A stretch of 55,626 nt of DNA. It comes from a virus. Taxonomy: Duplodnaviria; Caudoviricetes. The translations under genes were made by a program, and so were the position numbers. The number at the start of each line of letters is the position of its first letter. Positions within the stretch are counted from its first letter, which is position 1. Positions 1-55,626 of this stretch are shown one piece after another. The notes below the pieces were generated by a model. The model made no database searches. It was not told where the DNA came from and worked only from the letters and a program-made list of their open reading frames with translations. The stretch lies in the IMG/VR virus record IMGVR_UViG_3300021495_000006, positions 1 to 55,626 of that record; one strand, written 5' to 3'.

Positions 1-133
1 GATTGGTCGTCGGGTTCAGCACCGTCACCTTGCTGCCCGGCGGGATAGGCCGCGCCTGCCCAGGCGCACTTGACATCACAAAGGATTGGCCCTGAGGCGT
101 CTCTACTAGGATTTGGGGATAGTAGAAAAGCTC
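1..133. repeat. Terminal direct repeat / circular assembly overlap (copy 1)
   Basis: Identical to 55494-55626 except position 7 (T) vs 55500 (G). Confidence 0.95.
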
Positions 134-1006
134 CGTGGCCGTGGCGACCTTGCTCATGAGAATGCATTGCTGCCGCAAGATGTTGTCTAATGGGTCAAGC
201 ACGCTTCGGCCAAGCCATTCGGCCTCCGCTAACGGCGTCTCTTCGCAGAAAGCAAAGGCATACGGGATTATGCCCTCCTCTTCATCGCCCAACTTGTAAT
301 GATGGGGCATCAGCCATACCCATTGCCCTGCTATACGAAGTCCCTTATTGGTCGTGTCCCAGTATTCCACCACTTCGACTTTATCGGTATCGGTGTACTC
401 TGTGAGGTCGGGCATCCGCCAGATCACAGCTTCGGGGTCTCGCTTCTTTTCCAACAGGCCGCGCAGCTCCCGCTTTATGTCGCCCACATAGCGGTCATAT
501 TTCTCCACGACATAGAGAGGGCCTGTGACACCAAACACCGGATACACGTTATACGGGTCGCGGTCGAGGATGCGGATGGGGAAGTAGTTGGTGTCCACGA
601 AGTGCGGAAAGAACAACGTCTTGAAGACGCCCCATCCCCGGAAGAGGAACCAGAACACGAAGTTGGCATAAGCGCTTCGCCCGGTCTCAAACTCGCTGGC
701 GGCCCGCACAGCATGGAGGTATCGCTCCAACTTGGTGCACCGCTCTTGCTCCTCATCACTTTCCTCCTGCGGGAGCACTTGAATGGTCAAGTCTGGGGCC
801 ACCGCCAGGAAGGATTGGAACATCTTGAGGATGGCTTGGGCCCTGGGTGAAGCCACCAGCTCCAAGTTCTGGTCTTCGACATCCTGCTCGATGTCGAATT
901 CCATCTTGAAAAGCTCCTCGACCGCGTCCATGCGGCTGTTGCGCTCGGTGTATTGATTTATCGCAAAGGTGATTTTGTCGTCAACATCACTCAGTAGGTT
1001 TGCCAT
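1..1006 (-). CDS. Portal protein, N-terminal part (continues across the circular junction; ~618 aa total)
   Basis: Manual translation from ATG at 1006 (MANLLSDVDDKITF...PIRILDRDPYNVYP...VEVVEYW) is open to base 1 and in frame with ORF 54643-55572; directly follows the large terminase. Confidence 0.85.
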   Translation of the reverse strand, partial: MANLLSDVDDKITFAINQYTERNSRMDAVEELFKMEFDIEQDVEDQNLELVASPRAQAILKMFQSFLAVAPDLTIQVLPQEESDEEQERCTKLERYLHAVRAASEFETGRSAYANFVFWFLFRGWGVFKTLFFPHFVDTNYFPIRILDRDPYNVYPVFGVTGPLYVVEKYDRYVGDIKRELRGLLEKKRDPEAVIWRMPDLTEYTDTDKVEVVEYWDTTNKGLRIAGQWVWLMPHHYKLGDEEEGIIPYAFAFCEETPLAEAEWLGRSVLDPLDNILRQQCILMSKVATATELFYYPQILVETPQGQSFVMSSAPGQARPIPPGSKVTVLNPTTN

Positions 1007-1037
1007 TCATCATCGCCAACATCGTATTTTTGCTCCT

Positions 1038-2438
1038 TCACTTGCGCACCTTGAATATTTGCCCCCAAGGACGCGGCCCGACCGCAGGTATCTCCACTGG
1101 TGGGTGCTCGACGTAACCGAACCTATCCACAAGGCCATAGGTAAGAGCCTTTATCGCATCGTTGTGCTGGTTAATCGGCTTCTCCCCGGCCACTCTCTCT
1201 TCAGGCCGGCGCCGCCACTGATACTTTGCAAATTCCTGGATGGTCTTGGTGCACTTGGGCGAGAAGAATATCCGGGGCGCTCCCGTCAATGGGTCTTTGC
1301 GTAGAAAGCTCCGCAGCCGCTCTCTCCCCGCCTCCTCCGGCACCGGCTGGCTCCTGAGGTAAATCCCCGCCTTGGCTTGCCAAATCTCTATCTGCGACGT
1401 GTTGGCATGGTGCTGCCGCCCGGCAAAGTCAATCACGCCTCCCTCGACATTGCTCCACCAGGGCCGGTTCATCGCCATCTCTACAATCTCTTCGCCGGTC
1501 ATGCCATGCTCGTGAATCTCGTCAATCACAAAGACGACCTGGCCCATGACCTGCACAGCGAGGACTGCGTAAGCACTCTCCCCATACCCCGGGTCGACCC
1601 ATACCTCTACCGGCCACGATGGGTCGAACTCCACAAACTCGCGCACGTGGGTGGCCACATCGAACTCCGGGAATACCAGCGTCTCAGGCGGCTGTGGCTG
1701 GGCCCCGAACTTCCGCAAGAAATCGCGTTTGGTGTAAACCGCTTCCAGCGCTTTAATCTCTGGATCATCCCGCCCACCGGGGAACACAACCGTATTGCTC
1801 CACGTCGGCAGGCTGAAGCTCTCGCCGCCCTCCTCGTTGGCACCCTGCCAGCGCCGCCACAACTGAGCCTGCCACCCGGTATCATCTGGAAAGGTGCCCG
1901 ACAGAATGAGACGCCCCCGCTTCTCCGCCACACGGCCCCGCGCTGCTAAATACACATCATACGGCAACGCCTCAAACTCTGTCAGCAAAATCATGTCTGG
2001 GGCTTCGCCCCGCGCCGTCAATGCCCGTGGGCCCGTATTATGCACCGAGATGGTCAGGATACGCTTGAGATAAAACTTGCCCTTCCACTTAAAGGCCAGC
2101 TCCAACATGCACCGGCCTTGGCCCGATGCTGGCCGTGAACGCCGGGCAATGAGCTTGGCCCCGGTCTGTTGCTCTAGTAGCCGAAAATACAAATCAAGGT
2201 AGTCGAACTCGGCCAGCGTATTCTCATACTTCCAACCGACAATGTAGAGCAAATCCCAGGCGTGCCAGCAACCGAAGGCCTCCATCGCCGTGGACCGGCT
2301 CTTGCCCCCGCGCCAGCCGCCGCCGATGAGGATAAGCCGCGCCTGCGATTGGTGCACCGGCAACTGGGCCTCAGTGGGCGTGTACCCCACCTGTTGGAAC
2401 CATATCGCTTTCTTCTCGAATGTCGGCCACGTCGCCAT
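1038..2438 (-). CDS. terL: Terminase large subunit
   Basis: Q motif (PTEAQ), Walker A GGWRGGKS, SGT coupling motif, RNase H-like nuclease motif WVDPGYG; upstream of portal. Confidence 0.9.
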   Translation of the reverse strand: MATWPTFEKKAIWFQQVGYTPTEAQLPVHQSQARLILIGGGWRGGKSRSTAMEAFGCWHAWDLLYIVGWKYENTLAEFDYLDLYFRLLEQQTGAKLIARRSRPASGQGRCMLELAFKWKGKFYLKRILTISVHNTGPRALTARGEAPDMILLTEFEALPYDVYLAARGRVAEKRGRLILSGTFPDDTGWQAQLWRRWQGANEEGGESFSLPTWSNTVVFPGGRDDPEIKALEAVYTKRDFLRKFGAQPQPPETLVFPEFDVATHVREFVEFDPSWPVEVWVDPGYGESAYAVLAVQVMGQVVFVIDEIHEHGMTGEEIVEMAMNRPWWSNVEGGVIDFAGRQHHANTSQIEIWQAKAGIYLRSQPVPEEAGRERLRSFLRKDPLTGAPRIFFSPKCTKTIQEFAKYQWRRRPEERVAGEKPINQHNDAIKALTYGLVDRFGYVEHPPVEIPAVGPRPWGQIFKVRK

Positions 2439-2598
2439 ACTCCAACACCCAATCGCCAGTTTTTACATCACGCCAAAGCCGCCAAGTCCCTTGGCGTGGA
2501 ACATCTAGGCCCAAGCAGAATAGCCGCCATTCCGCACGGGAAGATGGCAACTTGGGTAGTTGCATTAACTCATAGTCAGATATGCGCCTTGTGGCCAT
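2371..2598 (-). CDS. Hypothetical protein
   Basis: ORF tightly packed between neighbours on the coding strand. Confidence 0.55.
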   Translation of the reverse strand: MATRRISDYELMQLPKLPSSRAEWRLFCLGLDVPRQGTWRLWRDVKTGDWVLEYGDVADIREESDMVPTGGVHAH

Positions 2599-2979
2599 TT
2601 AGCCACGCCTCTGCAACTGCTGGATAATCTCACGAAGTTCGTCAAGCAGGGCTATGGCACGGGCAAGCAACTCGGGCTGAATATGCTCCCCCAACCACAC
2701 GGGCGTTGTCGTTGTGGTGGTGGGTTGTGTCGTCGAATCCAAATAAGGCCACGTGGTCACATCCGGCGTGTAGTGCTCGATCTCATCATTCGGCGTCGGC
2801 ACCCCCCAAAGAAAGCGGCACACCTTCTGCCAACAGGCTTCACAGAGGTTGTGCCCTCCGGTCTCCCATGCTTGGGGGCCGACAGCAATGACGTGATAAT
2901 AACGCTCATCACACCCAAGGCGACGCTTGCATACGTCACACGTCACCTTTCCCTCCTTGCGCATCTTCCCCCTCCACAT
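2599..2979 (-). CDS. Hypothetical Zn-finger protein
   Basis: CDVC...CEAC pairs. Confidence 0.6.
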   Translation of the reverse strand: MWRGKMRKEGKVTCDVCKRRLGCDERYYHVIAVGPQAWETGGHNLCEACWQKVCRFLWGVPTPNDEIEHYTPDVTTWPYLDSTTQPTTTTTTPVWLGEHIQPELLARAIALLDELREIIQQLQRRG

Positions 2980-3334
2980 TCCCCAATAGCTCCGCCAATT
3001 CCGGCGATACCTCCATCGCCACCGTTTGGCCCTTCACCAGCCCCGCCCTGTCCGCAATCTCCACCGCCGCCTTTAAGCGCCAGGGATAATGGCGAAGATC
3101 CAAGCCCTCCACAAATACCTGAGCCGCCCTCATAAGATGGGCCTCCAAAATCTTCCGCGCCATCTCCACCGGCTCCTGAAGGGCGCGCTCATAGGCAGCG
3201 CGGAATTCCGGGTTCTTGCGCTTCCAATCGCTCACCTGCTGTGGACGCACACCAGCCCGCCGCGCCGCCTCAATATCCGTTCTCACTAATGGCCTCTCGG
3301 CCAAAAACCGAAGCTGGAGCCCCGTTAGTGCCAT
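2936..3334 (-). CDS. terS: Terminase small subunit (N-terminal HTH)
   Basis: EAARRAGV...VSDWKRKNPEFRAAY HTH pattern typical of small terminases; near terL. Confidence 0.75.
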   Translation of the reverse strand: MALTGLQLRFLAERPLVRTDIEAARRAGVRPQQVSDWKRKNPEFRAAYERALQEPVEMARKILEAHLMRAAQVFVEGLDLRHYPWRLKAAVEIADRAGLVKGQTVAMEVSPELAELLGNVEGEDAQGGKGDV

Positions 3335-3361
3335 AATCCTTCTGCTTTTTACCCAATATTA

Positions 3362-3670
3362 CTACACGCAATGGCCTTTCAGCCATTGGCCCAATAATTC
3401 GTATAATGCCCCCTCGGCCTCCTCAAGATCGGCCAACAAGCTGGGCAACTGGGGGAGATCGCCAGTATACACGCAATCATCCACAGCCTCGTGAGCCTTT
3501 CGGTATTGCTCCCACTCAGGCTTCCCACGAATCCACTTCTCCCATTGGGCCCAGCATTCCCCGCATAAAGTCACCCACGGGCCACCGACCTTAACTCCAA
3601 CCAAATGCCTAACCCCCGTGGGCTTCCCGCACCTCTCGCACACGAACACCGTTGACACCTTATTATCCAC
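3362..3670 (-). CDS. Zn-finger protein, paralog B
   Basis: FVCERCGKP...TLCGEC; aligns with the upstream gene. Confidence 0.7.
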   Translation of the reverse strand: MDNKVSTVFVCERCGKPTGVRHLVGVKVGGPWVTLCGECWAQWEKWIRGKPEWEQYRKAHEAVDDCVYTGDLPQLPSLLADLEEAEGALYELLGQWLKGHCV

Positions 3671-3932
3671 CCCTCAACCATTGGCCCGACAATTCGTAGA
3701 GTGCTTCCTCAGCCTTCTCAACCGCATCCAGCAAGTCGGGCAACTTCCGGAGATCACCAACATGCACACGCGCCTCAAGGGACATCGCGGCTCCCCGGTA
3801 TCGCCGCCATTCGGGTCTCGCACAGAGCCATTCTATCCATTTGTTGGCACACTCATTGCACAGCGTCACCACCCGGCCACCGGCCAACTGCCTAGCGCTG
3901 CCGGGCTTGCCGCATTTCTCGCAGACGAACAT
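3663..3932 (-). CDS. Zn-finger protein, paralog A
   Basis: AGGAGG RBS then ATG at 3932 (MFVCEKCGKP...TLCNEC). Confidence 0.7.
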   Translation of the reverse strand: MFVCEKCGKPGSARQLAGGRVVTLCNECANKWIEWLCARPEWRRYRGAAMSLEARVHVGDLRKLPDLLDAVEKAEEALYELSGQWLRGG

Positions 3933-3961
3933 CGCTTTTCCTCCTTTTACCACTCGTGGCC

Positions 3962-4276
3962 CTAACGCCTCTTCCTCGCCCTTGTCCGAGCCGCCTTCCG
4001 AGCCGCCTTCTTCAGGATGCCCTTCCTCCGCTTGGTAGCCACGGCCTTTCTTGCCCCTCGCTTCCTCGCAGTCTTTGAGGGCTTGGGCAACTTCCGCAGG
4101 ACATTGACATAAAGGTTCGCCTGGCTCCACTTGACTTTGCCCGCTTTCTTCCGGCCCTGCCTCAAAATTTTCTTGGCATAAGCCAGTGTAGACATCCCCG
4201 CCCGCTTAGCAGCTTTGCTCAAAGCACCCGGCCTTTTAATAGCAGGCCGAATCCATTTCTTCTTCCGCTTTGCCAT
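3962..4276 (-). CDS. Highly basic Lys/Arg-rich protein
   Basis: KKKWIRPAIKRPGAL motif; extremely K/R/A-rich. Confidence 0.7.
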   Translation of the reverse strand: MAKRKKKWIRPAIKRPGALSKAAKRAGMSTLAYAKKILRQGRKKAGKVKWSQANLYVNVLRKLPKPSKTARKRGARKAVATKRRKGILKKAARKAARTRARKRR

Positions 4277-4447
4277 TTACCTCCTACGCCTCCGTCTCTT
4301 CGATTTCTTCCTCCTTCTCACACGCTCTGGCAATGCACTGTATTTTACACCGCGCGTCCATTCCTTCCACTGCTTGCGGGTAAGCTTGCCCTGCTGCAAC
4401 AATAACCTTAGTTTTCTCCACTGCGCCTTTGACCTCACCGGCGACAT
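4277..4447 (-). CDS. Small basic protein
   Basis: MSPVRSKAQWRK... with poly-Arg tail. Confidence 0.6.
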   Translation of the reverse strand: MSPVRSKAQWRKLRLLLQQGKLTRKQWKEWTRGVKYSALPERVRRRKKSKRRRRRR

Positions 4448-4510
4448 TGTGACATCCTTCACACAAACCTTAAAATTTTGAGAATTTTACAAAAATCTTG
4501 TGCAAAACCC

Positions 4511-4539
4511 TTGACAAGACGTTGATTTTGTTGTATAAT
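4511..4539 (+). promoter_or_regulatory. Consensus sigma70-type promoter
   Basis: TTGACA-17 bp-TATAAT with AT-rich upstream region. Confidence 0.85.
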
Positions 4540-4580
4540 ATGACCAAAAATAATGGCCACGGCTTAGAAGGGAGGAAATC

Positions 4581-4790
4581 ATGGCTACTACATATTACGA
4601 AGTCCAGTGCTCATCGGGCGAGGAGCGGCTTTCGACCTTACCCCCTGATTGGCAGGCTGCGCTTGCAGAGGCACGCGAGCGCTGGCCGGACTACGACAAT
4701 TCTGAGTTGCTAGTGTATGAAGTAGATTGGACAAATCAGCGTCAACGGCCCATTTGGAACGATGGGCCAGGAGCATGGAGCGCATGGTGA
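4581..4790 (+). CDS. Hypothetical protein (plus-strand cassette gene 1)
   Basis: GGAGG RBS, downstream of the consensus promoter. Confidence 0.75.
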   Translation: MATTYYEVQCSSGEERLSTLPPDWQAALAEARERWPDYDNSELLVYEVDWTNQRQRPIWNDGPGAWSAW

Positions 4791-4861
4791 AAAGCCCAGC
4801 CAAGCAGAAGCCAACACAGCGAACACGCCGGGGTGAGAGGCCCGGCAAGGGAGGACACAAA

Positions 4862-5080
4862 ATGCTTATGAGCCAAAGACGTTTACGTGAATTCAGCGTG
4901 GACGGGCAAGTCGAATTCCGGGCTTGCTGCCCCGTATGTGGGCGGAACCTCCTCGGCGAGAAATTGGTCCGTATGTGGTATGTAGAGCCACAATACTCCA
5001 AAACCTTCTTTGAAACGGAATCCGGCCACGTTCTTGTCTACAACACTGTTGATTTACGCCGCATTGTGCACCCGGAATGA
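4862..5080 (+). CDS. Hypothetical protein with CxxC (plus-strand cassette gene 2)
   Basis: GGAGG RBS before ATG 4862; CPVCG; followed by terminator. Confidence 0.7.
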   Translation: MLMSQRRLREFSVDGQVEFRACCPVCGRNLLGEKLVRMWYVEPQYSKTFFETESGHVLVYNTVDLRRIVHPE

Positions 5081-5089
5081 CCACCCACC

Positions 5090-5118
5090 AGCCGCCCTTC
5101 GGGGCGGCTTTTTTATTC
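5090..5118 (+). terminator. Intrinsic terminator
   Basis: AGCCGCCC-TTCG-GGGCGGCT then T-tract. Confidence 0.85.
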
Positions 5119-5231
5119 GTCAAACACGCCCCATACCAAGCTCGACGAATCCAGGAACCACCGGCCCACCACAAACAGGTAATGCGCCAACTTCGCCCGC
5201 CACCGCTTGGGACAATGCCGCAATAAGCGCC

Positions 5232-5570
5232 TCACGGCTCCTCCTTTAAATAGCTTGCCCACGGCTCCTCGCTATAATCATAATGATACCGGCGAGCCAT
5301 GATCTCTAATGCCCTCTGGCGCCACTTATAATTGTGAGCCTTCTCATGGCATTCCACGCAGATGCAGGCCATGTTCTTGGGCGCCCACAACTTGTCCTCT
5401 GGTAAGCCCCTAGAACGCGGGATGATGTGGTGCACAGCCCCGGCCCAGCGCCCGCAGTAAATGCACAGGCCGCGATCCCGCCAGATCACATCCGCCCGCG
5501 CCTGCTTCTTCTCTTTCTCGCTTAAACGACGGGAAACCGCCTTGGCCTTCGCCTGCCCCATCCCTCCCAT
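5232..5570 (-). CDS. HNH endonuclease (possibly packaging-associated)
   Basis: RDRGLCIYCG...VHHIIPRS...NMACICVECHEKAH; GGAGG RBS before ATG 5570. Confidence 0.8.
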   Translation of the reverse strand: MGGMGQAKAKAVSRRLSEKEKKQARADVIWRDRGLCIYCGRWAGAVHHIIPRSRGLPEDKLWAPKNMACICVECHEKAHNYKWRQRALEIMARRYHYDYSEEPWASYLKEEP

Positions 5571-5800
5571 TCGCGCAAAACCTCCTCCGCCAGCCCCACC
5601 CGCTCCGCCCGGCGGCGCTCCCATAACAGCGCTAACTCTCGCTCTATCGCACGCAAGCGCCGCACCTGCTTTGGCTCCTCGCTAATCCATAAACACCCAA
5701 AAGGACGCGAAGCTGCCGTAGCAGCAATGATGCCGCAAAGCTCGCTGTAAAGCTGGCGCTGCTCTTCTGCCAGCGCATTAATGGTGTCAAGCGTGCTCAT
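5522..5800 (-). CDS. Hypothetical coiled-coil protein
   Basis: ATGA overlap with the upstream gene. Confidence 0.6.
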   Translation of the reverse strand: MSTLDTINALAEEQRQLYSELCGIIAATAASRPFGCLWISEEPKQVRRLRAIERELALLWERRRAERVGLAEEVLREWEGWGRRRPRRFPVV

Positions 5801-6015
5801 ATCACGTCCCGCTGGGCCCGGATGAGGCTTTGCAAGATGCTCTTGACATCAGATAGCACACGCTCCCTGGCCCGCAGCTCTCGGAATTTGGCCTCGGCCT
5901 CCGGCAATGCCTCTGCAATGTTCAACATCTCATCGCAGACATCGGCCAAGAGGCGGCAAAGCTCGTCATAGTTGAGCTCTAAGAGCTCTTCACGCGAGGG
6001 CCTATCCAGTTGCAT
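5797..6015 (-). CDS. Hypothetical coiled-coil protein
   Basis: AAGGAG RBS; heptad pattern. Confidence 0.65.
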   Translation of the reverse strand: MQLDRPSREELLELNYDELCRLLADVCDEMLNIAEALPEAEAKFRELRARERVLSDVKSILQSLIRAQRDVI

Positions 6016-6102
6016 CGCTCCGCTCCTTTTAACAATTCACGCAAAAATTTTTTATTTTTAAGCGGCATTCTGACGCGCCCGCCCCACCCCGCCGCTCCAC
6101 CT

Positions 6103-6149
6103 ACAAAGACAAAGCGCCCGGCATACCCCTAGAGGTATGGCCGGGCGCT
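6103..6149 (-). terminator. Intrinsic terminator ending the ncRNA
   Basis: AGCGCCCGG(C)CATACC-loop-GGTATGCCGGGCGCT followed by TTGTCTTTGT. Confidence 0.75.
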
Positions 6150-6415
6150 CATCTCCGGCTAAGTTCCCCACCGTAAGCTGTGATGATTGCTGCAAGGGGA
6201 TTGCGCATTTATGATATTTTAGGATAAATGCCCCAGGCACTCCCCAGCCGCCGGGCCCCACAGCGTCCTGGGGCCACCACTAACCAACGGCGCTTCGATG
6301 GGGGAGCACATCGTCTTGGTCAGCTATGCGCACTCGCTGACCTGCGCCTATAGCCTGACATCCCCGAGGAAACGCCAGGGCGTATTAATGTTACTGCACA
6401 ACACGTTCAGGCCCT
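6103..6415 (-). ncRNA. Unidentified structured non-coding RNA (~310 nt)
   Basis: Bracketed by promoter and terminator, no credible ORF; multiple stems and two pseudoknots. Confidence 0.6.
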
Positions 6416-6421
6416 ATAATA

Positions 6422-6450
6422 TATATAGCATACTTTGGCGATCTTGTCAA
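6422..6450 (-). promoter_or_regulatory. sigma70-type promoter for the ncRNA
   Basis: TTGACA-17 bp-TATATA with extended -10 TG. Confidence 0.65.
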
Positions 6451-6458
6451 GTCTCAAT

Positions 6459-6668
6459 CTAACAGCTTTTGCGTTTAGCCCACAACGTCTCTATCGCTGC
6501 CTGAGCGAAGTAGAATTCGCGGGTTGCCCCGCATTTCGAGCACTTGATAATGCCCTGTGTGATAATGTCGCCCGTCTCCGCCCGCTCCAAGCGGTGATGT
6601 GGGTTGGTAATGATCCAGCCCAACACCGCTCCACAGTTGCGGCATCGCCAGGGTTTCTTTTCACTCAT
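6459..6668 (-). CDS. Com-like zinc-ribbon protein
   Basis: WRCRNCGAVLG...IKCSKCG resembles the Mu Com family. Confidence 0.6.
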   Translation of the reverse strand: MSEKKPWRCRNCGAVLGWIITNPHHRLERAETGDIITQGIIKCSKCGATREFYFAQAAIETLWAKRKSC

Positions 6669-7317
6669 GGCTCTCCTCCTCTAAACCAGGCCAATGGAAG
6701 TGTTGGAGGATAACTTCCGGGTTGGCCGTTAATTTCCATTGACCTGCTTTTTCATCCACCCACTCCGCGTATCCGCTAGCCAGCAGCAGGTCGCGGAAGT
6801 GCTTATACTGCTCTAACAGCACCACATCCTGCATGGCCGCCCAAGATGGATTAATGGCCGCCATGCGAACGAAGCGGGCAAAAGCTCCCGCTTCTGCTTT
6901 TAAAGCCCCCGGTGGAGCCCCACGGGGCACCATCATCACCACGTGTGTACCCGTTCCCTCCGCCAGGAATTTCTCAGCCCAATGGTAGAAGGCACGTTCA
7001 CGTGGTGCCAATGGGCCCTTCGGGTTCCACAGGTCGTAGGCCACCCGGTACACGCCGAAACCTGTAGCTATGGTCACGCCCAAGCTCACAAAGAATAGCC
7101 ACGGCGCGTACCAAGGAGAATCCCCAAGGGGCTTGCCATACTTGATGAAGCTATACCACACAGCCAAGAATGCTGCAATCATGAAGGCCAACAGGCAGAA
7201 TTGGAGAAATGTGACAAGCACTTGGGTGCGCCAGTCATATTTGACTTGCTCCCGCCATTCAGGTTCTTGGCGAGAGCGCAGCAAGACGTAGGTAAGGATG
7301 CGGTCAAAGTCCATCAT
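6661..7317 (-). CDS. Membrane protein (two TM helices)
   Basis: Two hydrophobic segments in the N-terminal half. Confidence 0.65.
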   Translation of the reverse strand: MMDFDRILTYVLLRSRQEPEWREQVKYDWRTQVLVTFLQFCLLAFMIAAFLAVWYSFIKYGKPLGDSPWYAPWLFFVSLGVTIATGFGVYRVAYDLWNPKGPLAPRERAFYHWAEKFLAEGTGTHVVMMVPRGAPPGALKAEAGAFARFVRMAAINPSWAAMQDVVLLEQYKHFRDLLLASGYAEWVDEKAGQWKLTANPEVILQHFHWPGLEEESHE

Positions 7318-7507
7318 CGTCCCCTTGCGTGAGCAGCGCCTGGGTGTCGCACTTTCCCACTGCTATGCCCGTTGCCAATGCGACAGCGATTAAAGCGGCC
7401 TCAAAACCGCGACGGAACTCGCCGTCGCCACCTGCGTCCAACATCGCCTGGCGAGCAGCTAAGAGTATATGCTCTATGTCTTCCCTAAAGAAGATGTCTA
7501 AGCCCAT
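7304..7507 (-). CDS. Hypothetical protein
   Basis: TGATG overlap start, MGLDIFFREDI... Confidence 0.6.
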   Translation of the reverse strand: MGLDIFFREDIEHILLAARQAMLDAGGDGEFRRGFEAALIAVALATGIAVGKCDTQALLTQGDDDGL

Positions 7508-7905
7508 CACGCGCCCTCCTCCGGTGGCGGCTCCCCTGTCGCGGGGCGTATAATACCCACCACCTGGCCGCCAGAGTGCAATAGCCATTCGGAATCAACA
7601 CGCGAGGCAGCAGAGAAGCATACTACCAAATCATCATCCCACTCAAAGATTGAGCCATCGTACAAATTGAGAAATAATCCCGGCTTGAGGCGGCGGCATA
7701 GTATCATCGGAGTACACTTCGTGAAATCCTTATTATAACACTTGATAAGCATGGCCTCGCCGGGTTCTGGTTGCCGGAAAAGCCCATATACTGCTGGCGA
7801 GTCTAATCCGGCAGCAGCAAGCCATTCATGCTTGCTCGCGCCACCGACTCCCCTTAAATCCTCCATCCACTGCCGCTGTCTGGCATTAGGTAGCTTCATA
7901 CTCAC
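7507..7905 (-). CDS. Hypothetical protein
   Basis: GGAGG RBS, operon packing. Confidence 0.6.
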   Translation of the reverse strand: MSMKLPNARQRQWMEDLRGVGGASKHEWLAAAGLDSPAVYGLFRQPEPGEAMLIKCYNKDFTKCTPMILCRRLKPGLFLNLYDGSIFEWDDDLVVCFSAASRVDSEWLLHSGGQVVGIIRPATGEPPPEEGA

Positions 7906-8200
7906 CTCCTAAGCCATCCCCAAACCAATCCCGGAAGTCCCTACTGCGTAGAATAACTAAATCGTCATCGTATTCCTCACCCGGCTGGTGCCATACCACA
8001 ATGGCAAGCTGGCCGGGTTGAGCATTTGCGAGGGCCTGGCCCATCCATTCGCACAGATACTGAGGCATGGCGCGGCATTTAATCTCAATGGCCAGCCAGG
8101 GATGGACACAGTCGCTATCATCCCGCCCTGTGGGACCGCGCCTTTTGCCTCCGAAGAGAGCGCATATCTTGCGCTCGGCTTTCTTCCACAGCTTCTCCAT
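7886..8200 (-). CDS. Holliday junction resolvase (Hjc-like PD-(D/E)XK)
   Basis: WKKAERK...SDC...AIEIK motif. Confidence 0.7.
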   Translation of the reverse strand: MEKLWKKAERKICALFGGKRRGPTGRDDSDCVHPWLAIEIKCRAMPQYLCEWMGQALANAQPGQLAIVVWHQPGEEYDDDLVILRSRDFRDWFGDGLGGEYEAT

Positions 8201-8334
8201 CGGCTTCCTCCGTCAGCGGCTTGGGGGTGTCATAAAGCTCCACCCATTCGCTACAATCCTCACAGCGGCCAGATTTAGGCCGCTTTTTCAGCCAACATTT
8301 GCCCCACCAGCAAGGCATGTCAGGCCTCCTGCCG

Positions 8335-8970
8335 TCAATGTGGATCAGCCCCCATCAGATGGGCCGGTATATCAGACACCACTATCATGTAAGCGGCGTA
8401 GTTATCACGCCACCTTGGCCAAGCCATGATAGCGTCATTTTGTGGCTCGACGAACACTATGCCCTGAGTGGTGGGGACGGCTACCAGCGCATGGCTCTCT
8501 TTATTGCCGTCGTCATAGTCCACCACCGCTATAAAGGCAGGTATACCGACAGTATTTAAGCGCCGCACCAACTCTTTAGAGAAGTGCCGACAATCGAATG
8601 TGCCATCCTGGAACTCGTAGCTGTCCAAGTTATCCGCCGCCAGCCAATATGCAAGCACTTCAACCGAAATGAGCGGGGGCTCAAAGTGCAAGACAGTGAT
8701 GTCCAAGCATTCCTCCAAGGTTGCCTTATCAGCCTCGCACAGGTAATAATCGTGGAGACATGTGTGCAATCGGGTTGAACAATGGTCGAATTCAGCTTGA
8801 CATGCATCCCGCTCCTGTAGCACGTCTTGTAGCTGGCGTGAGAGGACAAGCGCGTTGGCTTCGCTAGCTTCGTATGCGGCTTGCCAGCCCTCAAGTTGAG
8901 TATGTGCCTGCCATAGCGCCCCTGAGAGCGCAATCACCAAGAAGGCTAAAACTACTTCTCGCTTAGTCAT
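8335..8970 (-). CDS. Membrane-anchored coiled-coil protein with papain/transglutaminase-like domain
   Basis: N-terminal TM; FDCRHFS...HALVAV...FVEPQND putative Cys-His-Glu triad. Confidence 0.6.
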   Translation of the reverse strand: MTKREVVLAFLVIALSGALWQAHTQLEGWQAAYEASEANALVLSRQLQDVLQERDACQAEFDHCSTRLHTCLHDYYLCEADKATLEECLDITVLHFEPPLISVEVLAYWLAADNLDSYEFQDGTFDCRHFSKELVRRLNTVGIPAFIAVVDYDDGNKESHALVAVPTTQGIVFVEPQNDAIMAWPRWRDNYAAYMIVVSDIPAHLMGADPH

Positions 8971-9278
8971 TGTGCGCCTCCTGCGGTTCTATCCGCCACC
9001 AATTTGGCCAGCCCCGACAACACAAGATCAATATCAGCAGCACAGTTGGGCATAGTCTCCCGCATCGCATCGGCTAACGCGCCGATCTTGCGCACGACAA
9101 ATCGCCCCTCTCGTTTTAACTGCCGCACCTCTTCTTCTAGCACGTCTTGCTGGAGCCACAAGCGACGGATCTCAATAGCCATCTCCTCAAGGCGCTTTCG
9201 GCAATTTTGCTCAGCCATGCTCTTCCTATGCCTCCTTTCGCAATAGTCCCCGCACATCCCCGCCCGAAAGCTCCACAC
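8967..9278 (-). CDS. Hypothetical coiled-coil protein
   Basis: Operon packing; true start probably MAEQ. Confidence 0.55.
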   Translation of the reverse strand: MWSFRAGMCGDYCERRHRKSMAEQNCRKRLEEMAIEIRRLWLQQDVLEEEVRQLKREGRFVVRKIGALADAMRETMPNCAADIDLVLSGLAKLVADRTAGGAQ

Positions 9279-10032
9279 ATGGGAACTCCTTAATGCGACT
9301 TAGGATCGCTTGGAACCGCAAGGGAAACTGCGGGGGCACCGCCTTCCCCGCAGGGTCAAAGTGAAGTGCGATAACCGTCCCTAAACGATGGCGATAGCGA
9401 TAGTCCAAAAGCTGGAATAGCTTATCATTGGCCCAATCCGTGGCCTGCACTTGGCCTAGCTCATCTAGGGCCAGCACAGGTATATCCCGCACCTGTGCAA
9501 ACAGCTTGTTAAAGCCAATGGGGGTATCGGGTTCATACGTAGCCCGAAGCCTGTCCAAAAACTCAGGGGCCACGATGTACATCCCGGCGACTTGCTTCTC
9601 ACGTAATGCGTTGATGATGCAAGCCAAGATGTAGGTCTTGCCTCTCCCAAACCCGCCCCACACAGTCAGCCAGCCCACCGGTCGCTTGATGAATTGCCAA
9701 GCCGCCTCCGTTGCTTTCTGGAGGCCATCTTCAGCCACGATGTTCTCCAACCGCCAATTCAGCATGGTAGGAGATAGGCCGCTGATTTTGCGCAGGTACT
9801 CTGGTAAATAGCCGTTCCAACATGCGGGGCATCTGATGAGCACGCCGAAGAGGGGATGACCCACAGGCACATCGGCCACTAGGAATCCCGGCGTGCCTTG
9901 AGGATACCCACAGATAGGGCATTCCCCTGGCTTTTTAGGTCTGGGATTATATGGCGCTGGCCGAGCTAAAAACCACGCTGGCCTTTCCTGCAAGATACGT
10001 CGTGCTTCGTCAAAACTGATAATGTCACACAT
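9226..10032 (-). CDS. DnaC/IstB-like helicase loader ATPase
   Basis: Zn ribbon CPICG...CPAC, Walker A GGFGRGKT, Walker B VLALDELG; follows the initiator. Confidence 0.85.
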   Translation of the reverse strand: MCDIISFDEARRILQERPAWFLARPAPYNPRPKKPGECPICGYPQGTPGFLVADVPVGHPLFGVLIRCPACWNGYLPEYLRKISGLSPTMLNWRLENIVAEDGLQKATEAAWQFIKRPVGWLTVWGGFGRGKTYILACIINALREKQVAGMYIVAPEFLDRLRATYEPDTPIGFNKLFAQVRDIPVLALDELGQVQATDWANDKLFQLLDYRYRHRLGTVIALHFDPAGKAVPPQFPLRFQAILSRIKEFPCVELSGGDVRGLLRKEA

Positions 10033-11038
10033 GAGCTTGCTCCTTTTCTCGCTTACGCCTCGCAAAGTATTCGCGCCAGGCCGGTGTGCTTGGGTCGGCA
10101 TCCTCCCCTCGCGCTATCCCCTCCACGAACGTGGCCCACCGCTCTGGCGGATAATGCGTCATAATCCAGTTTTTCGCATACTCGAAGTCATACACTTTCC
10201 CCCGCAACAACTCCCAATTAGGCTTCCTTGGACCAGTCCGAGGGGGCGTTTGAGGACTGGCGCGGGGAGTTTCCAACTTCTTGTTGCGCAATAGAGCCGT
10301 GATATAGCTAAGCGGATCGCCGCGCGGACTTTTAGCCAGCACCTCTAAGCACAACTGGCAAAATCTTGCCGCGCCTCCTGCTTGTTTTATCAATCGCCCC
10401 ACACGGCCATAAGGGGCGTCAATCCCGAAGCAGTAATCACAGAAGCCTTTGGCAATCGCTATGACCTTTTTGCCATTCTCGCAATGGTGCAGACGATGTA
10501 CTGTGTCTTCAAAGTATTGTTGGAGCGAAGGCGGCTTTGCCGCTTTATCGTTAGATAAAGTATTATTTCTTTCTAAAGTATCTTTCTCTGTACGAGGGTA
10601 ACTGAGTTTCCCCCTGGGGGTAACTGAGTTACCCTCTGGGGTAACTGAGTTACCGCCGGGGGTAACTGAGTTACCCTCTACTTTCATGTGCAAGCGGTAA
10701 TATTTCTTAATGCGCGCTTTGTCCTGGCTGTCTATCTCGACATCTAGAAACCCCTCGGCCTCCAGCCACTGCAAGGCTTCACGAATAGCAGGGCGGGAAT
10801 ATCCCACGCCATTGTCAAGGCGGTCTCCATTTTGATCCTTGCGTCCATGTTGGATTTCATCTATCGTGATGTGTTTATAAACGCCGAATTCCTGATAGCC
10901 CCAAGTGTGTCGCAGAATGTATATGAGGACCGCCAGCGCGCAGGGCCGCTTGGCAAACATCGGCAGACATGCAATTAACGAATGGGGCAATTTACTCCAG
11001 TTTTGGGTTGGAACATCAAAACCATCGAAGGGCGACAT
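10025..11038 (-). CDS. Phage replication initiator (lambda O-like)
   Basis: N-terminal winged-helix-like region (YILRHTWGY), internal iteron-encoded GNSVTP repeats. Confidence 0.8.
   Translation of the reverse strand: MSPFDGFDVPTQNWSKLPHSLIACLPMFAKRPCALAVLIYILRHTWGYQEFGVYKHITIDEIQHGRKDQNGDRLDNGVGYSRPAIREALQWLEAEGFLDVEIDSQDKARIKKYYRLHMKVEGNSVTPGGNSVTPEGNSVTPRGKLSYPRTEKDTLERNNTLSNDKAAKPPSLQQYFEDTVHRLHHCENGKKVIAIAKGFCDYCFGIDAPYGRVGRLIKQAGGAARFCQLCLEVLAKSPRGDPLSYITALLRNKKLETPRASPQTPPRTGPRKPNWELLRGKVYDFEYAKNWIMTHYPPERWATFVEGIARGEDADPSTPAWREYFARRKREKEQAHV
10594..10679. repeat. Four ~21-bp palindromic iterons, putative replication origin
   Basis: GGTAACTGAGTT(A/T)CC x4 inside the initiator gene, next to an AT-rich tract (~10545-10590). 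Confidence 0.8.
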
Positions 11039-11092
11039 AATTCACTATCTCCTTATACGGATAAAGTCACAGGGCCCTTGATTGCCTCTGTT

Positions 11093-11365
11093 TCACTGTG
11101 GCGGGATCCATCGCCTGCCATACAGCCCAAAAGCTAATATTGCCAGCACCAACAGCGTCAGTAAGAGGGCCCACCCTGTTACTCTTGCGACATGCTGCTG
11201 GGCTGCCCCCGGCTCCCCCTTATGAGGATTTTGTTCCCAAGATTGAGTACGGCGCACTGCACCAAAGAGCCATTCAAGTCCCAAGAACAGAATGCCAGCT
11301 GCAACAACGTGGGGATAGCCATAAACAATACCCGCGATTATCAGCAAAATGATTAAAATGACCAT
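11093..11365 (-). CDS. Small membrane protein
   Basis: Hydrophobic helices; AAGGAG RBS. Confidence 0.6.
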   Translation of the reverse strand: MVILIILLIIAGIVYGYPHVVAAGILFLGLEWLFGAVRRTQSWEQNPHKGEPGAAQQHVARVTGWALLLTLLVLAILAFGLYGRRWIPPQ

Positions 11366-11520
11366 GCTGCACTCCTTTCTCCAATCACTTCCGCTCTCCC
11401 CGGAAGATAGGCATTGCTCCCATCCTCCGGGCAGGGCAGAAGCCCTGCTTGAGCCAACACCCTTAGCCCCTGCTTCCTGGCGGCTTCCAAGGTTTCGGTG
11501 GCTTCCTGGGTGTAGGGCGC

Positions 11521-11778
11521 TTACGTCCCATCGTGACCTCCCTGAGTTGGGCGTCGAAAGATGCTTTTCCAGCCCCTATCGGTTAGATGGGGGCCCCAAA
11601 TCTCCTCCCATCCCTGCGATTCCAGCCCTTTCTTGTTATCGGGGTACCACGGATCGCACCGAGGATGAGAGAAGTGATCATTGGAAAAGCAACAAGCGTC
11701 CACTTCGATATACTCGTACCCCGGCTCTGCCGTGAGCCCATATGGGTACATTGCAAGCTCTTCTGGGGTGAGTCGCAT
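11521..11778 (-). CDS. Hypothetical protein
   Basis: AAGGAG RBS. Confidence 0.55.
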   Translation of the reverse strand: MRLTPEELAMYPYGLTAEPGYEYIEVDACCFSNDHFSHPRCDPWYPDNKKGLESQGWEEIWGPHLTDRGWKSIFRRPTQGGHDGT

Positions 11779-11803
11779 TTTACTCTCTCCTTTCTATGCT
11801 GGC

Positions 11804-11923
11804 TTCTACCCTCCTGGCCGCCGAGGAGAGCCGCCCGTTCTCTCCAGCATAGGCCCTGGCCTGACGCCGGTTTTTAGTGCCGACTTGGCCTTACGGACTG
11901 GGCCAGCGGCCAGGAGGATAGAA
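11804..11923 (-). ncRNA. GC-clamped multibranch intergenic RNA element with possible kissing loop
   Basis: ~19-bp closing stem around four hairpins; loops GUCCGU/ACGGGC are complementary. Confidence 0.5.
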
Positions 11924-12208
11924 TTATATGGCGGCTGCACACCCCTGCATCACCAAGAAGATTAAGGCGCAGACAATCACCACAACCGCCCCGTGCCATC
12001 CCTCTGAGTCCATAGCACAGTATAACACGCCACCGGCAAGGCTGCCCACGAGCATAGCATAGAGTTTATCTATCGTGTCACCGATCGCGTTGTGTACTGC
12101 GCTCTCGTCCACTTGGCTGATGACCCAAGTGGCCAGCCCATATATGACGCCAAAGAGGATACTCAGCAACGCTCGGATGAACATGGCCTCCTCCTTACGC
12201 CACACCAC
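11924..12208 (-). CDS. Membrane protein
   Basis: Three hydrophobic segments. Confidence 0.6.
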   Translation of the reverse strand: MVWRKEEAMFIRALLSILFGVIYGLATWVISQVDESAVHNAIGDTIDKLYAMLVGSLAGGVLYCAMDSEGWHGAVVVIVCALIFLVMQGCAAAI

Positions 12209-12209
12209 G

Positions 12210-12524
12210 TTACTGTGGCGGCTCAGGCCCTAAATGGCAGGAGTATACATAGCCCTCCTGCCCATCAGAGAGCCGCACCCATGCGAATTCTCCGACTATG
12301 CCGATGACCAATACCTTATCGCCCTTACGGAGATGGGCAATGGGCTCGGCAGGCAATAATGCTTCGCCCGCCTTGTCGAGGCGCTTGAAGACTAACACGG
12401 GTGTGCCCTCGGTGTGGTCGGTTAAGGCATAGGCATAGACTGGCCCATCCTCGCACCCCGTCAGGAGTATGAGGGCGACACAGAGTAGGGCAAAGCCCAA
12501 CAATGCCCAATCTTTAGGACGCAT
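12210..12524 (-). CDS. Lipoprotein with SH3-like domain
   Basis: Lipobox LLTGC; GDKVLVIG...AWVRLSDGQEGYV. Confidence 0.7.
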   Translation of the reverse strand: MRPKDWALLGFALLCVALILLTGCEDGPVYAYALTDHTEGTPVLVFKRLDKAGEALLPAEPIAHLRKGDKVLVIGIVGEFAWVRLSDGQEGYVYSCHLGPEPPQ

Positions 12525-12840
12525 CTTGACCTCCCTTATTTCTCAGAGCTTGAGCCACCTGGCGGAGCCATACGACCAACTCCGAGGCGTAGCCCAAGTC
12601 GCGCTCAACCCAATAGGCCCACTGTTCCAAAATGCGGGCCTTGGAATGTGGGGGTAAATCGCCACAGACGGCTCTTTCCAATCGCGCTAGCTTTCCCTCC
12701 GCACAGAGCGCATAAGCCTCTTGGACAAAGGCGGGGACGTCTATTGAGTCTATAACGAAATATCCCTCGCCGCCGTCATCAATCACGCTACCCCATTCTC
12801 TCATGAGAGCTTGGAGTTGTCGCTCGGTTTGCTTACGCAT
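12514..12840 (-). CDS. Hypothetical protein
   Basis: MRKQTERQ... start after GAGG RBS. Confidence 0.55.
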   Translation of the reverse strand: MRKQTERQLQALMREWGSVIDDGGEGYFVIDSIDVPAFVQEAYALCAEGKLARLERAVCGDLPPHSKARILEQWAYWVERDLGYASELVVWLRQVAQALRNKGGQDAS

Positions 12841-12853
12841 GGTAATCCTCTCT

Positions 12854-13087
12854 CTATTCGCGGTAATAATCATAAATCTCCAAATGGAAAGGCCCGCCCG
12901 CCTTCGGGGGTGGGGCAATGATTATTCTCCCGTGTTTGCGAACAAGGGCGAGTAATTCGTCAAGCGATGCAATCTCAATTGCCCAACCCCACCGAGACCA
13001 CTCAAGGTCATCCCACTCCGCCCTCCGATATGCCCCCTCGCAGGGTCGGTGGCGGGTATCGCTCGTCCGCTCGATACGAAATTCCAC
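12854..13087 (-). CDS. Hypothetical protein
   Basis: AGGAGG RBS; ends LEIYDYYRE. Confidence 0.65.
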   Translation of the reverse strand: MEFRIERTSDTRHRPCEGAYRRAEWDDLEWSRWGWAIEIASLDELLALVRKHGRIIIAPPPKAGGPFHLEIYDYYRE

Positions 13088-13195
13088 AGTAAGCTCCTCC
13101 TTATAATCTCTGCCCCGCCGTCTAGCGGCAACCCGCAGGGCTTCTGGGCAATTTACGCCGATTAACCCATCACGAACGGGGCAGAGAATTTTAAA

Positions 13196-13273
13196 CGCGG
13201 GCGGACAGGATTTGAACCTGCGAACAGGGCTTTTGGAGAGCCCTGGTTTAGACCTGACTCACTCCACGCCCGC
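13196..13273 (-). tRNA. Atypical tRNA-Trp(CCA)-like gene
   Basis: Acceptor GCGGGCG/CGCCCGC, anticodon loop CTCCAAA, T-loop TTCAAAT; weak D-stem and one extra C before the acceptor 3' strand; no CCA encoded. Confidence 0.65.
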
Positions 13274-13281
13274 ACAAATCC

Positions 13282-13473
13282 CTATTCAGCATTACTTTCG
13301 ATCTCCTTAATGCTCACTACAATGGGTAAATAGGCCCCATAGCCATAGTCCACTACGACCCAATCATCTTCCACACCAACAACTTTACCAGTCATGCCTG
13401 CCAATGTGCCGTGCGCTTGCCACAAAATCAAGCACCACTTACCGATAAATGGACGAGCTTCTTCCTCAGTCAT
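13282..13473 (-). CDS. Small beta-rich hypothetical protein
   Basis: ORF on the coding strand. Confidence 0.55.
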   Translation of the reverse strand: MTEEEARPFIGKWCLILWQAHGTLAGMTGKVVGVEDDWVVVDYGYGAYLPIVVSIKEIESNAE

Positions 13474-13601
13474 ACCGTTCTCGCCCCCCCGGATAATTCA
13501 GAACCTACTCCTATCTATCGGGAAGGGGGCCGCCCAATTCAAATATCAGATTGGCGATGGGCCCCGGCCAAACCCAACGCTAGGGGCGGCCCCCATTTCT
13601 T

Positions 13602-14582
13602 CTACTCTCCATACAACTCCTCAGCAGCCTCAGTCTCAATGATTTGCCGAAACTTCTCTGTCTCTTCGCCCTTCAGGACTTCCACCTTGCGAGACACCGG
13701 CTTGTGAATCACCACATCGGCCCGCTTCTCTTCTGCCAGCCGCCGGGTGATGAAGGTCAAGATGGCCTCTTTGGCATCTTGCATGGTGCCCGCAAAGTCC
13801 TTGACGCTCTCCACGCCCAGGGCTTCATGGATTTCATCGCTGCTAAGGCCCAGCTCCTCACGTGTCCAGCGCCAGAAGCGCTTGCGGACTTTGGGGTTTT
13901 CGATCCAATGGGGCGTCTTGGCCTCCTGCCTCCCCCCATTGCCGGGGACTACTCCAGCCTCCAGCGTTGCGTCGGGCAGATGTTCTACGATGTCCTCAAT
14001 GTCCTGTGTGAAGTACCCGCTGGCCCGTGTAGCATGGAGGGTAGCACCAATCAACGCCCGTTTCTGAGCCATCTTCTGCAAGGTGTTGACTAGGCTAAAG
14101 GGGTCGTCGTTCTCTAGCACGAGCATGATATACTCGTTACCAGCTTTACTCCGACGCCTCTCCTTGCGGATAGCCCGCGCCTTCTCCTCCTCAGTGGCCT
14201 TGAACTCCGGGACATAGCGCCAGCGATAGCGCTTTTCGAGGGAGTTAGCTGAACCCTCACATTGGGCAATCACCAGCCCCGTCCGCCGGTCACGAAGACT
14301 GCAGAGATATGTGTAGGCAAACCGGCCATTGTCCCAGTCCTCAAGGCGGCTTGTACACTCATATTCGATGGAGAGGCCGTGGAAGAAGCACAGCTTTTCC
14401 GCGCCAGGTTTGAAGAGGGTGGGCTTCGCAGTACCGGGGATGACGCCATAGTCCTCGCCCTTAATCATCTGGCGGGCCACGAAAGCCCGGAATGCCTCCA
14501 AGCGCCTCTCACTCTCCTCGATGGTGATTGCAGGAGCGAGAGCAAAATCCCCCGCCACCACCATGGCTTTTTTCTCGTTCAA
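13602..14582 (-). CDS. Putative single-strand annealing/recombination protein
   Basis: EDYGVIPG..KPTLFKPGAEKL and NTLQKMAQKRA motifs. Confidence 0.7.
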   Translation of the reverse strand: MNEKKAMVVAGDFALAPAITIEESERRLEAFRAFVARQMIKGEDYGVIPGTAKPTLFKPGAEKLCFFHGLSIEYECTSRLEDWDNGRFAYTYLCSLRDRRTGLVIAQCEGSANSLEKRYRWRYVPEFKATEEEKARAIRKERRRSKAGNEYIMLVLENDDPFSLVNTLQKMAQKRALIGATLHATRASGYFTQDIEDIVEHLPDATLEAGVVPGNGGRQEAKTPHWIENPKVRKRFWRWTREELGLSSDEIHEALGVESVKDFAGTMQDAKEAILTFITRRLAEEKRADVVIHKPVSRKVEVLKGEETEKFRQIIETEAAEELYGE

Positions 14583-14583
14583 C

Positions 14584-14838
14584 TTACTCCTCCTTTGTGG
14601 GCCATATAATGCCCTTCCGCCGCATTTGGCATTGTGTCAGCTCATTGAGGAGATAGCCTAACCTCTTACGTGTTTTGAAAACCTTGGGAGAGAAGCTCGT
14701 TAGCTCCTCAATGAGCGTGTCCACCTCGGTCCTTCTAAGCACAACTAACACGTTGCCGTCTAATCCGTCTAAAAAGCAAAGCATAGTCCCCTCCTTAGTA
14801 GGAGGAATGCCGGGCCATTCCCCCGTCTCCAAGCCCAC
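14584..14838 (-). CDS. Hypothetical protein
   Basis: Probable start MLCF after AAGGAGG. Confidence 0.5.
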   Translation of the reverse strand: MGLETGEWPGIPPTKEGTMLCFLDGLDGNVLVVLRRTEVDTLIEELTSFSPKVFKTRKRLGYLLNELTQCQMRRKGIIWPTKEE

Positions 14839-14949
14839 TCACGCCCCGTGCCCGGTCGGTGTAGCCTCTATTTCGGGCGGCTTCCCTGGGGCCCTCAGCG
14901 CTGAGGACTTACACACACCTTCCCACTAGGTAGGCGCATCGCGGGCTTG

Positions 14950-15333
14950 TCACTTATCCTGCCACAACGCCCTTGCCCTTTCAGCCGTCGTCACAGCCCA
15001 CGCACGCAACACCGTACAGAACGCTTTGCCTTCTACCCAAGGTAAATCGTTCAAGACCACGATGGGCTTGCCCAAGGCGAAGGCCATCCCTAAGTCAAAG
15101 TGCGTGCCCAAGCTGGTAGGCGTGTAATATACCAGAACGGCCCTGGCGTCCTTGATGGCCGCCAAGTTCGCCTGGCAGATGTCCCAGCCTACCCGGTCGT
15201 CCTGGGCGGTATCGCGCGGGGGAAAGTGAACAGTATAGCCCGCGCTTTCCAAGAGGGTGACCCAGCGGGTCAGGGTTTCCTTGTCCTCTTTCGTTGCCCC
15301 TCGCACGGGGCAGATGATAAAGAAGTCTATCAT
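14950..15333 (-). CDS. Nucleoside 2-deoxyribosyltransferase-like protein
   Basis: Rossmann-like; GYTVHFP, GTHFDLGMAFALGKPIVV motif. Confidence 0.75.
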   Translation of the reverse strand: MIDFFIICPVRGATKEDKETLTRWVTLLESAGYTVHFPPRDTAQDDRVGWDICQANLAAIKDARAVLVYYTPTSLGTHFDLGMAFALGKPIVVLNDLPWVEGKAFCTVLRAWAVTTAERARALWQDK

Positions 15334-15342
15334 AACACCCCC

Positions 15343-15573
15343 CTAAGTCGCCAGATTCGCCGCACTCCATACTTGCCCCTTCCACTCTATCAAGAAGTCG
15401 CTCTGAAGGCCTTGCCGTACAATATCCGCGTGTTCCTCGCACAGTGGAATGGCAGCGAACCCCCGAATGTGATAACCAGGCCGGTAAAGTGCGGTGGAGT
15501 CCAGGCCAGGTTGCCACAGCTCATAAGCCTCATTGTTGCATCCTATGGCCGCACATTTTCTCTTCCTGGCCAT
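15343..15573 (-). CDS. Small Zn-binding hypothetical protein
   Basis: CAAIGC...LCEEH; AGGAGG RBS. Confidence 0.6.
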   Translation of the reverse strand: MARKRKCAAIGCNNEAYELWQPGLDSTALYRPGYHIRGFAAIPLCEEHADIVRQGLQSDFLIEWKGQVWSAANLAT

Positions 15574-15586
15574 GGCTCCCTCCTTC

Positions 15587-15919
15587 TCAAAACAGAATAC
15601 CCACCCCGTTCGCAGCGGCGCGGGTCAGATGGGCCACAAGCCCCCGATCTTCGGGGCGGGGAGAGGCCCGGCGAATGCCAGGCCCCTCTGCAATCTTTGC
15701 CAAGAATTCCCGCGCTTCTCGCTCGGCTCGCTCAATGGGGCAAATCGCCACCCGCCCACCACCATAGTCTAGTACTGACAATGTGCCGCAGTACCAGCAA
15801 AACTGGTGGCCGCCAAGCTCAAAGCGCAGCCATACCGTGCTATCATTGCCACACACAGAGCAAGGCCCTGGATGGCTCACGCATCTTGTTGCCCCGCACC
15901 TTTCGCAACGCGCATACAT
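15587..15919 (-). CDS. Cys-rich Zn-ribbon protein
   Basis: CERCG, CSVCG, CWYCG. Confidence 0.6.
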   Translation of the reverse strand: MYARCERCGATRCVSHPGPCSVCGNDSTVWLRFELGGHQFCWYCGTLSVLDYGGGRVAICPIERAEREAREFLAKIAEGPGIRRASPRPEDRGLVAHLTRAAANGVGILF

Positions 15920-15994
15920 CTTATTCCACTCCTTTCCTCGGTGCTCCCGCCTGCGTCATCAGCAGGTCAATCTTGTGCAGCTAACTTCGCGCAC

Positions 15995-16023
15995 ATTGTA
16001 TCATAGAAGTATATGCTTGTCAA
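15995..16023 (-). promoter_or_regulatory. sigma70-type promoter for the early operon
   Basis: TTGACA-17 bp-TACAAT with extended TG. Confidence 0.8.
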
Positions 16024-16091
16024 GCTTTGCACACGTGTGTAATGTTAAAATTTTCGGGGAATTCAAAATTTTAAGGAAAGCGTGATAGATT

Positions 16092-16655
16092 TCACAAGCG
16101 GGATAGTAACCATTCGAGGAGAGAGCGGTTGCCCTTACTTGCATTGCAAGAGCGGCAGGCAACAACCAAGTTATCTTCGGAGTGTGTGCCCCCCTTGCTC
16201 AAGGGCACTATGTGGTCAAGTGTCAAATCTTCTTGGGCCCCGCAATAGACACAACGGTAGCCATCCCTTGCATAGATTGCGGCTTCGTTTACTGGGAGTA
16301 TTGTAGCCCCCACCTTGCGGGCACGATAGCGGCGGCTATATTCGCGGCATTTATCTCTGTTTTTGGCGCTCCATCTTTTTTGCCTTGGCCCGTGGCTATT
16401 GCGCTTGCGTTCTTGCTTGAGCCATTCATCCCACCGCCCAACCCAAGATCGGCGGCGCCGCCCACGCCTTTCCCATTCCTGGCGCCAATTGGGGTTACGC
16501 GCTCTCCATTGCTTAGCGATCGCCGCCTGATAGCCGGGGTGTTTCCGCCTCCAATCTTTAAAATAACACAGTTGGCATAATCCCTTTGCGTGGTGGGGAA
16601 TCTCAGTAGTGCCACATTCACGGCAACAATCCCAGTCTTTGGCCCATCTACCCAT
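16092..16655 (-). CDS. Free-standing HNH homing endonuclease
   Basis: N-terminal Zn ribbon (CRECG..HHAKGLCQLC), C-terminal HNH CVYCG..LTLDHIVP..NLVVACRSCN. Confidence 0.85.
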   Translation of the reverse strand: MGRWAKDWDCCRECGTTEIPHHAKGLCQLCYFKDWRRKHPGYQAAIAKQWRARNPNWRQEWERRGRRRRSWVGRWDEWLKQERKRNSHGPRQKRWSAKNRDKCREYSRRYRARKVGATILPVNEAAIYARDGYRCVYCGAQEDLTLDHIVPLSKGGTHSEDNLVVACRSCNASKGNRSLLEWLLSRL

Positions 16656-16786
16656 AGGCTCTCCCTTAAAAAGAGGAGCCCCCTCCGACCCGGCGGTTCC
16701 CAGCTACGAGGCCACCGACTTTAGGTCGTTGGGGGCATAGAATACAAAATCCGCCCTGTCGGTTTTGGCCTCGTAGCTCTAAGAAC

Positions 16787-16815
16787 ATTATAGCATAATT
16801 TGGCCAATTTGTCAA
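16787..16815 (-). promoter_or_regulatory. Consensus sigma70-type promoter for the HNH gene
   Basis: TTGACA-17 bp-TATAAT with extended TG. Confidence 0.85.
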
Positions 16816-16816
16816 G

Positions 16817-16960
16817 TAAAAAAAGGAGGGGGCTCCGCCGCCGAGCAAAGGAGGTGTGGGGGCGATGAACTCCCCACACGAGGAACTCTTGCATTGGAGC
16901 CCCCACGCCTCCCCCGATGGCTATCACATCAGGGGAGGTAACACCAAACGCCAGGCGTTG
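16817..16960 (-). terminator. Structured 3' end of the late operon with U-tract
   Basis: GGGGGCTCC...GGAGCCCCC clamp followed by TCCTTTTTTT. Confidence 0.5.
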
Positions 16961-16972
16961 GTGGCTTAACCA

Positions 16973-17305
16973 TTAGTAACCAGGTAGCACCAATCGCTGA
17001 GGCGGTGCAATCAACTCTTGCCAGTATTTCCAAGCCAATTCTTGGATATAATTCTTGGGGATGAGTATCTTGACCGCCGTGGCGATTGGCAGGGGCAAAT
17101 AGCCGATGATAGTGTCGTAGAAATACCCCGCTGCCGATTTGACATCATCCTCGGTGACTTTATCCAATTCACCGCTGGCCCATTGCACAAGCCACTCTAG
17201 CGCTTTGTCTATGATCTCGCGGATTTTGTTGTCGCGCCATATCTTAATGGCGTAGAACAGAGCCACTGCCACAATGGGCCAGTAAGTTTGTAACCATTCC
17301 CACAT
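16973..17305 (-). CDS. Holin-like membrane protein
   Basis: MWEWLQTYWPIVAVALFYAIKIW N-terminal TM after GGAGG RBS; in the lysis region. Confidence 0.55.
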   Translation of the reverse strand: MWEWLQTYWPIVAVALFYAIKIWRDNKIREIIDKALEWLVQWASGELDKVTEDDVKSAAGYFYDTIIGYLPLPIATAVKILIPKNYIQELAWKYWQELIAPPQRLVLPGY

Positions 17306-17572
17306 AGTTATTCCTCCCTCTTCTTCTCTCTCCGTATAAGTAGCCTCAATGTCAAACTCCCTTGGGCGTATTCCCGTACTCACTCCTTAAGGTGTGCCAA
17401 GCGTTCCTCACGCTGGCGCTCCCACCACCGCGTATACTAGCGCGGCGGCACTAAACTTATCCTTACCACCCCTGAACCACCCAATTGTAACCCAACTGCT
17501 GCAATGCTGGAAACTTGTAGAGCAACAATAAGCCCAGCACAAACAGCAGCCACCACAATAAGTCCCTCTTGC

Positions 17573-18667
17573 TCATCGTTCCCTCCTTAAATACTCCAAG
17601 TAATTGGCCGCTTCTTGGACATCGTTCATGGGCCAAATGTAATCCTTATCAGGCCAAAAGAAAAGGCACACGGGGGCAATGTCCGCGCCGAAGAAGCCGT
17701 GTTGCCTGGCCCAAGTATCCATTGTCTTATACGTCCCCGGCCTAACCGCCCATCTCTGCTTGCCATGCCGCCAGAAGTTGCCAACGTGTGGCACATGCCG
17801 ATGCTCCACGATGACTACATCCGCAGGTGTTAGGCCAAAGTCGTAAAGCCTCTGGCAGGTGTGCCCCACATTGAGGCGGCTCTCGCCCCAAAACTTGTGT
17901 GTGGCCTCGATGGTGTACTCTTGGCTTCCCAAGTGAAGGTGCATGACGCCAATCTCTTGGACATTGACAACGTGGGCCCTTTCCATTATATTGGCAAACT
18001 GCGGGAGCATTGCCTTTTTCTTTGTCCAGAGTTCGTGATTCCCCACTCTGGCCCACAGGATTTTAGATCGCAGCCGCCCGATGGTATCTTCTAGGAGTTT
18101 CCATTGAGGCGAGGCCAAGATGACCTGCTCCTGCACTCCGCCCAAGAGGAATTCGTCTATGAAGTTGTCCACTTGGTCGCCGCCGATGCCGCAGTACATC
18201 CCATCGGTTTCGGCGATAATCTGAACGTCACGCCGTAGTTGGTCGTAGTCCACGCCGATGCCGCCGATGTGGGTGTCCGCCAGCTCCACAATGCAGATGG
18301 GCCTCTGCTCCCCCGTGAGATCAACCTCCACATTGTCCACGCGCTCGACTTGGTACTTGAGCGCGTTGGCCAATGCCTGGGTTGCTTCCCACACTGCTTC
18401 GGGGTCAAAGGTGCTCACCGTCTCGACAGGACGTATCTTTAGAGCGGCTTTGATAGCTTCCCGGTAGTTGTCGGCGCTGGTGCGCAGGCCAAGCTTTTGG
18501 CATTTACGGTGAATGGCGGCCATAGTCACAGGATGGCCCACAATTTCCTCAATCTCTGGCTTGAGTTGGCTCGGAGCCCGCCCCTGATGGTGGCTCAAAA
18601 GCCATTGCTCCAGCGATTGCTCCCCCAGCGCCTCGTACCTGCCGGGGGTCTTCCAATCGAGCTTCAT
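17573..18667 (-). CDS. Calcineurin-like metallophosphoesterase with N-terminal HTH-like region
   Basis: DTHIG, GGDQVD, GNHE, TH, EHRH motifs. Confidence 0.8.
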   Translation of the reverse strand: MKLDWKTPGRYEALGEQSLEQWLLSHHQGRAPSQLKPEIEEIVGHPVTMAAIHRKCQKLGLRTSADNYREAIKAALKIRPVETVSTFDPEAVWEATQALANALKYQVERVDNVEVDLTGEQRPICIVELADTHIGGIGVDYDQLRRDVQIIAETDGMYCGIGGDQVDNFIDEFLLGGVQEQVILASPQWKLLEDTIGRLRSKILWARVGNHELWTKKKAMLPQFANIMERAHVVNVQEIGVMHLHLGSQEYTIEATHKFWGESRLNVGHTCQRLYDFGLTPADVVIVEHRHVPHVGNFWRHGKQRWAVRPGTYKTMDTWARQHGFFGADIAPVCLFFWPDKDYIWPMNDVQEAANYLEYLRRER

Positions 18668-18682
18668 CGTTTGTCACTCCTT

Positions 18683-18895
18683 TCAGCGGAACAGCCATAC
18701 TGCCAAAGCTGTCCCTACAATGGTGGCAAAGATTGCCCAAAGCATCTTCTTTTGCCATTCCATTTCCGTCTCGAAGCGCGCCTTAAGCGCCTCAAAACGT
18801 GCCTCCAATCGAGCCAGGCGCTCCCTCACCTCCCCCGTTTCATCGTTGAGCCGTGCAATGTGTTTTTCGATGTTAGCTAATCGCGTCTCCTCCAT
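18683..18895 (-). CDS. XhlA-like coiled-coil protein with C-terminal TM (lysis accessory)
   Basis: Heptads then hydrophobic C-terminus. Confidence 0.6.
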   Translation of the reverse strand: MEETRLANIEKHIARLNDETGEVRERLARLEARFEALKARFETEMEWQKKMLWAIFATIVGTALAVWLFR

Positions 18896-18903
18896 GACCG
18901 CTC

Positions 18904-19122
18904 CTAGCATTGTGATAGTATTGCCCTCTTGACTTCGGGCCTGCACCCTGCCGCAATATCCCGCAATGTGACCTCCGCCTCCACGCGCGGCATCCTGTGC
19001 ATCTCCACCTTGCCACCCTCCAAATACAGCGTCAATAAGCAAGGCGGCCCTAGGAAATCAATCAGCGCTTGCTCCGCAACGCTGATGTCCTCATTCTCCC
19101 ACCAAAGCTTCATAGTATTCAA
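18904..19122 (-). CDS. Hypothetical protein
   Basis: Operon packing. Confidence 0.5.
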   Translation of the reverse strand: MNTMKLWWENEDISVAEQALIDFLGPPCLLTLYLEGGKVEMHRMPRVEAEVTLRDIAAGCRPEVKRAILSQC

Positions 19123-19345
19123 CCTTCCCCCGCAGCTCGTCCAACGCCCCCTCTAGCTCCGAGATGTATTCCCTCGCCGCTAATAGGGCCTCTTCAAGCT
19201 GCTGGATCCGCTCCCGCGCCTCCTGCAAGTCGCGTTCGAGATAGGCGTTGTCCTCCTCTAGCTGACGCACCCGAGGTATGTGCGCAACCACCTTATCGCC
19301 GTCCCATAAGGCCTCCATCTTAACCCTCCTTCTTACCAGCGCCAC
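19091..19345 (-). CDS. Coiled-coil hypothetical protein
   Basis: Heptad repeats; probable start MEALW. Confidence 0.55.
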   Translation of the reverse strand: MALVRRRVKMEALWDGDKVVAHIPRVRQLEEDNAYLERDLQEARERIQQLEEALLAAREYISELEGALDELRGKVEYYEALVGE

Positions 19346-20919
19346 GCATGGATGTTATCCCAGTGGCCATCCTCACAGAACAGAAACCCCAATGCGAAAG
19401 CTTGGACTACTAACGGGTGCCCTTGAAATGATAGGTCTCTAATCTCTGGCGTCAAGGGCACGCCCCAGCCCAATGCCCTCGCCTTCTTGGGAAAGGCAAG
19501 AGTAGGATTATAGGGGATTGTCTGCCCGACATATTTGGACCAGTTGTTCCATAGCCAATTGCGGACATATTCCCCACATGCATTGGCATCCATTGCTCCC
19601 TCCGGTATATACGCCTTGGGATAATAGAAAGCCAAAATCTCTCTCCACGACTTGCCCAGTTCGGCCATCCTCTTGGCCCCGCGTTGACAAAGCCGCCCAT
19701 ACCAGCGTCTTCCCTGATACCCCCCTTGCCCTCGGCAATAAGGGCATTGAGGTAAGCCACAAGTTGAAACATATTGGGCAAAATATGCCAAGCCACGCCA
19801 ATCCCGAAGATAAATGCCTCGTGTAGCCGATATGGCCGCATCACTGCGCGGGTCTTTGGCCCAAGGCCGATAAACTTGGCAACATGTCTCTGTGCATAGA
19901 TCGGCCCCGTGGTCACGGTGCTTGCCCCCTCGTTGCACCCAAAACTTGGCATAACTCCGAGCGGCCACTGCTTGGGCCATGAGCGCTTGGGCAGGCCAGC
20001 TAGGATTGACCTCCGCAGGTACCACTCCCCGCAAATACTCCTCAATGTGTAGATTCTGCACTTGGCCATGACTGTCGCGTCGCCACAAGCGGATTGTCTC
20101 TGCGGTCGCTTGTGCATTGCCTTCAGCAGTAATGTAATCCCCCAACAGCATGGCGGCTCTGGAGGAGAGATTAAAACTCTGCCACTTGCTATCCCAAGTG
20201 CCATAGCAATAGACAATGGCACCTTCGACCCAATATTCATCTGTGCGGAGAATGTGGTCTAACTGTTGCAATTGGGCAATGTAACTGTCATCATCGGCGA
20301 AATGGCGGTACCCCCGCTGATTGCAGTCAATGCCACATTCTCCTAAGATGACGGGGATATGATAGCCCGCCGCGTCAAGGAGCTTGCGGTAGCGGAGGGC
20401 CAGCCATTCGGCGCTAGCCAATACCTCCTTGCACCCATACGAGTGATAGCCGAATAGGTCACCCGCCTCCAACGCAGGCCGGAAATAGGGCATCAACTCC
20501 GGCTCTGGATTGCCGACAGCAAAGTTGCCGACAATGGCCCGCAGGCCATACCTCTTAATCTCCTCCGCCCACACCCGTTCAAAGTGGGCCAAGCGCTTCA
20601 TGCTGGCTACGGATTTGGCCACCGGCTCGTTCACGCACTCCCAAGCGTCAATGATACCACCATGATTGTCGCTGAGCCGTTTTATCACCTTCGCCAGTGT
20701 CCGGGCGTTGGCTTCCGCCCAATCCCAGCTATCACCCGGTAACCAACGAGCCAGAATGAGCGTATCAGGTTTAAGCTTCTTAAGCTTGGGCACCCATTCC
20801 ACATAGTCGGCCTCGCCAATCATCACCAACTTGAAGGTGCGGGGCTTGACATCAAGAGCCCAGCTTAATGCCTTGCCGTCGGGGCAAAGCGTTTGTATCC
20901 CCAAGAGGCTTAATCTCAT
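19333..20919 (-). CDS. Endolysin: glycoside-hydrolase-like barrel plus SpoIID/LytB domain
   Basis: WECVNEP, HSYG and ILGECG GH-A-like motifs; EEYLRGVVPAEV..ALMAQAVAARSY, CQVY and EILAFYYP SpoIID motifs. Confidence 0.8.
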   Translation of the reverse strand: MRLSLLGIQTLCPDGKALSWALDVKPRTFKLVMIGEADYVEWVPKLKKLKPDTLILARWLPGDSWDWAEANARTLAKVIKRLSDNHGGIIDAWECVNEPVAKSVASMKRLAHFERVWAEEIKRYGLRAIVGNFAVGNPEPELMPYFRPALEAGDLFGYHSYGCKEVLASAEWLALRYRKLLDAAGYHIPVILGECGIDCNQRGYRHFADDDSYIAQLQQLDHILRTDEYWVEGAIVYCYGTWDSKWQSFNLSSRAAMLLGDYITAEGNAQATAETIRLWRRDSHGQVQNLHIEEYLRGVVPAEVNPSWPAQALMAQAVAARSYAKFWVQRGGKHRDHGADLCTETCCQVYRPWAKDPRSDAAISATRGIYLRDWRGLAYFAQYVSTCGLPQCPYCRGQGGYQGRRWYGRLCQRGAKRMAELGKSWREILAFYYPKAYIPEGAMDANACGEYVRNWLWNNWSKYVGQTIPYNPTLAFPKKARALGWGVPLTPEIRDLSFQGHPLVVQAFALGFLFCEDGHWDNIHAWRW

Positions 20920-22778
20920 TGCTGTTCCCCGAACGGTGTAAGCTGATCCTTGCCTTCGTCCTCTTCAATGGAATCCTGGCAATGTCCAGGGTCAATCTTG
21001 TCCAACAACCAGCAGATAATGCGGTAAAGCTTCACCTTGCCCTTGAATTTCCCAAGCCGACTGGACATTGTTTCGTCAGGGTCGCCGAAGAACAAAGTAT
21101 TGAAGAATTGGTCAATGCTGATACAAAGATTGATGAAGTAGTGCCAGGCGAATGCCTTAACCTTGGCCCACCACGACTTCTTCCTGACCTGCCACTCAAC
21201 AATCACCAACACAATCGTTACCAGCGACAAGACCGGGAACACATTCACGCGAGGCTCTTCAGGCGGTTCATCAAAGACAAAGGGTACGATTTTATCATAG
21301 CCGTCTTCGGCGCTAGTTTGAGGCATCAGTTTGAGGTTCAGCAGCTTCCAAACAACAGGCCCAACATCCTCGAACTCCATCTCGGAAACTTGCGCTCCAA
21401 ACCCAAAATAGAAAACAAAGAATATCATCATATCGCCGCCTTCGAGGATGTCGTTGATGTCCATCGCCCAGGTGAGGTAGAGGCAAGGTACTCCTGCTGC
21501 CTTGGCCTCGATAATCTGAAGCGGCCCATAGAGGTATTCCCACCAGATAGGGGCGAAGTGTTCCGGGTCGTCTCTCATCTTGCGCTCGAATTCCGCCTTG
21601 TGCGTATGCTCCCCTTGGTAGATGGCTTCAATATAAACCTTGAGATAGTCGCGCTCGCCCGGCTTCAAAACCCAGTCAATGTGCCAATAATTGGGGCCAA
21701 AAAGCTGCCGCAAAGCCTGATAACTCACTCCCAGCTTGTGCAGAATATGAGCGGGCCGAATGTGAATACCGTTGACCCGAAGGTTATATTTCCACTGCAC
21801 AAATGCCTGGGTAAACTTAACAAACGGGTCGGTAAACAGCGGCTCGAAGTCCAGGAGTTTGGAATGGCCGGTGAAGAACCACCAAAGCGTATGAGGTATG
21901 GACGGTAAGGCATTATCGAAGTCATAAGTCATCCAGGACATAGGGAGGTGTTCATCTTCCTCCTCGTGATACCACCGAAGGGTATAGCCTATATGCCGCG
22001 CCATCCCCAAATTAACGGCCCGCCACCCGTGGTTGTAATACACCCTATACTTGGCGGCACAGAGGAACCAGCTGCGGAGTTCGTCCCAAAACGCGAAATT
22101 CGCGCCGGGGTAGCCACCCTCTGCCATATCATATAAAACCTGCAAGGTAAGCAACTGACAAAGGATTTCCCCTGTGCCGAAGTTGAGGGCGGAGTGATTC
22201 ATCTCGTGGATAAGGGTGGCCAGAAAGCTATCTTCCCCGCGCATATACTCGCGGAAGAACGACATATTGATGGTAATGCTGCGCTCCAGATAACAATAAT
22301 ATGCGATGGGGAGGTCATAACGCCCACTTCCCTTCTCCGGCCAGAAGAATTTTACCTCGTCCACAGCAACCGGGCGTCCGATAGCCTTCTCATAGGCATT
22401 GATGTATGGAATGATGTCCTCGACCATCTGGAGAATTTCAGCTTCATTCTTCGGGTTGTGTGACCCCTCTAGCTCATAATACATATCGCGCATTGCATCG
22501 GCATATAACGCTGCCTTAAGATAGTCTAACGTTGTGGGCCACTTGATTCCCATCTTGAATGACATCCGCTCCATAAACGGGTCAACGAGATAAACGCCCG
22601 GCTCGGTAATGTATCCGACCTCCGTGTTGTAGCCTTGAAGAGTGCGGTAAGTTAAAATTTCAACCTCGTTTGGCCCCACAACTGTAAGGCCCTGGGCTGT
22701 GAATGTCCCTATGGTCACCAGAAGAACGAGCAACACTCGTATAAATATCTCTTTCACCTTTCTCCTCCCAATACTCAT
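20916..22778 (-). CDS. Membrane protein with HExxH zincin-like domain and C-terminal phage DQ..N..G.PDET.SSR domain
   Basis: N-terminal signal/TM, LATLIHEMNH, second TM, SIDQFFNTLFFGDPDETMSSR...HC. Confidence 0.6.
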   Translation of the reverse strand: MSIGRRKVKEIFIRVLLVLLVTIGTFTAQGLTVVGPNEVEILTYRTLQGYNTEVGYITEPGVYLVDPFMERMSFKMGIKWPTTLDYLKAALYADAMRDMYYELEGSHNPKNEAEILQMVEDIIPYINAYEKAIGRPVAVDEVKFFWPEKGSGRYDLPIAYYCYLERSITINMSFFREYMRGEDSFLATLIHEMNHSALNFGTGEILCQLLTLQVLYDMAEGGYPGANFAFWDELRSWFLCAAKYRVYYNHGWRAVNLGMARHIGYTLRWYHEEEDEHLPMSWMTYDFDNALPSIPHTLWWFFTGHSKLLDFEPLFTDPFVKFTQAFVQWKYNLRVNGIHIRPAHILHKLGVSYQALRQLFGPNYWHIDWVLKPGERDYLKVYIEAIYQGEHTHKAEFERKMRDDPEHFAPIWWEYLYGPLQIIEAKAAGVPCLYLTWAMDINDILEGGDMMIFFVFYFGFGAQVSEMEFEDVGPVVWKLLNLKLMPQTSAEDGYDKIVPFVFDEPPEEPRVNVFPVLSLVTIVLVIVEWQVRKKSWWAKVKAFAWHYFINLCISIDQFFNTLFFGDPDETMSSRLGKFKGKVKLYRIICWLLDKIDPGHCQDSIEEDEGKDQLTPFGEQQ

Positions 22779-23027
22779 GCCTGCTTATGCTCCCAAAGGC
22801 CCCAATCTCATTGGAATGGATCCCAGCGCACCAATTCCCCCCAAGCCGCTTGAAGATGGAATCGCCAAGGGTGGCTATAGGTTTGGCTCACGAGCAATGT
22901 CCGCTTCCCCTCCGCGCTCACAGCCCATACCTCAATGCTTTCGCCCGCTGCACAGAATCCATCTACATGATAGTGGTCTTCGTTCTTAAGCGTATTATGC
23001 CCCTGTTGGAAATTAAATAGCTCCATC

Positions 23028-23468
23028 TCATGCCCCTACAGCTACAACATGCACGGTAAACGTATACTCGCTACTACCAGGATTCTTGACATATATCGTG
23101 GCCGCCGTAGTGGAGCGAGAGACAAGCCGGTCGGCTGTCGGCTCTTGGTCGGCCTGCTCAATGCTATAAATCACCACTGGTGGGTTGCTGAAGGCTGTGC
23201 TCCAACTCACACCTATATAGCCCCCAGTACCGGCCCCCAATGTGATGGTCGTGGTCTTGGCGTCCACACGATAATCCGCCCCCAAGGGCGAACCCAAAGC
23301 GTAAATCCCGCTCCCAAGGCCATGCACTGCCGAATCATCCGCAATGTGGTCGCCCAATGAATACGTCAGGCTAGCAATGGCCGTCACATTGGAAATGACA
23401 TCGGCGCGTAGATTATTGTATTGACTAGCTTGAATTGGGTCGCTAACACTAACATCCGAAGATTGCAC
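23028..23468 (-). CDS. Tail fibre / H-type-lectin-like protein
   Basis: ASQYNNLR N-terminus; WSTAFSNPPVV...VVAVG C-terminus. Confidence 0.6.
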   Translation of the reverse strand: MQSSDVSVSDPIQASQYNNLRADVISNVTAIASLTYSLGDHIADDSAVHGLGSGIYALGSPLGADYRVDAKTTTITLGAGTGGYIGVSWSTAFSNPPVVIYSIEQADQEPTADRLVSRSTTAATIYVKNPGSSEYTFTVHVVAVGA

Positions 23469-23469
23469 G

Positions 23470-23904
23470 CTATCTACCCCTCACTGGTACTCCTAATTTT
23501 TGCTCTAAGGCCCTGTCTAAGTTGGCAATATCCTCTTCATATAAGTCCACCACCGTATAACCCAAGGCTTGGAGGTATTGCCGCTGCAATTCATCCCTGG
23601 CCTGAGCCGCCGGGAATAAGTGCCAAGGCCCCTGCACCCTGATAATCACGGGGCGATCTTGGAGTACGAAATCTACCCTCATCCCCCCCAGTATCCCCAC
23701 ACCGCCCGCATAATTCACCTGCATTTGGAAGCTGATGCCCCGCCGCCTGAGCGCATAGTACACCTTGCGCTCCCAGGAGCTCAGCCGCGCTACCTCGAAG
23801 GGCACAGGCTCCGGCGGTGGCTTCCGCTGCAATGGCTTAGGGCGAATGGCAATTGTCTTGCGTTTTAACAGGCTTCGTCCTCGGCGACTTAAGCTTGACC
23901 TCAT
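23470..23904 (-). CDS. DUF559/Vsr-like endonuclease
   Basis: SSWERKV..L, RVDF, VQGPWH, RD...LQALGYTV. Confidence 0.7.
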   Translation of the reverse strand: MRSSLSRRGRSLLKRKTIAIRPKPLQRKPPPEPVPFEVARLSSWERKVYYALRRRGISFQMQVNYAGGVGILGGMRVDFVLQDRPVIIRVQGPWHLFPAAQARDELQRQYLQALGYTVVDLYEEDIANLDRALEQKLGVPVRGR

Positions 23905-24359
23905 TAGCTCCTCGAGACTGTGTGGGTAATATCCACCAGCATTTCCTTAGCGGATGTTTTTGCTTTGGCCGGTGACACTGCAATATGGGCAATCATAGTC
24001 CCCCCGCTAGGAGCATCAAACAGACCTAGTTCGGAGATCGAACCGATGCTTTCAGCAGTAGTAAAATAGACACGATAAGTCAGCACATTCCCGCTCACAC
24101 TGGCTGCCGTCACAGCCTTGCGTGTGAGTTCATTCCACATGGCTGTGTCGGAGGCATCCACTGTCCCAGTCCCAGTGCCAGTAGCGAGATAGGCCACAGG
24201 ATTAACCCCTGCCGTGCCAATCCAGCGCTCCAACAGGTGATTGAGGCCAGTGTTCACCACCATGTTGGGGTAGACACTTGTTTCCTCCACCCCCGTCTCC
24301 GGGTCGCGTAGTGTGATAGTTGCTACACCTTTTATCCTTAAGCCACCCTCAAATTCCAT
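23904..24359 (-). CDS. Tail fibre base/collar-type structural protein
   Basis: NMVVNTG, YLATGTG, ISELGLF motifs. Confidence 0.7.
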   Translation of the reverse strand: MEFEGGLRIKGVATITLRDPETGVEETSVYPNMVVNTGLNHLLERWIGTAGVNPVAYLATGTGTGTVDASDTAMWNELTRKAVTAASVSGNVLTYRVYFTTAESIGSISELGLFDAPSGGTMIAHIAVSPAKAKTSAKEMLVDITHTVSRS

Positions 24360-24378
24360 CTTGTGCCATCCCCCTCAG

Positions 24379-24449
24379 AGCGGGTAAGGGGATTTGAACC
24401 CCTACCAGCGGGCTGGCAGCCCGATATGCTACCATTACACCATACCCGC
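24379..24449 (-). tRNA. tRNA-Gly(GCC)
   Basis: Acceptor GCGGGTA/TACCCGC, D-loop AATGGTA, anticodon loop CTGCCAG, T-arm AGGGG-TTCAAAT-CCCCT, discriminator U; no CCA encoded. Confidence 0.85.
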
Positions 24450-24454
24450 TAATA

Positions 24455-24952
24455 TTATCCCCATTGCGCAAAATTCCATCGTGAGTTGCCATCCCAATAT
24501 GCCACCTGGCGATAGAGAGAAGCCGCTGCCGCTGTCGCAATCTTGGCCGCGTCTGCGTCTTGGATTTCAAAGCCCGCCCATGCATCCACCATCACCAACT
24601 GCCACACAGGTTGGTATCGCCCCTCGAATTTATAGGGCTGCGTCTGAATGGCCTTGGTGATGATAACCCTATGCCTCTCCCCGTGTCGGTCATGGTAAAT
24701 CACAGGCGTCAAGTCATTAGCACACTCCATAAGGAATTGCTCTTCAGCCGACGCGCCTGTAGCTGCGCTGGCTGTTTCCACCATGCGCAACTGATACACC
24801 GGCTCCTCGCGGCCTTCAAACTTGTATGGATTGAGCTTGCTGAGGCGTGTGACATAGACCGAATGCGTTAGCCCGCTGTGGACATAGATGACCGGCCGTG
24901 TGTCGTCAGCTACCGCCTCCAGAAAGCGCTCCTGCTCCTGTGTCGTCGCCAT
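24455..24952 (-). CDS. Tail protein with two tandem ~70-aa domains (paralog of 30827-31333)
   Basis: Repeated FL...D..PVIY...H.V......Q L.MV pattern. Confidence 0.65.
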   Translation of the reverse strand: MATTQEQERFLEAVADDTRPVIYVHSGLTHSVYVTRLSKLNPYKFEGREEPVYQLRMVETASAATGASAEEQFLMECANDLTPVIYHDRHGERHRVIITKAIQTQPYKFEGRYQPVWQLVMVDAWAGFEIQDADAAKIATAAAASLYRQVAYWDGNSRWNFAQWG

Positions 24953-25163
24953 CGGTATCCCCTTCAGCTTTGCCCATCTCGGCCAGTAAGAATTCCACCT
25001 CCGCTATGCGTCCTTGCATAGCAGCCCAATTGTAAAATGCTTGTCGTTCGGCGTTGCGGAGCCGGGCCAGCCGCTTGCCAAGATCAGGCATGGGCTTAGC
25101 AGCGCCTGCTTCTGAATCCTTTATCTGCTTTTTCTTGGCCATTTTGCTCTCCTCGTCCGCCAC
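24906..25163 (-). CDS. Small coiled-coil protein (possible fibre chaperone)
   Basis: QGRIAEVEFLL; follows the fibre gene. Confidence 0.5.
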   Translation of the reverse strand: MADEESKMAKKKQIKDSEAGAAKPMPDLGKRLARLRNAERQAFYNWAAMQGRIAEVEFLLAEMGKAEGDTDGDDTGAGALSGGGS

Positions 25164-25274
25164 CCCCTGGTTGCTCAGCCTCTAACCCATATTGAAACTC
25201 CAAGCCCCGGATGGCTTCAATGATTCGGACAATCTTTGCCCTTTCTTCCTCATCCATTGTTGCCTTCCACGCAC

Positions 25275-27119
25275 CTAGAAGGTTAGGTAACTGCCGTCTA
25301 TATAGAGATTACCTGTGTCTGTGAGGTACATCCTGAGTGCACCCCCGATATAGAACTTATAGTAGTTGCTGGAGGCATCATATACAATATAATCGCCGCT
25401 GTCGAATTCGATGATACGGTCGCCTCGTATTTTGACTTGCCCCGCATCATCCAAGCGCACCATCACGTTGTCGCTTGCATCCAGCACGTCTAAATCGTCA
25501 TCATGGATAAAGACGCCTCCGTCGTTATGCACCAGAAACTTAGTAGCCCCCGATGCCTCCTTAATGTGGATAGCATAAGCATCGGGGTCGGTATCATCGT
25601 AGGGCTGGATGACCAGTGCCTCGTGATTAGGGCCATGAGGACACAACACCAACTGTGCACCCGAAGAGCCTATGTCTGTACTCCCAGTATAAATCTTGAT
25701 GCCCACACCAACCGTGCTGTCACACTGCTTGATTAGGACACCCCAGCCATTCTTGAACACATCAATGCCCAAGCCGCCAGGGTTTTCCCCTGCCGCCGAC
25801 TGGCTGCCGACATCACAATAGATGCTGTCCCCCTTACCTTTGTTTCTTACCCAAATGCCGGCGCCATAGTCGGTTTGGGCCTTTGTGGTGACAAAAAGGC
25901 CAGCCGAATACACGTCCTGATAAGTGGACCACTGATGGTCAATGTGGATGCCCTTATGAACATCAGTATCATTAGCTGTGTGGTCAGGAACGGTGACTAG
26001 AATGGCAGGTTGCATCTCGTTGGTAGTAGTATTTAAGCTGAGGACAGGCCCACCTGAGTTGTTAGCAGTACCGGAAATGGTGACCCCTGTTGCGATGGTA
26101 TCATCGGCATCCGAGCGCAAAAATTGCCCACTGGTTAAGCCCCCCAGCTTGGCGGCATTAAAGCCAATCCCTGTGGCGTCTATGTTGTGGGCCAGCTTAT
26201 CCACCGTCACCGCGTCGTCGGCCAACCCAGCAGTTGGGATGGGGTAGGCGTGATGGTCACTGGCCCCAACGCCACCTAAATCGCCATGTTGCAGTTGGGC
26301 GGCATCAAAGTTGGTGCCATCGGCTCTAAGAACATAGCCCGCCGTGTAGGATACCGAGCCCACATCGGATAAGCCCGAAAGTTGTGTAACCACTGGCCCC
26401 GGCTCCCATTGGGAAGCACCATCATTCCACTTTAATGCGTAGCCATCGGTGGGAGTTGCGGCGGATATGGCCCAGCCCTGTAACTTGTCGGCGTTCCATT
26501 GGGCTGTGTCCTTTCCAACTTGCGCAGCCGTCACGTTGTGGGGATTGTTAGTAAGTGATGAATGGCTCTCTCCTATTGTGATTTTGTTATTGGCATCATC
26601 GGGCGTTATAGTGATTGCGTTGCTGGCTACGAAGTCTATATCGCCCCCAGCGTTGCTCACACCATCTACTGAGACGAGGGCACCGACTTGCGCTGCGGTG
26701 ACCGAATGTGGGTTGTTGGTCAATGATGAGTGACTTTCCCCAATGGTGATTTTGTTCTCAGTATCATCGGGGGTAATGCTGATGGCGTCACTTGCCACTA
26801 AGTCAATGCCGCCCCCCGCATTGCTTACACCGTCTACCGAGACCAGCGCACCAATCTGCGCGGCGGTCACACTGTGGGGGTTGTTGGTGGCAGCAATATG
26901 ATTGTCAATGTCCGCATGAGTATTCGTCCCAATGTCCGCCAATAGGGTGTGGCTGACTAAGCTAGGCTCAAAGTTGAATATCCGGTTGGCGGATAAATCC
27001 CCGCCGCCCGACAGATATGAGCCAGCAGTTAGGGTCAACGTCGGGTCAAACTTGGGAAATTCTATCCACCCTGTATTTGTCTCATTACGAATTTTCAACG
27101 TGGTCATGTTTCTACCCAA
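25275..27119 (-). CDS. Tail fibre protein with internal repeats
   Basis: NNPHxVTAAQxG three times, ~56-aa tandem repeat, NADKLQG motif, Gly/Thr/Asp-rich. Confidence 0.75.
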   Translation of the reverse strand: MGRNMTTLKIRNETNTGWIEFPKFDPTLTLTAGSYLSGGGDLSANRIFNFEPSLVSHTLLADIGTNTHADIDNHIAATNNPHSVTAAQIGALVSVDGVSNAGGGIDLVASDAISITPDDTENKITIGESHSSLTNNPHSVTAAQVGALVSVDGVSNAGGDIDFVASNAITITPDDANNKITIGESHSSLTNNPHNVTAAQVGKDTAQWNADKLQGWAISAATPTDGYALKWNDGASQWEPGPVVTQLSGLSDVGSVSYTAGYVLRADGTNFDAAQLQHGDLGGVGASDHHAYPIPTAGLADDAVTVDKLAHNIDATGIGFNAAKLGGLTSGQFLRSDADDTIATGVTISGTANNSGGPVLSLNTTTNEMQPAILVTVPDHTANDTDVHKGIHIDHQWSTYQDVYSAGLFVTTKAQTDYGAGIWVRNKGKGDSIYCDVGSQSAAGENPGGLGIDVFKNGWGVLIKQCDSTVGVGIKIYTGSTDIGSSGAQLVLCPHGPNHEALVIQPYDDTDPDAYAIHIKEASGATKFLVHNDGGVFIHDDDLDVLDASDNVMVRLDDAGQVKIRGDRIIEFDSGDYIVYDASSNYYKFYIGGALRMYLTDTGNLYIDGSYLTF

Positions 27120-27670
27120 ATCATCCCGCTGATTGGATTGGTCGGTTCATCAGGCCCCACATAAGCCGCCCCCGTGGGATACAACGGCACCCACACCGGG
27201 CCTACTTGCACTAATACCATCTGGTAAGGCGGCATTAAGGGCCCACGGAGGAAAGCACTGGCATGAGCAGTAGCAGGCCCTACACCGCGTGTATAGCCAG
27301 GGGCATTCCCTGTGGCCGTCCCATAAGGGCCCCGCACATAAGCTGCGCAATGGGTTGTACTGAGAAGGTGCCCGACAAGATAGGCGGCCAGATTATCACC
27401 TTGGCTGGCAAGGCCCCGCGCATAGCCAGCCTGCGAATCTGAAGCCTGCGCCAGGCCCCGGATATATGCCTCAAAAGTATCACTCGCACTGACATGGCCG
27501 CGCGCATAAGCCCCCTTATTCGTTTGGGCGCTAGCAAGGCCACGCAGATAGCCGGTAGCGCTGGCCGCTCCAATGGCCAAGCCTCGGAGATAAGCATCGG
27601 CGCTGGTGGAAGTTTGCGTTGCCCCCCAGCCGCCCCATTTCCGTTCACCCCAGCGATACCGGCCCCACAT
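27104..27670 (-). CDS. Structural protein with AYxRG repeats
   Basis: About nine (A/G)Y(L/I/A)RG-type repeats; WG-rich N-terminus. Confidence 0.6.
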   Translation of the reverse strand: MWGRYRWGERKWGGWGATQTSTSADAYLRGLAIGAASATGYLRGLASAQTNKGAYARGHVSASDTFEAYIRGLAQASDSQAGYARGLASQGDNLAAYLVGHLLSTTHCAAYVRGPYGTATGNAPGYTRGVGPATAHASAFLRGPLMPPYQMVLVQVGPVWVPLYPTGAAYVGPDEPTNPISGMIWVET

Positions 27671-27673
27671 CTA

Positions 27674-29131
27674 TCAGGCTCCTTGCGCTGCTAATTTCGC
27701 CTCCAACTGTGCGACCTTCGCTTCCAGCTCGGCGATTCTTTGCCTTGCTGCCTCAGCCCAGAGCGCCACGCCCATAGCGATCTTCGTCGGATCGCGGCCC
27801 CAGCGCTCCTTCTCGTCGGCGCGGCCCTTGAGACCGTGTTGCTTGGCGACTTGCTCCCAGTGGTTGATGCACGCGAGGCGCTTGGTGAGGCGTTGCTTGT
27901 CCTGCTTACGGGCTTGCAGAGTCTCTTGTAGAGAGATAAGTCGCTCTTCCAGCTCGGCCTTACGCTCCGAATCAGGTTCTTTCGCTATTTCCTTCTCAAG
28001 TTGAGCAATCTCGCCCTCAATTTTCTCAATGCGCTGGGCAGTTTCTGCAAGTTGGGCCTGGGCTTCATTCTTCTTTACGGCTAATTCTGTCAAGTCGGCG
28101 AAGGGGAAAAGTCCTTTATAGGGCTTGTGCGGCTTTTTGGCACTCGCCAGCGCTTGGTCGAGTGCTTCGTCGGGATCGCCCGATAGCACCGGCGAGAAAG
28201 TCGTGAAGCCAATGTCGCTGAACGCTTCCCCGTCGGCTTCGACCCTGAATTTTACAGTATCAGCAGTAGTGACATCGCTTTCCACTTTAAGAACTACGTC
28301 AGTGGCTGTGGTGGTCTCTGTATCTATATGGAGTCTGCAATCTGGATTTGACTTTCCTATACCAATGTTGCCTCCATCATCAATGCATAGCGCTACTGAG
28401 GCGTCGCTCACTTCCACAATAATTTTCGACCAAGCTGCCCCCCCAAAATGGAGCTGCCAATCGCTCACTAGTGTGGCGAAGCTCCGAGCCACACCATCGC
28501 TTTGTAGTAAATAATACCCTTCATAATTCGTTCCCGACCCCGCCACGATATTACCATATACATGACATAGCCCCTTCGGTTGCAGCGTCTTTATGCCGAC
28601 AAGGCCGCCATCCTGGACAAAGATGCCGTTCCCGCCATCATCATAGAGCTTGAGGCCATCAGCATCCCGCGCCCGTATCTCGTCAGTTGCGATGTATTTG
28701 CCATCGCCTTGGGTGATGTTGCCGGTCACGGTCATGTCGTCGTGCGTGCCATCGGCGTTATGCTCGGACATGAGCTGTTTGATGTAGGCGGCGAGAAGGT
28801 CGTGGTAATAAGACGCATCCACGACCCACACAGCATCACCGGAAGACGCAGCCACAGCGCTGGTCGAGCCGAAGCCGCGCTCCTTGACGGTAACCCCAAC
28901 GGGCGAAGTACTGATACCTTCATATCGTATGATTTCTTCTGTGGTTTTGACCAGCAAAAATCCATTAGTGGGTAGATTGGTGGTAGAGGTCAGTTCCAAC
29001 ACTTCGCCCACGCCGGGGCTGGTGTCCGTGATGTCGGTAGCCAGCGTAGTTTCCGTCAAATCACCAGTACCCACCTCGTAAAGATCGGCATCAGTTGGAC
29101 TATCTTTGACATCACTAACAGGTAAACTCAT
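27674..29131 (-). CDS. Tail fibre with C-terminal coiled-coil (chaperone-like) region
   Basis: GLVGIKTLQP / GNIGIGKSNP fibre motifs; ends RIAELEAKVAQLE. Confidence 0.7.
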   Translation of the reverse strand: MSLPVSDVKDSPTDADLYEVGTGDLTETTLATDITDTSPGVGEVLELTSTTNLPTNGFLLVKTTEEIIRYEGISTSPVGVTVKERGFGSTSAVAASSGDAVWVVDASYYHDLLAAYIKQLMSEHNADGTHDDMTVTGNITQGDGKYIATDEIRARDADGLKLYDDGGNGIFVQDGGLVGIKTLQPKGLCHVYGNIVAGSGTNYEGYYLLQSDGVARSFATLVSDWQLHFGGAAWSKIIVEVSDASVALCIDDGGNIGIGKSNPDCRLHIDTETTTATDVVLKVESDVTTADTVKFRVEADGEAFSDIGFTTFSPVLSGDPDEALDQALASAKKPHKPYKGLFPFADLTELAVKKNEAQAQLAETAQRIEKIEGEIAQLEKEIAKEPDSERKAELEERLISLQETLQARKQDKQRLTKRLACINHWEQVAKQHGLKGRADEKERWGRDPTKIAMGVALWAEAARQRIAELEAKVAQLEAKLAAQGA

Positions 29132-29184
29132 TACAACCCCCTATTATTTGCAGTTTGATTCCTATGCCCAAGACGCGCCGCGCA

Positions 29185-29517
29185 TTAGGCCCTGCGGACT
29201 TCTTGCCAGCAATCGCCTTGTTCATTCACCCACAGGATATAGACAGTATCGCCCACTACCGAGCCTATGCCTCGCAGGAAGCCCCGTTGCTTGCCGTATA
29301 GTGACATACTTGTCCGATGGGCTTGGAAGTAGGCATCGGCGTGGGGGATGCAACAGTATGTGCGTCCCCGCACTTGCAAGCGGAGTTGTGTTACCGCCAG
29401 GCCCTCCTCCTCCAATCGCTGAAGTAGCCGCAACCAGGGGCTAGGCTGGCCCGGTATCCACTCCTCAAAGACCGTCTCTCCATTATCGAGACTGGCGATC
29501 CATCCCTCGAATGCCAT
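29185..29517 (-). CDS. Hypothetical protein
   Basis: MAFEGWIASLDNGETVFE start just after the previous stop. Confidence 0.6.
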   Translation of the reverse strand: MAFEGWIASLDNGETVFEEWIPGQPSPWLRLLQRLEEEGLAVTQLRLQVRGRTYCCIPHADAYFQAHRTSMSLYGKQRGFLRGIGSVVGDTVYILWVNEQGDCWQEVRRA

Positions 29518-29519
29518 TA

Positions 29520-30128
29520 TTAGTAGTACTCCAGCGTGATACCCAAGTCGAAGTTGCCCTTGGCTCCTGCACTCTCTGGGGAAGCAGAAATGCCGATATA
29601 CCAATGATGGTGCGTGGTGGCCGAGCTATATGCCTGTAGCTCCAACCGGTCACTGGCATTGTTGCCCCCCACGTTGTCCGAATAGTCGTTGATTTTCTTC
29701 CACGTGGTGGCTCCAGTTTCAGTCTGGGTCTTGTAGAAGGCCCATACCTCCACACCTTCGGCAGGGCTGGCCGCCGTGGTGCCGTTGTAGGTGTAGAAGT
29801 AGACGTTTTGTGTGGCCACGTCCGAGGCGTGGTCGAATTCAATATGTATCGGCAGGTGACCTGTGTAAGGCGTGCCCGCCCCCATAGTCACCACGGAGCC
29901 GTCAAGAATGACCTTATTGGAGCCTTCCGAAGCAGCATACTTGGTGTTGTAAGGATGACTCGCCGTGCATACCTCGGAAACTCCATCGCCGGTGTCAATG
30001 TGAATGCTGTCTTGGAATGTCCCTGCCGTGATGGTGTCGCCATAGTTTGAGCCGAAGAAACCCAAGGTGTTGCTCCCTAAGTCATACGTGGTAGCAGATG
30101 CCTGAATGTGCCAAGTGAAATTCGCCAA
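29520..30128 (-). CDS. Virion structural protein
   Basis: GGAGG RBS; Thr/Gly-rich beta protein in the tail module. Confidence 0.6.
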   Translation of the reverse strand: MANFTWHIQASATTYDLGSNTLGFFGSNYGDTITAGTFQDSIHIDTGDGVSEVCTASHPYNTKYAASEGSNKVILDGSVVTMGAGTPYTGHLPIHIEFDHASDVATQNVYFYTYNGTTAASPAEGVEVWAFYKTQTETGATTWKKINDYSDNVGGNNASDRLELQAYSSATTHHHWYIGISASPESAGAKGNFDLGITLEYY

Positions 30129-30140
30129 TTTCCCTCCCTC

Positions 30141-30830
30141 CTAACTGCGCGTCGCGCTTGTTATTCTATCCTGTGTATCCCGGCTCACCGTCCAAGTAAG
30201 GATGGTGTTACCGGTTGGATATTCTTCTGTGACTTTTGCCAGTAAATCGCCGCTGTAGGCGAAGGTCCGCTTGTGATAGTTGTTCCCCGCTATGTGTGTG
30301 GTGATCTCCGACACGCGGCCCTGGCCATCATAGCTAATCGAAGTAGTCCCCACTTGGGCCGTGGGATGTAGTTGCGCATCCCGACAGGGGAATATCCATG
30401 CCTGACATTCGGTAGTCCCTCCTACCGTTACCAGGCCAAAAGCCCCCGGCGGGGCAACGGCACCAGAGACAGGATGGGCCTTGCCCGCTGTGCTGGAGGT
30501 AATTAGCCAATCCCCCCGATTGGCTACACTGTCTACCTGCACTTTGGGGCATAGGCCGTTATAGCGAATCCAGCCCTGGTCGCCGTCGGCGATAGTTTGA
30601 GTGGCCGCCTCCCTAGGAGCGGCCACCACACCGCAAACCCCCAAGTCGCCCTCCGTGGTCGTGGTGGTGAAAGCATCATCCGCGCTGGTGTCCCACACCA
30701 CCACAGCACCCGTGGACAACGCCCCGCCGCTGTTATTGGTCAGCCAGTGGAACCGCGCCTCGTCCACATCATAGTGGTAAACAACTTGTGCTGTTTCTAC
30801 AAAGCCACTCTTGCCTTTAGCCATAATCAC
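30141..30830 (-). CDS. Capsid-cement/decoration-like structural protein
   Basis: GAVVV..., GDWLITSSTAGKA motif; C-terminal YD-like strands. Confidence 0.55.
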   Translation of the reverse strand: MIMAKGKSGFVETAQVVYHYDVDEARFHWLTNNSGGALSTGAVVVWDTSADDAFTTTTTEGDLGVCGVVAAPREAATQTIADGDQGWIRYNGLCPKVQVDSVANRGDWLITSSTAGKAHPVSGAVAPPGAFGLVTVGGTTECQAWIFPCRDAQLHPTAQVGTTSISYDGQGRVSEITTHIAGNNYHKRTFAYSGDLLAKVTEEYPTGNTILTWTVSRDTQDRITSATRS

Positions 30831-31333
30831 ATATATTGCATCAACTCATAAGCCGAAACGTCATATCGCGGGTCGGGAGCCTGCGTCGTGATAGCATGTT
30901 TCTCCTCTATCTGACAATAATACAATGGGACGGCCAATAGCTGATCTCTCCACATCTCTATCATCCGCAGTTGCATGATGGGCTCCTGTCCCCTTGGCCC
31001 CCTGTGGGCAATATGCGTAGCAATGCGCTCGATGTAAACCCAATGCTTATTGCCATGCTGGTCATAGTAGAAGGCCGGTTCGATGTCTTCGCCGACGTTG
31101 TATAAGAATTCCGCTTGCTCCCGCCAGCCCGTGGGTGTACCCCAATCTTCGGGCTTGGCTTCCATGAACGTCAGCTCCGCAATGTCGCCTTCGCCCGGCC
31201 CTTTATGGGGCGATTCATACCGCACCCGCGCCAAGTAGACGACATGCGTCGCTGCGCCATCGGTGTATATCAGCGGTAAATTGTCCTCGGTGCAAGCCTT
31301 AAGAAAGTCAACTTGCTCTTTTACAGTCGTCAT
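30827..31333 (-). CDS. Tail protein with two tandem domains (paralog of 24455-24952)
   Basis: Repeated FL...ED..P..Y.D...H.VY pattern. Confidence 0.65.
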   Translation of the reverse strand: MTTVKEQVDFLKACTEDNLPLIYTDGAATHVVYLARVRYESPHKGPGEGDIAELTFMEAKPEDWGTPTGWREQAEFLYNVGEDIEPAFYYDQHGNKHWVYIERIATHIAHRGPRGQEPIMQLRMIEMWRDQLLAVPLYYCQIEEKHAITTQAPDPRYDVSAYELMQYM

Positions 31334-32886
31334 GATAGCGGTATCGGCTCACCAAGCCGAATGTTCACGACATAAGCATAGACAGCGCTCGGCCTTGGCA
31401 GCCACATACAGGTGAAGTGTCTGAGCATAGGCGTCAGCGAAGGCGTCGCCGTGGAGAGCACTAGCTTAAACTGGATGTCACTCTGTACCTCCAAAGCTCC
31501 TGCTAAGGGAGCCAGCGATAACTCCTCCTGTGGGCTGGATGTTACATCACCCACTTCCGTCCAGCTTGTCTCCCCGTCCTTGCGGTAGTAGATGGTTATC
31601 TTCTGAGCACTCGAACAGTCCCGCGTGTGCAGGATGACGCTCTTCACGGCCTTGGGCGTTTGCGGCATGTTGCCGTCAAAGCGGGGTGTGATGATATGCC
31701 CTGAACTCCCAAAGGTGGGATAGGGCATGTCGCTCATGCTCACCAGTTGCCTATAACGCGTATCACCGTCGTTGATAATCAGCCAATCCAACTCTGGACT
31801 GTATCCCAAGCCGTGGAAAGGCCTCCCCGAAGCCCCTTTCCAAATGGGATGCCAACCCACACCTGTATAGGCCAGCACACAGGGATAGTCGTTTTCGGCC
31901 AAGTCGAACCCCACATAGAGCGCCGATGGCGAAGCCACAAACGCCTTTGGGATGCCGTAACCGTAGCTCTCTTTGGTCAAGTCCCCATACATCTCTGGCG
32001 TGATGTCCACAATGGCCGTCTCGCTGAACTTGTAAATCCGCCGCAGGATGTTGAAATAGAGATAACCTTCCCATTCGGCCATTTGGGCAAAGTTGCCGCT
32101 CCACAGCCGATTGCGGCAGTCAATCATCTGCACGACATCGCTGCCATCGTAATAGTAAAGGCCATCCTCTTTGCCGATGTAGAGCTTCTGTGCAAACGGG
32201 TGCATACTGGTGATGGTCGTGGACGAATCGCCCACAGCAATGGCAGAGCTCCAGGTTGACCCCGCCGTCTCTGTGTAGAATATCTCGTGGCCTTTAGAGC
32301 CCCACAACTTTTCATCCCATACAGCCCAATGTGAGCGCGGCACAGTCACGTCAAACCACGACCCCGCAGTGTTGCATTTCCATGCACTAGTGCTATCGCC
32401 ATAGGCGACGAATAATTCATCGCCCCAGACTATCAGGTCGGTCGGTGCCACATTGCCACTTGACCCCGACCAACCAACACCATCCTCATACCAGCGCAAC
32501 TGCCCCGTCCCGACAGTGCGCATGTAAATCTTACCGGCAAAGTCCACCGGTTGCGCAGCGGCAATGTCTGGGTCGGTCACCGTCACAGCCGTCGCCAACA
32601 TCACTCGGCCGTCAATCCGCGTCTCAACCCCCTCGGCCTCATAAAAGCGCGTCTTCTCTGAGCTATCCCATATCTCCTGGCCTAAGCCACCCGACCAGTC
32701 GGATTGAGTCCATGGGCGCCATACCCCGCTGCTATATTGCGGTTCACCTGTGGTGCTGATCACAGGGGCCCAATCGTTCACACGTTCTTTTCGATCGCTA
32801 CCCTTAACGATCATAAAACCGAGTCGCTCGCCGTTGGCTCTCTCAATGGCTATATCATAGAGCTGCCCATCCACCCACACGCCCAT
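31330..32886 (-). CDS. Putative tail nozzle / beta-propeller protein
   Basis: WTQSDWSGGLGQ motif, repeated beta-blade patterns; position after the adaptor. Confidence 0.65.
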   Translation of the reverse strand: MGVWVDGQLYDIAIERANGERLGFMIVKGSDRKERVNDWAPVISTTGEPQYSSGVWRPWTQSDWSGGLGQEIWDSSEKTRFYEAEGVETRIDGRVMLATAVTVTDPDIAAAQPVDFAGKIYMRTVGTGQLRWYEDGVGWSGSSGNVAPTDLIVWGDELFVAYGDSTSAWKCNTAGSWFDVTVPRSHWAVWDEKLWGSKGHEIFYTETAGSTWSSAIAVGDSSTTITSMHPFAQKLYIGKEDGLYYYDGSDVVQMIDCRNRLWSGNFAQMAEWEGYLYFNILRRIYKFSETAIVDITPEMYGDLTKESYGYGIPKAFVASPSALYVGFDLAENDYPCVLAYTGVGWHPIWKGASGRPFHGLGYSPELDWLIINDGDTRYRQLVSMSDMPYPTFGSSGHIITPRFDGNMPQTPKAVKSVILHTRDCSSAQKITIYYRKDGETSWTEVGDVTSSPQEELSLAPLAGALEVQSDIQFKLVLSTATPSLTPMLRHFTCMWLPRPSAVYAYVVNIRLGEPIPLS

Positions 32887-32902
32887 ATTCAGCTACCTCG
32901 AC

Positions 32903-32931
32903 TTGACATTTAGTTGATTATGTGATACAAT
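32903..32931 (+). promoter_or_regulatory. sigma70-type promoter for the antisense endonuclease
   Basis: TTGACA-17 bp-TACAAT with extended TG, then AGGAGG. Confidence 0.8.
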
Positions 32932-32954
32932 CATAGAGAAAGGAGGTTGCTATC

Positions 32955-33893
32955 TTGAGACGTAATCCATTAGACAAAGAATTATTGCAAAAGCTTTACC
33001 ACGAACAAGGTTTAACTCAGCAAGCCATTGCCAATCGCTTAGGCGTAAGCCCCTCGCATATCTCGCGTGAAATGAAGCGGCTTGGTATACCCATACGCAC
33101 TCCCTCTGAGTATCATAACCGATACCCCAAATATGATTTTGATGGCACAGACATGGATAAGGCTTACTTGATTGGTTTCCGCACTGGCGATTGGTATGTC
33201 AGGCAAGCCGCCGGTGGCACTAACTTTTGCATATCAGTCTGTAGCAACAAGCCAGCCCAACTCCAACACTTCTATGCCTGCTTCGCTGATTATGGACATA
33301 TCGCAGTCACACAGAACGTAGGGCCACGCCACGATGAAACACGACTACGAGCCTATCTCAATGCTTCTTGGGATTTCCTAGTGCCCAATCCCCACGCTAT
33401 CCCCGATTGGATATTGGCCGACGATGACTTATTCTTATCCTTTTGGGCGGGCTATACCGATGCTGATGGCACTATCGGCTATCGGACTTTTATATACAGA
33501 GGCGTTCCTAAAGTCTCGAAATGGGCACAGTGGAACACCAAGAAAGATAAACAACTACTCCAACAAGGCCGTCAGCGCTTGCATGAAATGGGCTTCCGCC
33601 CTTCCAATATCATGAGCGCGAAACGCCAACCCGATACGCGCCACTTTGGCATCTACAATTACACAGGCCTATACAAGTTTCTTACCGCTATCTTGCCTCT
33701 TCTCCGCCATGCCGACCGCCGCGCACAGGCTATCAAAACGCTAGAATTTGTCAAAGAGCACTATATTCCGCCCGATGCTTCGGGGCAGTATCCTTGCCCC
33801 TATTGCGACTTTGTAGGTACGTCGCCGGGCTCATTACAGGTACATTTATCCCGCTGGTGCCAATACAAGCCTACTCCCACCTCAGAGCAATAG
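32955..33893 (+). CDS. Free-standing double-motif LAGLIDADG endonuclease with N-terminal HTH and C-terminal Zn finger
   Basis: YLIGFRTGD and FWAGYTDADG motifs; LTQQAIANRLGVS HTH; CPYC...H...C. Confidence 0.85.
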   Translation: MRRNPLDKELLQKLYHEQGLTQQAIANRLGVSPSHISREMKRLGIPIRTPSEYHNRYPKYDFDGTDMDKAYLIGFRTGDWYVRQAAGGTNFCISVCSNKPAQLQHFYACFADYGHIAVTQNVGPRHDETRLRAYLNASWDFLVPNPHAIPDWILADDDLFLSFWAGYTDADGTIGYRTFIYRGVPKVSKWAQWNTKKDKQLLQQGRQRLHEMGFRPSNIMSAKRQPDTRHFGIYNYTGLYKFLTAILPLLRHADRRAQAIKTLEFVKEHYIPPDASGQYPCPYCDFVGTSPGSLQVHLSRWCQYKPTPTSEQ

Positions 33894-34479
33894 TGTCGGC
33901 CAATGGCAATGTCTGATGCTTGACTCGCTCACGCTCGGCCTGCTCGAAGAAGTCCGGCGCCTTCTGCCGGAATATCTGCACATCAGTATGGTGTCCTTGA
34001 AGACACTCCATATTTGCAAGTTCCCACAAGGCCCTCGGTAACAAAAACGCCTCCGGCACTTCCGTCTCATCCGAATCGCCGCTTAGCTCAGGATATTGTT
34101 GGTTGTAGTACACCTGGACGATGTAGCCGTCCCGGTTGTCCACAAAGGTCTTATCGAAACAGAGCTCCCAAGTGTCGCCCTCGCGTCGCTTGTACACGCT
34201 GCCACGCAACTGGCGATATACGGGCGTGGCGGTAGCGGAGGTAGCACACCACACCTGCTGCGGCCCCCAAGGAGCGCGGGTCAACGCCGTCAATGTGTAG
34301 ATATAGCTCCCTTCGGCGAGCGTGAACGAAGTCACGGCCACCGTCTTGATGTCTGGCCATGCAGCTTGGATTGCCAGGTTGATAGCGAGGTTCTTCTGCG
34401 CAGCCGTCCAGATATTGTTGCTATTATCGCCCGTAAACGTGTTGATGTCATCACGCAACGCGCTAAGAGTCTTTGCCAT
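33871..34479 (-). CDS. Head-tail adaptor / tail tubular A-like protein
   Basis: MAKTLSALR...NLAINLA, L..DSD..EVP pattern; position. Confidence 0.65.
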   Translation of the reverse strand: MAKTLSALRDDINTFTGDNSNNIWTAAQKNLAINLAIQAAWPDIKTVAVTSFTLAEGSYIYTLTALTRAPWGPQQVWCATSATATPVYRQLRGSVYKRREGDTWELCFDKTFVDNRDGYIVQVYYNQQYPELSGDSDETEVPEAFLLPRALWELANMECLQGHHTDVQIFRQKAPDFFEQAERERVKHQTLPLADTIALRWE

Positions 34480-34590
34480 AATAGCGTCCCCAACTAATCT
34501 CCAGATATGTAGTGCTGAAATCCATCAAGCGGTAAAATCCAATTTCTATCCCCAACCAGTATCCGCCGAAGCGAATCCGCCACACCTTTT

Positions 34591-35703
34591 TCATGCTTTT
34601 TTCTCCGCCAATTTCTCCCGGATGAACGCATCCCAACGCCGCACCACCCTCTCCCAGCTATAAGTCGGGGCTAGCTTTAGCCCCTTCCGGCTGTATTCCT
34701 TCCACAGTTTCTCGTCACGCAAAAACTGCACAATGGTGGCTACCCATTCATCATCATTGATGGGGCGAGGCAACATCGCCGCCGCTTGGCTCCATAGCTC
34801 TGGCAGGCAATCGGCATCGCTGATGATGGCAGGTGTGCCCGCCGCCAGGCATTCTAAAATCGTGATACAGAACCCCTCCGAGGGGATGGGCGGGTCGCAG
34901 GGATAAACTAGCAATTGCGCCTGCATTTGCTCCCTAGCCAAAGTTTTCTGTCCCACTCCGCCCCTAAAGGTAACGCCTGGCTGATTTAAGCGTGTCTTAA
35001 TAAACCACATGTTTTGGGCGGCATAATCCATCGCCCATTTCCGGCCCTCGAAGTTCTTTTCAAATTCATAGAAGATATGGAGCGTGGCTTCTGGCACCTG
35101 CTCCCGTATCCTAGGCCACATCCGTAGTAAATGATGCAATCCCCTATCCGGCGAGCTGCACCATACTATTCGCCCCGGTATACGCTTCTCCCGCTTGGCA
35201 TACCGCGCTAAGTCCACGCCGTTGGGCATGATATAACAACGTTCTGGGAGGATGTGCTCGTTGTATTGGCAAATGCGCCCCTTATGCCATTCGGACTTCG
35301 GCGTATACCAATCAATCTCATGCTGTGGCTTGACCTTGGGATGATTACACTGTAATTCCAGAATCTTGAGATGGGCGCAAGGATGATAGTCGAATATGTC
35401 GGCCCCATCCCAACTTATAAACACATCGTAGCATTCGTGTGGGTTGTATTGCTTGGCACTCACCCACTTCACGCCGTCGTATACGCCCGGTTTGTCCACG
35501 TGACTGTAGAATACGGTGACATTGTATCCCAGCCGCGCCAGGCCCCTGGAGACGTATATCATCGCCGTCTCCGCGCCGCCGAGCATCCTATCCTCATTGA
35601 GAATCTCCGGCGTGAAGGCTCCCCAATAGCCCAATTGCCCGCCCCAAATGGCGAGCTTAATACCCAATTCCGGCTTCTTTGAGGATTTTTTGCCGCGCCT
35701 CAT
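34591..35703 (-). CDS. Glycosyltransferase (GT-B, GT4-like)
   Basis: GGAETA, PNGVD, SSPDRGL, EGFCITILE (EX7E). Confidence 0.85.
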   Translation of the reverse strand: MRRGKKSSKKPELGIKLAIWGGQLGYWGAFTPEILNEDRMLGGAETAMIYVSRGLARLGYNVTVFYSHVDKPGVYDGVKWVSAKQYNPHECYDVFISWDGADIFDYHPCAHLKILELQCNHPKVKPQHEIDWYTPKSEWHKGRICQYNEHILPERCYIMPNGVDLARYAKREKRIPGRIVWCSSPDRGLHHLLRMWPRIREQVPEATLHIFYEFEKNFEGRKWAMDYAAQNMWFIKTRLNQPGVTFRGGVGQKTLAREQMQAQLLVYPCDPPIPSEGFCITILECLAAGTPAIISDADCLPELWSQAAAMLPRPINDDEWVATIVQFLRDEKLWKEYSRKGLKLAPTYSWERVVRRWDAFIREKLAEKKA

Positions 35704-36853
35704 ATAGCTCCTTTCTCGTGATCCCCGATGTCCATGTCAAGGGCTTAAAGGCATCGGGATGGGTCTTGTAAATGCACTCTGTAAAGTCCTTGTATTGGAA
35801 GTGGATATCATACTCCTCTGGATGTAAGGTGATAGGCGTCTTGGGATAAGGCACATAAAACACCAAATCCATCTTGTCGGGGCGGTTCTCCAATATCCAG
35901 CGCCGCGTCTCTTCGATTGTCTGCTTGTCTTCCCCCGGCAGGCCCAATATCAAGAAGCACTTGGCAGCAATGCCCACCTGCTTGCACCATTGGACGACCT
36001 GCGTGTTTTGTTCCACAGTCGTCCCCTTGTTGATAATATCCAGAATCTTCTGGCTACCACTCTCAATGCCGATGCCGACCTCTACACAGCCCGCTTCCCT
36101 CATTGCCTTCAACATCGGCAAGTCCACCGTGTCCGCCCGGATGAAGCAGCGCCAATAAAGGCCTAAAGGCTTCAGGAGTTCACAAATGCGATATAGCCGC
36201 TTCTTGTTCAGCGTAAAAGTATCATCGAAGAACATCACGGCGCGGTAGCCCATATCATATAATCGGGCAACCTCTTCGTAGACGTTTTCGGCGCTGCGTT
36301 GGACACAGCGGTGGCCCCAGATTGCCGCGCAGCAAAAGCCGCAGTGGAACGGGCATCCCCGGCTGGTGAACATGGTGGTGGCATCGCGTCCCCCAACATC
36401 GAAATGATACCGATGGGCCTGGCTGCGATTGGGGAATGGTATATCGTCAATGTGCATCAAGCTCTGTCTTGTCCCTATGCGAGGCGTCTTAATGATGCGG
36501 CAATGTGTGTCTGCAAGCACAGCATTGATCCATTCCTCGCCCTCGCCCACCACAACCGTGTCGTAGCCCCACTCCAACATCTGTTCTGGAAAGAGCGTGG
36601 CATGAGGGCCGCCCACTATCTTGCGGCCATCCAGTAGCTTCGCCAGCTTTTTAATCTCCCCGGCCTGCGGCGTTGTTCCACTCACCAGGTAGGCATCAAA
36701 GCCCGTTGGAATTGGGTCGGCGTTGAGGTCGAAGTACTCCACTTCATGCCCCGCCCGCTCTAAGACGCTCCACAGATACCACAGGCCAAGCGGCGGGTGG
36801 ACGAAAGGGTCAATGAGAAAGGGCGTTGCGGGCCACACCAATGCGACCTTCAA
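35657..36853 (-). CDS. B12-binding radical SAM protein
   Basis: PPLGL, VGGPHAT, SRGCPFHCGFC (CxxxCxxC), GIESGS. Confidence 0.9.
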   Translation of the reverse strand: MKVALVWPATPFLIDPFVHPPLGLWYLWSVLERAGHEVEYFDLNADPIPTGFDAYLVSGTTPQAGEIKKLAKLLDGRKIVGGPHATLFPEQMLEWGYDTVVVGEGEEWINAVLADTHCRIIKTPRIGTRQSLMHIDDIPFPNRSQAHRYHFDVGGRDATTMFTSRGCPFHCGFCCAAIWGHRCVQRSAENVYEEVARLYDMGYRAVMFFDDTFTLNKKRLYRICELLKPLGLYWRCFIRADTVDLPMLKAMREAGCVEVGIGIESGSQKILDIINKGTTVEQNTQVVQWCKQVGIAAKCFLILGLPGEDKQTIEETRRWILENRPDKMDLVFYVPYPKTPITLHPEEYDIHFQYKDFTECIYKTHPDAFKPLTWTSGITRKELYEARQKILKEAGIGY

Positions 36854-36985
36854 TGATTTCCTCCGCTGCCTTATAGGCCTCTTCAGCGCGCCGCCACAAG
36901 ATCATGACGGAAACGACAAAGAGTATCGGCGTTAGCACCAACGCGCCAACGGTGGTAATGATAAAATGCTTGAGCAGTTCTCTAA

Positions 36986-37549
36986 TCACTCCTTAATCGC
37001 CTCCACATAAAGCGATTGCTCTTGGTGGTAGTCCTGCGTTTCGGCCTGCATCACTGGTGAATGGCTTTCACCCGGTCGCATGGGCACAATCCGCTTGAAC
37101 CCAGCCATCTCTAGCGCCTGCTTCAAGCCATCCCAAGTATAGGCATGTTGGTGACCTGTATACTCTTCACGCCCCGAAAGCGCCCCGAACAATATGCAGG
37201 CCAGCTTATTGTCCTCGTTCAATTGCTGGTAGATGGGGGGCTGGCAATGGGCAAAGTCGCCCATCTCACGGCGCACCCATTTTTCCAGCAACAGCCCAAA
37301 GTCGGGAACAGCAAGCCGCATTACCGCCCCGCGCTTCATCACCCGATGGCATTCCCGTAAGAAACGCAAGGCCTCAATGATGTTCAAATGCTCCAAGAAA
37401 TGAGAGGCATAGATAAGGTCCACACTGTTGTCGGGATAGGGCAATCCCCAGCGCACATCCCGCAGGATGATGCCGGGCCCCGGCTCTTTATCTATGTTGT
37501 GCCACCCTGGGAAGGTGTAGGGCCCACAGCCAATGTTAAGCTTTATCAT
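36986..37549 (-). CDS. Class I SAM-dependent methyltransferase
   Basis: KLNIGCG, IYASHFLEH, RVMKRGA. Confidence 0.85.
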   Translation of the reverse strand: MIKLNIGCGPYTFPGWHNIDKEPGPGIILRDVRWGLPYPDNSVDLIYASHFLEHLNIIEALRFLRECHRVMKRGAVMRLAVPDFGLLLEKWVRREMGDFAHCQPPIYQQLNEDNKLACILFGALSGREEYTGHQHAYTWDGLKQALEMAGFKRIVPMRPGESHSPVMQAETQDYHQEQSLYVEAIKE

Positions 37550-40500
37550 AATCTTCCCACTCTCTTAACCACTCCTCGGCCACACCCTCCCAACTGAAGT
37601 TGGGAGCATAAGCTTTGCCCTTGGCCGCCCACTTCTTGCGGAAAGCCGCATTGGCCAGCAGGCTTACAGCAAAGCCGATAAACATCTGCTGATACCGCCC
37701 GCTGGCCACATAGCCCGGCACCAGGATACCCCTATCCCCCACCGTCTCCGGCAAAGCCCCGCAGGTTGACGTAAGAATCGCCAAGCCCGCCGCCATTGCC
37801 TCCATTGCGGTGATACAGTTGTGGATGACCACACCACCGGCCACAAAGTTGTGTGTGCCCTCGACTTCCATGTTGTAAACGTCTTCATACCCATAAAAGG
37901 ACACAGAAGCCACGCGGTGATTGGCTTGTTGGATTTTCCTACGGGCCAGGCGCGCACATTCCCGCGAACAATATTTGGCCGTTTCCAATCTGTACAGTTG
38001 TACTTCAAACTCTTTGCCACAATATTGGCAATGCAATTTAACTCTTTTGCGGCGAGTCCGCCCCCTACGAAAGACAAACTCCCGCCGCTCCTCCTCGGTC
38101 ATGGAATTCCACAGCGCATGGCCCGCTATCGAGGCACGGCGGCGTTTCTCTTCAGGTGTCAGGCTAGCCCACCATTGTTCAAACCTCGCCTTTCGTTGCT
38201 TCACGCTGATTTTGCTTGGCGGGCGTTGATTGGCAAACGTTTTCTTGGCATGGGCCGAGGGGCTAAGTGCTTGTAGGTTCCCAACCTCATTATTGAAAGC
38301 ATTGCCATCAATGTGGTCTATGTGATAACCCTTAGGTATTGTCCCGTGCGCCCACTCGTACACTAAACGATGCTCATGCTTCCAAGGGCCCTCACCCGTT
38401 CCTACCTCTACGGATATACGTTTTTTAAGACTAACAACTCGGTCGCCAACAGCCAATTGGCTAATAGGCACCCATCCCCGCTCATAAGTCAAAACAAGGT
38501 GATCGGGTGTAGCCTTGAGGCAAGTGCCATCATCCCATTCAACCTTCCAAACTTCGGCTCGGCTACGGGTTTTCTTGACCCATTTGACCGTGCTCAATAC
38601 AAAGGTGCCTGTCTGTTCGTCATAAGACCACACGGGGAATTCGCTGCGCCCCACCAACTCCTTAATAGGCACGCCAAGAGGATATTTGCTGTAGTCTCGC
38701 GGCATGTCAATGAGAGTATCACCTGTGCAACATGATACCTCCAGGAAGGCAGTCGGATAGAACCAGCACCCTGCCGATAGGAATTCGAGAGCTAGTTCGT
38801 CCTGATTCACCCGCCCATGCCAGACGACATTGGGCGTTGCCTCAATCTGTTTCTCCACTTTCTGCTTAAACTCACGCAGTTGGGGCACTTTTTCGATGTT
38901 TTGCCAGCCATAGTAAAGGTGCAGTTCGGCGTCTGGCACAGCCCTTAAGATGACCGGCCACATTGCCAAAAGGTAATCCAACCCCCGGTCGGGGCTTGAG
39001 GCATAGACCACTTTATGCGGATTGCGCTTTACATCCCGGTCAAAACGGGAGAGGTCAATGCCGTTGCGCGTGGGCTTGAGATTGTTCAAGAAACCATAAC
39101 ACATCTGTAAATAATCCGAGTGCCACTGGGAAACGCCCATGATCCGGTCGAAGAAGTGCCCGCGCTCTGGCGTCATGTTGCCGCCCAGGTGCAAATCATG
39201 CACCCATAGCCACTTGACCTTGCCTCCCGCTTGGGCATCGGCCAGCAGCAATCCAGGAAGCCGCCAGCCTACCAGAAGGTCGGGCTGCATATCCGGCTTA
39301 TACCAGGTGTACGGCCAATAGCCCACCCCTTCGTATTCGCCCGCATATTTACCGCAGTCGTTGAAGACATCCACGTGCCAGCCCGCCTTAGCCAACAGTC
39401 GGGCCATGTGGATAACCGCCGTCTCGCTACCTCCAATGCCGCCCTTATGTAGCGAAGGCGGCCCCCATTCCTCCAAACTCTTCCCGCAATAGAAGACGGC
39501 CCACGGGCTATCGGTTGACCGTTGGCGGAAGGCAGCTTTTGTTACCCTTTTGCGAACTTCTGGCACGTCCATTAACTCTGGCGGGATAGGCGTTTGGAGC
39601 ACCGCTGCATCCGGCGCGCCTTCCCAAAATTTCAGCAGCCCCGCCGCTTTGGTGCGTAACTCCAAGATGTAATCGTAAATCTCCAACTTCTTCTTAAGGT
39701 GCTCCGAGTTGGGCGACACCTTCAAGGCGTCTATCACAATCTGTCTGGCCGTCTCCAAATCGCCAATGTGATAGTAGGCGATGTTGGCGAATAGTGCGGG
39801 ATTATACGTGTAATCCAGGGGATTGGTGAAGATAGCCGCGTCGGGCACTTTGGCCATGCGTCCCAGCTTGTCCCACCAAACGGCCTTCTCATATCGCCCC
39901 ATCCTGGTATAGGCTTCGCTGATCCCGAAGTAAGGATCGGCCCAGTCGGGAAAAAGGACGATGGCCTCTAGGTTTTTTTCAATGCATCTTCGGTAGTCCC
40001 CCAAGAGGCAGTAGCAGTCCGCCAGGAAATGAAGGGCTTGCCATCTCTCCTCCAGCGCGGATTCCAAGCGCAGGTAACGCTCATACCACAAAGCCGCGTT
40101 CTCCCAATCGCGGAGCGCATAATACTGATGCGCAATATAACACAGTGTACGCTTATCGTTAGGATTCTCTTCATAATCCATCTCCAGAAGCTTGAGATTG
40201 CGCTCCGGGTATCCGCGTCCAGTGGGGCTACGATGTAGCACCACAATGTCGGCACTACGGGCGAATTTGGTCGGCCCCAAGGCCTTTAACCCCTCATGCA
40301 CCCGCCGAATCCACGTCCACCCTATGCTCCGTTTAACGGCCCTCTCCCTGGTGAGGATGGTGATACAATTGCCGTTGTCGTCGAAACCATAGAAATAGGC
40401 CAGAAGCAAGCAGCCATAGCCTTGCTTGTCCAGCTTTTCAATAAGCGGTCGCAGCTCTTCGGCATTGTCCAATACGTCGTCAGCGTCCAGCCAGAAAGCC

Positions 40501-40781
40501 CAATCGGTGGTCAGTTTTTTGTAGACTTCATTGCGTGCTTGAGCGAAGCTGGCAATGCATTCGCCATAGTCCTCGAATTGGAATTTAGGCAGCCATGTCA
40601 GGTCAACGGCTTCGCCGCCGAATTCCTCCACTATTTGGCGTGTCTCGCCTTCCCAGCCCTCTTTGCTGGTGATGCCGACAACAATCTGGTCAAACTTGAC
40701 TGGCTTAACGCTCTCCAAACAAGCTCGCAAACTCTCGGTCTCGTTGCGGCAAATAAGATGTAGCCCGATTGTAACAGACAT
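37536..40781 (-). CDS. GT2-TPR-GT4 multidomain glycosyltransferase containing an intein
   Basis: FAQARN and WLDADD (GT-A), TPR helices, GGSETA/SSPDRGL (GT-B), intein in the EVS|CITAME motif. Confidence 0.9.
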   Translation of the reverse strand: MSVTIGLHLICRNETESLRACLESVKPVKFDQIVVGITSKEGWEGETRQIVEEFGGEAVDLTWLPKFQFEDYGECIASFAQARNEVYKKLTTDWAFWLDADDVLDNAEELRPLIEKLDKQGYGCLLLAYFYGFDDNGNCITILTRERAVKRSIGWTWIRRVHEGLKALGPTKFARSADIVVLHRSPTGRGYPERNLKLLEMDYEENPNDKRTLCYIAHQYYALRDWENAALWYERYLRLESALEERWQALHFLADCYCLLGDYRRCIEKNLEAIVLFPDWADPYFGISEAYTRMGRYEKAVWWDKLGRMAKVPDAAIFTNPLDYTYNPALFANIAYYHIGDLETARQIVIDALKVSPNSEHLKKKLEIYDYILELRTKAAGLLKFWEGAPDAAVLQTPIPPELMDVPEVRKRVTKAAFRQRSTDSPWAVFYCGKSLEEWGPPSLHKGGIGGSETAVIHMARLLAKAGWHVDVFNDCGKYAGEYEGVGYWPYTWYKPDMQPDLLVGWRLPGLLLADAQAGGKVKWLWVHDLHLGGNMTPERGHFFDRIMGVSQWHSDYLQMCYGFLNNLKPTRNGIDLSRFDRDVKRNPHKVVYASSPDRGLDYLLAMWPVILRAVPDAELHLYYGWQNIEKVPQLREFKQKVEKQIEATPNVVWHGRVNQDELALEFLSAGCWFYPTAFLEVSCCTGDTLIDMPRDYSKYPLGVPIKELVGRSEFPVWSYDEQTGTFVLSTVKWVKKTRSRAEVWKVEWDDGTCLKATPDHLVLTYERGWVPISQLAVGDRVVSLKKRISVEVGTGEGPWKHEHRLVYEWAHGTIPKGYHIDHIDGNAFNNEVGNLQALSPSAHAKKTFANQRPPSKISVKQRKARFEQWWASLTPEEKRRRASIAGHALWNSMTEEERREFVFRRGRTRRKRVKLHCQYCGKEFEVQLYRLETAKYCSRECARLARRKIQQANHRVASVSFYGYEDVYNMEVEGTHNFVAGGVVIHNCITAMEAMAAGLAILTSTCGALPETVGDRGILVPGYVASGRYQQMFIGFAVSLLANAAFRKKWAAKGKAYAPNFSWEGVAEEWLREWEDYDKA
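37818..38732 (-). mobile_element. Intein (305 aa) with HNH endonuclease
   Basis: N-terminal CCTGDT, ATPDH block B, C-terminal HNFVAGGVVIHN|C; internal HEHRLVY..IDHIDGN..NN..NL and a CxxC...CSREC finger. Confidence 0.92.
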
Positions 40782-40792
40782 ATTCCTCCTTT

Positions 40793-41296
40793 TCAGAATA
40801 GCGCCCCCGTTGCTCCCCGGCTGTAATATTGGATAACGCGGTCACGCTCCTGCCGGGCCTTCTTGATTTCCTCCAACATCCCAGCAATGATGCCCGGCAC
40901 TTCCGTGGGGGTATTGGCTGGGATGTGAAAGTGAAAGCCCTGCCAGCCGATGTCCTCATCCCGGTCACTCGTCACTACCACCGTCCCGCTCTCTTTCAGG
41001 AGCTTGCGGAAATACGTTTCGCGGTCGGCAATTTCCTTCTCAATCTCTGCCTCCCGCCTTTTGCGCTCCGCCTCAAGCCTGGCCTGATACTTGGCCTCAT
41101 ATTCAGCCTCAAGCTCGGCCCTAAGCTCCTGCTTGATGCGCTCGATTAGACTACGCTCGATTAGACTACGCCCCTCCAACTTCTTATCCCAGCGGGTGAC
41201 GGTGCTGGGATGGACACCCAACTGCTCGGCAAACCACTTCTTGGGCTTGTCAGGATGCTTCTCTCTCAGCTCCAGATATTGCTGGAACTTGTCCAT
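40793..41296 (-). CDS. Post-capsid protein with N-terminal HTH
   Basis: FAEQLGVHPSTVTRW HTH; C-terminal G..F.IP....EVP pattern. Confidence 0.6.
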   Translation of the reverse strand: MDKFQQYLELREKHPDKPKKWFAEQLGVHPSTVTRWDKKLEGRSLIERSLIERIKQELRAELEAEYEAKYQARLEAERKRREAEIEKEIADRETYFRKLLKESGTVVVTSDRDEDIGWQGFHFHIPANTPTEVPGIIAGMLEEIKKARQERDRVIQYYSRGATGALF

Positions 41297-41509
41297 CGTC
41301 TACTCCTTGTCGTTCCTCTTGCCACTCCATCAGCCGCCTACAGGCCATGACCAAATCGGCCAATGCGTGAAGAAACGTCAGGCCACTCGAATAGGCCCCA
41401 TATACCGTTTCGTTACCGTATCTGATTTTGACTTCGATAGAAAATTTATCCATAAGTCCAGGAAGGGGAGCCCCTGAGAGCCCCCAAGGGCTCCCCACTA
41501 CCCTCACGC

Positions 41510-44500
41510 TTAGGCAGCCTGCTTCTGGGTGGTGACGTGCTCCAGACGCACGATCGCGTTCTGATCCAAGATGACACAGGCGTGAGCCAATCTGTTACTT
41601 TTGTGACCATCCCTGCGGGATGGCGGGTGGTCATTTCTGCCACCTCTGCACGTTCATTTCCGTGCAGTTCGGACTATGCCATCACTCTTACGAGTGCGCC
41701 GTCTCTAGTCTCTACACACGCCCACACTCCCCCACAGGAGTGCTGCTTGGCTCGGCGTCGCCATCTCAGGTTTCCGCCGAATTTACGGCGTTTTACAAGG
41801 CCAACTCCGTCAGCCTTCCATCCATGCACCCAATACTGTGCCAACGGATCAGTCTTCGTCGGCGTCGCGGGCACGAAGTACGTCTGAGCCGCCATAGCAT
41901 CCAACTCGGTAATTCCGTAGGCATTCTTGCCGATGAAGAGGGTGCCGTATACGTCCGCTCCCGAAAGGCCCAAGCTGGCGTAAATCTTGGCGTTGGAGGT
42001 CACGACAAATTTGACCCCCAAGTAGTCTCCGATTTCGCCAGTGAACAAGGGGTTGTTGGGCCCACGCGGAGCAGCCCGCTGGAACGCCTCGTTGATGTCA
42101 TCATCGGCAAACATATCCGCCTCGGTGTCGGGATGGATGCAATCTGTTACTTGCATGACCCCATCATTACCCTACCATTACGATGGGGCGGGCAGGCATG
42201 TCTGCCTACCTCTGCGCCTTCCACATTAGGTTATACGCGCAGTTCGGACTGTCGCACCATCTCCGCAATGGAGAGCCCCTCGCTCAGTCTCTACACCCCG
42301 GCCCATGCGGGCCGTTGGCTCGCGGTAACCCACCTCTGGGTGTCCCCCGAATTCAGAGAGGTTTTTCATGCAACCTCACGGCTGCATGGCACCATGCCGA
42401 TGCAAATATACTTCCCATCCACTACCGGCTGGATGTTGTTCCTCTTCAAGGTCTTGACGGCTCGACGGATTTCGGCTGCCGTCAGGAGCATGCCGCTGCC
42501 CACCTGGCCACGCGAACCGGCTGTGGAGGCATACAAGACGTTAGAGCCCGATTGAAGGACCTCACGGTCAATAATATCCAGGGTGAGGCCCATCTGTTCT
42601 GATCTGTTACTTGATGACCTTGGAACATTAATGTTCCAAGGCGGGCGGTCATTTCTGCCGCCTCTGCATGTCGCCATGCAGTCCGGACTCTCCCTTCATT
42701 GCGCCCTATAGGGCGCAATGCCCCCCGTCGAGTCTCTACACCTTCCCGATACGAATACCGGGCTTGGCTCGCGGTTGTCTCAAAGAGACTTTCCCCGAAT
42801 TTGAGGGGTTTACCCTGGGCGAACAGTTCACCCATGAGCTCCGCAGTCTCGGCCAGCACGTTGTCAATCGCCTGCGTCTCCACAAGGTCGCTACCACGGA
42901 TGTAATCCAATCTGTTACTTTGGTGACCACACTATTAGAGTGTGGCGGGTGGTCATTTCTGCCACCTCTGCATGTTTCCATGCAGTTCAGGCCGTCGCTT
43001 CATCCTCTCGGATGCCGTCTCGCTCGGTCGTTGCGGCTGCTCCTACGGCGTTGAGCTTCCGCATCTTATGATACAGCTCCTCACGCCGTAGTAGCTCCCT
43101 CTGTTTTACCTCCTCGGATTGATTACGCCTGTCCACATAGTTGAGAATAAAATCCAGGAGGATTTCGGCTTGGGGCCTTTTCACTCGTAAGTAGGGCAAC
43201 ACCAAACACAACGCCCGGAATACACACCTACGCCCACTTACGACCCAGCGGTAAATTGGCCTTCGGCCATCAGAGGGAGCGCGCTCTATGCGGACACTAC
43301 CGCCCAAGTGTTTGGCCAACAAGTCTATTGGCTCTTTGTCCACCATGCCCACGCTTATGTAAGTAGTGTATCGAGTATCCTTAACGTGGAACTTGGGGTT
43401 GGGCTTCATCTTACAGATTCTAAGCGTGCCTTCGCCGTCTAGAATCCCCGCCAAGTATCCGTATAGAGCCGCTTGCCTCGGGTCATCATGCAGGATTGCC
43501 ATTGCAATCTCCTGTTTAGACTTTCCCGGTATTCAGAGACGGTTTTACTACGGCAATTCCCATTACCGTACTGGCTGATCGTCACAGTGACAGCGGTCAT
43601 GCTCAAGTTGCTGCCTGAAGGGGGCGTGCCCTCAGTCAGGGCAGTCGTCGCAGCAGCAAGAGACTTGAACTTCCTGAACTCAATGCTCTTGCCCGCGCCT
43701 TTTGGGATATTGCGCTTCTGCGCAAACTGCCCGTGAACCAGATTCATGTTTGTTACTCTACCCCCCCCGCTAGTGTGGGGGATAGGGCCTGGTCATTTCT
43801 GCCAGGCTCTGCATGTCGCCATGCAGATCAGACTATTTCATGCTCTCCGCCTTTAATCGTATCGGCTGAGAGCCTCGCCGTATAGTCGTTGAGAGCGCGA
43901 TCTTGGGTTGCTTGGCAGGCAATTGCCGGAATCGCTCCAAAAAGCTCATTTCCTTGGCGATTTCTTCCTCGGTTCGTGCCTTGTGGGGCAAGCGGCGACC
44001 ATGCCAATCACGCTCCCAGTCTCTATCATTGAACCGGCTGGCCTGCTTCCACTCCGCAAATTCGAGGATTAATTCAGCTCGCGGCTTCTTGCAGGTCAAG
44101 TATGGCAAAACAATCCTCAGCAATCGCACAACAGAGTTAATGCGACACACTGTGATTGCCACGGAATCATGCCAATGTTCCCGGCCCTTTTTCCCTTGGT
44201 GGCGGTTGAGCGTGTAGTAATAATGCACTCCCCACCGGGAATAAATCTCACTTAGGCGGCGTAACAGGCTAAACTCCGTGCTTGTCACAGAGATTTTAAT
44301 GCCAAGCGATTGTGTGCCATTGCCCTTATTCCTGACCTCATATAAGCCGCATGAGCCTTCGCCATCCAAAATGCCTGCCACCCATCCGACCTCGATTGGG
44401 TCGGGATCGCGTCTGCTAGTTGTCTCCACCATGGGTCTTTTCCTCCTTTGGGGCCAACGGATACACGAGACTTTCTAGCATAAGGCGAGTTTGCAATTAG

Positions 44501-44899
44501 CGGTCACCCGCTAATGGCCCTATATAGCTAAGGCAAGGCACGCTCAAGCAGCTTTTTGTCGTAATCCTGCTGTTACCCCATCCTGAAGGATGTGGCTTGG
44601 TCATTTCTGCCAAGCTCTGCAACTTCACTTCGTTGCAGTACGGACTGTGGCTTACCCCTATGCCGTCGCACAGGGCCCCCCGCTCAGTCTCTACCGCTGC
44701 CCGCCACATTCTGTGTAACGATAGTGCCCTTTCCGGTAATCATCGTGACACAAAATGTGCTGCTTGCCTCGGCGTGACCATCTCAGGCTTCCGCCGAATT
44801 CAGGGGGGTTTGACGCCTGCATTACTGCAAGCGGACGCATCACGTATACGTCTTCGCTTCTAGCGTGAGGGTAGACGCCAAAGTCTCGATATTAGCCAT
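41510..44899 (-). CDS. Major capsid protein (N4-gp56-like), 7 exons: 44899-44848, 44565-44531, 43744-43565, 42907-42830, 42599-42400, 42139-41812, 41587-41510; 316 aa spliced
   Basis: Joined exons total 951 nt in one frame: ...KTYYDKKLLERALPNLVHGQF...IEFRKF...LTEG...QYGDYI...LMGEQMGLTLD...YICIIHPD...GEIG...DPLAQ...GWKAAHACVIL...*; follows the scaffold gene. Confidence 0.92.
41588..41811 (-). mobile_element. Group I intron 6 of capsid gene (224 nt)
   Basis: P1 AAGGCU/GGCCUU, P3 CGCCGU/ACGGCG, P7 GACUA/UAGUC, terminal G. Confidence 0.9.
42140..42399 (-). mobile_element. Group I intron 5 of capsid gene (260 nt)
   Basis: P1 GCAU/GUGC, P10 AUG/CAU, P7 GACUG/CAGUC, terminal G. Confidence 0.9.
42600..42829 (-). 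mobile_element. Group I intron 4 of capsid gene (230 nt, apparent terminal A)
   Basis: P1 UGGGU/GCCCA, 6-bp P10 CUGUUC/GAACAG, P7 GACUC/GAGUC. Confidence 0.85.
42908..43564 (-). mobile_element. Group I intron 3 of capsid gene (657 nt, with endonuclease)
   Basis: P1 UACGGU/GCCGUA, P3 CCGUCUC/GAGACGG, P7 GACCG/CGGCC, terminal G. Confidence 0.9.
42987..43502 (-). CDS. Intron-encoded single-motif LAGLIDADG homing endonuclease
   Basis: YLAGILDGEGT motif, PYLRVKRPQA. Confidence 0.9.
   Translation of the reverse strand: MAILHDDPRQAALYGYLAGILDGEGTLRICKMKPNPKFHVKDTRYTTYISVGMVDKEPIDLLAKHLGGSVRIERAPSDGRRPIYRWVVSGRRCVFRALCLVLPYLRVKRPQAEILLDFILNYVDRRNQSEEVKQRELLRREELYHKMRKLNAVGAAATTERDGIREDEATA
43745..44530 (-). 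mobile_element. Group I intron 2 of capsid gene (786 nt, with endonuclease)
   Basis: P1 GCCU/GGGC, P4 UGCUAG/CUAGCA, P7 GACUA/UAGUC, terminal G. Confidence 0.9.
43833..44432 (-). CDS. Intron-encoded single-motif LAGLIDADG homing endonuclease
   Basis: WVAGILDGEGS motif, PYLTCKK; own AGGAGG RBS. Confidence 0.9.
   Translation of the reverse strand: MVETTSRRDPDPIEVGWVAGILDGEGSCGLYEVRNKGNGTQSLGIKISVTSTEFSLLRRLSEIYSRWGVHYYYTLNRHQGKKGREHWHDSVAITVCRINSVVRLLRIVLPYLTCKKPRAELILEFAEWKQASRFNDRDWERDWHGRRLPHKARTEEEIAKEMSFLERFRQLPAKQPKIALSTTIRRGSQPIRLKAESMK
44566..44847 (-). mobile_element. Group I intron 1 of capsid gene (282 nt, no ORF)
   Basis: P1 GACGU/GCGUC with U.G, P10 GUGAU/AUUAC, P7 GACUG/CAGUC, terminal G. 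Confidence 0.9.
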
Positions 44900-44923
44900 C
44901 TTCCCTCACCTCATATTTAATTG

Positions 44924-45781
44924 TTAAATGCGCCCCAATTCCATCATTGCGATCCGCTGGGCGGCCTCTTTCGCCGGAAGTTTGTGCTTCTTCATGTACT
45001 GCTTTGTCTTCTCGATGAGACGCCCCAACTCATCCGGCTTGACCTTCTCCAGCTTCCGCAACAACTCCTCGGCTATGATTGACTCGTCACTGAAGGGCCG
45101 CAGCGTAGCCCAATCGAAGGGCGCTGCTGCCATGCCCTGCGTGCCGCCAACCACATCGAGGGCGCCCGCTTCTTTGAGGCGCGTTAACTGCTCGCGCTTT
45201 TCTGCGCGTTTCTTGGCCGTGGTCGCCTTCGCTAAATCTTCTCTCACAATGCGCGCAACAGAGGATAGGAAGGCTTCCGGGCTGGATTCGTCCAAGCGGG
45301 GATCGTAGCGGTTCACTCCGAATTCTTTGCAAACGCTCTTGATATACTCTTCCCGCTGCCTCTCCGCTTCCATTTGCGCCCGGTACGCGCGCAACTCCTC
45401 CAACTCCTGCATTAAGGTCGCACGCTCCGAAACCTCCCGCGTCTGTCGCCGCACAGCCTCCAACTCCTCCGGTTCGAGGTGCTCGGCCAACAGCGCCTCG
45501 TAGTATTGCTGAAGGCTCTCTAGTTGGCTCTTCACGGCCTGTTGGGTGCGGGCAACATCTCGGTCTATCTTGGCCTGGGCGCGCCGGAAGGCTCTCTCTT
45601 CAGCCTCCCTAATCGCCGCCGCTTTTGCCTCCTCGATTAGACGCAAGATGTCTTCGGGTAACTCTTTCTTCTCCTCTTCTTGTGCCTCCTCGCTCGGTGC
45701 TAGCTCTTCCTGCTTTGGCTCCTCGACAACCTCATCAGGATTGTCTTGGTTCGCGTCCAAGCGGGTCTTCTCCTCATCCAT
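44924..45781 (-). CDS. Capsid scaffolding protein
   Basis: Acidic N-terminus, coiled coil, directly upstream of the capsid gene. Confidence 0.75.
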   Translation of the reverse strand: MDEEKTRLDANQDNPDEVVEEPKQEELAPSEEAQEEEKKELPEDILRLIEEAKAAAIREAEERAFRRAQAKIDRDVARTQQAVKSQLESLQQYYEALLAEHLEPEELEAVRRQTREVSERATLMQELEELRAYRAQMEAERQREEYIKSVCKEFGVNRYDPRLDESSPEAFLSSVARIVREDLAKATTAKKRAEKREQLTRLKEAGALDVVGGTQGMAAAPFDWATLRPFSDESIIAEELLRKLEKVKPDELGRLIEKTKQYMKKHKLPAKEAAQRIAMMELGRI

Positions 45782-45815
45782 TATCTGTAACCTCCTCGGT
45801 TAGTTTTTTGCTCCT

Positions 45816-48800
45816 TTACCATCGCCTATACCAGCGCAACTTAGGCGCTCTCCGCACCCGCCTGCGCTTGGGCTCTGTAAGCGCCAGGTGCGCCGCCAGG
45901 CTTTGGGCTAATGCCGCAAGCCATTCCGGTGATTTGTCTTGTAGCCAGGCCGCCAAATCGGGATACCGCCGCAAGAACCATCCTCTCTGCGCTTCGGGCA
46001 AAAGAAGATAGCTCTGTATCAGCTCCAAAAGCCCCTTATCCTCCATGCCCTCGGCGAATTTCCACCAATCGGTGGCCATATCCTCCAATGTCTCACGCTT
46101 CGTCTTGCGGCGTCTGCGGCCCCGCCTCCGCTTTGGCTTCGGTGTATACGGCTGCCATGTCGGGTAGAGCCACTTGACCATCACCGGATGACTGGCTTTC
46201 CATTCGTCCATGAAGCGCCAGGCCGGTTCCAATTGCTCACGCAGGGCCTTGCGTTTGTTGAACTCCCACCATTTCAGCTTAGAATAGGCGTCCATCAACT
46301 CGGAGTAATTGGGGACGATGGAACGCACGGCCTCCCACATTTCGGCCCGTTCACGCAAGGCCTGGTCGTATTCCGCCGCCAGCTCCGGTGATACGCGCTG
46401 GAACCGTCCACTTGGGGCTTGCAACCCCGCTTCCGTCAAGGCCGCGCCCGGCCAGGGCTTGGGTTCATAAGCGCCCCATTCCTTCAGGAATTCCGCCTCC
46501 GCAGCCTTGACTGCCGCGCCCCTGGCCTCTGCCATCTCAGGCAATAAGCCAGGGTCAAGCCCGGCATAGTTGAGCCAGTATATCAGCTCTTCATCGGTGA
46601 TGGCGTCGTAATCCCGCGTCTTCTTGTTGACAAAGAGCCTCTGGAAGCGGTCGCCCAGCGCCTTCTTCAAGCGCCTCTTATCCAGCGCGGGCAAGGCCAT
46701 GTAGAACTCCCACAGGTCGCTGATGGCCCTATCCCTTGGGCTCATGCCCCGGCGCCGGACTTCTTTAAGCCCCGGCAGGGTGATGTCCCGATAAATCTCC
46801 GCAAGCTGGTCGTATGTCCAGCCCTTCTCTGGATACATCGCCAGCACACGGGTGATGAATTCGGTGGCGGGCCGAGCCGGATAATTTGAATAATATTTAT
46901 CAAATAACTCGGCCCGCTCCGCCCCGCTCAAGCCCTCGGCCTCCGCAAACATGGCCTTCTGAGCAGGGTTGATGACCGTCTCTTTGTAAACTCGCCACAG
47001 GGCCTCTTTGGGGTCATCGTTGCGGCGCAGATAACGCTCCAAGCGCGCACGGGTGAGCCAGGATAGTTGCGGTATCTTGCCCTTAATGCCCATTTCCCGC
47101 AACGCGCTCTTATCGAGATAGGGCAGCCACTTCTTGGGATTGTTCAGGAACTCATCGCGCGCCCGGTAGAAGGCATCCCAATCAATCTTGCCCTCTTTGT
47201 CCTTAAATTGCTCTGGCTGAATGGCATAGTAGGCTTCAGCAACCGGCCGCAATGCTTTGTCTTCATAGTAGGTTTCGATCTCGCTGGGCGTCCAGCCCCA
47301 GAACGAGGGCGTGCGCACTATGTCTTTGTATTCATCATCAAGTGCATCTAACTCTTCCTGCCGCTTGCGGTATATCGTCTGCCGAGCACGCCAATCGCCC
47401 AATGGGACTTTATCCAAGTCTTTGGCATAGCGGTCATAAATGGCCCTGCGCTTGTCGTAGTATTCGCGCTCCCTGAATTGCACCACCCGTTCGGGGCCAG
47501 GCGTCCAGAGCAAGCCCCGGCTTGTATACCACGGATTGGCCTCATACCACTTCCGCCTGGCCTCTCGAATCTCCGGCCCCTTTTCCCCGGCTCGCTCTCG
47601 CTCGTAAATCTCCGCCAAGCCCTCTGCACGCCGGATGCGCATTTCGCCCTTCGGTAGCAACCTGGGCCGAATGCCTAGAAAATAGGATACCGCCGTTGGG
47701 AGTTGTTTTAAGATAGCCGCCCGATTAACCGCCTCCTCCCATATTGGCCCCTGGTGATACATTGGACTGGCCGGGTTCAAGACGGCATCGCGCTCCTCCG
47801 GTGTGATCTCCTCATTGGCCGCCATGTCCAATACCATGCTCTCCGGCCAGTATTCTGCTTCATAGCCCGCCGCTTCCGGCAGGCCCAAGCCCACACGGAA
47901 GGGCTTTTCGATGTTCAATCCGCCGGGCGGGATCCAACCGAAGCGCTCCGGCCACTTCTCCCGCATGTAAGCGGTCATGCCCTTCAACACGCCCGTCTGT
48001 GGGAGAATATACCAAATATTCTCCCGCTTGCCCCGCGCCATATCCAAGGCCACCTGTAGCGGCCAATGCGGAGCCATGCCGAAGATGTGTTGCAAGTCAG
48101 CCAGCCTGTCCAAAGCAGTCTTGGCCTCATTGTTATCGTCCCAATCCACTTTGGCCAAGTAATTGAACGGCCAGACTCCCACGTGGGGAAAGATGAAGGG
48201 CATGATGTCAATAGGGACGCGCTTCTCTGCCCATTCCGGTAAAGCTTCGGCCACACCCTCAGGCGCAGGCACAAAGAGGGCCGTCGGCCCGTAGCGCCTG
48301 GGGAAGCCCATCTCCTCATTGATGCGCTCGATAGCCTTGCGCATACGGTAATAGCTTGTGACCGTCCAGGGCTTGGTAATCATACGCATGGCCGCCTGAT
48401 AGCCGGTGCGTGTAGGCCAGAAATGGAACGGGAAGAATAAAGCGATTAGACGGTCAAGCTCATAGCGCTTGTCATAATCGTAAAGAGCCCGGTTGACGAC
48501 CTCATAGGCCCATTGCAATTTAGCCATGTTCGCGTCTTCCCTGGCAGGCACAAGCACCTGCTTCACCCTATCCAGGAAGACACGCTTTAGCTCTTCGACC
48601 ACCGGCTCTGCTTTATCGCGGGTGATGCCCTTCTTCAGGCGTTCGATAAGCTTTAGCTCTGCCTCACTTGCCGACCGCACGCCCTTGGCATAGCTGGGCA
48701 TCCCACTGGTCATGGCAGCCGCGCGGGATAGCGCTCGTGTGGCAATGCGCTCATAATCCTTCGCCGTGCTGCCTTTGAACCGCTTGGCCTGCTTCCGAGC

Positions 48801-51800
48801 CCATTCTGCAAAGTCGCCCAGCCACTTGACGTATTCATCCGGCGGCTCTGCCTTGCTGATGTCGGTGACCGGAACACTGAACGCCCGGCCCTTCTCTGGG
48901 TCGTATACCCATGTGAGCACAGCGCCCGAACGAACGCGCGCTGTCCTAGCTGCAATGCCATCCCCTTTCGGCGTATGCACCCAATCAGCCGGCTGCACGC
49001 CGCCAGGTAGAATCTTGGGCGGGGCCTTGGGCTTGGCTACTTTCGGTGCCTTCGGCTTCGGCGCTTTCTCTATTGCCTTGGCCGCCTCCGCCTCTGCCTT
49101 GAGCACTTCATCAAATTCCTCAAGCGGCGCTTCAGCAATCGGCTTCAGTTCATCCCACCAACCCTGGGCCTTTGCCAACTTCTCGATGTCATCTAATTCC
49201 GCTTGGACAGCAGCCCGCCTAATGGGGGAGGCGTTCACCCGTGTGAGACCGGCCAATAGCTTTTTCCGGCTCTTATAGCGGTTAAGATCGCCCTCCCACC
49301 TCTTCGGCTTAGTGACCTTCGGCGGCGCAGCGGCTTCCTCTACAAGTTTCGGCTCCCCCACAATCTCCCAGCCGGACGGCCTGGCGAATTCACGCAGTTC
49401 ATCCCACCAGCCCTCGGCCCTAGCCCTTTCAGCAATTTCGTCCAGCCTTGCACGGATACGCCCCGTCTCGCTCTCAGGATAGCCCCGGTCAATGTAGTCT
49501 CGTAACTGGCGTATCAGCCGCTTATACTCCGCCACCTCATCGGCGTGGACGACCTCCATCGCCTTCTTCATGCCCAGCTTAGCACGCAAGGCATTGGCCT
49601 CGGCGCGTAAGTCCTTCTCTAGCTTGGGGGCTATGGCACGGCCCAATCGCTTCTGCTCATCCAGGAAATTCTCGATGGTCTCCAGCCGCTTGCGAGCCTC
49701 GTTCTTGGTCATCTTAGCCACACGTTCGGCCATAGTGGTGGGCTTCTCCGCTACCTTGGCGACTTCTGGAACCGCCTCAACTGCGGCCTCCTCCACCCTC
49801 GCCGCTTCAACGGCCTCGGCCACTTCTTCGGCCTTGGGGATAATCTTCTCACCTTCCTCCACCGCTTCCTTCGGCAATGAGGCCAACTCCGCCTTCAGCG
49901 CCTTGATGCGGCCCTTGAGCTCTTTGACCTTCTTGTGGGCGTCTACATAATCCCGAACGGCCTGGAGCAAATCCTCTTGGGAACGGAAGCCCAGCTCGGT
50001 GGCCATATCATCGGTAACCGCATACTCCCACGAGACTAACTTGCCCGTGGCCCTGTCACGCACACGCTTGAAGGTGCCCGTGTGATAGTCCCACAGCTTG
50101 AAGACCGTCTTCTGATCCAAGGGCTGGGCCTTGAGGTAATCCTGCAACGATTCCAGATATTGCTCCGTCTGGTAAAGTTCGGCCTGGAGATCCGCCGCCT
50201 TCTCCGCCGCCGTCTCGACCTCTTTGATGGCCTTCGGCGCTTTTTCGACCACGCCCTCAAGGGCAGGATGACCGCTCAATAGCTGATAGGTGGGCGTATT
50301 GGCTTCGGCCATCTTTGCCCATAGGTAATCCTGCCACTTCTTGGCCAATTCCGGCTGCTCCTCGATGAACCGCCGTAGCTCCGTGAGTTTCGTTGGGAAG
50401 GGAATGTCGGGGCTGACGTGCTTGGCCCAAGCGCGCCGGGCATATTCGCCCTTCTTCCACATATCGAGCTCATAGGCGGCCTTCGCCATCTCGTCGGCGC
50501 TCATCCACAAGCCTTCAGCCGTCGCCCCGCGTTCGGTCATCTCGCGCACCATCGTGGCGTAGGTGCGCTTGACAATCTCCTCTGGCTTGCCTTTACGGAA
50601 TTCCTCCGCCGCCTCGATGCCCGGAAGCAACGCCGCCTCTTTGGGCTTCACCGTGACGGGCAGGTTCTCCAGTTGCTCAGCCCGAGCCAGTCGCTTCTCA
50701 ATCTCCGCCGCGACTTCATCCACGCCTTTGGCCAACTTCTCGGCATCATCCCCGGCTTCATCCACGACTTCCTGAATGGCCTTGACGAAGCCAGGCGAAA
50801 CCTCCTCGGCATCGTCAATATAGCGAGCCACCAAGGTGAGGCCACTTAAGGCCTTCTCGGTGTTCTCGATAAGCTCCTCGCCATTGAGGGATTGTCTCCA
50901 CGCTGCAATCAGGTTGGCCTTAGTGTTGGGATCAATATAAGGCCACAGGTCATCAAAGGCCGAGAGGTCAATCAGCCCACCCGGGCGCCAATAGAGATCG
51001 TCGAATTTCTGGCAGGCCCGATAGGATGCCCCATACCGCGCCCAGGCCTCGCCCAGCAGCGGTATGTTGCCGCTGTAAAGGCGTCGGCCCAGGTCGGCCA
51101 ATTCCCGGATGATGGGCAATCCCCGCTTAGGCCCTCTATACTCCCGCGTCAAGCCCAAGCCGCGCTGAAACTGCGCCGGGCTGAAGCCAAACGAGCGAAT
51201 CATGTAATCGTCAATATGATTATGCGAAGCGAAGGACAGCAACCCGTCATACGTCAGAAAACTCACATTGCCCGCCGCATTCCTGATAAGGGCCCTGGGA
51301 GAGATGCCCATGTAGAAGTCGGCCATAAAGCTCTTAAAGCCCTGGGCATACTTCTCCGCCGTGCTGGGCGGCTTCACACCATAAAGCTCGTTAGTCACCT
51401 TGATGGACTTGTCATAAAGCTCGCTCAGAAAGTCCATCAGCTTGAACTCACGGTCGGGCTTCAGCGTGCGGAAGCTGTCAATGTCCATCATCTTGAGCGC
51501 CTTCCGCACCTCATTGGCCGCCGGGGATTTGACGAACGAGCCGAATTCGGGTGGCAAGCTCTCCGGGGCCTCCACAAAGCTCTTGAGCAAAATCTTGGCT
51601 TCATCCGGTGTCTTGGCACGCCGCAGCACCAATCCTGTGAAACTGTTAAGGTGCCTATCCAACGCCCTGGCCTTGCTGTGTGCAGTGATGCGGAAGGGGT
51701 TAAGCTGCTCGATCTTGCCCCCGATCTGCTGCCATGCCCGCTTGAACCAGGGCATTTGCTCCACCGTCTCTTGGACGATAGGCTCTGCCTTGCGAACGAA

Positions 51801-52883
51801 CTGATTGCGCACCCGATTCAACAGGCGCACATCGCGGAGCTTGCCCAGCCAACTGCCTGCTATGTCGAGCGGGTCGAGCACAATCTGGCCAATGGCTTCG
51901 ACAATTGGGTCTTCATACTTCCGCACTACTTCGTCAATGGACGCGCCCTGTTTAATTTCATCGAGTGCCTTCTCCAACCGTTCGGGATGGGCGCCCCAGG
52001 TGTAGTAGGTGCGCGCCAGCTCCGCCGTCTCCTTGGGTGGCAGATTAAGCTCCCGCAGCTTTTCATCGGCCCGACGCCAGGCTTCAACTTGTTCGGGCTT
52101 TATCTCCACGCCGCCCAATAGGGCTGCCGCCTCCAGATGTGTCATCGGGTGCTCAGGCACCACGCGCTCATAGGCGGCTTTTGGACGGCGCTTCATAGCC
52201 TCCAATGCATAGGTGCCAATGCCGCGCTCTAACCAATAGGCCGGTTGCTGCAATGCTTTGACAGCTCCCTTAACGGCCTCCTCCGCCGTGCGGGGGATGA
52301 TACCAGCTATCGGTTGGCGCTTCCAGGCCCGCCAAGCCTCCAATGCTCCAGCCAAAGGCGCAGTCACAACCTCGGGTGCAGGCTTCCCGATGGCCTCCAC
52401 TGTGGTAGGCGGCAAGAAAGGCCGCTCCGCGAGTTGCTGCTTAATGGTCTCCACCGCCTCGCGTGTGCCTTCCGGCTTCTCCACCGTCGGCGGTGGAACC
52501 TCAATCCTAGGCGGTGCAGCTTTCACGGCCACGGGAGGAGGAGGCGTCACCACTTCCGGTTTAGGCCATTCCTTAAGCGGCATGGGGAAATATGGACGAC
52601 GCCTTTTGCGCTCGAATTCCTCTTCGGCCCTCTCCACGCCACGCTCTACCTTGGGGGCTTCCGCCGCCCTTCGCCAGGCCTCCATCCCTGCAATCTGCCG
52701 CTGCCATGCTTCGGCGGGCACTTCTTCCGGTGGTGTCCAACCCTTGGCACGCAGGGCCGAACCCTCAACGCCCGGCTTCCACACCACCTTATAACCCGCC
52801 CGCCGCCATTGCTCCTCAACAGGCAGGTTGAACCAATCCTCTCTATTCCCTTGTCCTGTCCCGATGTTAATGGTGACCGCCAA
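45816..52883 (-). CDS. Giant (2355 aa) helical protein, probable internal virion/ejection protein
   Basis: Size, helical composition, FFPFHFWP-type motif, location in the head module. Confidence 0.6.
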   Translation of the reverse strand: MAVTINIGTGQGNREDWFNLPVEEQWRRAGYKVVWKPGVEGSALRAKGWTPPEEVPAEAWQRQIAGMEAWRRAAEAPKVERGVERAEEEFERKRRRPYFPMPLKEWPKPEVVTPPPPVAVKAAPPRIEVPPPTVEKPEGTREAVETIKQQLAERPFLPPTTVEAIGKPAPEVVTAPLAGALEAWRAWKRQPIAGIIPRTAEEAVKGAVKALQQPAYWLERGIGTYALEAMKRRPKAAYERVVPEHPMTHLEAAALLGGVEIKPEQVEAWRRADEKLRELNLPPKETAELARTYYTWGAHPERLEKALDEIKQGASIDEVVRKYEDPIVEAIGQIVLDPLDIAGSWLGKLRDVRLLNRVRNQFVRKAEPIVQETVEQMPWFKRAWQQIGGKIEQLNPFRITAHSKARALDRHLNSFTGLVLRRAKTPDEAKILLKSFVEAPESLPPEFGSFVKSPAANEVRKALKMMDIDSFRTLKPDREFKLMDFLSELYDKSIKVTNELYGVKPPSTAEKYAQGFKSFMADFYMGISPRALIRNAAGNVSFLTYDGLLSFASHNHIDDYMIRSFGFSPAQFQRGLGLTREYRGPKRGLPIIRELADLGRRLYSGNIPLLGEAWARYGASYRACQKFDDLYWRPGGLIDLSAFDDLWPYIDPNTKANLIAAWRQSLNGEELIENTEKALSGLTLVARYIDDAEEVSPGFVKAIQEVVDEAGDDAEKLAKGVDEVAAEIEKRLARAEQLENLPVTVKPKEAALLPGIEAAEEFRKGKPEEIVKRTYATMVREMTERGATAEGLWMSADEMAKAAYELDMWKKGEYARRAWAKHVSPDIPFPTKLTELRRFIEEQPELAKKWQDYLWAKMAEANTPTYQLLSGHPALEGVVEKAPKAIKEVETAAEKAADLQAELYQTEQYLESLQDYLKAQPLDQKTVFKLWDYHTGTFKRVRDRATGKLVSWEYAVTDDMATELGFRSQEDLLQAVRDYVDAHKKVKELKGRIKALKAELASLPKEAVEEGEKIIPKAEEVAEAVEAARVEEAAVEAVPEVAKVAEKPTTMAERVAKMTKNEARKRLETIENFLDEQKRLGRAIAPKLEKDLRAEANALRAKLGMKKAMEVVHADEVAEYKRLIRQLRDYIDRGYPESETGRIRARLDEIAERARAEGWWDELREFARPSGWEIVGEPKLVEEAAAPPKVTKPKRWEGDLNRYKSRKKLLAGLTRVNASPIRRAAVQAELDDIEKLAKAQGWWDELKPIAEAPLEEFDEVLKAEAEAAKAIEKAPKPKAPKVAKPKAPPKILPGGVQPADWVHTPKGDGIAARTARVRSGAVLTWVYDPEKGRAFSVPVTDISKAEPPDEYVKWLGDFAEWARKQAKRFKGSTAKDYERIATRALSRAAAMTSGMPSYAKGVRSASEAELKLIERLKKGITRDKAEPVVEELKRVFLDRVKQVLVPAREDANMAKLQWAYEVVNRALYDYDKRYELDRLIALFFPFHFWPTRTGYQAAMRMITKPWTVTSYYRMRKAIERINEEMGFPRRYGPTALFVPAPEGVAEALPEWAEKRVPIDIMPFIFPHVGVWPFNYLAKVDWDDNNEAKTALDRLADLQHIFGMAPHWPLQVALDMARGKRENIWYILPQTGVLKGMTAYMREKWPERFGWIPPGGLNIEKPFRVGLGLPEAAGYEAEYWPESMVLDMAANEEITPEERDAVLNPASPMYHQGPIWEEAVNRAAILKQLPTAVSYFLGIRPRLLPKGEMRIRRAEGLAEIYERERAGEKGPEIREARRKWYEANPWYTSRGLLWTPGPERVVQFREREYYDKRRAIYDRYAKDLDKVPLGDWRARQTIYRKRQEELDALDDEYKDIVRTPSFWGWTPSEIETYYEDKALRPVAEAYYAIQPEQFKDKEGKIDWDAFYRARDEFLNNPKKWLPYLDKSALREMGIKGKIPQLSWLTRARLERYLRRNDDPKEALWRVYKETVINPAQKAMFAEAEGLSGAERAELFDKYYSNYPARPATEFITRVLAMYPEKGWTYDQLAEIYRDITLPGLKEVRRRGMSPRDRAISDLWEFYMALPALDKRRLKKALGDRFQRLFVNKKTRDYDAITDEELIYWLNYAGLDPGLLPEMAEARGAAVKAAEAEFLKEWGAYEPKPWPGAALTEAGLQAPSGRFQRVSPELAAEYDQALRERAEMWEAVRSIVPNYSELMDAYSKLKWWEFNKRKALREQLEPAWRFMDEWKASHPVMVKWLYPTWQPYTPKPKRRRGRRRRKTKRETLEDMATDWWKFAEGMEDKGLLELIQSYLLLPEAQRGWFLRRYPDLAAWLQDKSPEWLAALAQSLAAHLALTEPKRRRVRRAPKLRWYRRW

Positions 52884-53774
52884 TTATGGTCTCTCCTCTG
52901 GGAAGAGCCCGGCATAATATTGTCGGAGCCACGCCGGTAATTGCCAGGTCTGCCCCATCAAACCACTAGCCATCCCAGCATACATCTCGTGTTGGGCCAG
53001 CCAACGTGCCCAATCTGGTGAATATTGTTCAGCAGCAGCATATATACCTGGCCATTCGGGTGTGCCATAGATATACTCTAGCGCCAATTGGCGAGCCCGT
53101 GGCAACCGCCACCCACGGGCCGCCGCTTCCCCTGCCTGACGCCCATAGCGGTTGAAGGCTTCCTCAAACTGCTCACGCCACCAGGGTAAATGGGTTTGGA
53201 ACCAAGCATGGCTATATTCATGTATCGCCGCCTCTGGCTGCGGGCTATAAAGCTCCACCCACCCGCCAGGGGTATATGCCCCAGTGGGATGAAAGAAACC
53301 CCCGCCGGTCATACGCGGCTGCCGGATGACAACGGGTAAGGTGCGCAGGTATGCGCGCGCTTCTGGCGATATGCCCGCCTGTTCAAATATTTCCTCCCGT
53401 AATCCAATGGCCCTTGCCAATGGCACCTTGAACTCTGTGATGGGCGGTGCGGGAGGACGTATAAGCGGATGCTCTGCAATCCAAGCCGGTCGAATCTCCC
53501 GGTCGCCCCAATATGCCGTAGGCCTACCAGTGAGGCTGGCCACGGCTGGGCCCTCCCACCGGCCAGCCGCCGCTTCCAACCGTCGTCGCTCGGCCATTCG
53601 CTGTTGAGCCTCACGTTGCACCGCCGCAGCCGCCCGCGCCGTCCAGCGCCTGGCCTCTATCTCCGCCCGGCGTGGCTCAGGTATCGCCCAACCCCACGCC
53701 TGCCTCATTCCCCAACGATAATCACGGGGCGCTGTCCCACTCCCACCGCCCGTTGCTCCACTAATTAATGCCAT
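52884..53774 (-). CDS. Protein with HExxH zincin-like motif
   Basis: AAIHEYSHAW...HEMYA; TGATG start overlap. Confidence 0.6.
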   Translation of the reverse strand: MALISGATGGGSGTAPRDYRWGMRQAWGWAIPEPRRAEIEARRWTARAAAAVQREAQQRMAERRRLEAAAGRWEGPAVASLTGRPTAYWGDREIRPAWIAEHPLIRPPAPPITEFKVPLARAIGLREEIFEQAGISPEARAYLRTLPVVIRQPRMTGGGFFHPTGAYTPGGWVELYSPQPEAAIHEYSHAWFQTHLPWWREQFEEAFNRYGRQAGEAAARGWRLPRARQLALEYIYGTPEWPGIYAAAEQYSPDWARWLAQHEMYAGMASGLMGQTWQLPAWLRQYYAGLFPEERP

Positions 53775-54643
53775 CACCAACTCCATCCCGTAGTTTGTGG
53801 CCGTTCCGCTCCCGGTGTCGCCCAGCCCTTCTGCGAAAACAGCCAGTACAGCCAAGCCTTATGCCGCTCGGGTAGGCTGGCGAAAGCCTCCTCGCCCCAG
53901 TAGGGCTTGGTGGGCGTGGCTCTCACCCAGCGGATGGCTCCATACCTCCCCCAAATACCGCCGGGCCGCCAGCCCCATTTGCGCAACCATTTCTCAAGCT
54001 CGCTCCGCACTTCTTTAGGGATAGCGCGCCAGTCCTGAGGCCGGATGTATATTTCCCGCGTCCATTCCATCGGCTCCCACAAGGGCCGGAAAAGTGCGCC
54101 CCAATCAAACGAGGGCTGTGGCATGGGCATAGGCATAGGAGCCGGTGCAGGCTGCCCGCCTCCACCTCCCCATGTGGGGGGTGACCATGTCGGAGCAATC
54201 GCTTGGGGCTGTGGAGTTACCGCCCCTTCCCCACCAATATTGATGGTCACCTGCCGCTCCGTTTGCCCCGCAGGAGGACCTAGTGGAGGCGGCCCACTGG
54301 GCGGTTGATAAGCAGGCTCTTCCGCCAATGTGATAGCCCGCCCGGGCATACGCTCCAATTCTTCGGGAGTGTACCACTCATATAGTGTAGAGCCCCGTTC
54401 CCCCCAGCCAGGCATAGCATACAGGCGTGCCCCTGTCGGTGATACGTAGCGCTCAGGCTTCGCCACCGGTATAGCCCGCCCCGGCAAATGGGCCAAATCT
54501 TCAGGCCGATACCATTCATACAGCGTAGAACCCCCTGGCCCCCAGCCAGGCATGGCATACAGATGGGCTCCCCCCCGTGGTGCGCGGGGAACAGTTGGCG
54601 TACGACGCTCATATAAATCTTCAGGAATCGCTAATTTCCGCAT
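53774..54643 (-). CDS. Pro/Gly/Trp-rich protein with internal duplication
   Basis: LYAMPGWG..GSTLYEWY.PE.L..PGRAI occurs twice. Confidence 0.6.
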   Translation of the reverse strand: MRKLAIPEDLYERRTPTVPRAPRGGAHLYAMPGWGPGGSTLYEWYRPEDLAHLPGRAIPVAKPERYVSPTGARLYAMPGWGERGSTLYEWYTPEELERMPGRAITLAEEPAYQPPSGPPPLGPPAGQTERQVTINIGGEGAVTPQPQAIAPTWSPPTWGGGGGQPAPAPMPMPMPQPSFDWGALFRPLWEPMEWTREIYIRPQDWRAIPKEVRSELEKWLRKWGWRPGGIWGRYGAIRWVRATPTKPYWGEEAFASLPERHKAWLYWLFSQKGWATPGAERPQTTGWSW

Positions 54644-55626
54644 TATCCCTCCATCGGCGGCAACTCGGTCATCTTTTCAGTCACGCGCTCTGGCACTTCC
54701 TCTGGCAGTGCTGGCTGCGGCCCTTGCCCCATGAAACTCGGCGGCAATTCCTCTGGCCGCATCTTCCCCTCCTGCGGCATTAGCGGCGCTGGGACCTCGC
54801 CCCGCCTCACCGCCTCCCGATATGCCGCCAATACCTTCTTCTCCATCTCCGCTTCGGCTTTCTTACGCTCCTTCGCCTCCATCTTCTCCAACTCGCGGCG
54901 CATCTTCTCTAGCTCCGCCCTATGCTCTTTCATCCACTCATGCACAAAGAGCGCCGCCCGCGCCTCCATAATCTCAGGGCGCGTCTCTAAGAGCTCGTTT
55001 AACGCCCGCTGCTCTTCTACATCCGGGTGCTTGATGTTGACAATGTGCTCTCGGATGTAAGCGTCCGAGACAAGCGGGAGCTTCGTCTGTGGATCGCGCT
55101 TGCGAGCCATGAGCGCTATCCGCCACTTCAACGCCTCGTCCGTTGGCAGGTCAGGCGAAATCTTCACCCGGTTGCGGTAATGGCCACTTACGTCCTCTGG
55201 CGTCACAATGAGAGGCACCGCCGCGTCGCCTGCCGGATAAATCTCAAATCCGCCCTTTTCTGACGTGGCCGCGAATATCTCCGTCAGTCGCAACACATGC
55301 TCATGGGCCCGCGCCATTGCCATCTCAATCTTGTTCGCCTTCTCCGCCAGCTTTGTCTTGACGCCTGATAGGAGTTGCGCAATGGCAAAGCCCGCCTGTA
55401 CTCGCCCCGGCTGCAGGCCCCAAACCGCCTCTGGTAATCCAAACAAGGTGATGTCTCGGTCATACCAAGCCATAAGCTCCCTAATCAATCCCTGATTGGG
55501 CGTCGGGTTCAGCACCGTCACCTTGCTGCCCGGCGGGATAGGCCGCGCCTGCCCAGGCGCACTTGACATCACAAAGGATTGGCCCTGAGGCGTCTCTACT
55601 AGGATTTGGGGATAGTAGAAAAGCTC
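54643..55626 (-). CDS. Portal protein, C-terminal part
   Basis: In frame with 1-1006 via the terminal repeat; helical, with Pro/Glu-rich C-terminal tail. Confidence 0.85.
   Translation of the reverse strand, partial: ELFYYPQILVETPQGQSFVMSSAPGQARPIPPGSKVTVLNPTPNQGLIRELMAWYDRDITLFGLPEAVWGLQPGRVQAGFAIAQLLSGVKTKLAEKANKIEMAMARAHEHVLRLTEIFAATSEKGGFEIYPAGDAAVPLIVTPEDVSGHYRNRVKISPDLPTDEALKWRIALMARKRDPQTKLPLVSDAYIREHIVNIKHPDVEEQRALNELLETRPEIMEARAALFVHEWMKEHRAELEKMRRELEKMEAKERKKAEAEMEKKVLAAYREAVRRGEVPAPLMPQEGKMRPEELPPSFMGQGPQPALPEEVPERVTEKMTELPPMEG
55494..55626. repeat. Terminal direct repeat / circular assembly overlap (copy 2)
   Basis: Matches 1-133; implies a unit genome of 55,493 bp. Confidence 0.95.

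What the first reader, a model, noticed from the sequence alone, without database searches (positions are those of the whole stretch)
6103..6450. Stand-alone ~310-nt pseudoknotted ncRNA with its own promoter and terminator
Seen (minus strand): a TTGACA-17-TATATA promoter; a 5' multibranch domain closed by GGCCUGA/UCAGGCU; an H-type pseudoknot (GCGCA/UGCGC with GGUCAGC/GCUGACC); a hairpin CGAUG/CAUCG whose loop UGCUCCCC can pair with downstream GGGGAGUG; further stems (GGCCCCA/UGGGGCC, GCAUUUAU/AUAAAUGC); and a terminator. There is no credible ORF, and I cannot match it to tmRNA, RNase P, SRP or 6S. Inference: an undescribed phage RNA (decoy, ribozyme or packaging-type RNA). The adjacent upstream gene is a Com-like Zn ribbon, a family known to bind RNA.
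Basis: partly seen in the sequence, partly recalled or inferred. Interest (0 to 1): 0.72.

Follow-up and report, generated by a model that had tools for sequence, protein, structure and literature searches.

The report
Conserved pseudoknotted leader RNA before phage packaging genes
An uncultivated phage carries a roughly 310-base untranslated unit, running from a promoter to a terminator, whose 123-base core keeps its folded shape in a related phage; it most likely controls whether transcription runs on into the genes just before the DNA-packaging genes.

Summary
The observation mostly holds. On the minus strand, a TTGACA-17-TATATA promoter (6450-6422) is followed by about 310 nt with no conserved ORF. 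The unit ends in a long bulged G+C-rich hairpin with a U-rich tail (6150-6103). No Rfam 15 family, tRNA or tmRNA matches it.

New here: only a 123-nt core (6350-6228) is conserved. A related phage contig (L002; terminase 71% identical) holds two diverged copies at the same place, upstream of the homologue of the 72-aa gene. Across the three copies a five-helix fold plus an invariant loop-to-GGGGA pairing is kept. 91% of cells pair, against 37-56% in slid controls, and 9 pairs change on both sides, against 0-2.

The "Com-like" label for the upstream protein is not supported either.

L002 has neither the promoter nor the terminator, so the core is a leader element rather than necessarily a stand-alone gene. 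The unit lies between the replication/recombination genes and the 72aa-92aa-HNH-terminase block.

My reading is a cis-acting leader that governs terminator read-through (pR'-tR', put or conAn-like), with the short terminated RNA as a by-product or a second function. The evidence is thin: three copies plus contig fragments, and no RNA data.

The parts
6459..6668 (-). Upstream gene: a 69-aa Cys4 zinc-ribbon protein of no assignable family
   Evidence: ORF. It gives only sub-threshold generic zinc-ribbon, rubredoxin and Lar hits. No relative other than itself was found among 5.8 billion proteins of near length or in viral contigs.
6422..6450 (-). Sigma70-type promoter TTGACA-17-TATATA, with TGC just before the -10 hexamer
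   Evidence: Exact match. It is 25/29 identical to the 12-of-12 promoter at 16815-16787.
6351..6416 (-). Lineage-specific 5' domain (predicted multibranch fold) following the inferred transcription start
   Evidence: MFE fold (z = -1.29). It is absent from L002. A roughly 90%-identical contig in run X4 carries seven deletions here, 18 nt in total (table 4).
6228..6350 (-). Conserved 123-nt core. Helices: P1 6348-6343/6294-6289; P2 6342-6336/6324-6318; P3 6313-6309/6300-6296; P4a 6273-6267/6237-6231; P4b 6265-6262/6241-6238; P5 6258-6255/6249-6246. Pseudoknot: UCCCC 6305-6301 pairs with GGGGA 6245-6241.
   Evidence: Alignment A4, pair counts, coordinates. The window's MFE and centroid folds equal the nested model. 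Covariance model R1 scores 111.2, 147.5 and 137.8 bits on the three copies; the next best hit scores 8.1.
6151..6227 (-). 3' domain with two predicted hairpins; conserved only among close relatives
   Evidence: Fold (z = 0.03). Absent from L002. Covered by contigs from runs X2, X4 and X6 with few differences (tables 3 and 8).
6103..6150 (-). Intrinsic terminator: a long bulged G+C-rich hairpin with a U-rich tail
   Evidence: Fold of 6013-6160 has z = -3.20, with 0 of 200 shuffles as good; sequence.
6016..6102 (-). Spacer between the terminator and the 72-aa gene. It holds an A-tract/T-tract (6040-6057) and the ribosome-binding site, and has no sigma70-like promoter on the minus strand.
   Evidence: Searches find no minus-strand promoter-like site here. 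The 18-nt A/T tract is identical in L002 copy A, at the same 32-nt distance from the start codon, and is similar in L002 copy B and in L003.
5797..6015 (-). Downstream 72-aa gene (function unknown), the conserved neighbour of the core
   Evidence: 71% identical to the L002 homologue. 10 relatives besides itself in metagenome proteins. No Pfam, PHROG or NCBIfam family.

Best explanation
The region is the structured 5' leader of the transcription unit that starts the 72aa-92aa-HNH block, just before the terminase genes of a tailed phage.

A near-consensus host-type promoter fires. RNA polymerase then transcribes a 123-nt core made of a three-way junction (P1-P2-P3) and a long bent hairpin (P4a-P4b-P5). 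The invariant P3 loop (UCCCC) ties the two halves together by pairing with an invariant GGGGA in the P4/P5 internal loop.

About 80 nt further on, polymerase meets a strong intrinsic terminator. Most transcripts stop there and give a ~310-nt RNA. The downstream genes are expressed only when the terminator is read through.

I infer that the folded core, alone or together with a small phage protein, acts in cis on the elongating polymerase, or on the nascent transcript, to set that read-through. This would resemble lambda pR'-tR', HK022 put or the plasmid conAn system.

Shown: the promoter motif, the terminator hairpin, the absence of a conserved ORF, the conserved fold, and the conserved position.

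Inferred: transcription itself, termination, read-through control, and any protein partner.
For: 1. Position.
- Gene order on the minus strand is: replication initiator, DnaC-like loader, RusA-like protein, 218-aa protein, zinc ribbon, [this unit], 72 aa, 92 aa, HNH, small terminase, large terminase.
- The structural genes lie at the far end of the contig.
- This is the junction where lambdoid phages place pR'-tR'.

2. No sigma70-like promoter on the minus strand lies between the terminator and the 72-aa gene. That gene therefore needs read-through.

3. The core is conserved with its neighbour.
- L002 keeps the order 218-aa homologue ... core ... A/T tract ... 72-aa gene ... 92-aa-like genes.
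- Each of L002's two core copies precedes a copy of the start of the 72-aa gene.

4. Structure is conserved rather than sequence.
- 37 pairs, 111 cells, 91.0% paired against 37.3-56.4% in six slid controls.
- 9 pairs change on both sides against 0-2 in the controls.
- 0 of 500 shuffles reach the observed covariation score.
- G-U pairs occur on this strand only, which fits an RNA read in the same direction as the genes.

5. A partial fourth variant (run X6, record 15) keeps P4a, P4b and P5 with a different P5 loop and a changed 5' strand. The substitution at 6239 in X2, X4 and X6 turns a G-U pair into G-C.

6. A second strong promoter of the same type, at 16815, is also followed by a structured leader and a terminator-like hairpin before its first gene. 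Promoter-leader-attenuator looks like this phage's habit.

7. In both lineages a small Cys4 protein gene ends just upstream of the element. The two proteins are unrelated in sequence.

8. Precedents.
- The lambdoid late promoter is always active and terminated at tR', and the short transcript can itself act as an sRNA (PMC7547250, abstract and introductory text read).
- put RNA acts in cis on RNA polymerase (PMC9378689, Introduction read).
- conAn pairs a small protein gene with a large downstream RNA at the start of an operon (PMC8191782, sections 22 and 31 read).
Against: - No transcript data. None of the 7 listed runs is on record as RNA, so the start, the end and any read-through are all inferred.
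- Only three full copies exist, and two come from one contig. The fold was derived from these same sequences, which inflates the slid-control contrast (see the caveats).
- L002 has neither a promoter nor a nearby terminator. A role tied to the adjacent terminator therefore cannot be the conserved function; a processive or translational role would fit better.
- The core alone is not thermodynamically unusual: z = -0.72, +0.52 and -0.37.
- The more distant 72-aa homologue L003 has no core in the 322 nt held upstream of its match.
- One low-depth 123-nt contig (run X6, record 14) joins 6212 to 6400 without the core. The element is therefore dispensable in some relatives.
- No homologue of Q, N or any other known antiterminator was found next to it.
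- The minus-strand unit runs into a convergent plus-strand two-gene cassette at 4581-5080. It may therefore not be the promoter for the terminase genes themselves.
Confidence: 0.5

Rival explanations
1. A stand-alone, trans-acting non-coding RNA. The ~310-nt terminated transcript is the product, and it acts on host or phage targets through the invariant UGCUCCCC loop, or as a protein decoy.
For: - It has its own near-consensus promoter and a strong terminator.
- The invariant exposed loop motif could serve as a seed.
- Short pR'-tR' transcripts are known to become working sRNAs (PMC7547250, abstract). This reading can therefore coexist with the leader reading.
Against: - Both L002 copies lack a promoter and a terminator and lie inside an operon leader.
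- The conserved part is tied to the 72-aa gene, not to the transcription signals.
- No target has been identified and there are no RNA data.
Confidence: 0.25
2. A translational control element. The invariant pyrimidine loop (anti-Shine-Dalgarno-like) pairs either with the internal GGGGAG (decoy) or with the ribosome-binding site of the 72-aa gene, switching its translation. A small protein may help, as Com does for mom in phage Mu.
For: - The loop region is complementary to the RBS region of the downstream gene over 8 nt in L002 copy A (0.35% of 2000 shuffles do as well).
- The same holds over 7 nt in L002 copy B (3%).
- The MFE folds of both L002 copies pair GCUCCCC with GGGGAGC.
- A small zinc-binding protein gene lies directly upstream in both lineages.
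Against: - In the window the match is only 5 nt, and 38% of shuffles do as well.
- In the window the RBS also lies more than 200 nt and one terminator away from the loop.
- Any CUCC-rich loop matches any GGAG-type RBS.
- The zinc proteins are not Com family members.
Confidence: 0.1
3. A riboswitch. The core is an aptamer for a metabolite or signalling nucleotide, and the window's terminator is its expression platform.
For: - Compact multi-helix pseudoknotted core with invariant joining nucleotides.
- A terminator lies downstream in the window.
- Two alternative pairings exist for the same segments: P4a versus the local GGCC hairpin.
Against: - No Rfam riboswitch matches, even at E <= 10.
- About 80 nt of unconserved sequence separate the core from the terminator.
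- L002 has no terminator.
- The downstream gene gives no metabolic clue.
Confidence: 0.1
4. Not a functional RNA. It would be a DNA-level element (protein-binding site, recombination hotspot) or neutral G+C-rich spacer whose apparent pairing arises by chance among three related sequences.
For: - Only three copies.
- Related sequences can beat shuffles without any structure (caveat).
- The core is absent in some relatives.
- Core fold energies are unremarkable.
Against: - 9 pairs change on both sides against 0-2 in the slid controls, which keep relatedness.
- The G-U pairs are strand-specific.
- L002's two copies have diverged from each other at many positions yet keep every helix.
Confidence: 0.05

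Closest known systems
Lambdoid late leader (pR' promoter, short '6S'/StxS transcript, tR' terminator, Q antiterminator)
   Same: - A strong host-type promoter is followed within a few hundred nt by an intrinsic terminator.
- It lies between the replication/recombination ('nin'-like) genes and the block of genes just before the terminase.
- The downstream genes need read-through.
- The short terminated RNA accumulates and can gain its own function (PMC7547250, abstract and introductory text). The lambda gene order itself is recalled from general knowledge.
   Different: - No Q homologue: the upstream gene is a 69-aa zinc ribbon with no family.
- The conserved part here is an RNA fold inside the leader, which lambda's leader is not known to need.
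- The relative L002 has the fold without the promoter or the terminator.
HK022 put RNAs (cis-acting antiterminator RNAs)
   Same: A structured RNA just downstream of a promoter and upstream of terminators. In HK022 it acts alone, in cis, on the polymerase (PMC9378689, Introduction).
   Different: - put is about 70 nt with two stem-loops. This core is 123 nt with five helices and a pseudoknot.
- Activity is untested.
conAn bipartite antitermination system of pLS20-type conjugative plasmids
   Same: A small protein gene is immediately followed by a large (~300-380 nt) untranslated RNA region at the head of a long operon containing terminators. In conAn the RNA does the antitermination and the protein gives processivity (PMC8191782, sections 22 and 31).
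   Different: - A phage, not a plasmid.
- ConAn1 homology was not tested, because no ConAn1 sequence was in hand.
- The features named for conAn2 (a GC-rich 16-mer and stem-loop SL1) are not the same as this fold.
- Here the promoter lies between the protein gene and the RNA.
Phage Mu Com / mom translational activation
   Same: A small zinc-binding protein gene lies directly upstream of a structured RNA that precedes the regulated gene. This description of Com is recalled from general knowledge, not taken from a call.
   Different: - The 69-aa protein gives no Com family hit.
- The RNA is far larger than the mom translation-inhibition hairpin.
- A promoter and a terminator intervene.

Membership tests
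Any Rfam 15 family (tmRNA, RNase P, SRP, 6S, riboswitches, ribozymes, C4, HEARO and others) | A covariance-model match at or near the family's gathering score | tested here: not met
   Gathering scan of the whole window: 3 hits, none in this region. E <= 10 scan of 5950-6550: 5 hits, with best scores of 18.5 bits against a gathering score of 40.2 (the terminator hairpin, minus strand) and 17.9 against 39 (plus strand over the same hairpin). The only hit overlapping the core scores 13.6 against 38.
tmRNA | A tRNA-like domain plus a tag-peptide reading frame | tested here: not met
   ARAGORN finds only tRNA-Trp and tRNA-Gly, elsewhere in the window.
Lambdoid pR'-tR' late leader | A sigma70 promoter followed by an intrinsic terminator, placed between early/replication genes and the genes that follow | tested here: met
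Lambdoid pR'-tR' late leader | A Q-family antiterminator gene immediately upstream | tested here: not met
   No Q family in Pfam or PHROGs for the 69-aa or the 218-aa protein.
HK022 put RNA | About 70 nt, two stem-loops | tested here: not met
   The core is 123 nt with five helices and a pseudoknot. The put description is from PMC9378689.
HK022 put RNA | Cis-acting suppression of termination through the RNA polymerase beta' zinc-binding domain | not testable with these tools
   Needs in vitro transcription or genetics.
conAn bipartite antitermination | A small protein gene followed by a large untranslated RNA at the operon start, with terminators downstream | tested here: met
   69-aa gene, then ~310 nt of non-coding sequence, then a terminator. 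This is a resemblance of arrangement only.
conAn bipartite antitermination | A ConAn1-homologous protein | not tested
Mu Com zinc-ribbon family | A match to the Com family profile | tested here: not met
   Not among the 12 Pfam families at E <= 0.01, the 25 shown of 32 at E <= 10, or the 8 NCBIfam families at E <= 1.

The most novel reading that the evidence does not exclude
The 123-nt pseudoknotted core is a new class of cis-acting, polymerase-modifying (processive antitermination) RNA in phages of marine sediment and vent bacteria. It would be a further RNA-based antiterminator alongside put, EAR and conAn2. Unrelated small zinc-binding proteins encoded just upstream may have been recruited as processivity partners in different lineages.
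Probability: 0.2. Interest if true: 0.8.

Novelty: new variant of a known kind. Interest (0 to 1): 0.55.

Why it matters
RNA elements that reprogram RNA polymerase are very few. The conAn paper counts put and EAR as the only others, and all come from well-studied hosts. A conserved, pseudoknotted leader at the junction between the replication genes and the genes before the terminase, in an uncultivated phage, would give a new and compact model for RNA-directed control of elongation or termination. Even if the mechanism turns out to be translational or trans-acting, the core is a defined candidate RNA family with a testable fold, and it is not in Rfam 15.

Tried and rejected
- Phage DNA search. 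blastn of 6000-6700 against 50,697 phage records found no match.
- Relatives of neighbouring proteins.
  - Zinc ribbon: 24 pattern hits, 0 relatives; only itself among 5.8 billion proteins of near length.
  - 218-aa protein: 2 pattern hits, 0 relatives.
  - TerL: 1 relative, L002.
  - 72-aa protein: L003 and L004 in metagenome contigs (L004 is the same phage as L002); nothing new in viral contigs; 0 of 43 candidate stretches in genome contigs.
- DNA patterns.
  - One search found 0 matches.
  - One search found L002's contig again plus L006. L006 scores only 8.1 bits with model R1, so it is a chance match.
  - One search found L008, a genome contig, where the pattern site gets no R1 hit at E <= 10.
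- Sequencing runs. No RNA holder is listed among the 7 runs. This says nothing about expression.
- The difference table was cut (128 rows not shown), so no conservation profile across the unit can be drawn from it.
- Host identification failed. The first 8.3 kb of L002's record hold only phage-type genes. The nearest cultured-phage terminases are about 25% identical.
- ESM Atlas look-ups of the 69-aa and 72-aa proteins were uninformative.
- A PDB sequence search with the zinc ribbon gave only generic zinc-finger noise.
- The earlier-findings tool and the relatives search are not open for this record.
- The catalogue of about 8,500 IMG/VR structured-RNA candidates (PMC10690425, passages read) may contain this motif.

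Full report
WHAT THE WINDOW IS
The window is a 55.6-kb IMG/VR virus record, estimated 71% complete. Nearly all its genes lie on the minus strand.

Read in the direction of transcription, the part near the finding runs as follows:
- replication-initiator-like protein (11038-10025)
- DnaC-like loader (10101-9226)
- RusA-like protein (8200-7886)
- three proteins of unknown family
- a 69-aa Cys4 zinc ribbon (6668-6459)
- the non-coding stretch under study
- a 72-aa gene (6015-5797) and a 92-aa gene
- an HNH endonuclease (5624-5232)
- a short convergent plus-strand cassette
- small terminase (3334-2936) and large terminase (2438-1038)

Head, tail and glycosyltransferase genes fill the other end of the contig. 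The finding therefore lies at the junction between the replication/recombination genes and the block of genes just before the terminase.

CHECK OF THE OBSERVATION
- The promoter is there exactly as described (6450-6422, 0 mismatches).
- It belongs to a small set of near-consensus sigma70-type promoters in this phage: 16815(-), 4511(+), 16023(-), 17964(+) and 32903(+).
- The promoter at 16815 shares 25 of 29 positions with it, spacer included.
- The terminator is a long bulged G+C-rich hairpin (6150-6113) with a U-rich tail to 6103. The fold of 6013-6160 has z = -3.20, with 0 of 200 shuffles as good.
- From a start near 6415 to 6103 the transcript would be about 310 nt.
- Rfam 15 gives nothing here at gathering level and only far sub-threshold noise at E <= 10.
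- ARAGORN finds no tmRNA.
- The two ORFs inside the unit (30 and 67 aa) have no conserved counterpart in the relative.

RELATIVES
The phage is isolated. The zinc ribbon and the 218-aa protein have no detectable relatives. The large terminase found one IMG/VR contig, L002, at 71% identity.

L002 keeps the local gene order:
- a homologue of the 218-aa protein (34% identity)
- four small genes, the last a 72-aa Cys-rich protein unrelated to the window's zinc ribbon
- the 72-aa gene (71% identity)
- two paralogue-like genes resembling the 92-aa gene

Upstream of the 72-aa gene, L002 holds a ~125-nt element homologous to window 6350-6228. It holds it twice, at 1642-1770 and at 2313-2438. The first copy is followed by an internally deleted, frameshifted copy of the start of the 72-aa gene.

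L004, a metagenome contig, is the same phage as L002. L003, a 40%-identical homologue of the 72-aa gene, has no such element in the 322 nt held upstream of its match.

Everything else in the window's unit is absent from L002: the promoter, the 5' domain (6416-6351), the 3' domain (6227-6151) and the terminator.

THE FOLD
The three core copies differ at many positions (mean column identity 78%), yet they keep the same helices:
- P1 closes a three-way junction that carries P2 and P3. P2 is 7 bp with an 11-nt loop. P3 is 4-5 bp, and its loop holds the invariant UGCUCCCC.
- A 11-15-nt variable linker leads to a long hairpin made of P4a (7 bp), a 1-2-nt bulge, P4b (3-4 bp), an internal loop and P5 (4 bp).
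- The invariant run CUGGGGAGC/U is shared out between the 3' strand of P5 (CU), a 5-bp pairing with the P3 loop (GGGGA with UCCCC) and the 3' strand of P4b. That packing would explain why the run never varies.

Counts on the MAFFT alignment:
- 37 pairs and 111 cells, of which 91.0% are paired.
- 9 pairs change on both sides.
- 0 of 500 column shuffles reach the observed covariation score.
- The six slid controls give 37.3-56.4% paired and 0-2 such pairs.
- P2 and P4a are the strongest helices, each with 3 doubly changed pairs and every cell paired.
- P3 scores only 66.7%, because the window's stem lies one column off in the alignment. In its own register it is CGAUG/CAUCG.

The window's core folds into exactly the nested part of this model on its own, with MFE equal to centroid. 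For the two L002 copies the MFE instead pairs GCUCCCC with GGGGAGC, which shows that the pairing is strong.

A covariance model built from the three copies scores them at 147.5, 137.8 and 111.2 bits. Nothing else in 89.6 kb scores above 8.1 bits. L002's full record holds only those two copies.

Caveats:
- There are only three sequences, and two come from one contig.
- The structure was read from these same sequences.
- The core's folding energy is not unusual (z = -0.72, +0.52 and -0.37).

- Kept: P2, P3, the loop-to-GGGGAG pairing, the promoter, the terminator, the lack of an ORF and the lack of a known family.
- Not kept: the stem GCGCA/UGCGC, which would have made P2 an H-type pseudoknot, pairs only in the window. 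P1 uses those bases instead.
- Not kept: the local hairpin GGCCCCA/UGGGGCC can form in all three copies (85.7% of cells), but 337 of 500 shuffles do as well. It competes with the better-supported P4a. It could still be an alternative conformer.
- Lineage-specific: the 5' multibranch domain and the GCAUUUAU stem lie outside the conserved core.

POPULATION DATA
Seven DNA runs from vent and marine-sediment metagenomes hold parts of the region. Four were laid on 5600-6900.
- Run X4 has a 19-kb contig covering the whole stretch, with 128 differences and 26 gaps.
  - Seven deletions totalling 18 nt fall in the 5' domain (6348-6392).
  - Among the listed rows, the core carries only 6239 and 6260. The list was cut, so this is not a complete picture.
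  - On the RNA strand, 6239 turns a G-U pair into G-C, whether that pair is read as part of P4b or of the loop pairing.
- A 108-nt contig in run X6 diverges upstream of 6251. Read on the RNA strand, it still offers P4a (6 bp), P4b (3 bp) and P5 (4 bp, with a different tetraloop).
- Another X6 contig (123 nt, depth 6.5, shorter flank 25 nt) joins 6212 to 6400 through 14 other bases. It keeps the promoter and the 3' part but has no core. The tool warns that such joints can be artefacts.

HOW IT MOST LIKELY WORKS
- In the window, the 72-aa gene has no sigma70-like promoter of its own on the minus strand between 6103 and 6015. It must therefore be reached by reading through the terminator.
- That arrangement matches the lambdoid late leader. 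There the late promoter is always active, the transcript stops at tR', and an antiterminator lets polymerase through (PMC7547250).
- What differs is that the conserved, selected part is an RNA fold inside the leader, and that the fold persists in L002 without a nearby terminator. This points to an RNA acting on the transcription complex or on the message itself, rather than a local hairpin competition.
- Precedents are HK022 put (PMC9378689) and the conAn system, in which a small protein gene is followed by a large antiterminating RNA at the head of an operon (PMC8191782).
- In both lineages a small Cys-rich protein gene ends 9-12 nt before the element or its promoter. The two proteins are unrelated to each other and belong to no known RNA-binding family. 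This is a hint of a partner and no more than that.
- The promoter at 16815 is likewise followed by a ~110-nt leader with a 12-bp stem and a weak terminator-like hairpin before an HNH gene. Promoter-leader-attenuator units may be general in this phage.

RIVALS
- Stand-alone trans-acting RNA. This can coexist with the leader reading, as the StxS RNA does in Shiga-toxin phages.
- Translational switch. It has some support in L002, where the loop matches the RBS region over 8 and 7 nt (0.35% and 3% of shuffles do as well), but none in the window (5 nt, 38%).
- Riboswitch. It cannot be excluded, but it has no positive evidence.
- Chance or a DNA-level element. The strand-specific G-U pairs and the slid controls make this unlikely.

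A SEPARATE CONSERVED FEATURE
An 18-nt A-tract/T-tract lies 32 nt before the start codon of the 72-aa gene. It is identical in the window and in L002 copy A, and recognisable in L002 copy B and in L003. L003 has no core, so the tract belongs to the gene's own expression signals rather than to the RNA fold. Its role is unknown.

NOVELTY AND VERDICT
- This is a real, conserved, pseudoknotted RNA element that is not in Rfam 15.
- My three full-text paper searches turned up no description of it.
- It might still be one of the unnamed candidates in the IMG/VR catalogue of PMC10690425, whose supplements I could not open.
- Its setting is a known kind, a phage leader with an attenuator. Its fold, and its likely mode of action through RNA, would be a new variant of that kind.
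- The evidence base is small and there are no expression data, so interest is moderate to good rather than high.

Noticed in passing
window 16676-16835 (-): A 12-of-12 sigma70-type promoter lies at 16815-16787, 25/29 identical to the one at 6450 with its spacer included. A GGAG-CCCC-CUCC terminator-like hairpin with a U-run lies just before it. After it come a ~110-nt leader with a 12-bp stem and a weak terminator-like hairpin (16691-16676), ahead of an HNH gene (16655-16092).
   Followed up: partly
window 4447-5120 (+): A convergent plus-strand cassette. It has a 12-of-12 promoter at 4511-4539, two ORFs (4581-4790 and 4727-5080, the first with a strong RBS) and a good terminator at 5090-5109. 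It interrupts the minus-strand gene run between the HNH gene and the terminase genes.
   Followed up: no
window 42664-42846 (-): A group I intron (Rfam RF00028, 65.4 bits). It lies next to a major-head-protein fragment (41674-42156) and two HNH ORFs (42987-43502, 43833-44432). The capsid gene appears to be split by an intron and homing endonucleases.
   Followed up: no
window 13196-13271 (-) and 24378-24449 (-): Phage-encoded tRNA-Trp(CCA) and tRNA-Gly(GCC).
   Followed up: no
L002 1640-2700: A tandem duplication of the RNA core together with the 5' part of the 72-aa gene. Copy A is followed by an internally deleted, frameshifted gene copy and an inserted 93-aa ORF. The two cores have diverged but keep all helices.
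   Followed up: partly
window 6040-6057 (-); L002 1777-1794; L003 about 247-262: A conserved A-tract/T-tract 32 nt upstream of the start of the 72-aa gene. It is identical over 18 nt between the window and L002 copy A, and it is present even where the RNA core is absent. Its role is unknown; a promoter element, a bend site or a translational enhancer are possibilities.
   Followed up: partly
window 6212-6400, run X6 record 14: A low-depth 123-nt contig joins these two points through 14 other bases. This suggests a relative that keeps the promoter and the 3' part but lacks the core. It may be an assembly artefact.
   Followed up: no
window 45816-52883 (-) and 37536-40781 (-): A 2355-aa ORF with no PHROG match, and a 1081-aa ORF that joins glycosyltransferase regions to an HNH endonuclease region.
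   Followed up: no
L002 1078-1368 (+): A 96-aa protein with a weak sigma-70 region 4-like helix-turn-helix (Pfam E = 0.005, below cut-off), two genes upstream of the first RNA copy. It has no counterpart in the window.
   Followed up: no

Follow-up and report, generated by a model that had tools for sequence, protein, structure and literature searches.

Six group I introns of one family in a predicted N4-gp56-type major capsid gene of an uncultured phage

The minus-strand locus 44899..41510 of the window (the whole stretch of DNA that was analysed, 55,626 nt) is best explained as encoding the major capsid protein (N4-gp56 family, HK97-type) of an uncultured phage of ~55 kb. Six group I introns, all of the same family, are predicted to be removed from its transcript by splicing, leaving an mRNA for a 316-aa protein. 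A probability of about 0.88 was assigned to this explanation as a whole, which was drawn from DNA sequence; the splicing itself, and its autocatalytic nature, are accordingly worded as predictions throughout. The division into seven exons and six group I introns proposed in the initial annotation was borne out by colinearity of the protein, matches to RNA models, covariation and intron-less DNA alleles.

Locus layout and identity of the joined product

The gene comprises a 951-nt coding sequence (sum of the seven exons) and six inserts, and extends from the start ATG (44899-44897) to the stop TAA (41512-41510) on the minus strand. Introns account for 2439 of 3390 nt (72%). A GAGG-rich ribosome-binding stretch is located 5' of exon 1. 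The features are as follows, in gene order:

44848..44899, minus strand: exon 1, 52 nt; ATG at 44899; N-terminus aligns with homologs
44566..44847, minus strand: intron 1, 282 nt; no ORF; P2 hairpin; terminal G
44531..44565, minus strand: exon 2, 35 nt; homolog alignment and profile
43745..44530, minus strand: intron 2, 786 nt; endonuclease ORF; terminal G
43833..44432, minus strand: ORF of intron 2, 199 aa, LAGLIDADG-type; phrog_5046, E 2.2e-13
43565..43744, minus strand: exon 3, 180 nt; phrog_1357 positions 49-115
42908..43564, minus strand: intron 3, 657 nt; endonuclease ORF; terminal G
42987..43502, minus strand: ORF of intron 3, 171 aa, single-motif LAGLIDADG homing endonuclease; phrog_5046, E 4.6e-24
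42830..42907, minus strand: exon 4, 78 nt; homolog alignment and profile
42600..42829, minus strand: intron 4, 230 nt; no ORF; last base A42600 in the frame-preserving register
42400..42599, minus strand: exon 5, 200 nt; phrog_1357 positions 141-213
42140..42399, minus strand: intron 5, 260 nt; no ORF; terminal G
41812..42139, minus strand: exon 6, 328 nt; phrog_1357 positions 214-334; TIGR04387, 57.7 bits
41588..41811, minus strand: intron 6, 224 nt; no ORF; terminal G
41510..41587, minus strand: exon 7, 78 nt including the TAA stop; homolog alignment and profile

The insert lengths given in the initial annotation (282, 786, 657, 230, 260 and 224 nt for introns 1-6) were reproduced exactly, and computation likewise returned the exons of 35 and 52 nt, the 316-aa product and the intron share of about 72%. 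ORF lists contained fragments of the gene only, in agreement with the statement that gene callers miss it. A PHROG search with ten other large ORFs of the 55,626-nt window gave few informative matches.

When joined, the exons, which are intact and conserved, encode a 316-aa protein without internal stops. Gap-free alignment with intron-less capsid homologs, as anticipated earlier, was found over residues 10-316 for four of the nine homologs tested (P0004, P0007, P0005 and P0003; 63-67% identity). A profile built from the nine homologs matched the joined product with 503.8 bits over profile positions 2-315 of 315, and the exon pieces were colinear on phrog_1357 ('major head protein'; positions 49-115, 141-213 and 214-334 of 356). 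Against TIGR04387 ('N4-gp56 family major capsid protein'; cut-off 60 bits), exon 6 alone scored 57.7 bits (positions 190-305), and the intron-less homolog P0004 (67% identical) scored 222.9 bits (positions 2-322 of 324). These HMM scores for the joined product and for P0004 support the proposed N4-gp56-like identity. Among 20 database proteins, exon 6 showed 67-72% identity to the top 11 and 40-58% to the other nine.

Intron family, core structure and splice sites

Based on sequence and RNA models, all six inserts were assigned to one widespread group I intron family. In a scan with RF00028 (curated cut-off, i.e. gathering score, 50 bits), intron 4 was above the cut-off (65.4 bits), introns 6 (31.5 bits, E 2.1e-5) and 2 (27.1 bits, E 4.7e-4) were below it, and introns 1, 3 and 5 had no Rfam match at E<=10; the group I model scan proposed at the outset thus recognised one insert clearly and two below threshold, and left three unmatched. 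A covariance model (R1) was trained on introns 1, 4, 5 and 6 and one intron from a related capsid locus (L003). Searched against both strands of all 55,626 bases, R1 returned exactly six matches, all of them inside the capsid gene. Two are independent of the training set, namely intron 3 (54.1 bits, E 1.4e-15) and intron 2 (47.9 bits, E 1.1e-13); the training members 1, 4, 5 and 6 scored 149.6, 159.8, 130.9 and 160 bits, respectively.

The P3/P4/P5/P7/P8/P9 core was found in all six introns, so that the P3/P7 core described for the inserts was confirmed as a set of conserved core helices with covariation. P3 is formed by 44489-44484 paired with 43879-43874 in intron 2, and by 43542-43536 paired with 43021-43015 in intron 3. 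In an alignment of five sequences, 90.9% of cells were paired, compared with 31-44% when partners were slid, and compensatory changes were counted in 18 pairs compared with 2-7. For 113 distinct family members, the corresponding values were 92.5% and 33-46%, with double changes in 31 of 33 pairs; the 122-sequence alignment behind these pairing counts had been fitted to the model and inflates them. P7 is invariant across the four ORF-less introns (1, 4, 5 and 6) and is kept through compensatory changes in introns 2 and 3 (alignments judged by eye), with one A-C mismatch in intron 3. P9.0 covaries (G-C in intron 4, A-U in introns 5 and 6).

Introns 2 and 3 encode LAGLIDADG homing endonucleases resembling I-CreI and I-MsoI, for which cleavage activity is predicted. 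In a phmmer comparison with solved structures, residues 14-125 of the intron 3 ORF matched I-MsoI with E 1.5e-13 and I-CreI with E 1.7e-3. The intron 2 ORF scored 16.8 bits against Pfam LAGLIDADG_3 (below the cut-off of 22.5) and was related to the intron 3 ORF by BLASTP (E 1e-7, 27% identity). Its reading frame opens within P5-region sequence, and its termination codon falls in the 3' strand of P7. For the intron 3 ORF, the start lies in a P5-region hairpin; after crossing P7, P3' and P8, this frame reaches the 3' strand of P7. This overlap of P7-P3'-P8 in both introns, together with the P7 mismatch of intron 3, could hinder folding.

A U before the intron and its G partner were present at all six 5' splice sites, in P1 helices of 4-6 bp, as had been described, with the helix of intron 2 at chance level. 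P10, reported for five introns and as unclear for intron 2, measured 6, 0-1, 4, 6, 3 and 4 bp in introns 1-6, i.e. 3-6 bp in five of them and none visible in intron 2. P1 and P10 are, respectively, GACGU/GCGUC and AUUACG/CGUGAU in intron 1 (11 bp in total), UACGGU/GCCGUA and GAUU/AAUU in intron 3 (10 bp), UGGGU/GCCCA and GAACAG/CUGUUC in intron 4, GCAU/GUGC and CAU/AUG (weak) in intron 5 (7 bp) and AAGGCU/GGCCUU and GCUC/GAGU in intron 6. In shuffled exon ends, the sum of P1 and P10 was reached or beaten in 0/2000 cases for intron 1, 16/2000 for intron 3, 17/2000 for intron 4 and 54/2000 for intron 6. The helices of intron 5 were weak by this measure (461/2000), and those of intron 2 were at chance level (1320/2000).

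A terminal G is present in five of the six introns. In the only register that preserves the frame, the last base of intron 4 is A42600, with AUGGGU before and GAACAG after the intron; this junction agrees with the homologs, with P1/P10 and with the DNA alleles that lack the intron, and the 3' junction is placed where the frame needs it by 5 bp of P1, 6 bp of P10 and the covarying P9.0. The intron terminates in ..GAUCA, its paralogs in ..GAUUG and an intron at the same capsid site of another contig (L148) in ..GAACG. Other registers were rejected. A cut after U42834 with G42604 as last base (230 nt, canonical end bases) allows no feasible P1, as the loop would have only 2 nt, changes a Gly that is invariant in 9/9 homologs to Ser, and is contradicted by three intron-less contigs reading M-G-E-Q-M-G. 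A cut after U42830 with terminal G42599 (231 nt) shifts the frame and leaves the mRNA one base short. A one-base slide of the intron would restore a terminal G, at the price of a 5' cut behind a G-C instead of the U-G pair. Among the papers listed in a literature search, none was relevant to natural group I introns lacking a terminal G.

Predicted splicing, intron-less alleles and competing readings

In the mechanism proposed here, a primary transcript of ~3.4 kb would fold into six ribozymes. In each of them the end of the 5' exon would pair with the internal guide sequence (P1, with U-G at the cut site), and an external guanosine would cut at this pair. Pairing of the guide would then switch to the first bases of the downstream exon (P10), the terminal G of the intron would dock in the guanosine pocket of P7 (a G-C pair beside a bulged A), and the exons would be ligated. 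Six such events would give the mRNA for the 316-aa capsid protein. No RNA run was found to contain the locus.

It is unlikely, at the level of a serious minority view, that these are group I introns of which some need a helper (a LAGLIDADG maturase or a host factor), or that little or no intact capsid is made. LAGLIDADG proteins can act as maturases. The ORFs overlap the cores of introns 2 and 3, P1/P10 of intron 2 are at chance level, and intron 4 has no in-frame terminal G; since its P7 is unchanged, the terminal A is not accommodated. P1, P10 and P9.0 of intron 4 nevertheless place its 3' junction at the in-frame position, and the interrupted allele is the only one in the probable source run, at ~44x depth, which argues for viability.

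Little credence was given to the idea that the introns are a regulatory 'timer' on capsid production rather than purely selfish passengers. Six serial splicings might plausibly slow or lower the output of the most abundant late protein, but related populations are without introns at five of the six sites, and two of the introns carry homing endonucleases, a hallmark of selfish spread. Intron-less alleles of sites 2-6 were found in DNA contigs of other metagenome runs (sites 2, 3 and 5 in run X4, site 4 in X2 and X4, site 6 in X4 and X3). The contigs without introns encode the predicted junction peptides ALP-NLV, QYG-DYI, MG-EQMG, YICI-IHPD and WKA-AHA (first or only hyphen at the exon junction). 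Among 80 related capsid loci, 77 were uninterrupted, one (L003) had a single intron and two were unresolved. Intron-less alleles and uninterrupted loci together indicate that the introns are dispensable.

Still less probable is a chimera of the assembly, in which strains with fewer introns were merged into a maximal haplotype via shared 30-nt repeats. Exact repeats are indeed common to the introns, an independent assembly of the probable source run breaks at two of them (41621-41650 and 42943-42972), and strains of the other runs differ in intron complement. Depth in the probable source run, however, was flat (43-44) across the locus, two of its contigs with equal depth (43.4 and 44.1) represented the full locus with 0 differences, and no intron-less joint was seen in this run over the whole locus. 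Exons 4-6, without which the gene would not be intact, lie on the 1,352-nt contig between the repeats. Pieces of run X3 matched the locus with 0 differences (five pieces) or 1 difference (one piece) and link introns across exons: intron 1-exon 2-intron 2 in one contig and intron 3-exon 4-intron 4 in another, both with 0 differences.

Inteins, insertion sequences, group II introns or a decayed pseudogene can be dismissed, although standard ORF lists give fragments only: the inserts shift the frame and contain stops and are therefore not inteins, they match group I models and no other Rfam family, and the exons read through intact and conserved.

Origin of the introns, known systems and meaning

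Introns of the same family were also met in other contigs. Clusters of 4-7 family matches occur in other viral contigs (seven in L092; six in L187, with three introns placed inside a phrog_9953 head gene), and four such clusters adjoin pieces of major-head genes. Same-family introns are present at the same or neighbouring sites in related and unrelated capsid genes, and a search with the conserved P9/P9.1 motif recovered no fewer than 119 stretches of the family from viruses and no fewer than 120 from bacteria. Core identity among the six introns is 67-74%, no higher than to introns of other contigs. In a FastTree tree of 122 tips (short alignment, without support values, intron 2 left out), the common ancestor node of the locus introns spans 53 tips. 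With these core identities and this node, intragenic duplication was not favoured as their origin; since the six resemble each other no more than they resemble introns of other phages, they look like separate acquisitions rather than a recent duplication within the gene. When phages co-infect a cell, the endonucleases of introns 2 and 3 probably drive these introns into capsid alleles that lack them. For the four ORF-less introns, co-conversion may be the route of spread; alternatively, their endonuclease genes may have been lost. The suggestion that the gene is a homing hotspot was partly supported, namely by the two endonuclease introns, the variable presence at five of six sites and the same-family introns in other capsid genes.

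Group I introns are found in td, nrdB and nrdD of phage T4 and in orf142 of Staphylococcus phage Twort (three introns). To our knowledge, these T4 and Twort genes have at most three introns per gene. The background of one to three introns per phage gene, against which the locus was initially set, is out of date: clusters of the same family are present in other viral contigs, and a crAss-like capsid gene in five fragments has been published (Yutin et al. 2021, PMC7886860). The six-intron capsid gene is therefore extreme but not unique, as multi-intron phage capsid genes were already described there (PMC7886860).

In that report, the capsid gene of the zeta-group crAss-like phage OLRF01000054 has five fragments and four spacers, three of which were recognised via intron-typical protein domains (PMC7886860). 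Both are metagenomic phage capsid genes split by group I introns and missed by standard annotation, whereas the present gene has seven exons and six introns, four of them ORF-less, which were recognised by RNA structure, belongs to an N4-gp56-type, ~55-kb lineage with another environment label, and has exons down to 35 nt (PMC7886860). Mycobacteriophage LittleE (Cluster J) is described as having one 819-bp capsid intron, whose HNH endonuclease is encoded on the other strand; its splicing and protein were verified experimentally, and a capsid intron of lactococcal phage Tuc2009 is cited in the same source (PMC3706429). It shares with the present locus a capsid group I intron with a homing endonuclease and an insert delimited by an intron-less relative, and differs in that here six introns and LAGLIDADG genes are present and splicing is predicted from DNA (PMC3706429). 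For the major capsid gene of Faustovirus E12, 13 exons down to 13 bp, introns with a mean length of 1,273 bp and, among these, five group I introns, two of which have endonuclease ORFs, are given (PMC6247863). That gene is likewise a many-intron virus capsid gene with short exons and endonuclease ORFs, but of an amoeba giant virus with mixed intron types, in contrast to the bacteriophage, single intron family and compact 3.4-kb locus found here (PMC6247863). Jug jumbo phages are reported to carry ~18.5 ORF-less group I introns of ~206 nt per 360-400-kb genome, with essential genes such as terL in 2-3 pieces (PMC12880540). Small ORF-less group I introns split essential genes in both cases; they are scattered in Jug phages, whereas all six detectable introns are located in one 951-nt coding sequence here (PMC12880540).

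A bolder reading is regarded as doubtful: that this is the most intron-dense phage protein gene seen so far, that capsid genes are invaded repeatedly and serve as a homing arena, and that intron 4 ligates after a terminal A with an ordinary guanosine pocket. If true, six introns within 951 coding nt would reflect several separate invasions by one widespread family, this family would have entered capsid genes time and again across unrelated phages, frequently in clusters, and capsid genes would be a main battleground of introns and endonucleases when phages co-infect. The lack of a terminal G in intron 4 departs from a near-universal rule in a way that can be tested: either the intron is spliced all the same, or a defective one is put up with by the phage.

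ORF callers are blind to such capsid genes, likewise in the cluster contigs L161, L187, L129 and L188, and genomes of this kind will be missed or wrongly scored by capsid-based classification of phages and estimates of completeness. The P9/P9.1 motif offers an easy handle for retrieving the intron family. With six related ribozymes per transcript, natural intron-less alleles at five sites and two endonuclease genes overlapping the ribozyme core, the locus would provide a compact study system, suited to work on homing, co-conversion, splicing order and what the intron load costs a late gene whose expression is very high.

Exon structure of the capsid gene

The window is a whole IMG/VR virus record of 55,626 bases, with nearly all genes on the minus strand. 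From 44899 to 41510 only fragments appear in the ORF list, as in the ORF track of the initial annotation. Three minus-strand fragments matched phrog_1357 ('major head protein') in order, at positions 49-115, 141-213 and 214-334 of 356. With the largest exon piece as database query, 20 proteins were retrieved at E <= 0.001, with identities of 67-72% for the top 11 and 40-58% for the other 9; the top 13 were 211-321 aa long.

Exons of the capsid gene
44899-44848, minus strand, exon 1
44565-44531, minus strand, exon 2
43744-43565, minus strand, exon 3
42907-42830, minus strand, exon 4
42599-42400, minus strand, exon 5
42139-41812, minus strand, exon 6
41587-41510, minus strand, exon 7

The seven segments joined to 951 nt and yielded a 316-aa product, which aligned without gaps over residues 10-316 with four of nine homologs (63-67% identity) and with 1-3 small gaps with each of the five more distant ones. 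On a profile of the nine homologs it scored 503.8 bits (positions 2-315 of 315). On NCBIfam model TIGR04387 (cut-off 60; 'N4-gp56 family major capsid protein') the closest homolog, the intron-less protein P0004, reached 222.9 bits and exon 6 by itself 57.7 bits. The insert lengths of the initial annotation (282, 786, 657, 230, 260 and 224 nt) were reproduced exactly, the inserts make up 72% of the locus as it had estimated, and its uninterrupted, N4-gp56-like 316-aa product is supported by alignment and profile score.

Upstream of the capsid gene lie a 2355-aa ORF (45816-52883, minus strand; no Pfam or PHROG match) and, beside it, an acidic, coiled-coil-like 285-aa ORF (44924-45781, minus strand; no family match), which by its position could be a scaffolding protein. 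The ORF just downstream (40793-41296, minus strand) shows a DNA-binding motif of MarR/HTH type (Pfam MarR, 26.4 bits), an unusual neighbour of a capsid gene. It separates the capsid gene from that of a 1081-aa glycosyltransferase/TPR protein (37536-40781, minus strand), two genes downstream, which contains a second kind of selfish insert: an intein (Pfam Intein_splicing, 69.6 bits, residues 704-988) bearing an HNH endonuclease (HNH_3, residues 803-845) within the C-terminal Glycos_transf_1 domain. Two tRNA genes were found at 24379-24449 and 13197-13272 (both minus strand; Rfam RF00005, 64.4 and 33.9 bits). A direct repeat of 133 nt, with a single mismatch at position 7, makes up the two ends of the record (1-133 and 55494-55626), and an assembly made independently from the probable source run joins them. 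At ~55,493 bp the genome, either circular or circularly permuted, is probably complete; IMG/VR classes the record as linear and 71% complete.

Group I identity and predicted splice sites of the inserts

Rfam's single group I model gave 65.4 bits for intron 4 (cut-off 50) and sub-cut-off scores for introns 6 (31.5 bits, E 2e-5) and 2 (27.1 bits, E 5e-4). Introns 1, 3 and 5 had no match at E <= 10, and a scan of the whole window at E <= 0.05 returned no further group I matches elsewhere. The four introns lacking an ORF are clearly paralogous and share long invariant blocks (59% mean column identity). On an alignment of these with one intron from the related viral contig locus L003, helices P3, P4, P5, P7, P8, P9, P9.1, P9.2 and P9.0 were assigned, including the P7 pseudoknot (GAGACU/AGUCC, bulged A) and a GAAA-looped P9.1 hairpin. 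In this five-intron alignment 90.9% of cells pair versus 31-44% with partners slid by 1-3 columns, and 18 pairs show changes on both sides versus 2-7 after sliding.

R1, a covariance model covering the core from P3 to P9.1 and trained on introns 1, 4, 5 and 6 and the L003 intron, matched the window at exactly six places, each within the capsid gene and on its strand. Two of the six, intron 3 (E 1.4e-15) and intron 2 (E 1.1e-13), were outside the training set. Among 122 R1 matches in other contigs (113 distinct), 92.5% of cells pair versus 33-46% when slid, and 31 of 33 pairs show double changes, in both cases on an alignment fitted to the model.

The base before each of the six introns is a U able to pair with a guide-sequence G 7-10 nt inside the intron. 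Splice sites were evaluated by comparing the P1 plus P10 total with 2000 shuffles of the exon ends.

P1 and P10 pairings and number of shuffles reaching the observed total
Intron 1: P1 GACGU/GCGUC; P10 AUUACG/CGUGAU; 0/2000
Intron 2: P1 GCCU/GGGC; P10 none; 1320/2000
Intron 3: P1 UACGGU/GCCGUA; P10 GAUU/AAUU; 16/2000
Intron 4: P1 UGGGU/GCCCA; P10 GAACAG/CUGUUC; 17/2000
Intron 5: P1 GCAU/GUGC; P10 CAU/AUG; 461/2000
Intron 6: P1 AAGGCU/GGCCUU; P10 GCUC/GAGU (one base apart); 54/2000

These counts give clear support to introns 1, 3, 4 and 6 and weak support to intron 5, with intron 2 at the chance level. A P1 with U.G at the 5' splice site, as initially proposed, is thus possible at all six introns (at chance level in intron 2), and the P10 described as unclear in intron 2 was rightly doubted, none being present there. 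Overall, the earlier interpretation of a capsid gene split by six group I introns stands; we infer splicing from DNA.

Five of the six introns end in G, after a common ..GUAACAG.. or ..GUAACAA.. motif. To our knowledge a terminal G is nearly universal in group I introns; a literature search on this point found nothing relevant. Homologs, intron-less alleles and P1/P10 together place intron 4 at 42829-42600 with A as its last base, the junction encoding Gly-Glu in 9/9 homologs and in agreement with the intron-less alleles. The P9.0 pair beside it is G-C in intron 4 but A-U in introns 5 and 6, a covariation that likewise points to 42600 as the terminal position. The guanosine pocket in the P7 of intron 4 is unchanged. 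Intron 4 may splice with a terminal A. Its cut sites may instead be shifted by one base: intron 4 and exon 5 begin with the same four bases, so the insert can be moved to end at G42599, which would put the 5' cut after a G-C pair, not U-G. Finally, intron 4 may be damaged by loss of one base at a former ..CAG/G.. junction. A distantly related capsid gene (~30% identity) in viral locus L148 contains a 288-nt intron of the R1 family (3113-3400, minus strand) at exactly the same codon boundary, after the conserved Gly, and its ends are canonical (boundaries after ..CUCGGU and ..GAACG).

Two ORFs between the capsid fragments matched phrog_5046 and bear LAGLIDADG-type motifs. Residues 14-125 of the intron-3 ORF (171 aa) matched I-MsoI (E 1.5e-13) and I-CreI, and this ORF shares 27% identity (E 1e-7) with the intron-2 ORF (199 aa). 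In each ORF the start codon falls within the P5 region after a Shine-Dalgarno-like AGGAG or AAGGAGG, and a hairpin of 6 bp holds the AUG of the intron-3 ORF in its loop. The two frames cross the P7 5' strand, P3' and P8 and end within the P7 3' strand (UGA at 42989-42987 in intron 3, UAG at 43835-43833 in intron 2). P3 is a perfect 7-bp helix in intron 3 (43542-43536 with 43021-43015) and has 6 bp in intron 2 (44489-44484 with 43879-43874).

Intron-less alleles and related introns

Contigs of four DNA runs, the probable source run and the metagenome runs X2, X3 and X4, were placed on the locus and junctions were read by eye; no RNA run is listed with the locus. Contigs of the probable source run covered the whole locus with 0 differences and a flat depth of 43-44, and no intron-less joint was seen in them. 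X3 pieces (0-1 differences) link intron 1-exon 2-intron 2 and intron 3-exon 4-intron 4. X2 and X4 contain 85-99%-similar relatives whose contigs skip inserts.

Intron-less sites
Site 2: ..A-L-P-N-L-V.. (X4, probably also X2)
Site 3: ..S-Q-Y-G-D-Y-I.. (X4)
Site 4: ..M-G-E-Q-M-G.. (X2 and two X4 contigs)
Site 5: ..G-K-Y-I-C-I-I-H-P-D.. (X4)
Site 6: ..G-W-K-A-A-H-A.. (X4 and X3)

The predicted junctions ALP/NLV and QYG/DYI were thus read in X4 DNA. Precise intron absence leaves the capsid frame intact, and near sites 3 and 5 the intron-less alleles carry clustered synonymous changes relative to the window. For site 1 no intron-less allele was seen among contigs of the four runs. Minor X4 contigs contain intron 3 or intron 6; with the skipped inserts in X2, X4 and X3, this indicates that intron content varies between related populations.

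Among 80 viral loci encoding relatives of the capsid protein (748,041 bases), the capsid match was uninterrupted in 77, shortened in two (L021, and L042, where the contig end was reached) and split by a single insert in L003, the only locus with an R1 match. This 819-nt intron of the same family (6550-7368; Rfam 33.9 bits) is inserted 10 nt downstream from the intron-5 site; its P9 region contains an opposite-strand ORF with a LAGLIDADG-like motif seen by eye only. Judging from where homology ends, locus L149 appears to have an intron 7 nt downstream of the intron-5 site, so that insertions seem to fall at three staggered points in the stretch encoding I-I-H-P-D.

The conserved 19-base P9/P9.1 motif was found in at least 119 viral stretches and at least 120 bacterial-genome stretches (contigs L202-L281) that span many phyla, among them Actinomycetota, Chloroflexota, Acidobacteriota and Planctomycetota. 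At E <= 0.001, R1 gave 181 matches among the 119 viral loci listed, often clustered.

Clusters of R1 matches in viral loci
L092, 3782-7796: 7 matches in ~4 kb; three exon-like pieces without PHROG match
L187, 863-4362: 6 matches; adjoining pieces match phrog_9953
L161, 1694-4024: 5 matches; adjoining pieces match phrog_1357
L129: 5 matches; adjoining pieces match phrog_9953
L154: 5 matches, 4 together and 1 ~3 kb away
L188: 4 matches; adjoining pieces match phrog_1328

All three PHROGs are major head families, and the clusters of L161 and L187 interrupt major head genes, with three of the L187 introns placed inside a phrog_9953 gene. In limited tests, capsid pieces were found in at least 21 of the 119 viral loci listed. 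A quick tree does not place the window introns in one group.

Published cases include the five-fragment capsid gene of a crAss-like phage (PMC7886860), mycobacteriophage LittleE and lactococcal phage Tuc2009 with one capsid intron each (PMC3706429), Jug phages with ~18.5 small group I introns per genome and terL in 2-3 pieces (PMC12880540), and a Faustovirus capsid gene of 13 exons (PMC6247863). Searches of openly accessible main texts turned up no phage gene with six introns. The six-intron capsid gene is an extreme case of a known kind, not a new kind.

Follow-up and report, generated by a model that had tools for sequence, protein, structure and literature searches.

A group I intron apparently ending in adenosine in the major capsid gene of a metagenomic phage

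Introduction

A guanosine at the intron terminus (omega-G) is treated as universal among group I introns and as essential for their catalysis. In engineered Tetrahymena mutants altered at omega and at the guanosine-binding site, an adenosine at omega (omega-A) is said to be efficient only if the G-C binding pair has been replaced by A-U. These mutants pose the same question as the intron described here, namely how an omega-A fares opposite the guanosine-binding site. They reportedly need an A-U pair for good omega-A function, however, whereas in our intron, as in 11 rRNA introns considered below, the pair stays G-C.

Natural omega-A introns have already been published, and the present case therefore adds to a known rarity. 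The hexacoral ND5-717 intron ends in A and gives perfectly ligated exons in vivo, as judged by RT-PCR and sequencing (PMC6545197, PMC8146996). It resembles our intron in being a natural omega-A group I intron, but it is mitochondrial, obligatory and vertically inherited, holds whole genes in P8 and may undergo back-splicing or trans-splicing, whereas ours lies in a phage, belongs to a mobile family and has 230 nt with no insertions. The two are also unrelated in sequence family and host. The absence of a canonical omega-G has likewise been reported for a self-splicing intron in the 23S rRNA of Coxiella burnetii (Raghavan et al. 2007, J Bacteriol 189:6572, as cited in PMC11270868). The Coxiella intron is a bacterial group I intron from the same 23S rRNA region as the omega-A members of the family to which our intron belongs. 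It sits in rRNA, whereas ours lies in a phage protein gene. We take the Coxiella intron in question to be the L1917 element, ending in A.

Results

The window analysed here, 55,626 nt in length, is a metagenome-assembled 55.6-kb IMG/VR phage contig with a CheckV completeness estimate of about 71%. Its major capsid gene contains six related group I introns (Table 1). The seven exons, when joined, amount to 951 nt without internal stops and so give an open frame of 316 amino acids. In tblastn comparisons the joined protein matches two intron-less homologues (L010, 44%; L001, 36%) and the major head protein of Bacillus phage Pascal (L009, 35%). Pfam searches gave no match for the single capsid exons or for the ORFs within introns 2 and 3.

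Table 1. Positions of the capsid gene, its introns and the elements of intron 4 within the window.
Feature	Position	Strand	Remarks
Major capsid protein gene (N4-gp56-like)	41510..44899	-	Seven exons; tblastn to intron-less homologues
Capsid exons	44899-44848, 44565-44531, 43744-43565, 42907-42830, 42599-42400, 42139-41812, 41587-41510	-	
Intron 1	44566..44847	-	282 nt; end GUAACAGCAGG
Intron 2	43745..44530	-	786 nt; ORF 44432-43833; end GUAACAAACAUG; RF00028 27.1 bits
Intron 3	42908..43564	-	657 nt; ORF 43502-42987; end GUAACAGAUUG, canonical omega-G
Intron 4	42600..42829	-	230 nt, no ORF; boundaries taken with U42830·G42820 at the 5' site
Intron 5	42140..42399	-	260 nt; end GUAACAGAUUG
Intron 6	41588..41811	-	224 nt; end GUAACAGAUUG; RF00028 31.5 bits
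P1 hairpin	42816..42834	-	UGGGU (42834-42830)/GCCCA (42820-42816); wobble U42830·G42820; read from sequence and MFE fold
Internal guide CUGUUC	42821..42826	-	P10 strand directly 5' of wobble G42820
P7 5' strand	42730..42736	-	G-A(bulge)-GACUC; includes G42734 of the guanosine-binding pair; Rfam alignment
P7 3' strand	42685..42690	-	GAGUCC; includes C42686 of the guanosine-binding pair; Rfam alignment
J7/9 (GGA)	42682..42684	-	G42683 and A42682 form P9.0 with C42601 and U42602
3' domain	42618..42681	-	RNAfold: P9 42681-42664 (GCGA loop), P9.1, P9.2 42641-42618
P9.1 hairpin	42662-42644	-	GGCGG-CAGAAAUGA-CCGCC
P9.0 3' strand	42601..42602	-	U42602 and C42601; directly 5' of the omega position
Omega position	42600	-	A (T on the plus strand)
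Exon 5 start GAACAG (codons E, Q)	42594..42599	-	P10 target

At the exon 4/5 boundary the reading frames require GGU|GAA CAG AUG GGC, encoding LMG|EQMG. The tblastn alignment is ungapped across AELMG|EQMGLTLD, with ILGRQAGETSD in L010, VLGDQFADTVD in L001 and LMGENAGESID in Pascal. Furthermore, three intron-less alleles in other metagenomes (runs X2 and X4) read GGT GAG CAG, GGG GAG CAG and GGA GAA CAG. At the sequence level these comparisons confirm GGU|GAACAG as the mRNA junction, which restores LMG-EQMGLTLD as an initial annotation of this locus had proposed. The 13 runs considered include no RNA run, and the contigs compared are of DNA. Two other placements were rejected. Use of the G at 42594 as omega would delete EQ, as had been pointed out, and join LMG to MGL, whereas homologues and intron-less alleles keep two residues there (E/D/R/Q, then Q/N). 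A 5' site at U42834 is at odds with the same alleles, in which ATGGG(T/G/A) is contiguous with GA(G/A)CAG.

Since intron 4 and exon 5 both start with G, a one-base shift of the boundaries leaves the mRNA unchanged. Both in fact begin GAAC, and shifts of 0-4 bases all lead to one and the same product, the +1 position giving omega-G. Sliding to omega-G, however, means moving both sites by one base and leads to a G-C pair at the 5' site. The earlier statement that use of the next G as omega causes a frameshift is therefore correct if the 5' site stays at U42830, but not if both sites move together.

Exon 4 terminates GAG CUC AUG GGU, the final U being 42830, and intron 4 starts with GAACUGUUCGCCCAGG. 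If cleavage is placed at the wobble, the intron ends in GUAACAGAUCA, its last base being A42600. The sequence matches Rfam RF00028 over the full model (1-253) at 42846-42664, with 65.4 bits and an E value of 2.2e-14 against a gathering score of 50, and its RNAfold structure (z = -5.7) contains the expected hairpins. The P1 with its U·G wobble after GGU and the perfectly complementary 6-bp P10 (CUGUUC/GAACAG) abutting the wobble G, both noted in the initial annotation, can be read directly from the sequence. In the MFE fold P1 is extended by intron GAA (42829-42827) pairing with UUC (42823-42821), and the wobble position agrees with the exon junction demanded by the homologues and intron-less alleles. 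P7 consists of G42734-C42686, A-U, C-G, U-A and C42730-G42690, together with G42736-C42685 across the bulged A42735. Read in this way from the sequence, the guanosine-binding pair is the canonical G-C, again as first described. Intron 4 thus has a covariance-model core, a U·G P1, a P7 G-C beside the bulge and a P10, and lacks omega-G when the 5' site is placed at the wobble. Because omega-A is a known rare exception within group I, we keep the class assignment: intron 4 is a predicted self-splicing group I intron.

Intron 4 resembles its five siblings, an intron at the same site in another capsid gene (L180) and a further relative (L213) in its core and P9/P9.1 module, in the GUAACA tail, and in having a P10 guide beside the G of a U·G wobble that marks the 5' site. 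In all of these omega is G, in contrast to the A at the aligned position of intron 4. Introns 3, 5 and 6 all terminate GAUUG and combine a GAA J7/9 with UU in the tail, whereas intron 4 combines GGA with UC. L213 has the J7/9 GGA of intron 4 but ends in GUAACAGAUCG (GAUCG). In intron 6, according to our reading of the joined sequence, one unpaired base separates P10 from P1.

We defined the family by the P9.1 hairpin motif GGCAGAAAUGACC, a GUAACA 15-45 nt downstream and a 3' splice site a further 3-6 nt on, and found at least 119 stretches. The exact motif occurs in introns 1, 2, 3, 4 and 6, and intron 5 carries the variant GGCAGACAUGCCU. Omega lies 4, 5 and 6 bases past GUAACA in 19, 25 and 4 members, respectively, and the tail of intron 2 is 12 nt long. 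In 47 of 105 members, positions 2-3 of J7/9 are Watson-Crick partners of two tail bases that stand directly before a G, compared with 17.8±3.7 in shuffles, none of which (0/1000) reached 47. Where 23S rRNA fixes the borders, P9.0 pairs directly before the last intron base in 33/40 introns (shuffles 6.8±2.3, maximum 15 in 2000) and the rule fails in 7/40. Intron 4 follows the rule with omega at A42600, GA (42683-42682) pairing with UC (42602-42601) immediately adjacent to it, while taking G42599 as omega leaves the A at -1 unpaired. For one further intron (L223) P9.0 alone had suggested omega-A; near-identical homologues (...GDK[FY]N|WDVY) place its site at GCCG|UCAACUGG, with omega-G. In view of this false call we used P9.0 only jointly with exon evidence.

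The initial annotation had suggested aligning homologous introns at the same site. L180, identical in sequence to L187, encodes a capsid relative of 32-41% amino acid identity, which is interrupted between the same two codons by an intron, CUCGGU|...GCCGAG...GUAACAUAAUG|GAACAGAUGGGCC. Its U·G is canonical, and it closes with an omega-G immediately next to GAACAG. Its border, G|GAACAG, supports the register proposed for intron 4. The position homologous to its omega is A42600, in keeping with the claim that intron 4 apparently ends in omega-A, given a 5' site at the wobble. A search of viral contigs for orthologues by the exact pattern of intron 4 tail plus exon gave 0 stretches. A looser pattern gave 66, and a capsid relative is encoded in just two of them, L180 and L187.

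A 95%-related phage (L238) keeps GAUCA|GAACAG. It differs from the window at 1/230 positions in intron 4, 8/78 in exon 4 and 5/200 in exon 5, all of the exon changes being synonymous. The omega-A arrangement is also found in the capsid intron of L064 (6569-6770; ...AAC GGU|GGGAUC GCCGUU ... AUUAUCA|GAC AAC), whose junction VNG|DNPTEP agrees with 9/9 intron-less homologues examined; capsid homologues from the phage database, at 24-29% identity, are too distant to fix it. As the first exon base is G for both intron 4 and the L064 intron, the one-base-shift alternative exists in both protein-gene cases. Among 21 capsid introns mapped by homology, 17 have the canonical option of U at the 5' site with omega-G, and the only robust exceptions are intron 4, its L238 orthologue and the L064 intron; the mapping was unsolved for one intron each of L223 and L256 and artefactual for L088 (45% identity). 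A tail reading AAUCA|GGGG was seen in L214, the 5' exon of which was not identified.

Among species-representative genomes, 11/40 cleanly mapped introns at the 23S rRNA site U1931|A1932 end in A. The first intron base is T in ten of these and G in one, and the first exon base is A; since the two differ, no G can be reached by sliding. The metagenomic L257 and L250 have the same unambiguous omega-A at this site, and L310, from an environmental MAG, supplies another omega-A intron there. For site 1931 overall, 30/74 introns end in a base other than G, and sliding reaches no G in 17/66 with the 5' exon found in the locus. The 11 omega-A introns retain the G-C binding pair, and all 11 have a perfect abutting 4-bp P10, compared with 1/29 of the omega-G introns. 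They share P7, P10 and J7/9, are probably one lineage, and are hence not counted as 11 independent events. A protein-coding case would be stronger proof of omega-A splicing than the persistence of introns in rRNA, which need not be spliced; one entry in the reference list of PMC11270868 has a Simkania L1931 intron as 'unspliced' in its title.

Discussion

Our comparisons make it probable that intron 4, a member of a large family found in phages and bacteria, functions as a group I intron with a 3'-terminal A in place of G, and they favour omega-A over boundaries shifted by one base. In the mechanism we propose, exogenous G would bind the unchanged P7 G-C site and attack after U42830 of the P1 U·G wobble. 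The 3' site would be set from upstream by the 2-bp P9.0 (G42683-C42601, A42682-U42602), directly before A42600, and from downstream by the 6-bp P10, such that the 3'-OH of U42830 would attack between A42600 and G42599 to give GGU-GAACAG (…LMG-EQMG…). The earlier description of a natural omega-A intron holds as far as the A at the homologous position goes; that A42600, and not G42599, would take the omega role during catalysis is what we infer from the sequence. The open frame, the synonymous divergence of the exons and the conservation in L238 support correct ligation indirectly. A point against this reading is that in the Tetrahymena intron a G-to-A change at omega reportedly impairs exon ligation strongly when the G-C binding pair is kept. 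P9.0 and P10 may together offset weak binding of A. For compensation by a strong P10 the pattern at the 23S site is one suggestive parallel, while the P10 of the L064 intron has only about 2 bp. We can only speculate, as did the initial annotation, that the second step might be slow and rate-limiting for capsid synthesis.

An unlikely alternative is that both sites lie one base further on, with attack after G42829 (paired with C42821) and a normal omega-G42599. The mRNA would be identical, and the oddity would become a 5'-site G-C instead of U·G, along with a P9.0 (UC/GA) followed by one unpaired A. The GAAC start common to intron 4 and exon 5 permits such a slide, G42829-C42821 is paired in the predicted P1 hairpin, tail length varies within the family (4, 5 or 6 after GUAACA, and more in intron 2), L064 allows the same shift, and L059 and L085 show an A before an apparent omega-G (...AG|CGG, at putative exon borders). 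However, cleavage would then have to follow a Watson-Crick G-C with the U·G one step below it and left without a role, and this in two unrelated introns, whereas U at -1 is allowed in all 17 other mapped capsid introns. The GAA repeat is more simply explained by a guide that serves both the P1 extension and P10. In addition, the L180 border falls between GGU and GAACAG at the same site, the validated P9.0 register places omega at A42600, and the 11 omega-A rRNA introns are not rescued by sliding.

It is also improbable that cleavage takes place at U42830 and G42599 is mostly used as omega, which would give GGU-AACAG, a -1 frameshift and a truncated capsid mRNA, the correct product being minor or dependent on a protein cofactor or another route. 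A G does directly follow A42600, and a 5-bp P10 (AACAG/CUGUU) could form with one unpaired base to P1, the gap seen in intron 6. In omega mutants of the Tetrahymena intron a nearby G is said to be used as a cryptic site. Yet the capsid protein is required in large amounts, an omega at G42599 would leave P9.0 unformed, and the arrangement is conserved in two phages with only synonymous exon divergence and recurs in L064, which argues against a crippling defect. We give very little credence to a mistake of sequencing or assembly at 42600-42601, or to a recently inactivated capsid gene, and regard this explanation as largely refuted. The contig was assembled from a metagenome and is incomplete by the CheckV estimate, and siblings 3, 5 and 6 have U and G where intron 4 has C and A. 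Against an artefact, run X1, probably the same sample, yields Logan contigs at a depth of about 44 that show 0 differences over 41621-42972, L238, an independent contig of a diverged phage, also has GAUCA, the joined exons form an open frame and their changes are synonymous, and J7/9 carries a matching change, GAA to GGA where UU becomes UC.

A capsid gene needs precise and abundant splicing, and intron 4 is therefore a demanding test, set by nature, of whether splicing from a terminal A is possible with an unchanged guanosine-binding site. With the second capsid case, the orthologue in a diverged phage and the many 23S introns ending in A or C, the family is tractable and well suited to asking how P9.0 and P10 replace guanosine recognition in exon ligation. 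More tentatively, and in our view rather less likely than not, the identity of the terminal nucleotide may be relaxed across the family, the 3' site being specified mainly by P9.0 and P10, and introns ending in A (perhaps also C) may splice well enough to persist and spread. Were this so, omega-G would be a lineage-dependent and not a universal requirement of group I catalysis, A-ending introns would occupy at least two essential capsid sites and the 23S rRNA of many bacterial species, and they would provide a natural series for studying the second step without guanosine in the G site.

For annotators, A-ending introns are liable to be mis-bordered or omitted. One published pipeline (PMC11835236) drops any candidate whose 5' border has no U. 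Some database pipelines presume canonical group I borders.

The capsid gene and its introns

The major capsid protein gene of the phage contig, a linear IMG/VR record of 55,626 bases with an estimated completeness of ~71%, is split by six mutually related group I introns. Aligned end to end, the joined protein shows 44% and 36% identity to two intron-less capsid proteins (L010 and L001) and 35% to the major head protein of Bacillus phage Pascal. Intron 4 matches Rfam RF00028 over the full model at 65.4 bits, above threshold; introns 6 and 2 score 31.5 and 27.1 bits, both below it. The hairpin GGCAGAAAUGACC is common to five of the six introns, and the tail of all six reads GUAACA(N4-5)G or, in intron 4, GUAACAGAUCA. 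Two introns contain ORFs, both with an ILDGEG-type motif that by eye resembles LAGLIDADG; a Pfam search of both ORFs gave no match.

Coordinates of the features described in the text (L064 and L223 are other contigs with capsid genes)
Feature	Position	Strand	Basis or remark
Major capsid protein gene	41510-44899	minus	seven exons assembled from reading frames and P1 pairings
Capsid exons	44899-44848, 44565-44531, 43744-43565, 42907-42830, 42599-42400, 42139-41812, 41587-41510	minus	joined, an uninterrupted 316-codon frame
ORFs inside two capsid introns	44432-43833 and 43502-42987	minus	reading frames
Two tRNA genes	24379-24449 and 13197-13272	minus	Rfam, 64.4 and 33.9 bits
Glycosyltransferase with intein	37536-40781	minus	1081 aa
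ORF upstream of capsid module	45816-52883	minus	2355 aa
L064 capsid gene	L064:4749-7283		several introns, ~207, 1184 and 202 nt; homology-guided mapping
Long ORF in the 1184-nt L064 intron	L064:5389-6324	opposite to the gene	
L223 insert	L223:814-855	minus	42 nt; coordinates hand-derived

Intron content varies among relatives. The related phage L238 has introns 4 and 5 in its capsid gene, lacks introns 3 and 6, and carries two further introns at other sites (~215 nt and ~932 nt). Metagenome contigs from sequencing run X4 skip introns 3, 4 and 5, and one from run X2 skips intron 4. That intron sets differ among such close relatives suggests ongoing intron gain and loss in this phage group. In the viral contigs that were fetched, capsid genes of the N4-gp56 type with several introns seem to be frequent.

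The ends of intron 4

The initial annotation had proposed that intron 4 (42829-42600) ends in A instead of the near-universal G, i.e. that omega, the last intron nucleotide, is A; the sequence features behind this proposal are confirmed. The P1 on which it relied is present as UGGGU/GCCCA with a U42830·G42820 wobble, and the hexamer CUGUUC, which lies immediately 5' of the wobble G, is perfectly complementary to GAACAG (42599-42594), giving the predicted P10. As described there, the intron terminates ...GUAACAGAUCA with A42600 as its last base, the reading frames demand GGU|GAA CAG, and the G-binding pair of P7 is canonical; it is G42734-C42686, and a bulged A lies next to it. RNAfold recovers the P1 hairpin, P5, P6, P8, P9, P9.1 and P9.2 (z = -5.7).

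Judged by comparison with homologues, the mRNA junction appears solid. AELMG|EQMGLTLD aligns ungapped with intron-less homologues (ILGRQAGETSD in L010, VLGDQFADTVD in L001, LMGENAGESID in Pascal), hence residues E and Q are needed; the candidate junction LMG-MGL fails, since these homologues have two residues at the positions of E and Q. In other metagenomes, contigs of relatives skip intron 4 precisely and read GGT GAG CAG in X2, and GGG GAG CAG or GGA GAA CAG in X4. Run X1, which is probably the source sample, has contigs that agree with the window at every base over 41621-42972, at a depth of ~44.

A caveat that the initial annotation missed is that intron 4 and exon 5 both begin with GAAC, so that both boundaries can be moved together by 0 to 4 bases with the mRNA unchanged. 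The DNA alone therefore shows that one of two hallmark nucleotides departs from the canonical form: omega is A, or else the 5' splice site lies off the U·G wobble. A slide of one base would place the 5' site after G42829, paired with C42821, and give an ordinary omega-G at 42599. We consider such a shift unlikely. The first exon base is G in both protein-gene cases, intron 4 and an intron of L064, which is what would allow the shift, but the base before G42599 would then be an unpaired A. Moreover, a distant capsid relative (L180; L187 has the same sequence) carries an intron at the identical codon junction, with 5' end CUCGGU|AAAAUGUUU-GCCGAG and 3' end GUAACAUAAUG|GAACAGAUGGGCC, in which a canonical wobble is combined with omega-G directly before the same GAACAG as in exon 5 of the window. 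The GAAC repeat is simply explained by shared guide bases: the intron start pairs with them in the precursor, as the P1 extension, and the exon start does so at the second step, as P10.

A natural omega-A is probably the correct reading of intron 4, and the best supported one. In the mechanism that we propose, exogenous G would attack normally at the U·G wobble, as expected from the ordinary core and G site. In the second step A42600 would be held by P9.0 (J7/9 bases paired with tail bases before omega) on one side and by the unusually long P10 on the other, with ligation between A42600 and G42599. The price to be expected is weak binding of A in the G-C site, and the risk is that the neighbouring G42599 would compete. 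That this step could limit the synthesis of capsid protein, as the initial annotation suggested, is speculative. Mis-splicing at G42599 as the actual outcome, which would give a -1 frameshift, seems to us quite improbable.

Other capsid introns

The arrangement is conserved in L238, which differs from the window at 8 of 78 bases in exon 4 and 5 of 200 in exon 5, all synonymous, and at 1 of 230 in intron 4, keeping GAUCA|GAACAG. Hence it is maintained in a capsid gene on which purifying selection acts, and a private error of a single assembly is ruled out. The L064 intron, which is unrelated to intron 4, shows the same arrangement, with 5' end ...GUU AAC GGU|GGGAUC-GCCGUU (P1 AACGGU/GCCGUU), 3' end ...GUAACAAUUAUCA|GAC AAC CCU and, as in intron 4, J7/9 GGA. 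Its junction, ...G(V/T)N(G/A)|D(N/S/L)PT..., is ungapped in 9 of the 9 homologues without introns that were inspected, whose identity across the query exon reaches 81%.

When the borders of 21 capsid introns from the fetched loci were mapped with the help of homologues, 17 introns allowed canonical (U, G) borders, which indicates that the canonical rule normally holds in this family. The four that did not were window intron 4, its L238 orthologue and the L064 intron, all real exceptions, and an intron in L088 that is a low-identity artefact.

P9.0 across the intron family

The motif pair GGCAGAAATGACC...GTAACA, which defines the family, was found in at least 119 stretches in a scan of viral contigs. 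J7/9 in this family is G-N-N, and both N's pair with two tail bases. In 47 of 105 members among the matches listed, the Watson-Crick complement is present and a G comes next (shuffles 17.8±3.7; 0 of 1000 reach 47). Where universally conserved 23S rRNA sequence sets the borders, these pairs immediately precede the terminal base in 33 of 40 introns among the matches listed and the rule fails in 7 (shuffles 6.8±2.3, maximum 15 in 2000). In intron 4, J7/9 GGA and the tail GA-UC-A give G42683-C42601 and A42682-U42602 directly before A42600. Introns 3, 5 and 6 have GAA and UU-G, intron 4 being changed on both sides of that pair. A family member in L213, also with J7/9 GGA, ends GUAACAGAUCG, one base off intron 4.

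23S rRNA introns at U1931|A1932

A scan of species-representative genomes yielded at least 120 loci (L271-L390). Among the matches listed, 74 introns of the family abut 23S U1931|A1932, ending in G (44), A (23) or C (7). A clean P1 (CCUAAGGU / GCYUUAG) is present in 40 of those listed, 29 with omega-G and 11 with omega-A. In the latter 11 the first intron base is U (ten) or G (one) and the first exon base is A; since the two differ, no slide reaches G in any of them, and on their sequence they are unambiguous cases. All 11 keep the G-C binding pair (GACUU/AAGUC) and have P9.0 directly before the A (UC/GA in ten, CU/AG in L301). A perfect 4-bp P10 (CGCU/AGCG) abuts the wobble G in 11 of 11, against 1 of 29 omega-G introns. 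The same omega-A pattern occurs at this site in metagenome contigs L257 and L250.

Sliding does apply to some other introns listed at this site: 5 of 7 ending in C and 6 of 23 ending in A start with AG like the exon, so that moving both borders by 2 bases would yield omega-G, together with a G-C pair at the 5' site. Among the 66 listed introns for which the locus yielded the 5' exon, 17 have no G within reach of a slide. By eye, P9.0 precedes the terminal C in 6 of the 7 C-ending introns. The 11 omega-A introns look like one lineage and thus show persistence across species, not 11 separate origins. Introns in rRNA are not always spliced, a Simkania L1931 intron being called 'unspliced' in a title in the reference list of PMC11270868.

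Natural omega-A as such is already known, as in the hexacoral mitochondrial ND5-717 intron (PMC6545197), and intron 4 adds one case to a known rarity. By its title, a 2007 paper cited in PMC11270868 reports two self-splicing introns in the 23S rRNA of Coxiella burnetii, one of which 'lacks the canonical omegaG'. A non-exhaustive literature search, in which the Greek letter is poorly searchable, found no description of omega-A in a phage gene or of a family-wide pattern. The recurrence of non-G terminal bases within one intron family, in capsid and rRNA genes, is a more interesting lead than the single intron.

Additional observations

An omega-A deduced from P9.0 in L223 was overturned, as comparison with homologues of 96-97% identity puts the splice site at GCCG|UCAACUGG, an omega-G. 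A capsid gene of L223 contains a 42-nt insert with in-frame stops between ...TKFR and QLCDAEDG..., where homologues of 96-97% identity are contiguous. It shows a P1-like pairing with U·G (AAUUCCGU/GCGGAAUU), a P10-like GAGCUG/CAGCUC and a terminal G; it has no ribozyme core. Downstream of it, at a distance of 55 nt, there is a full intron. The insert could be a mini-intron that has degenerated and is spliced in trans, or else a quirk of the assembly.

Elsewhere in the window, the glycosyltransferase has TPR repeats and is interrupted by an intein carrying an HNH endonuclease. The Pfam matches are Intein_splicing (3.5e-19) and HNH_3 (2.5e-12), flanked on either side by Glycos_transf_1/2. The central part of the large ORF upstream of the capsid module is lysine/glutamate-rich and repetitive.
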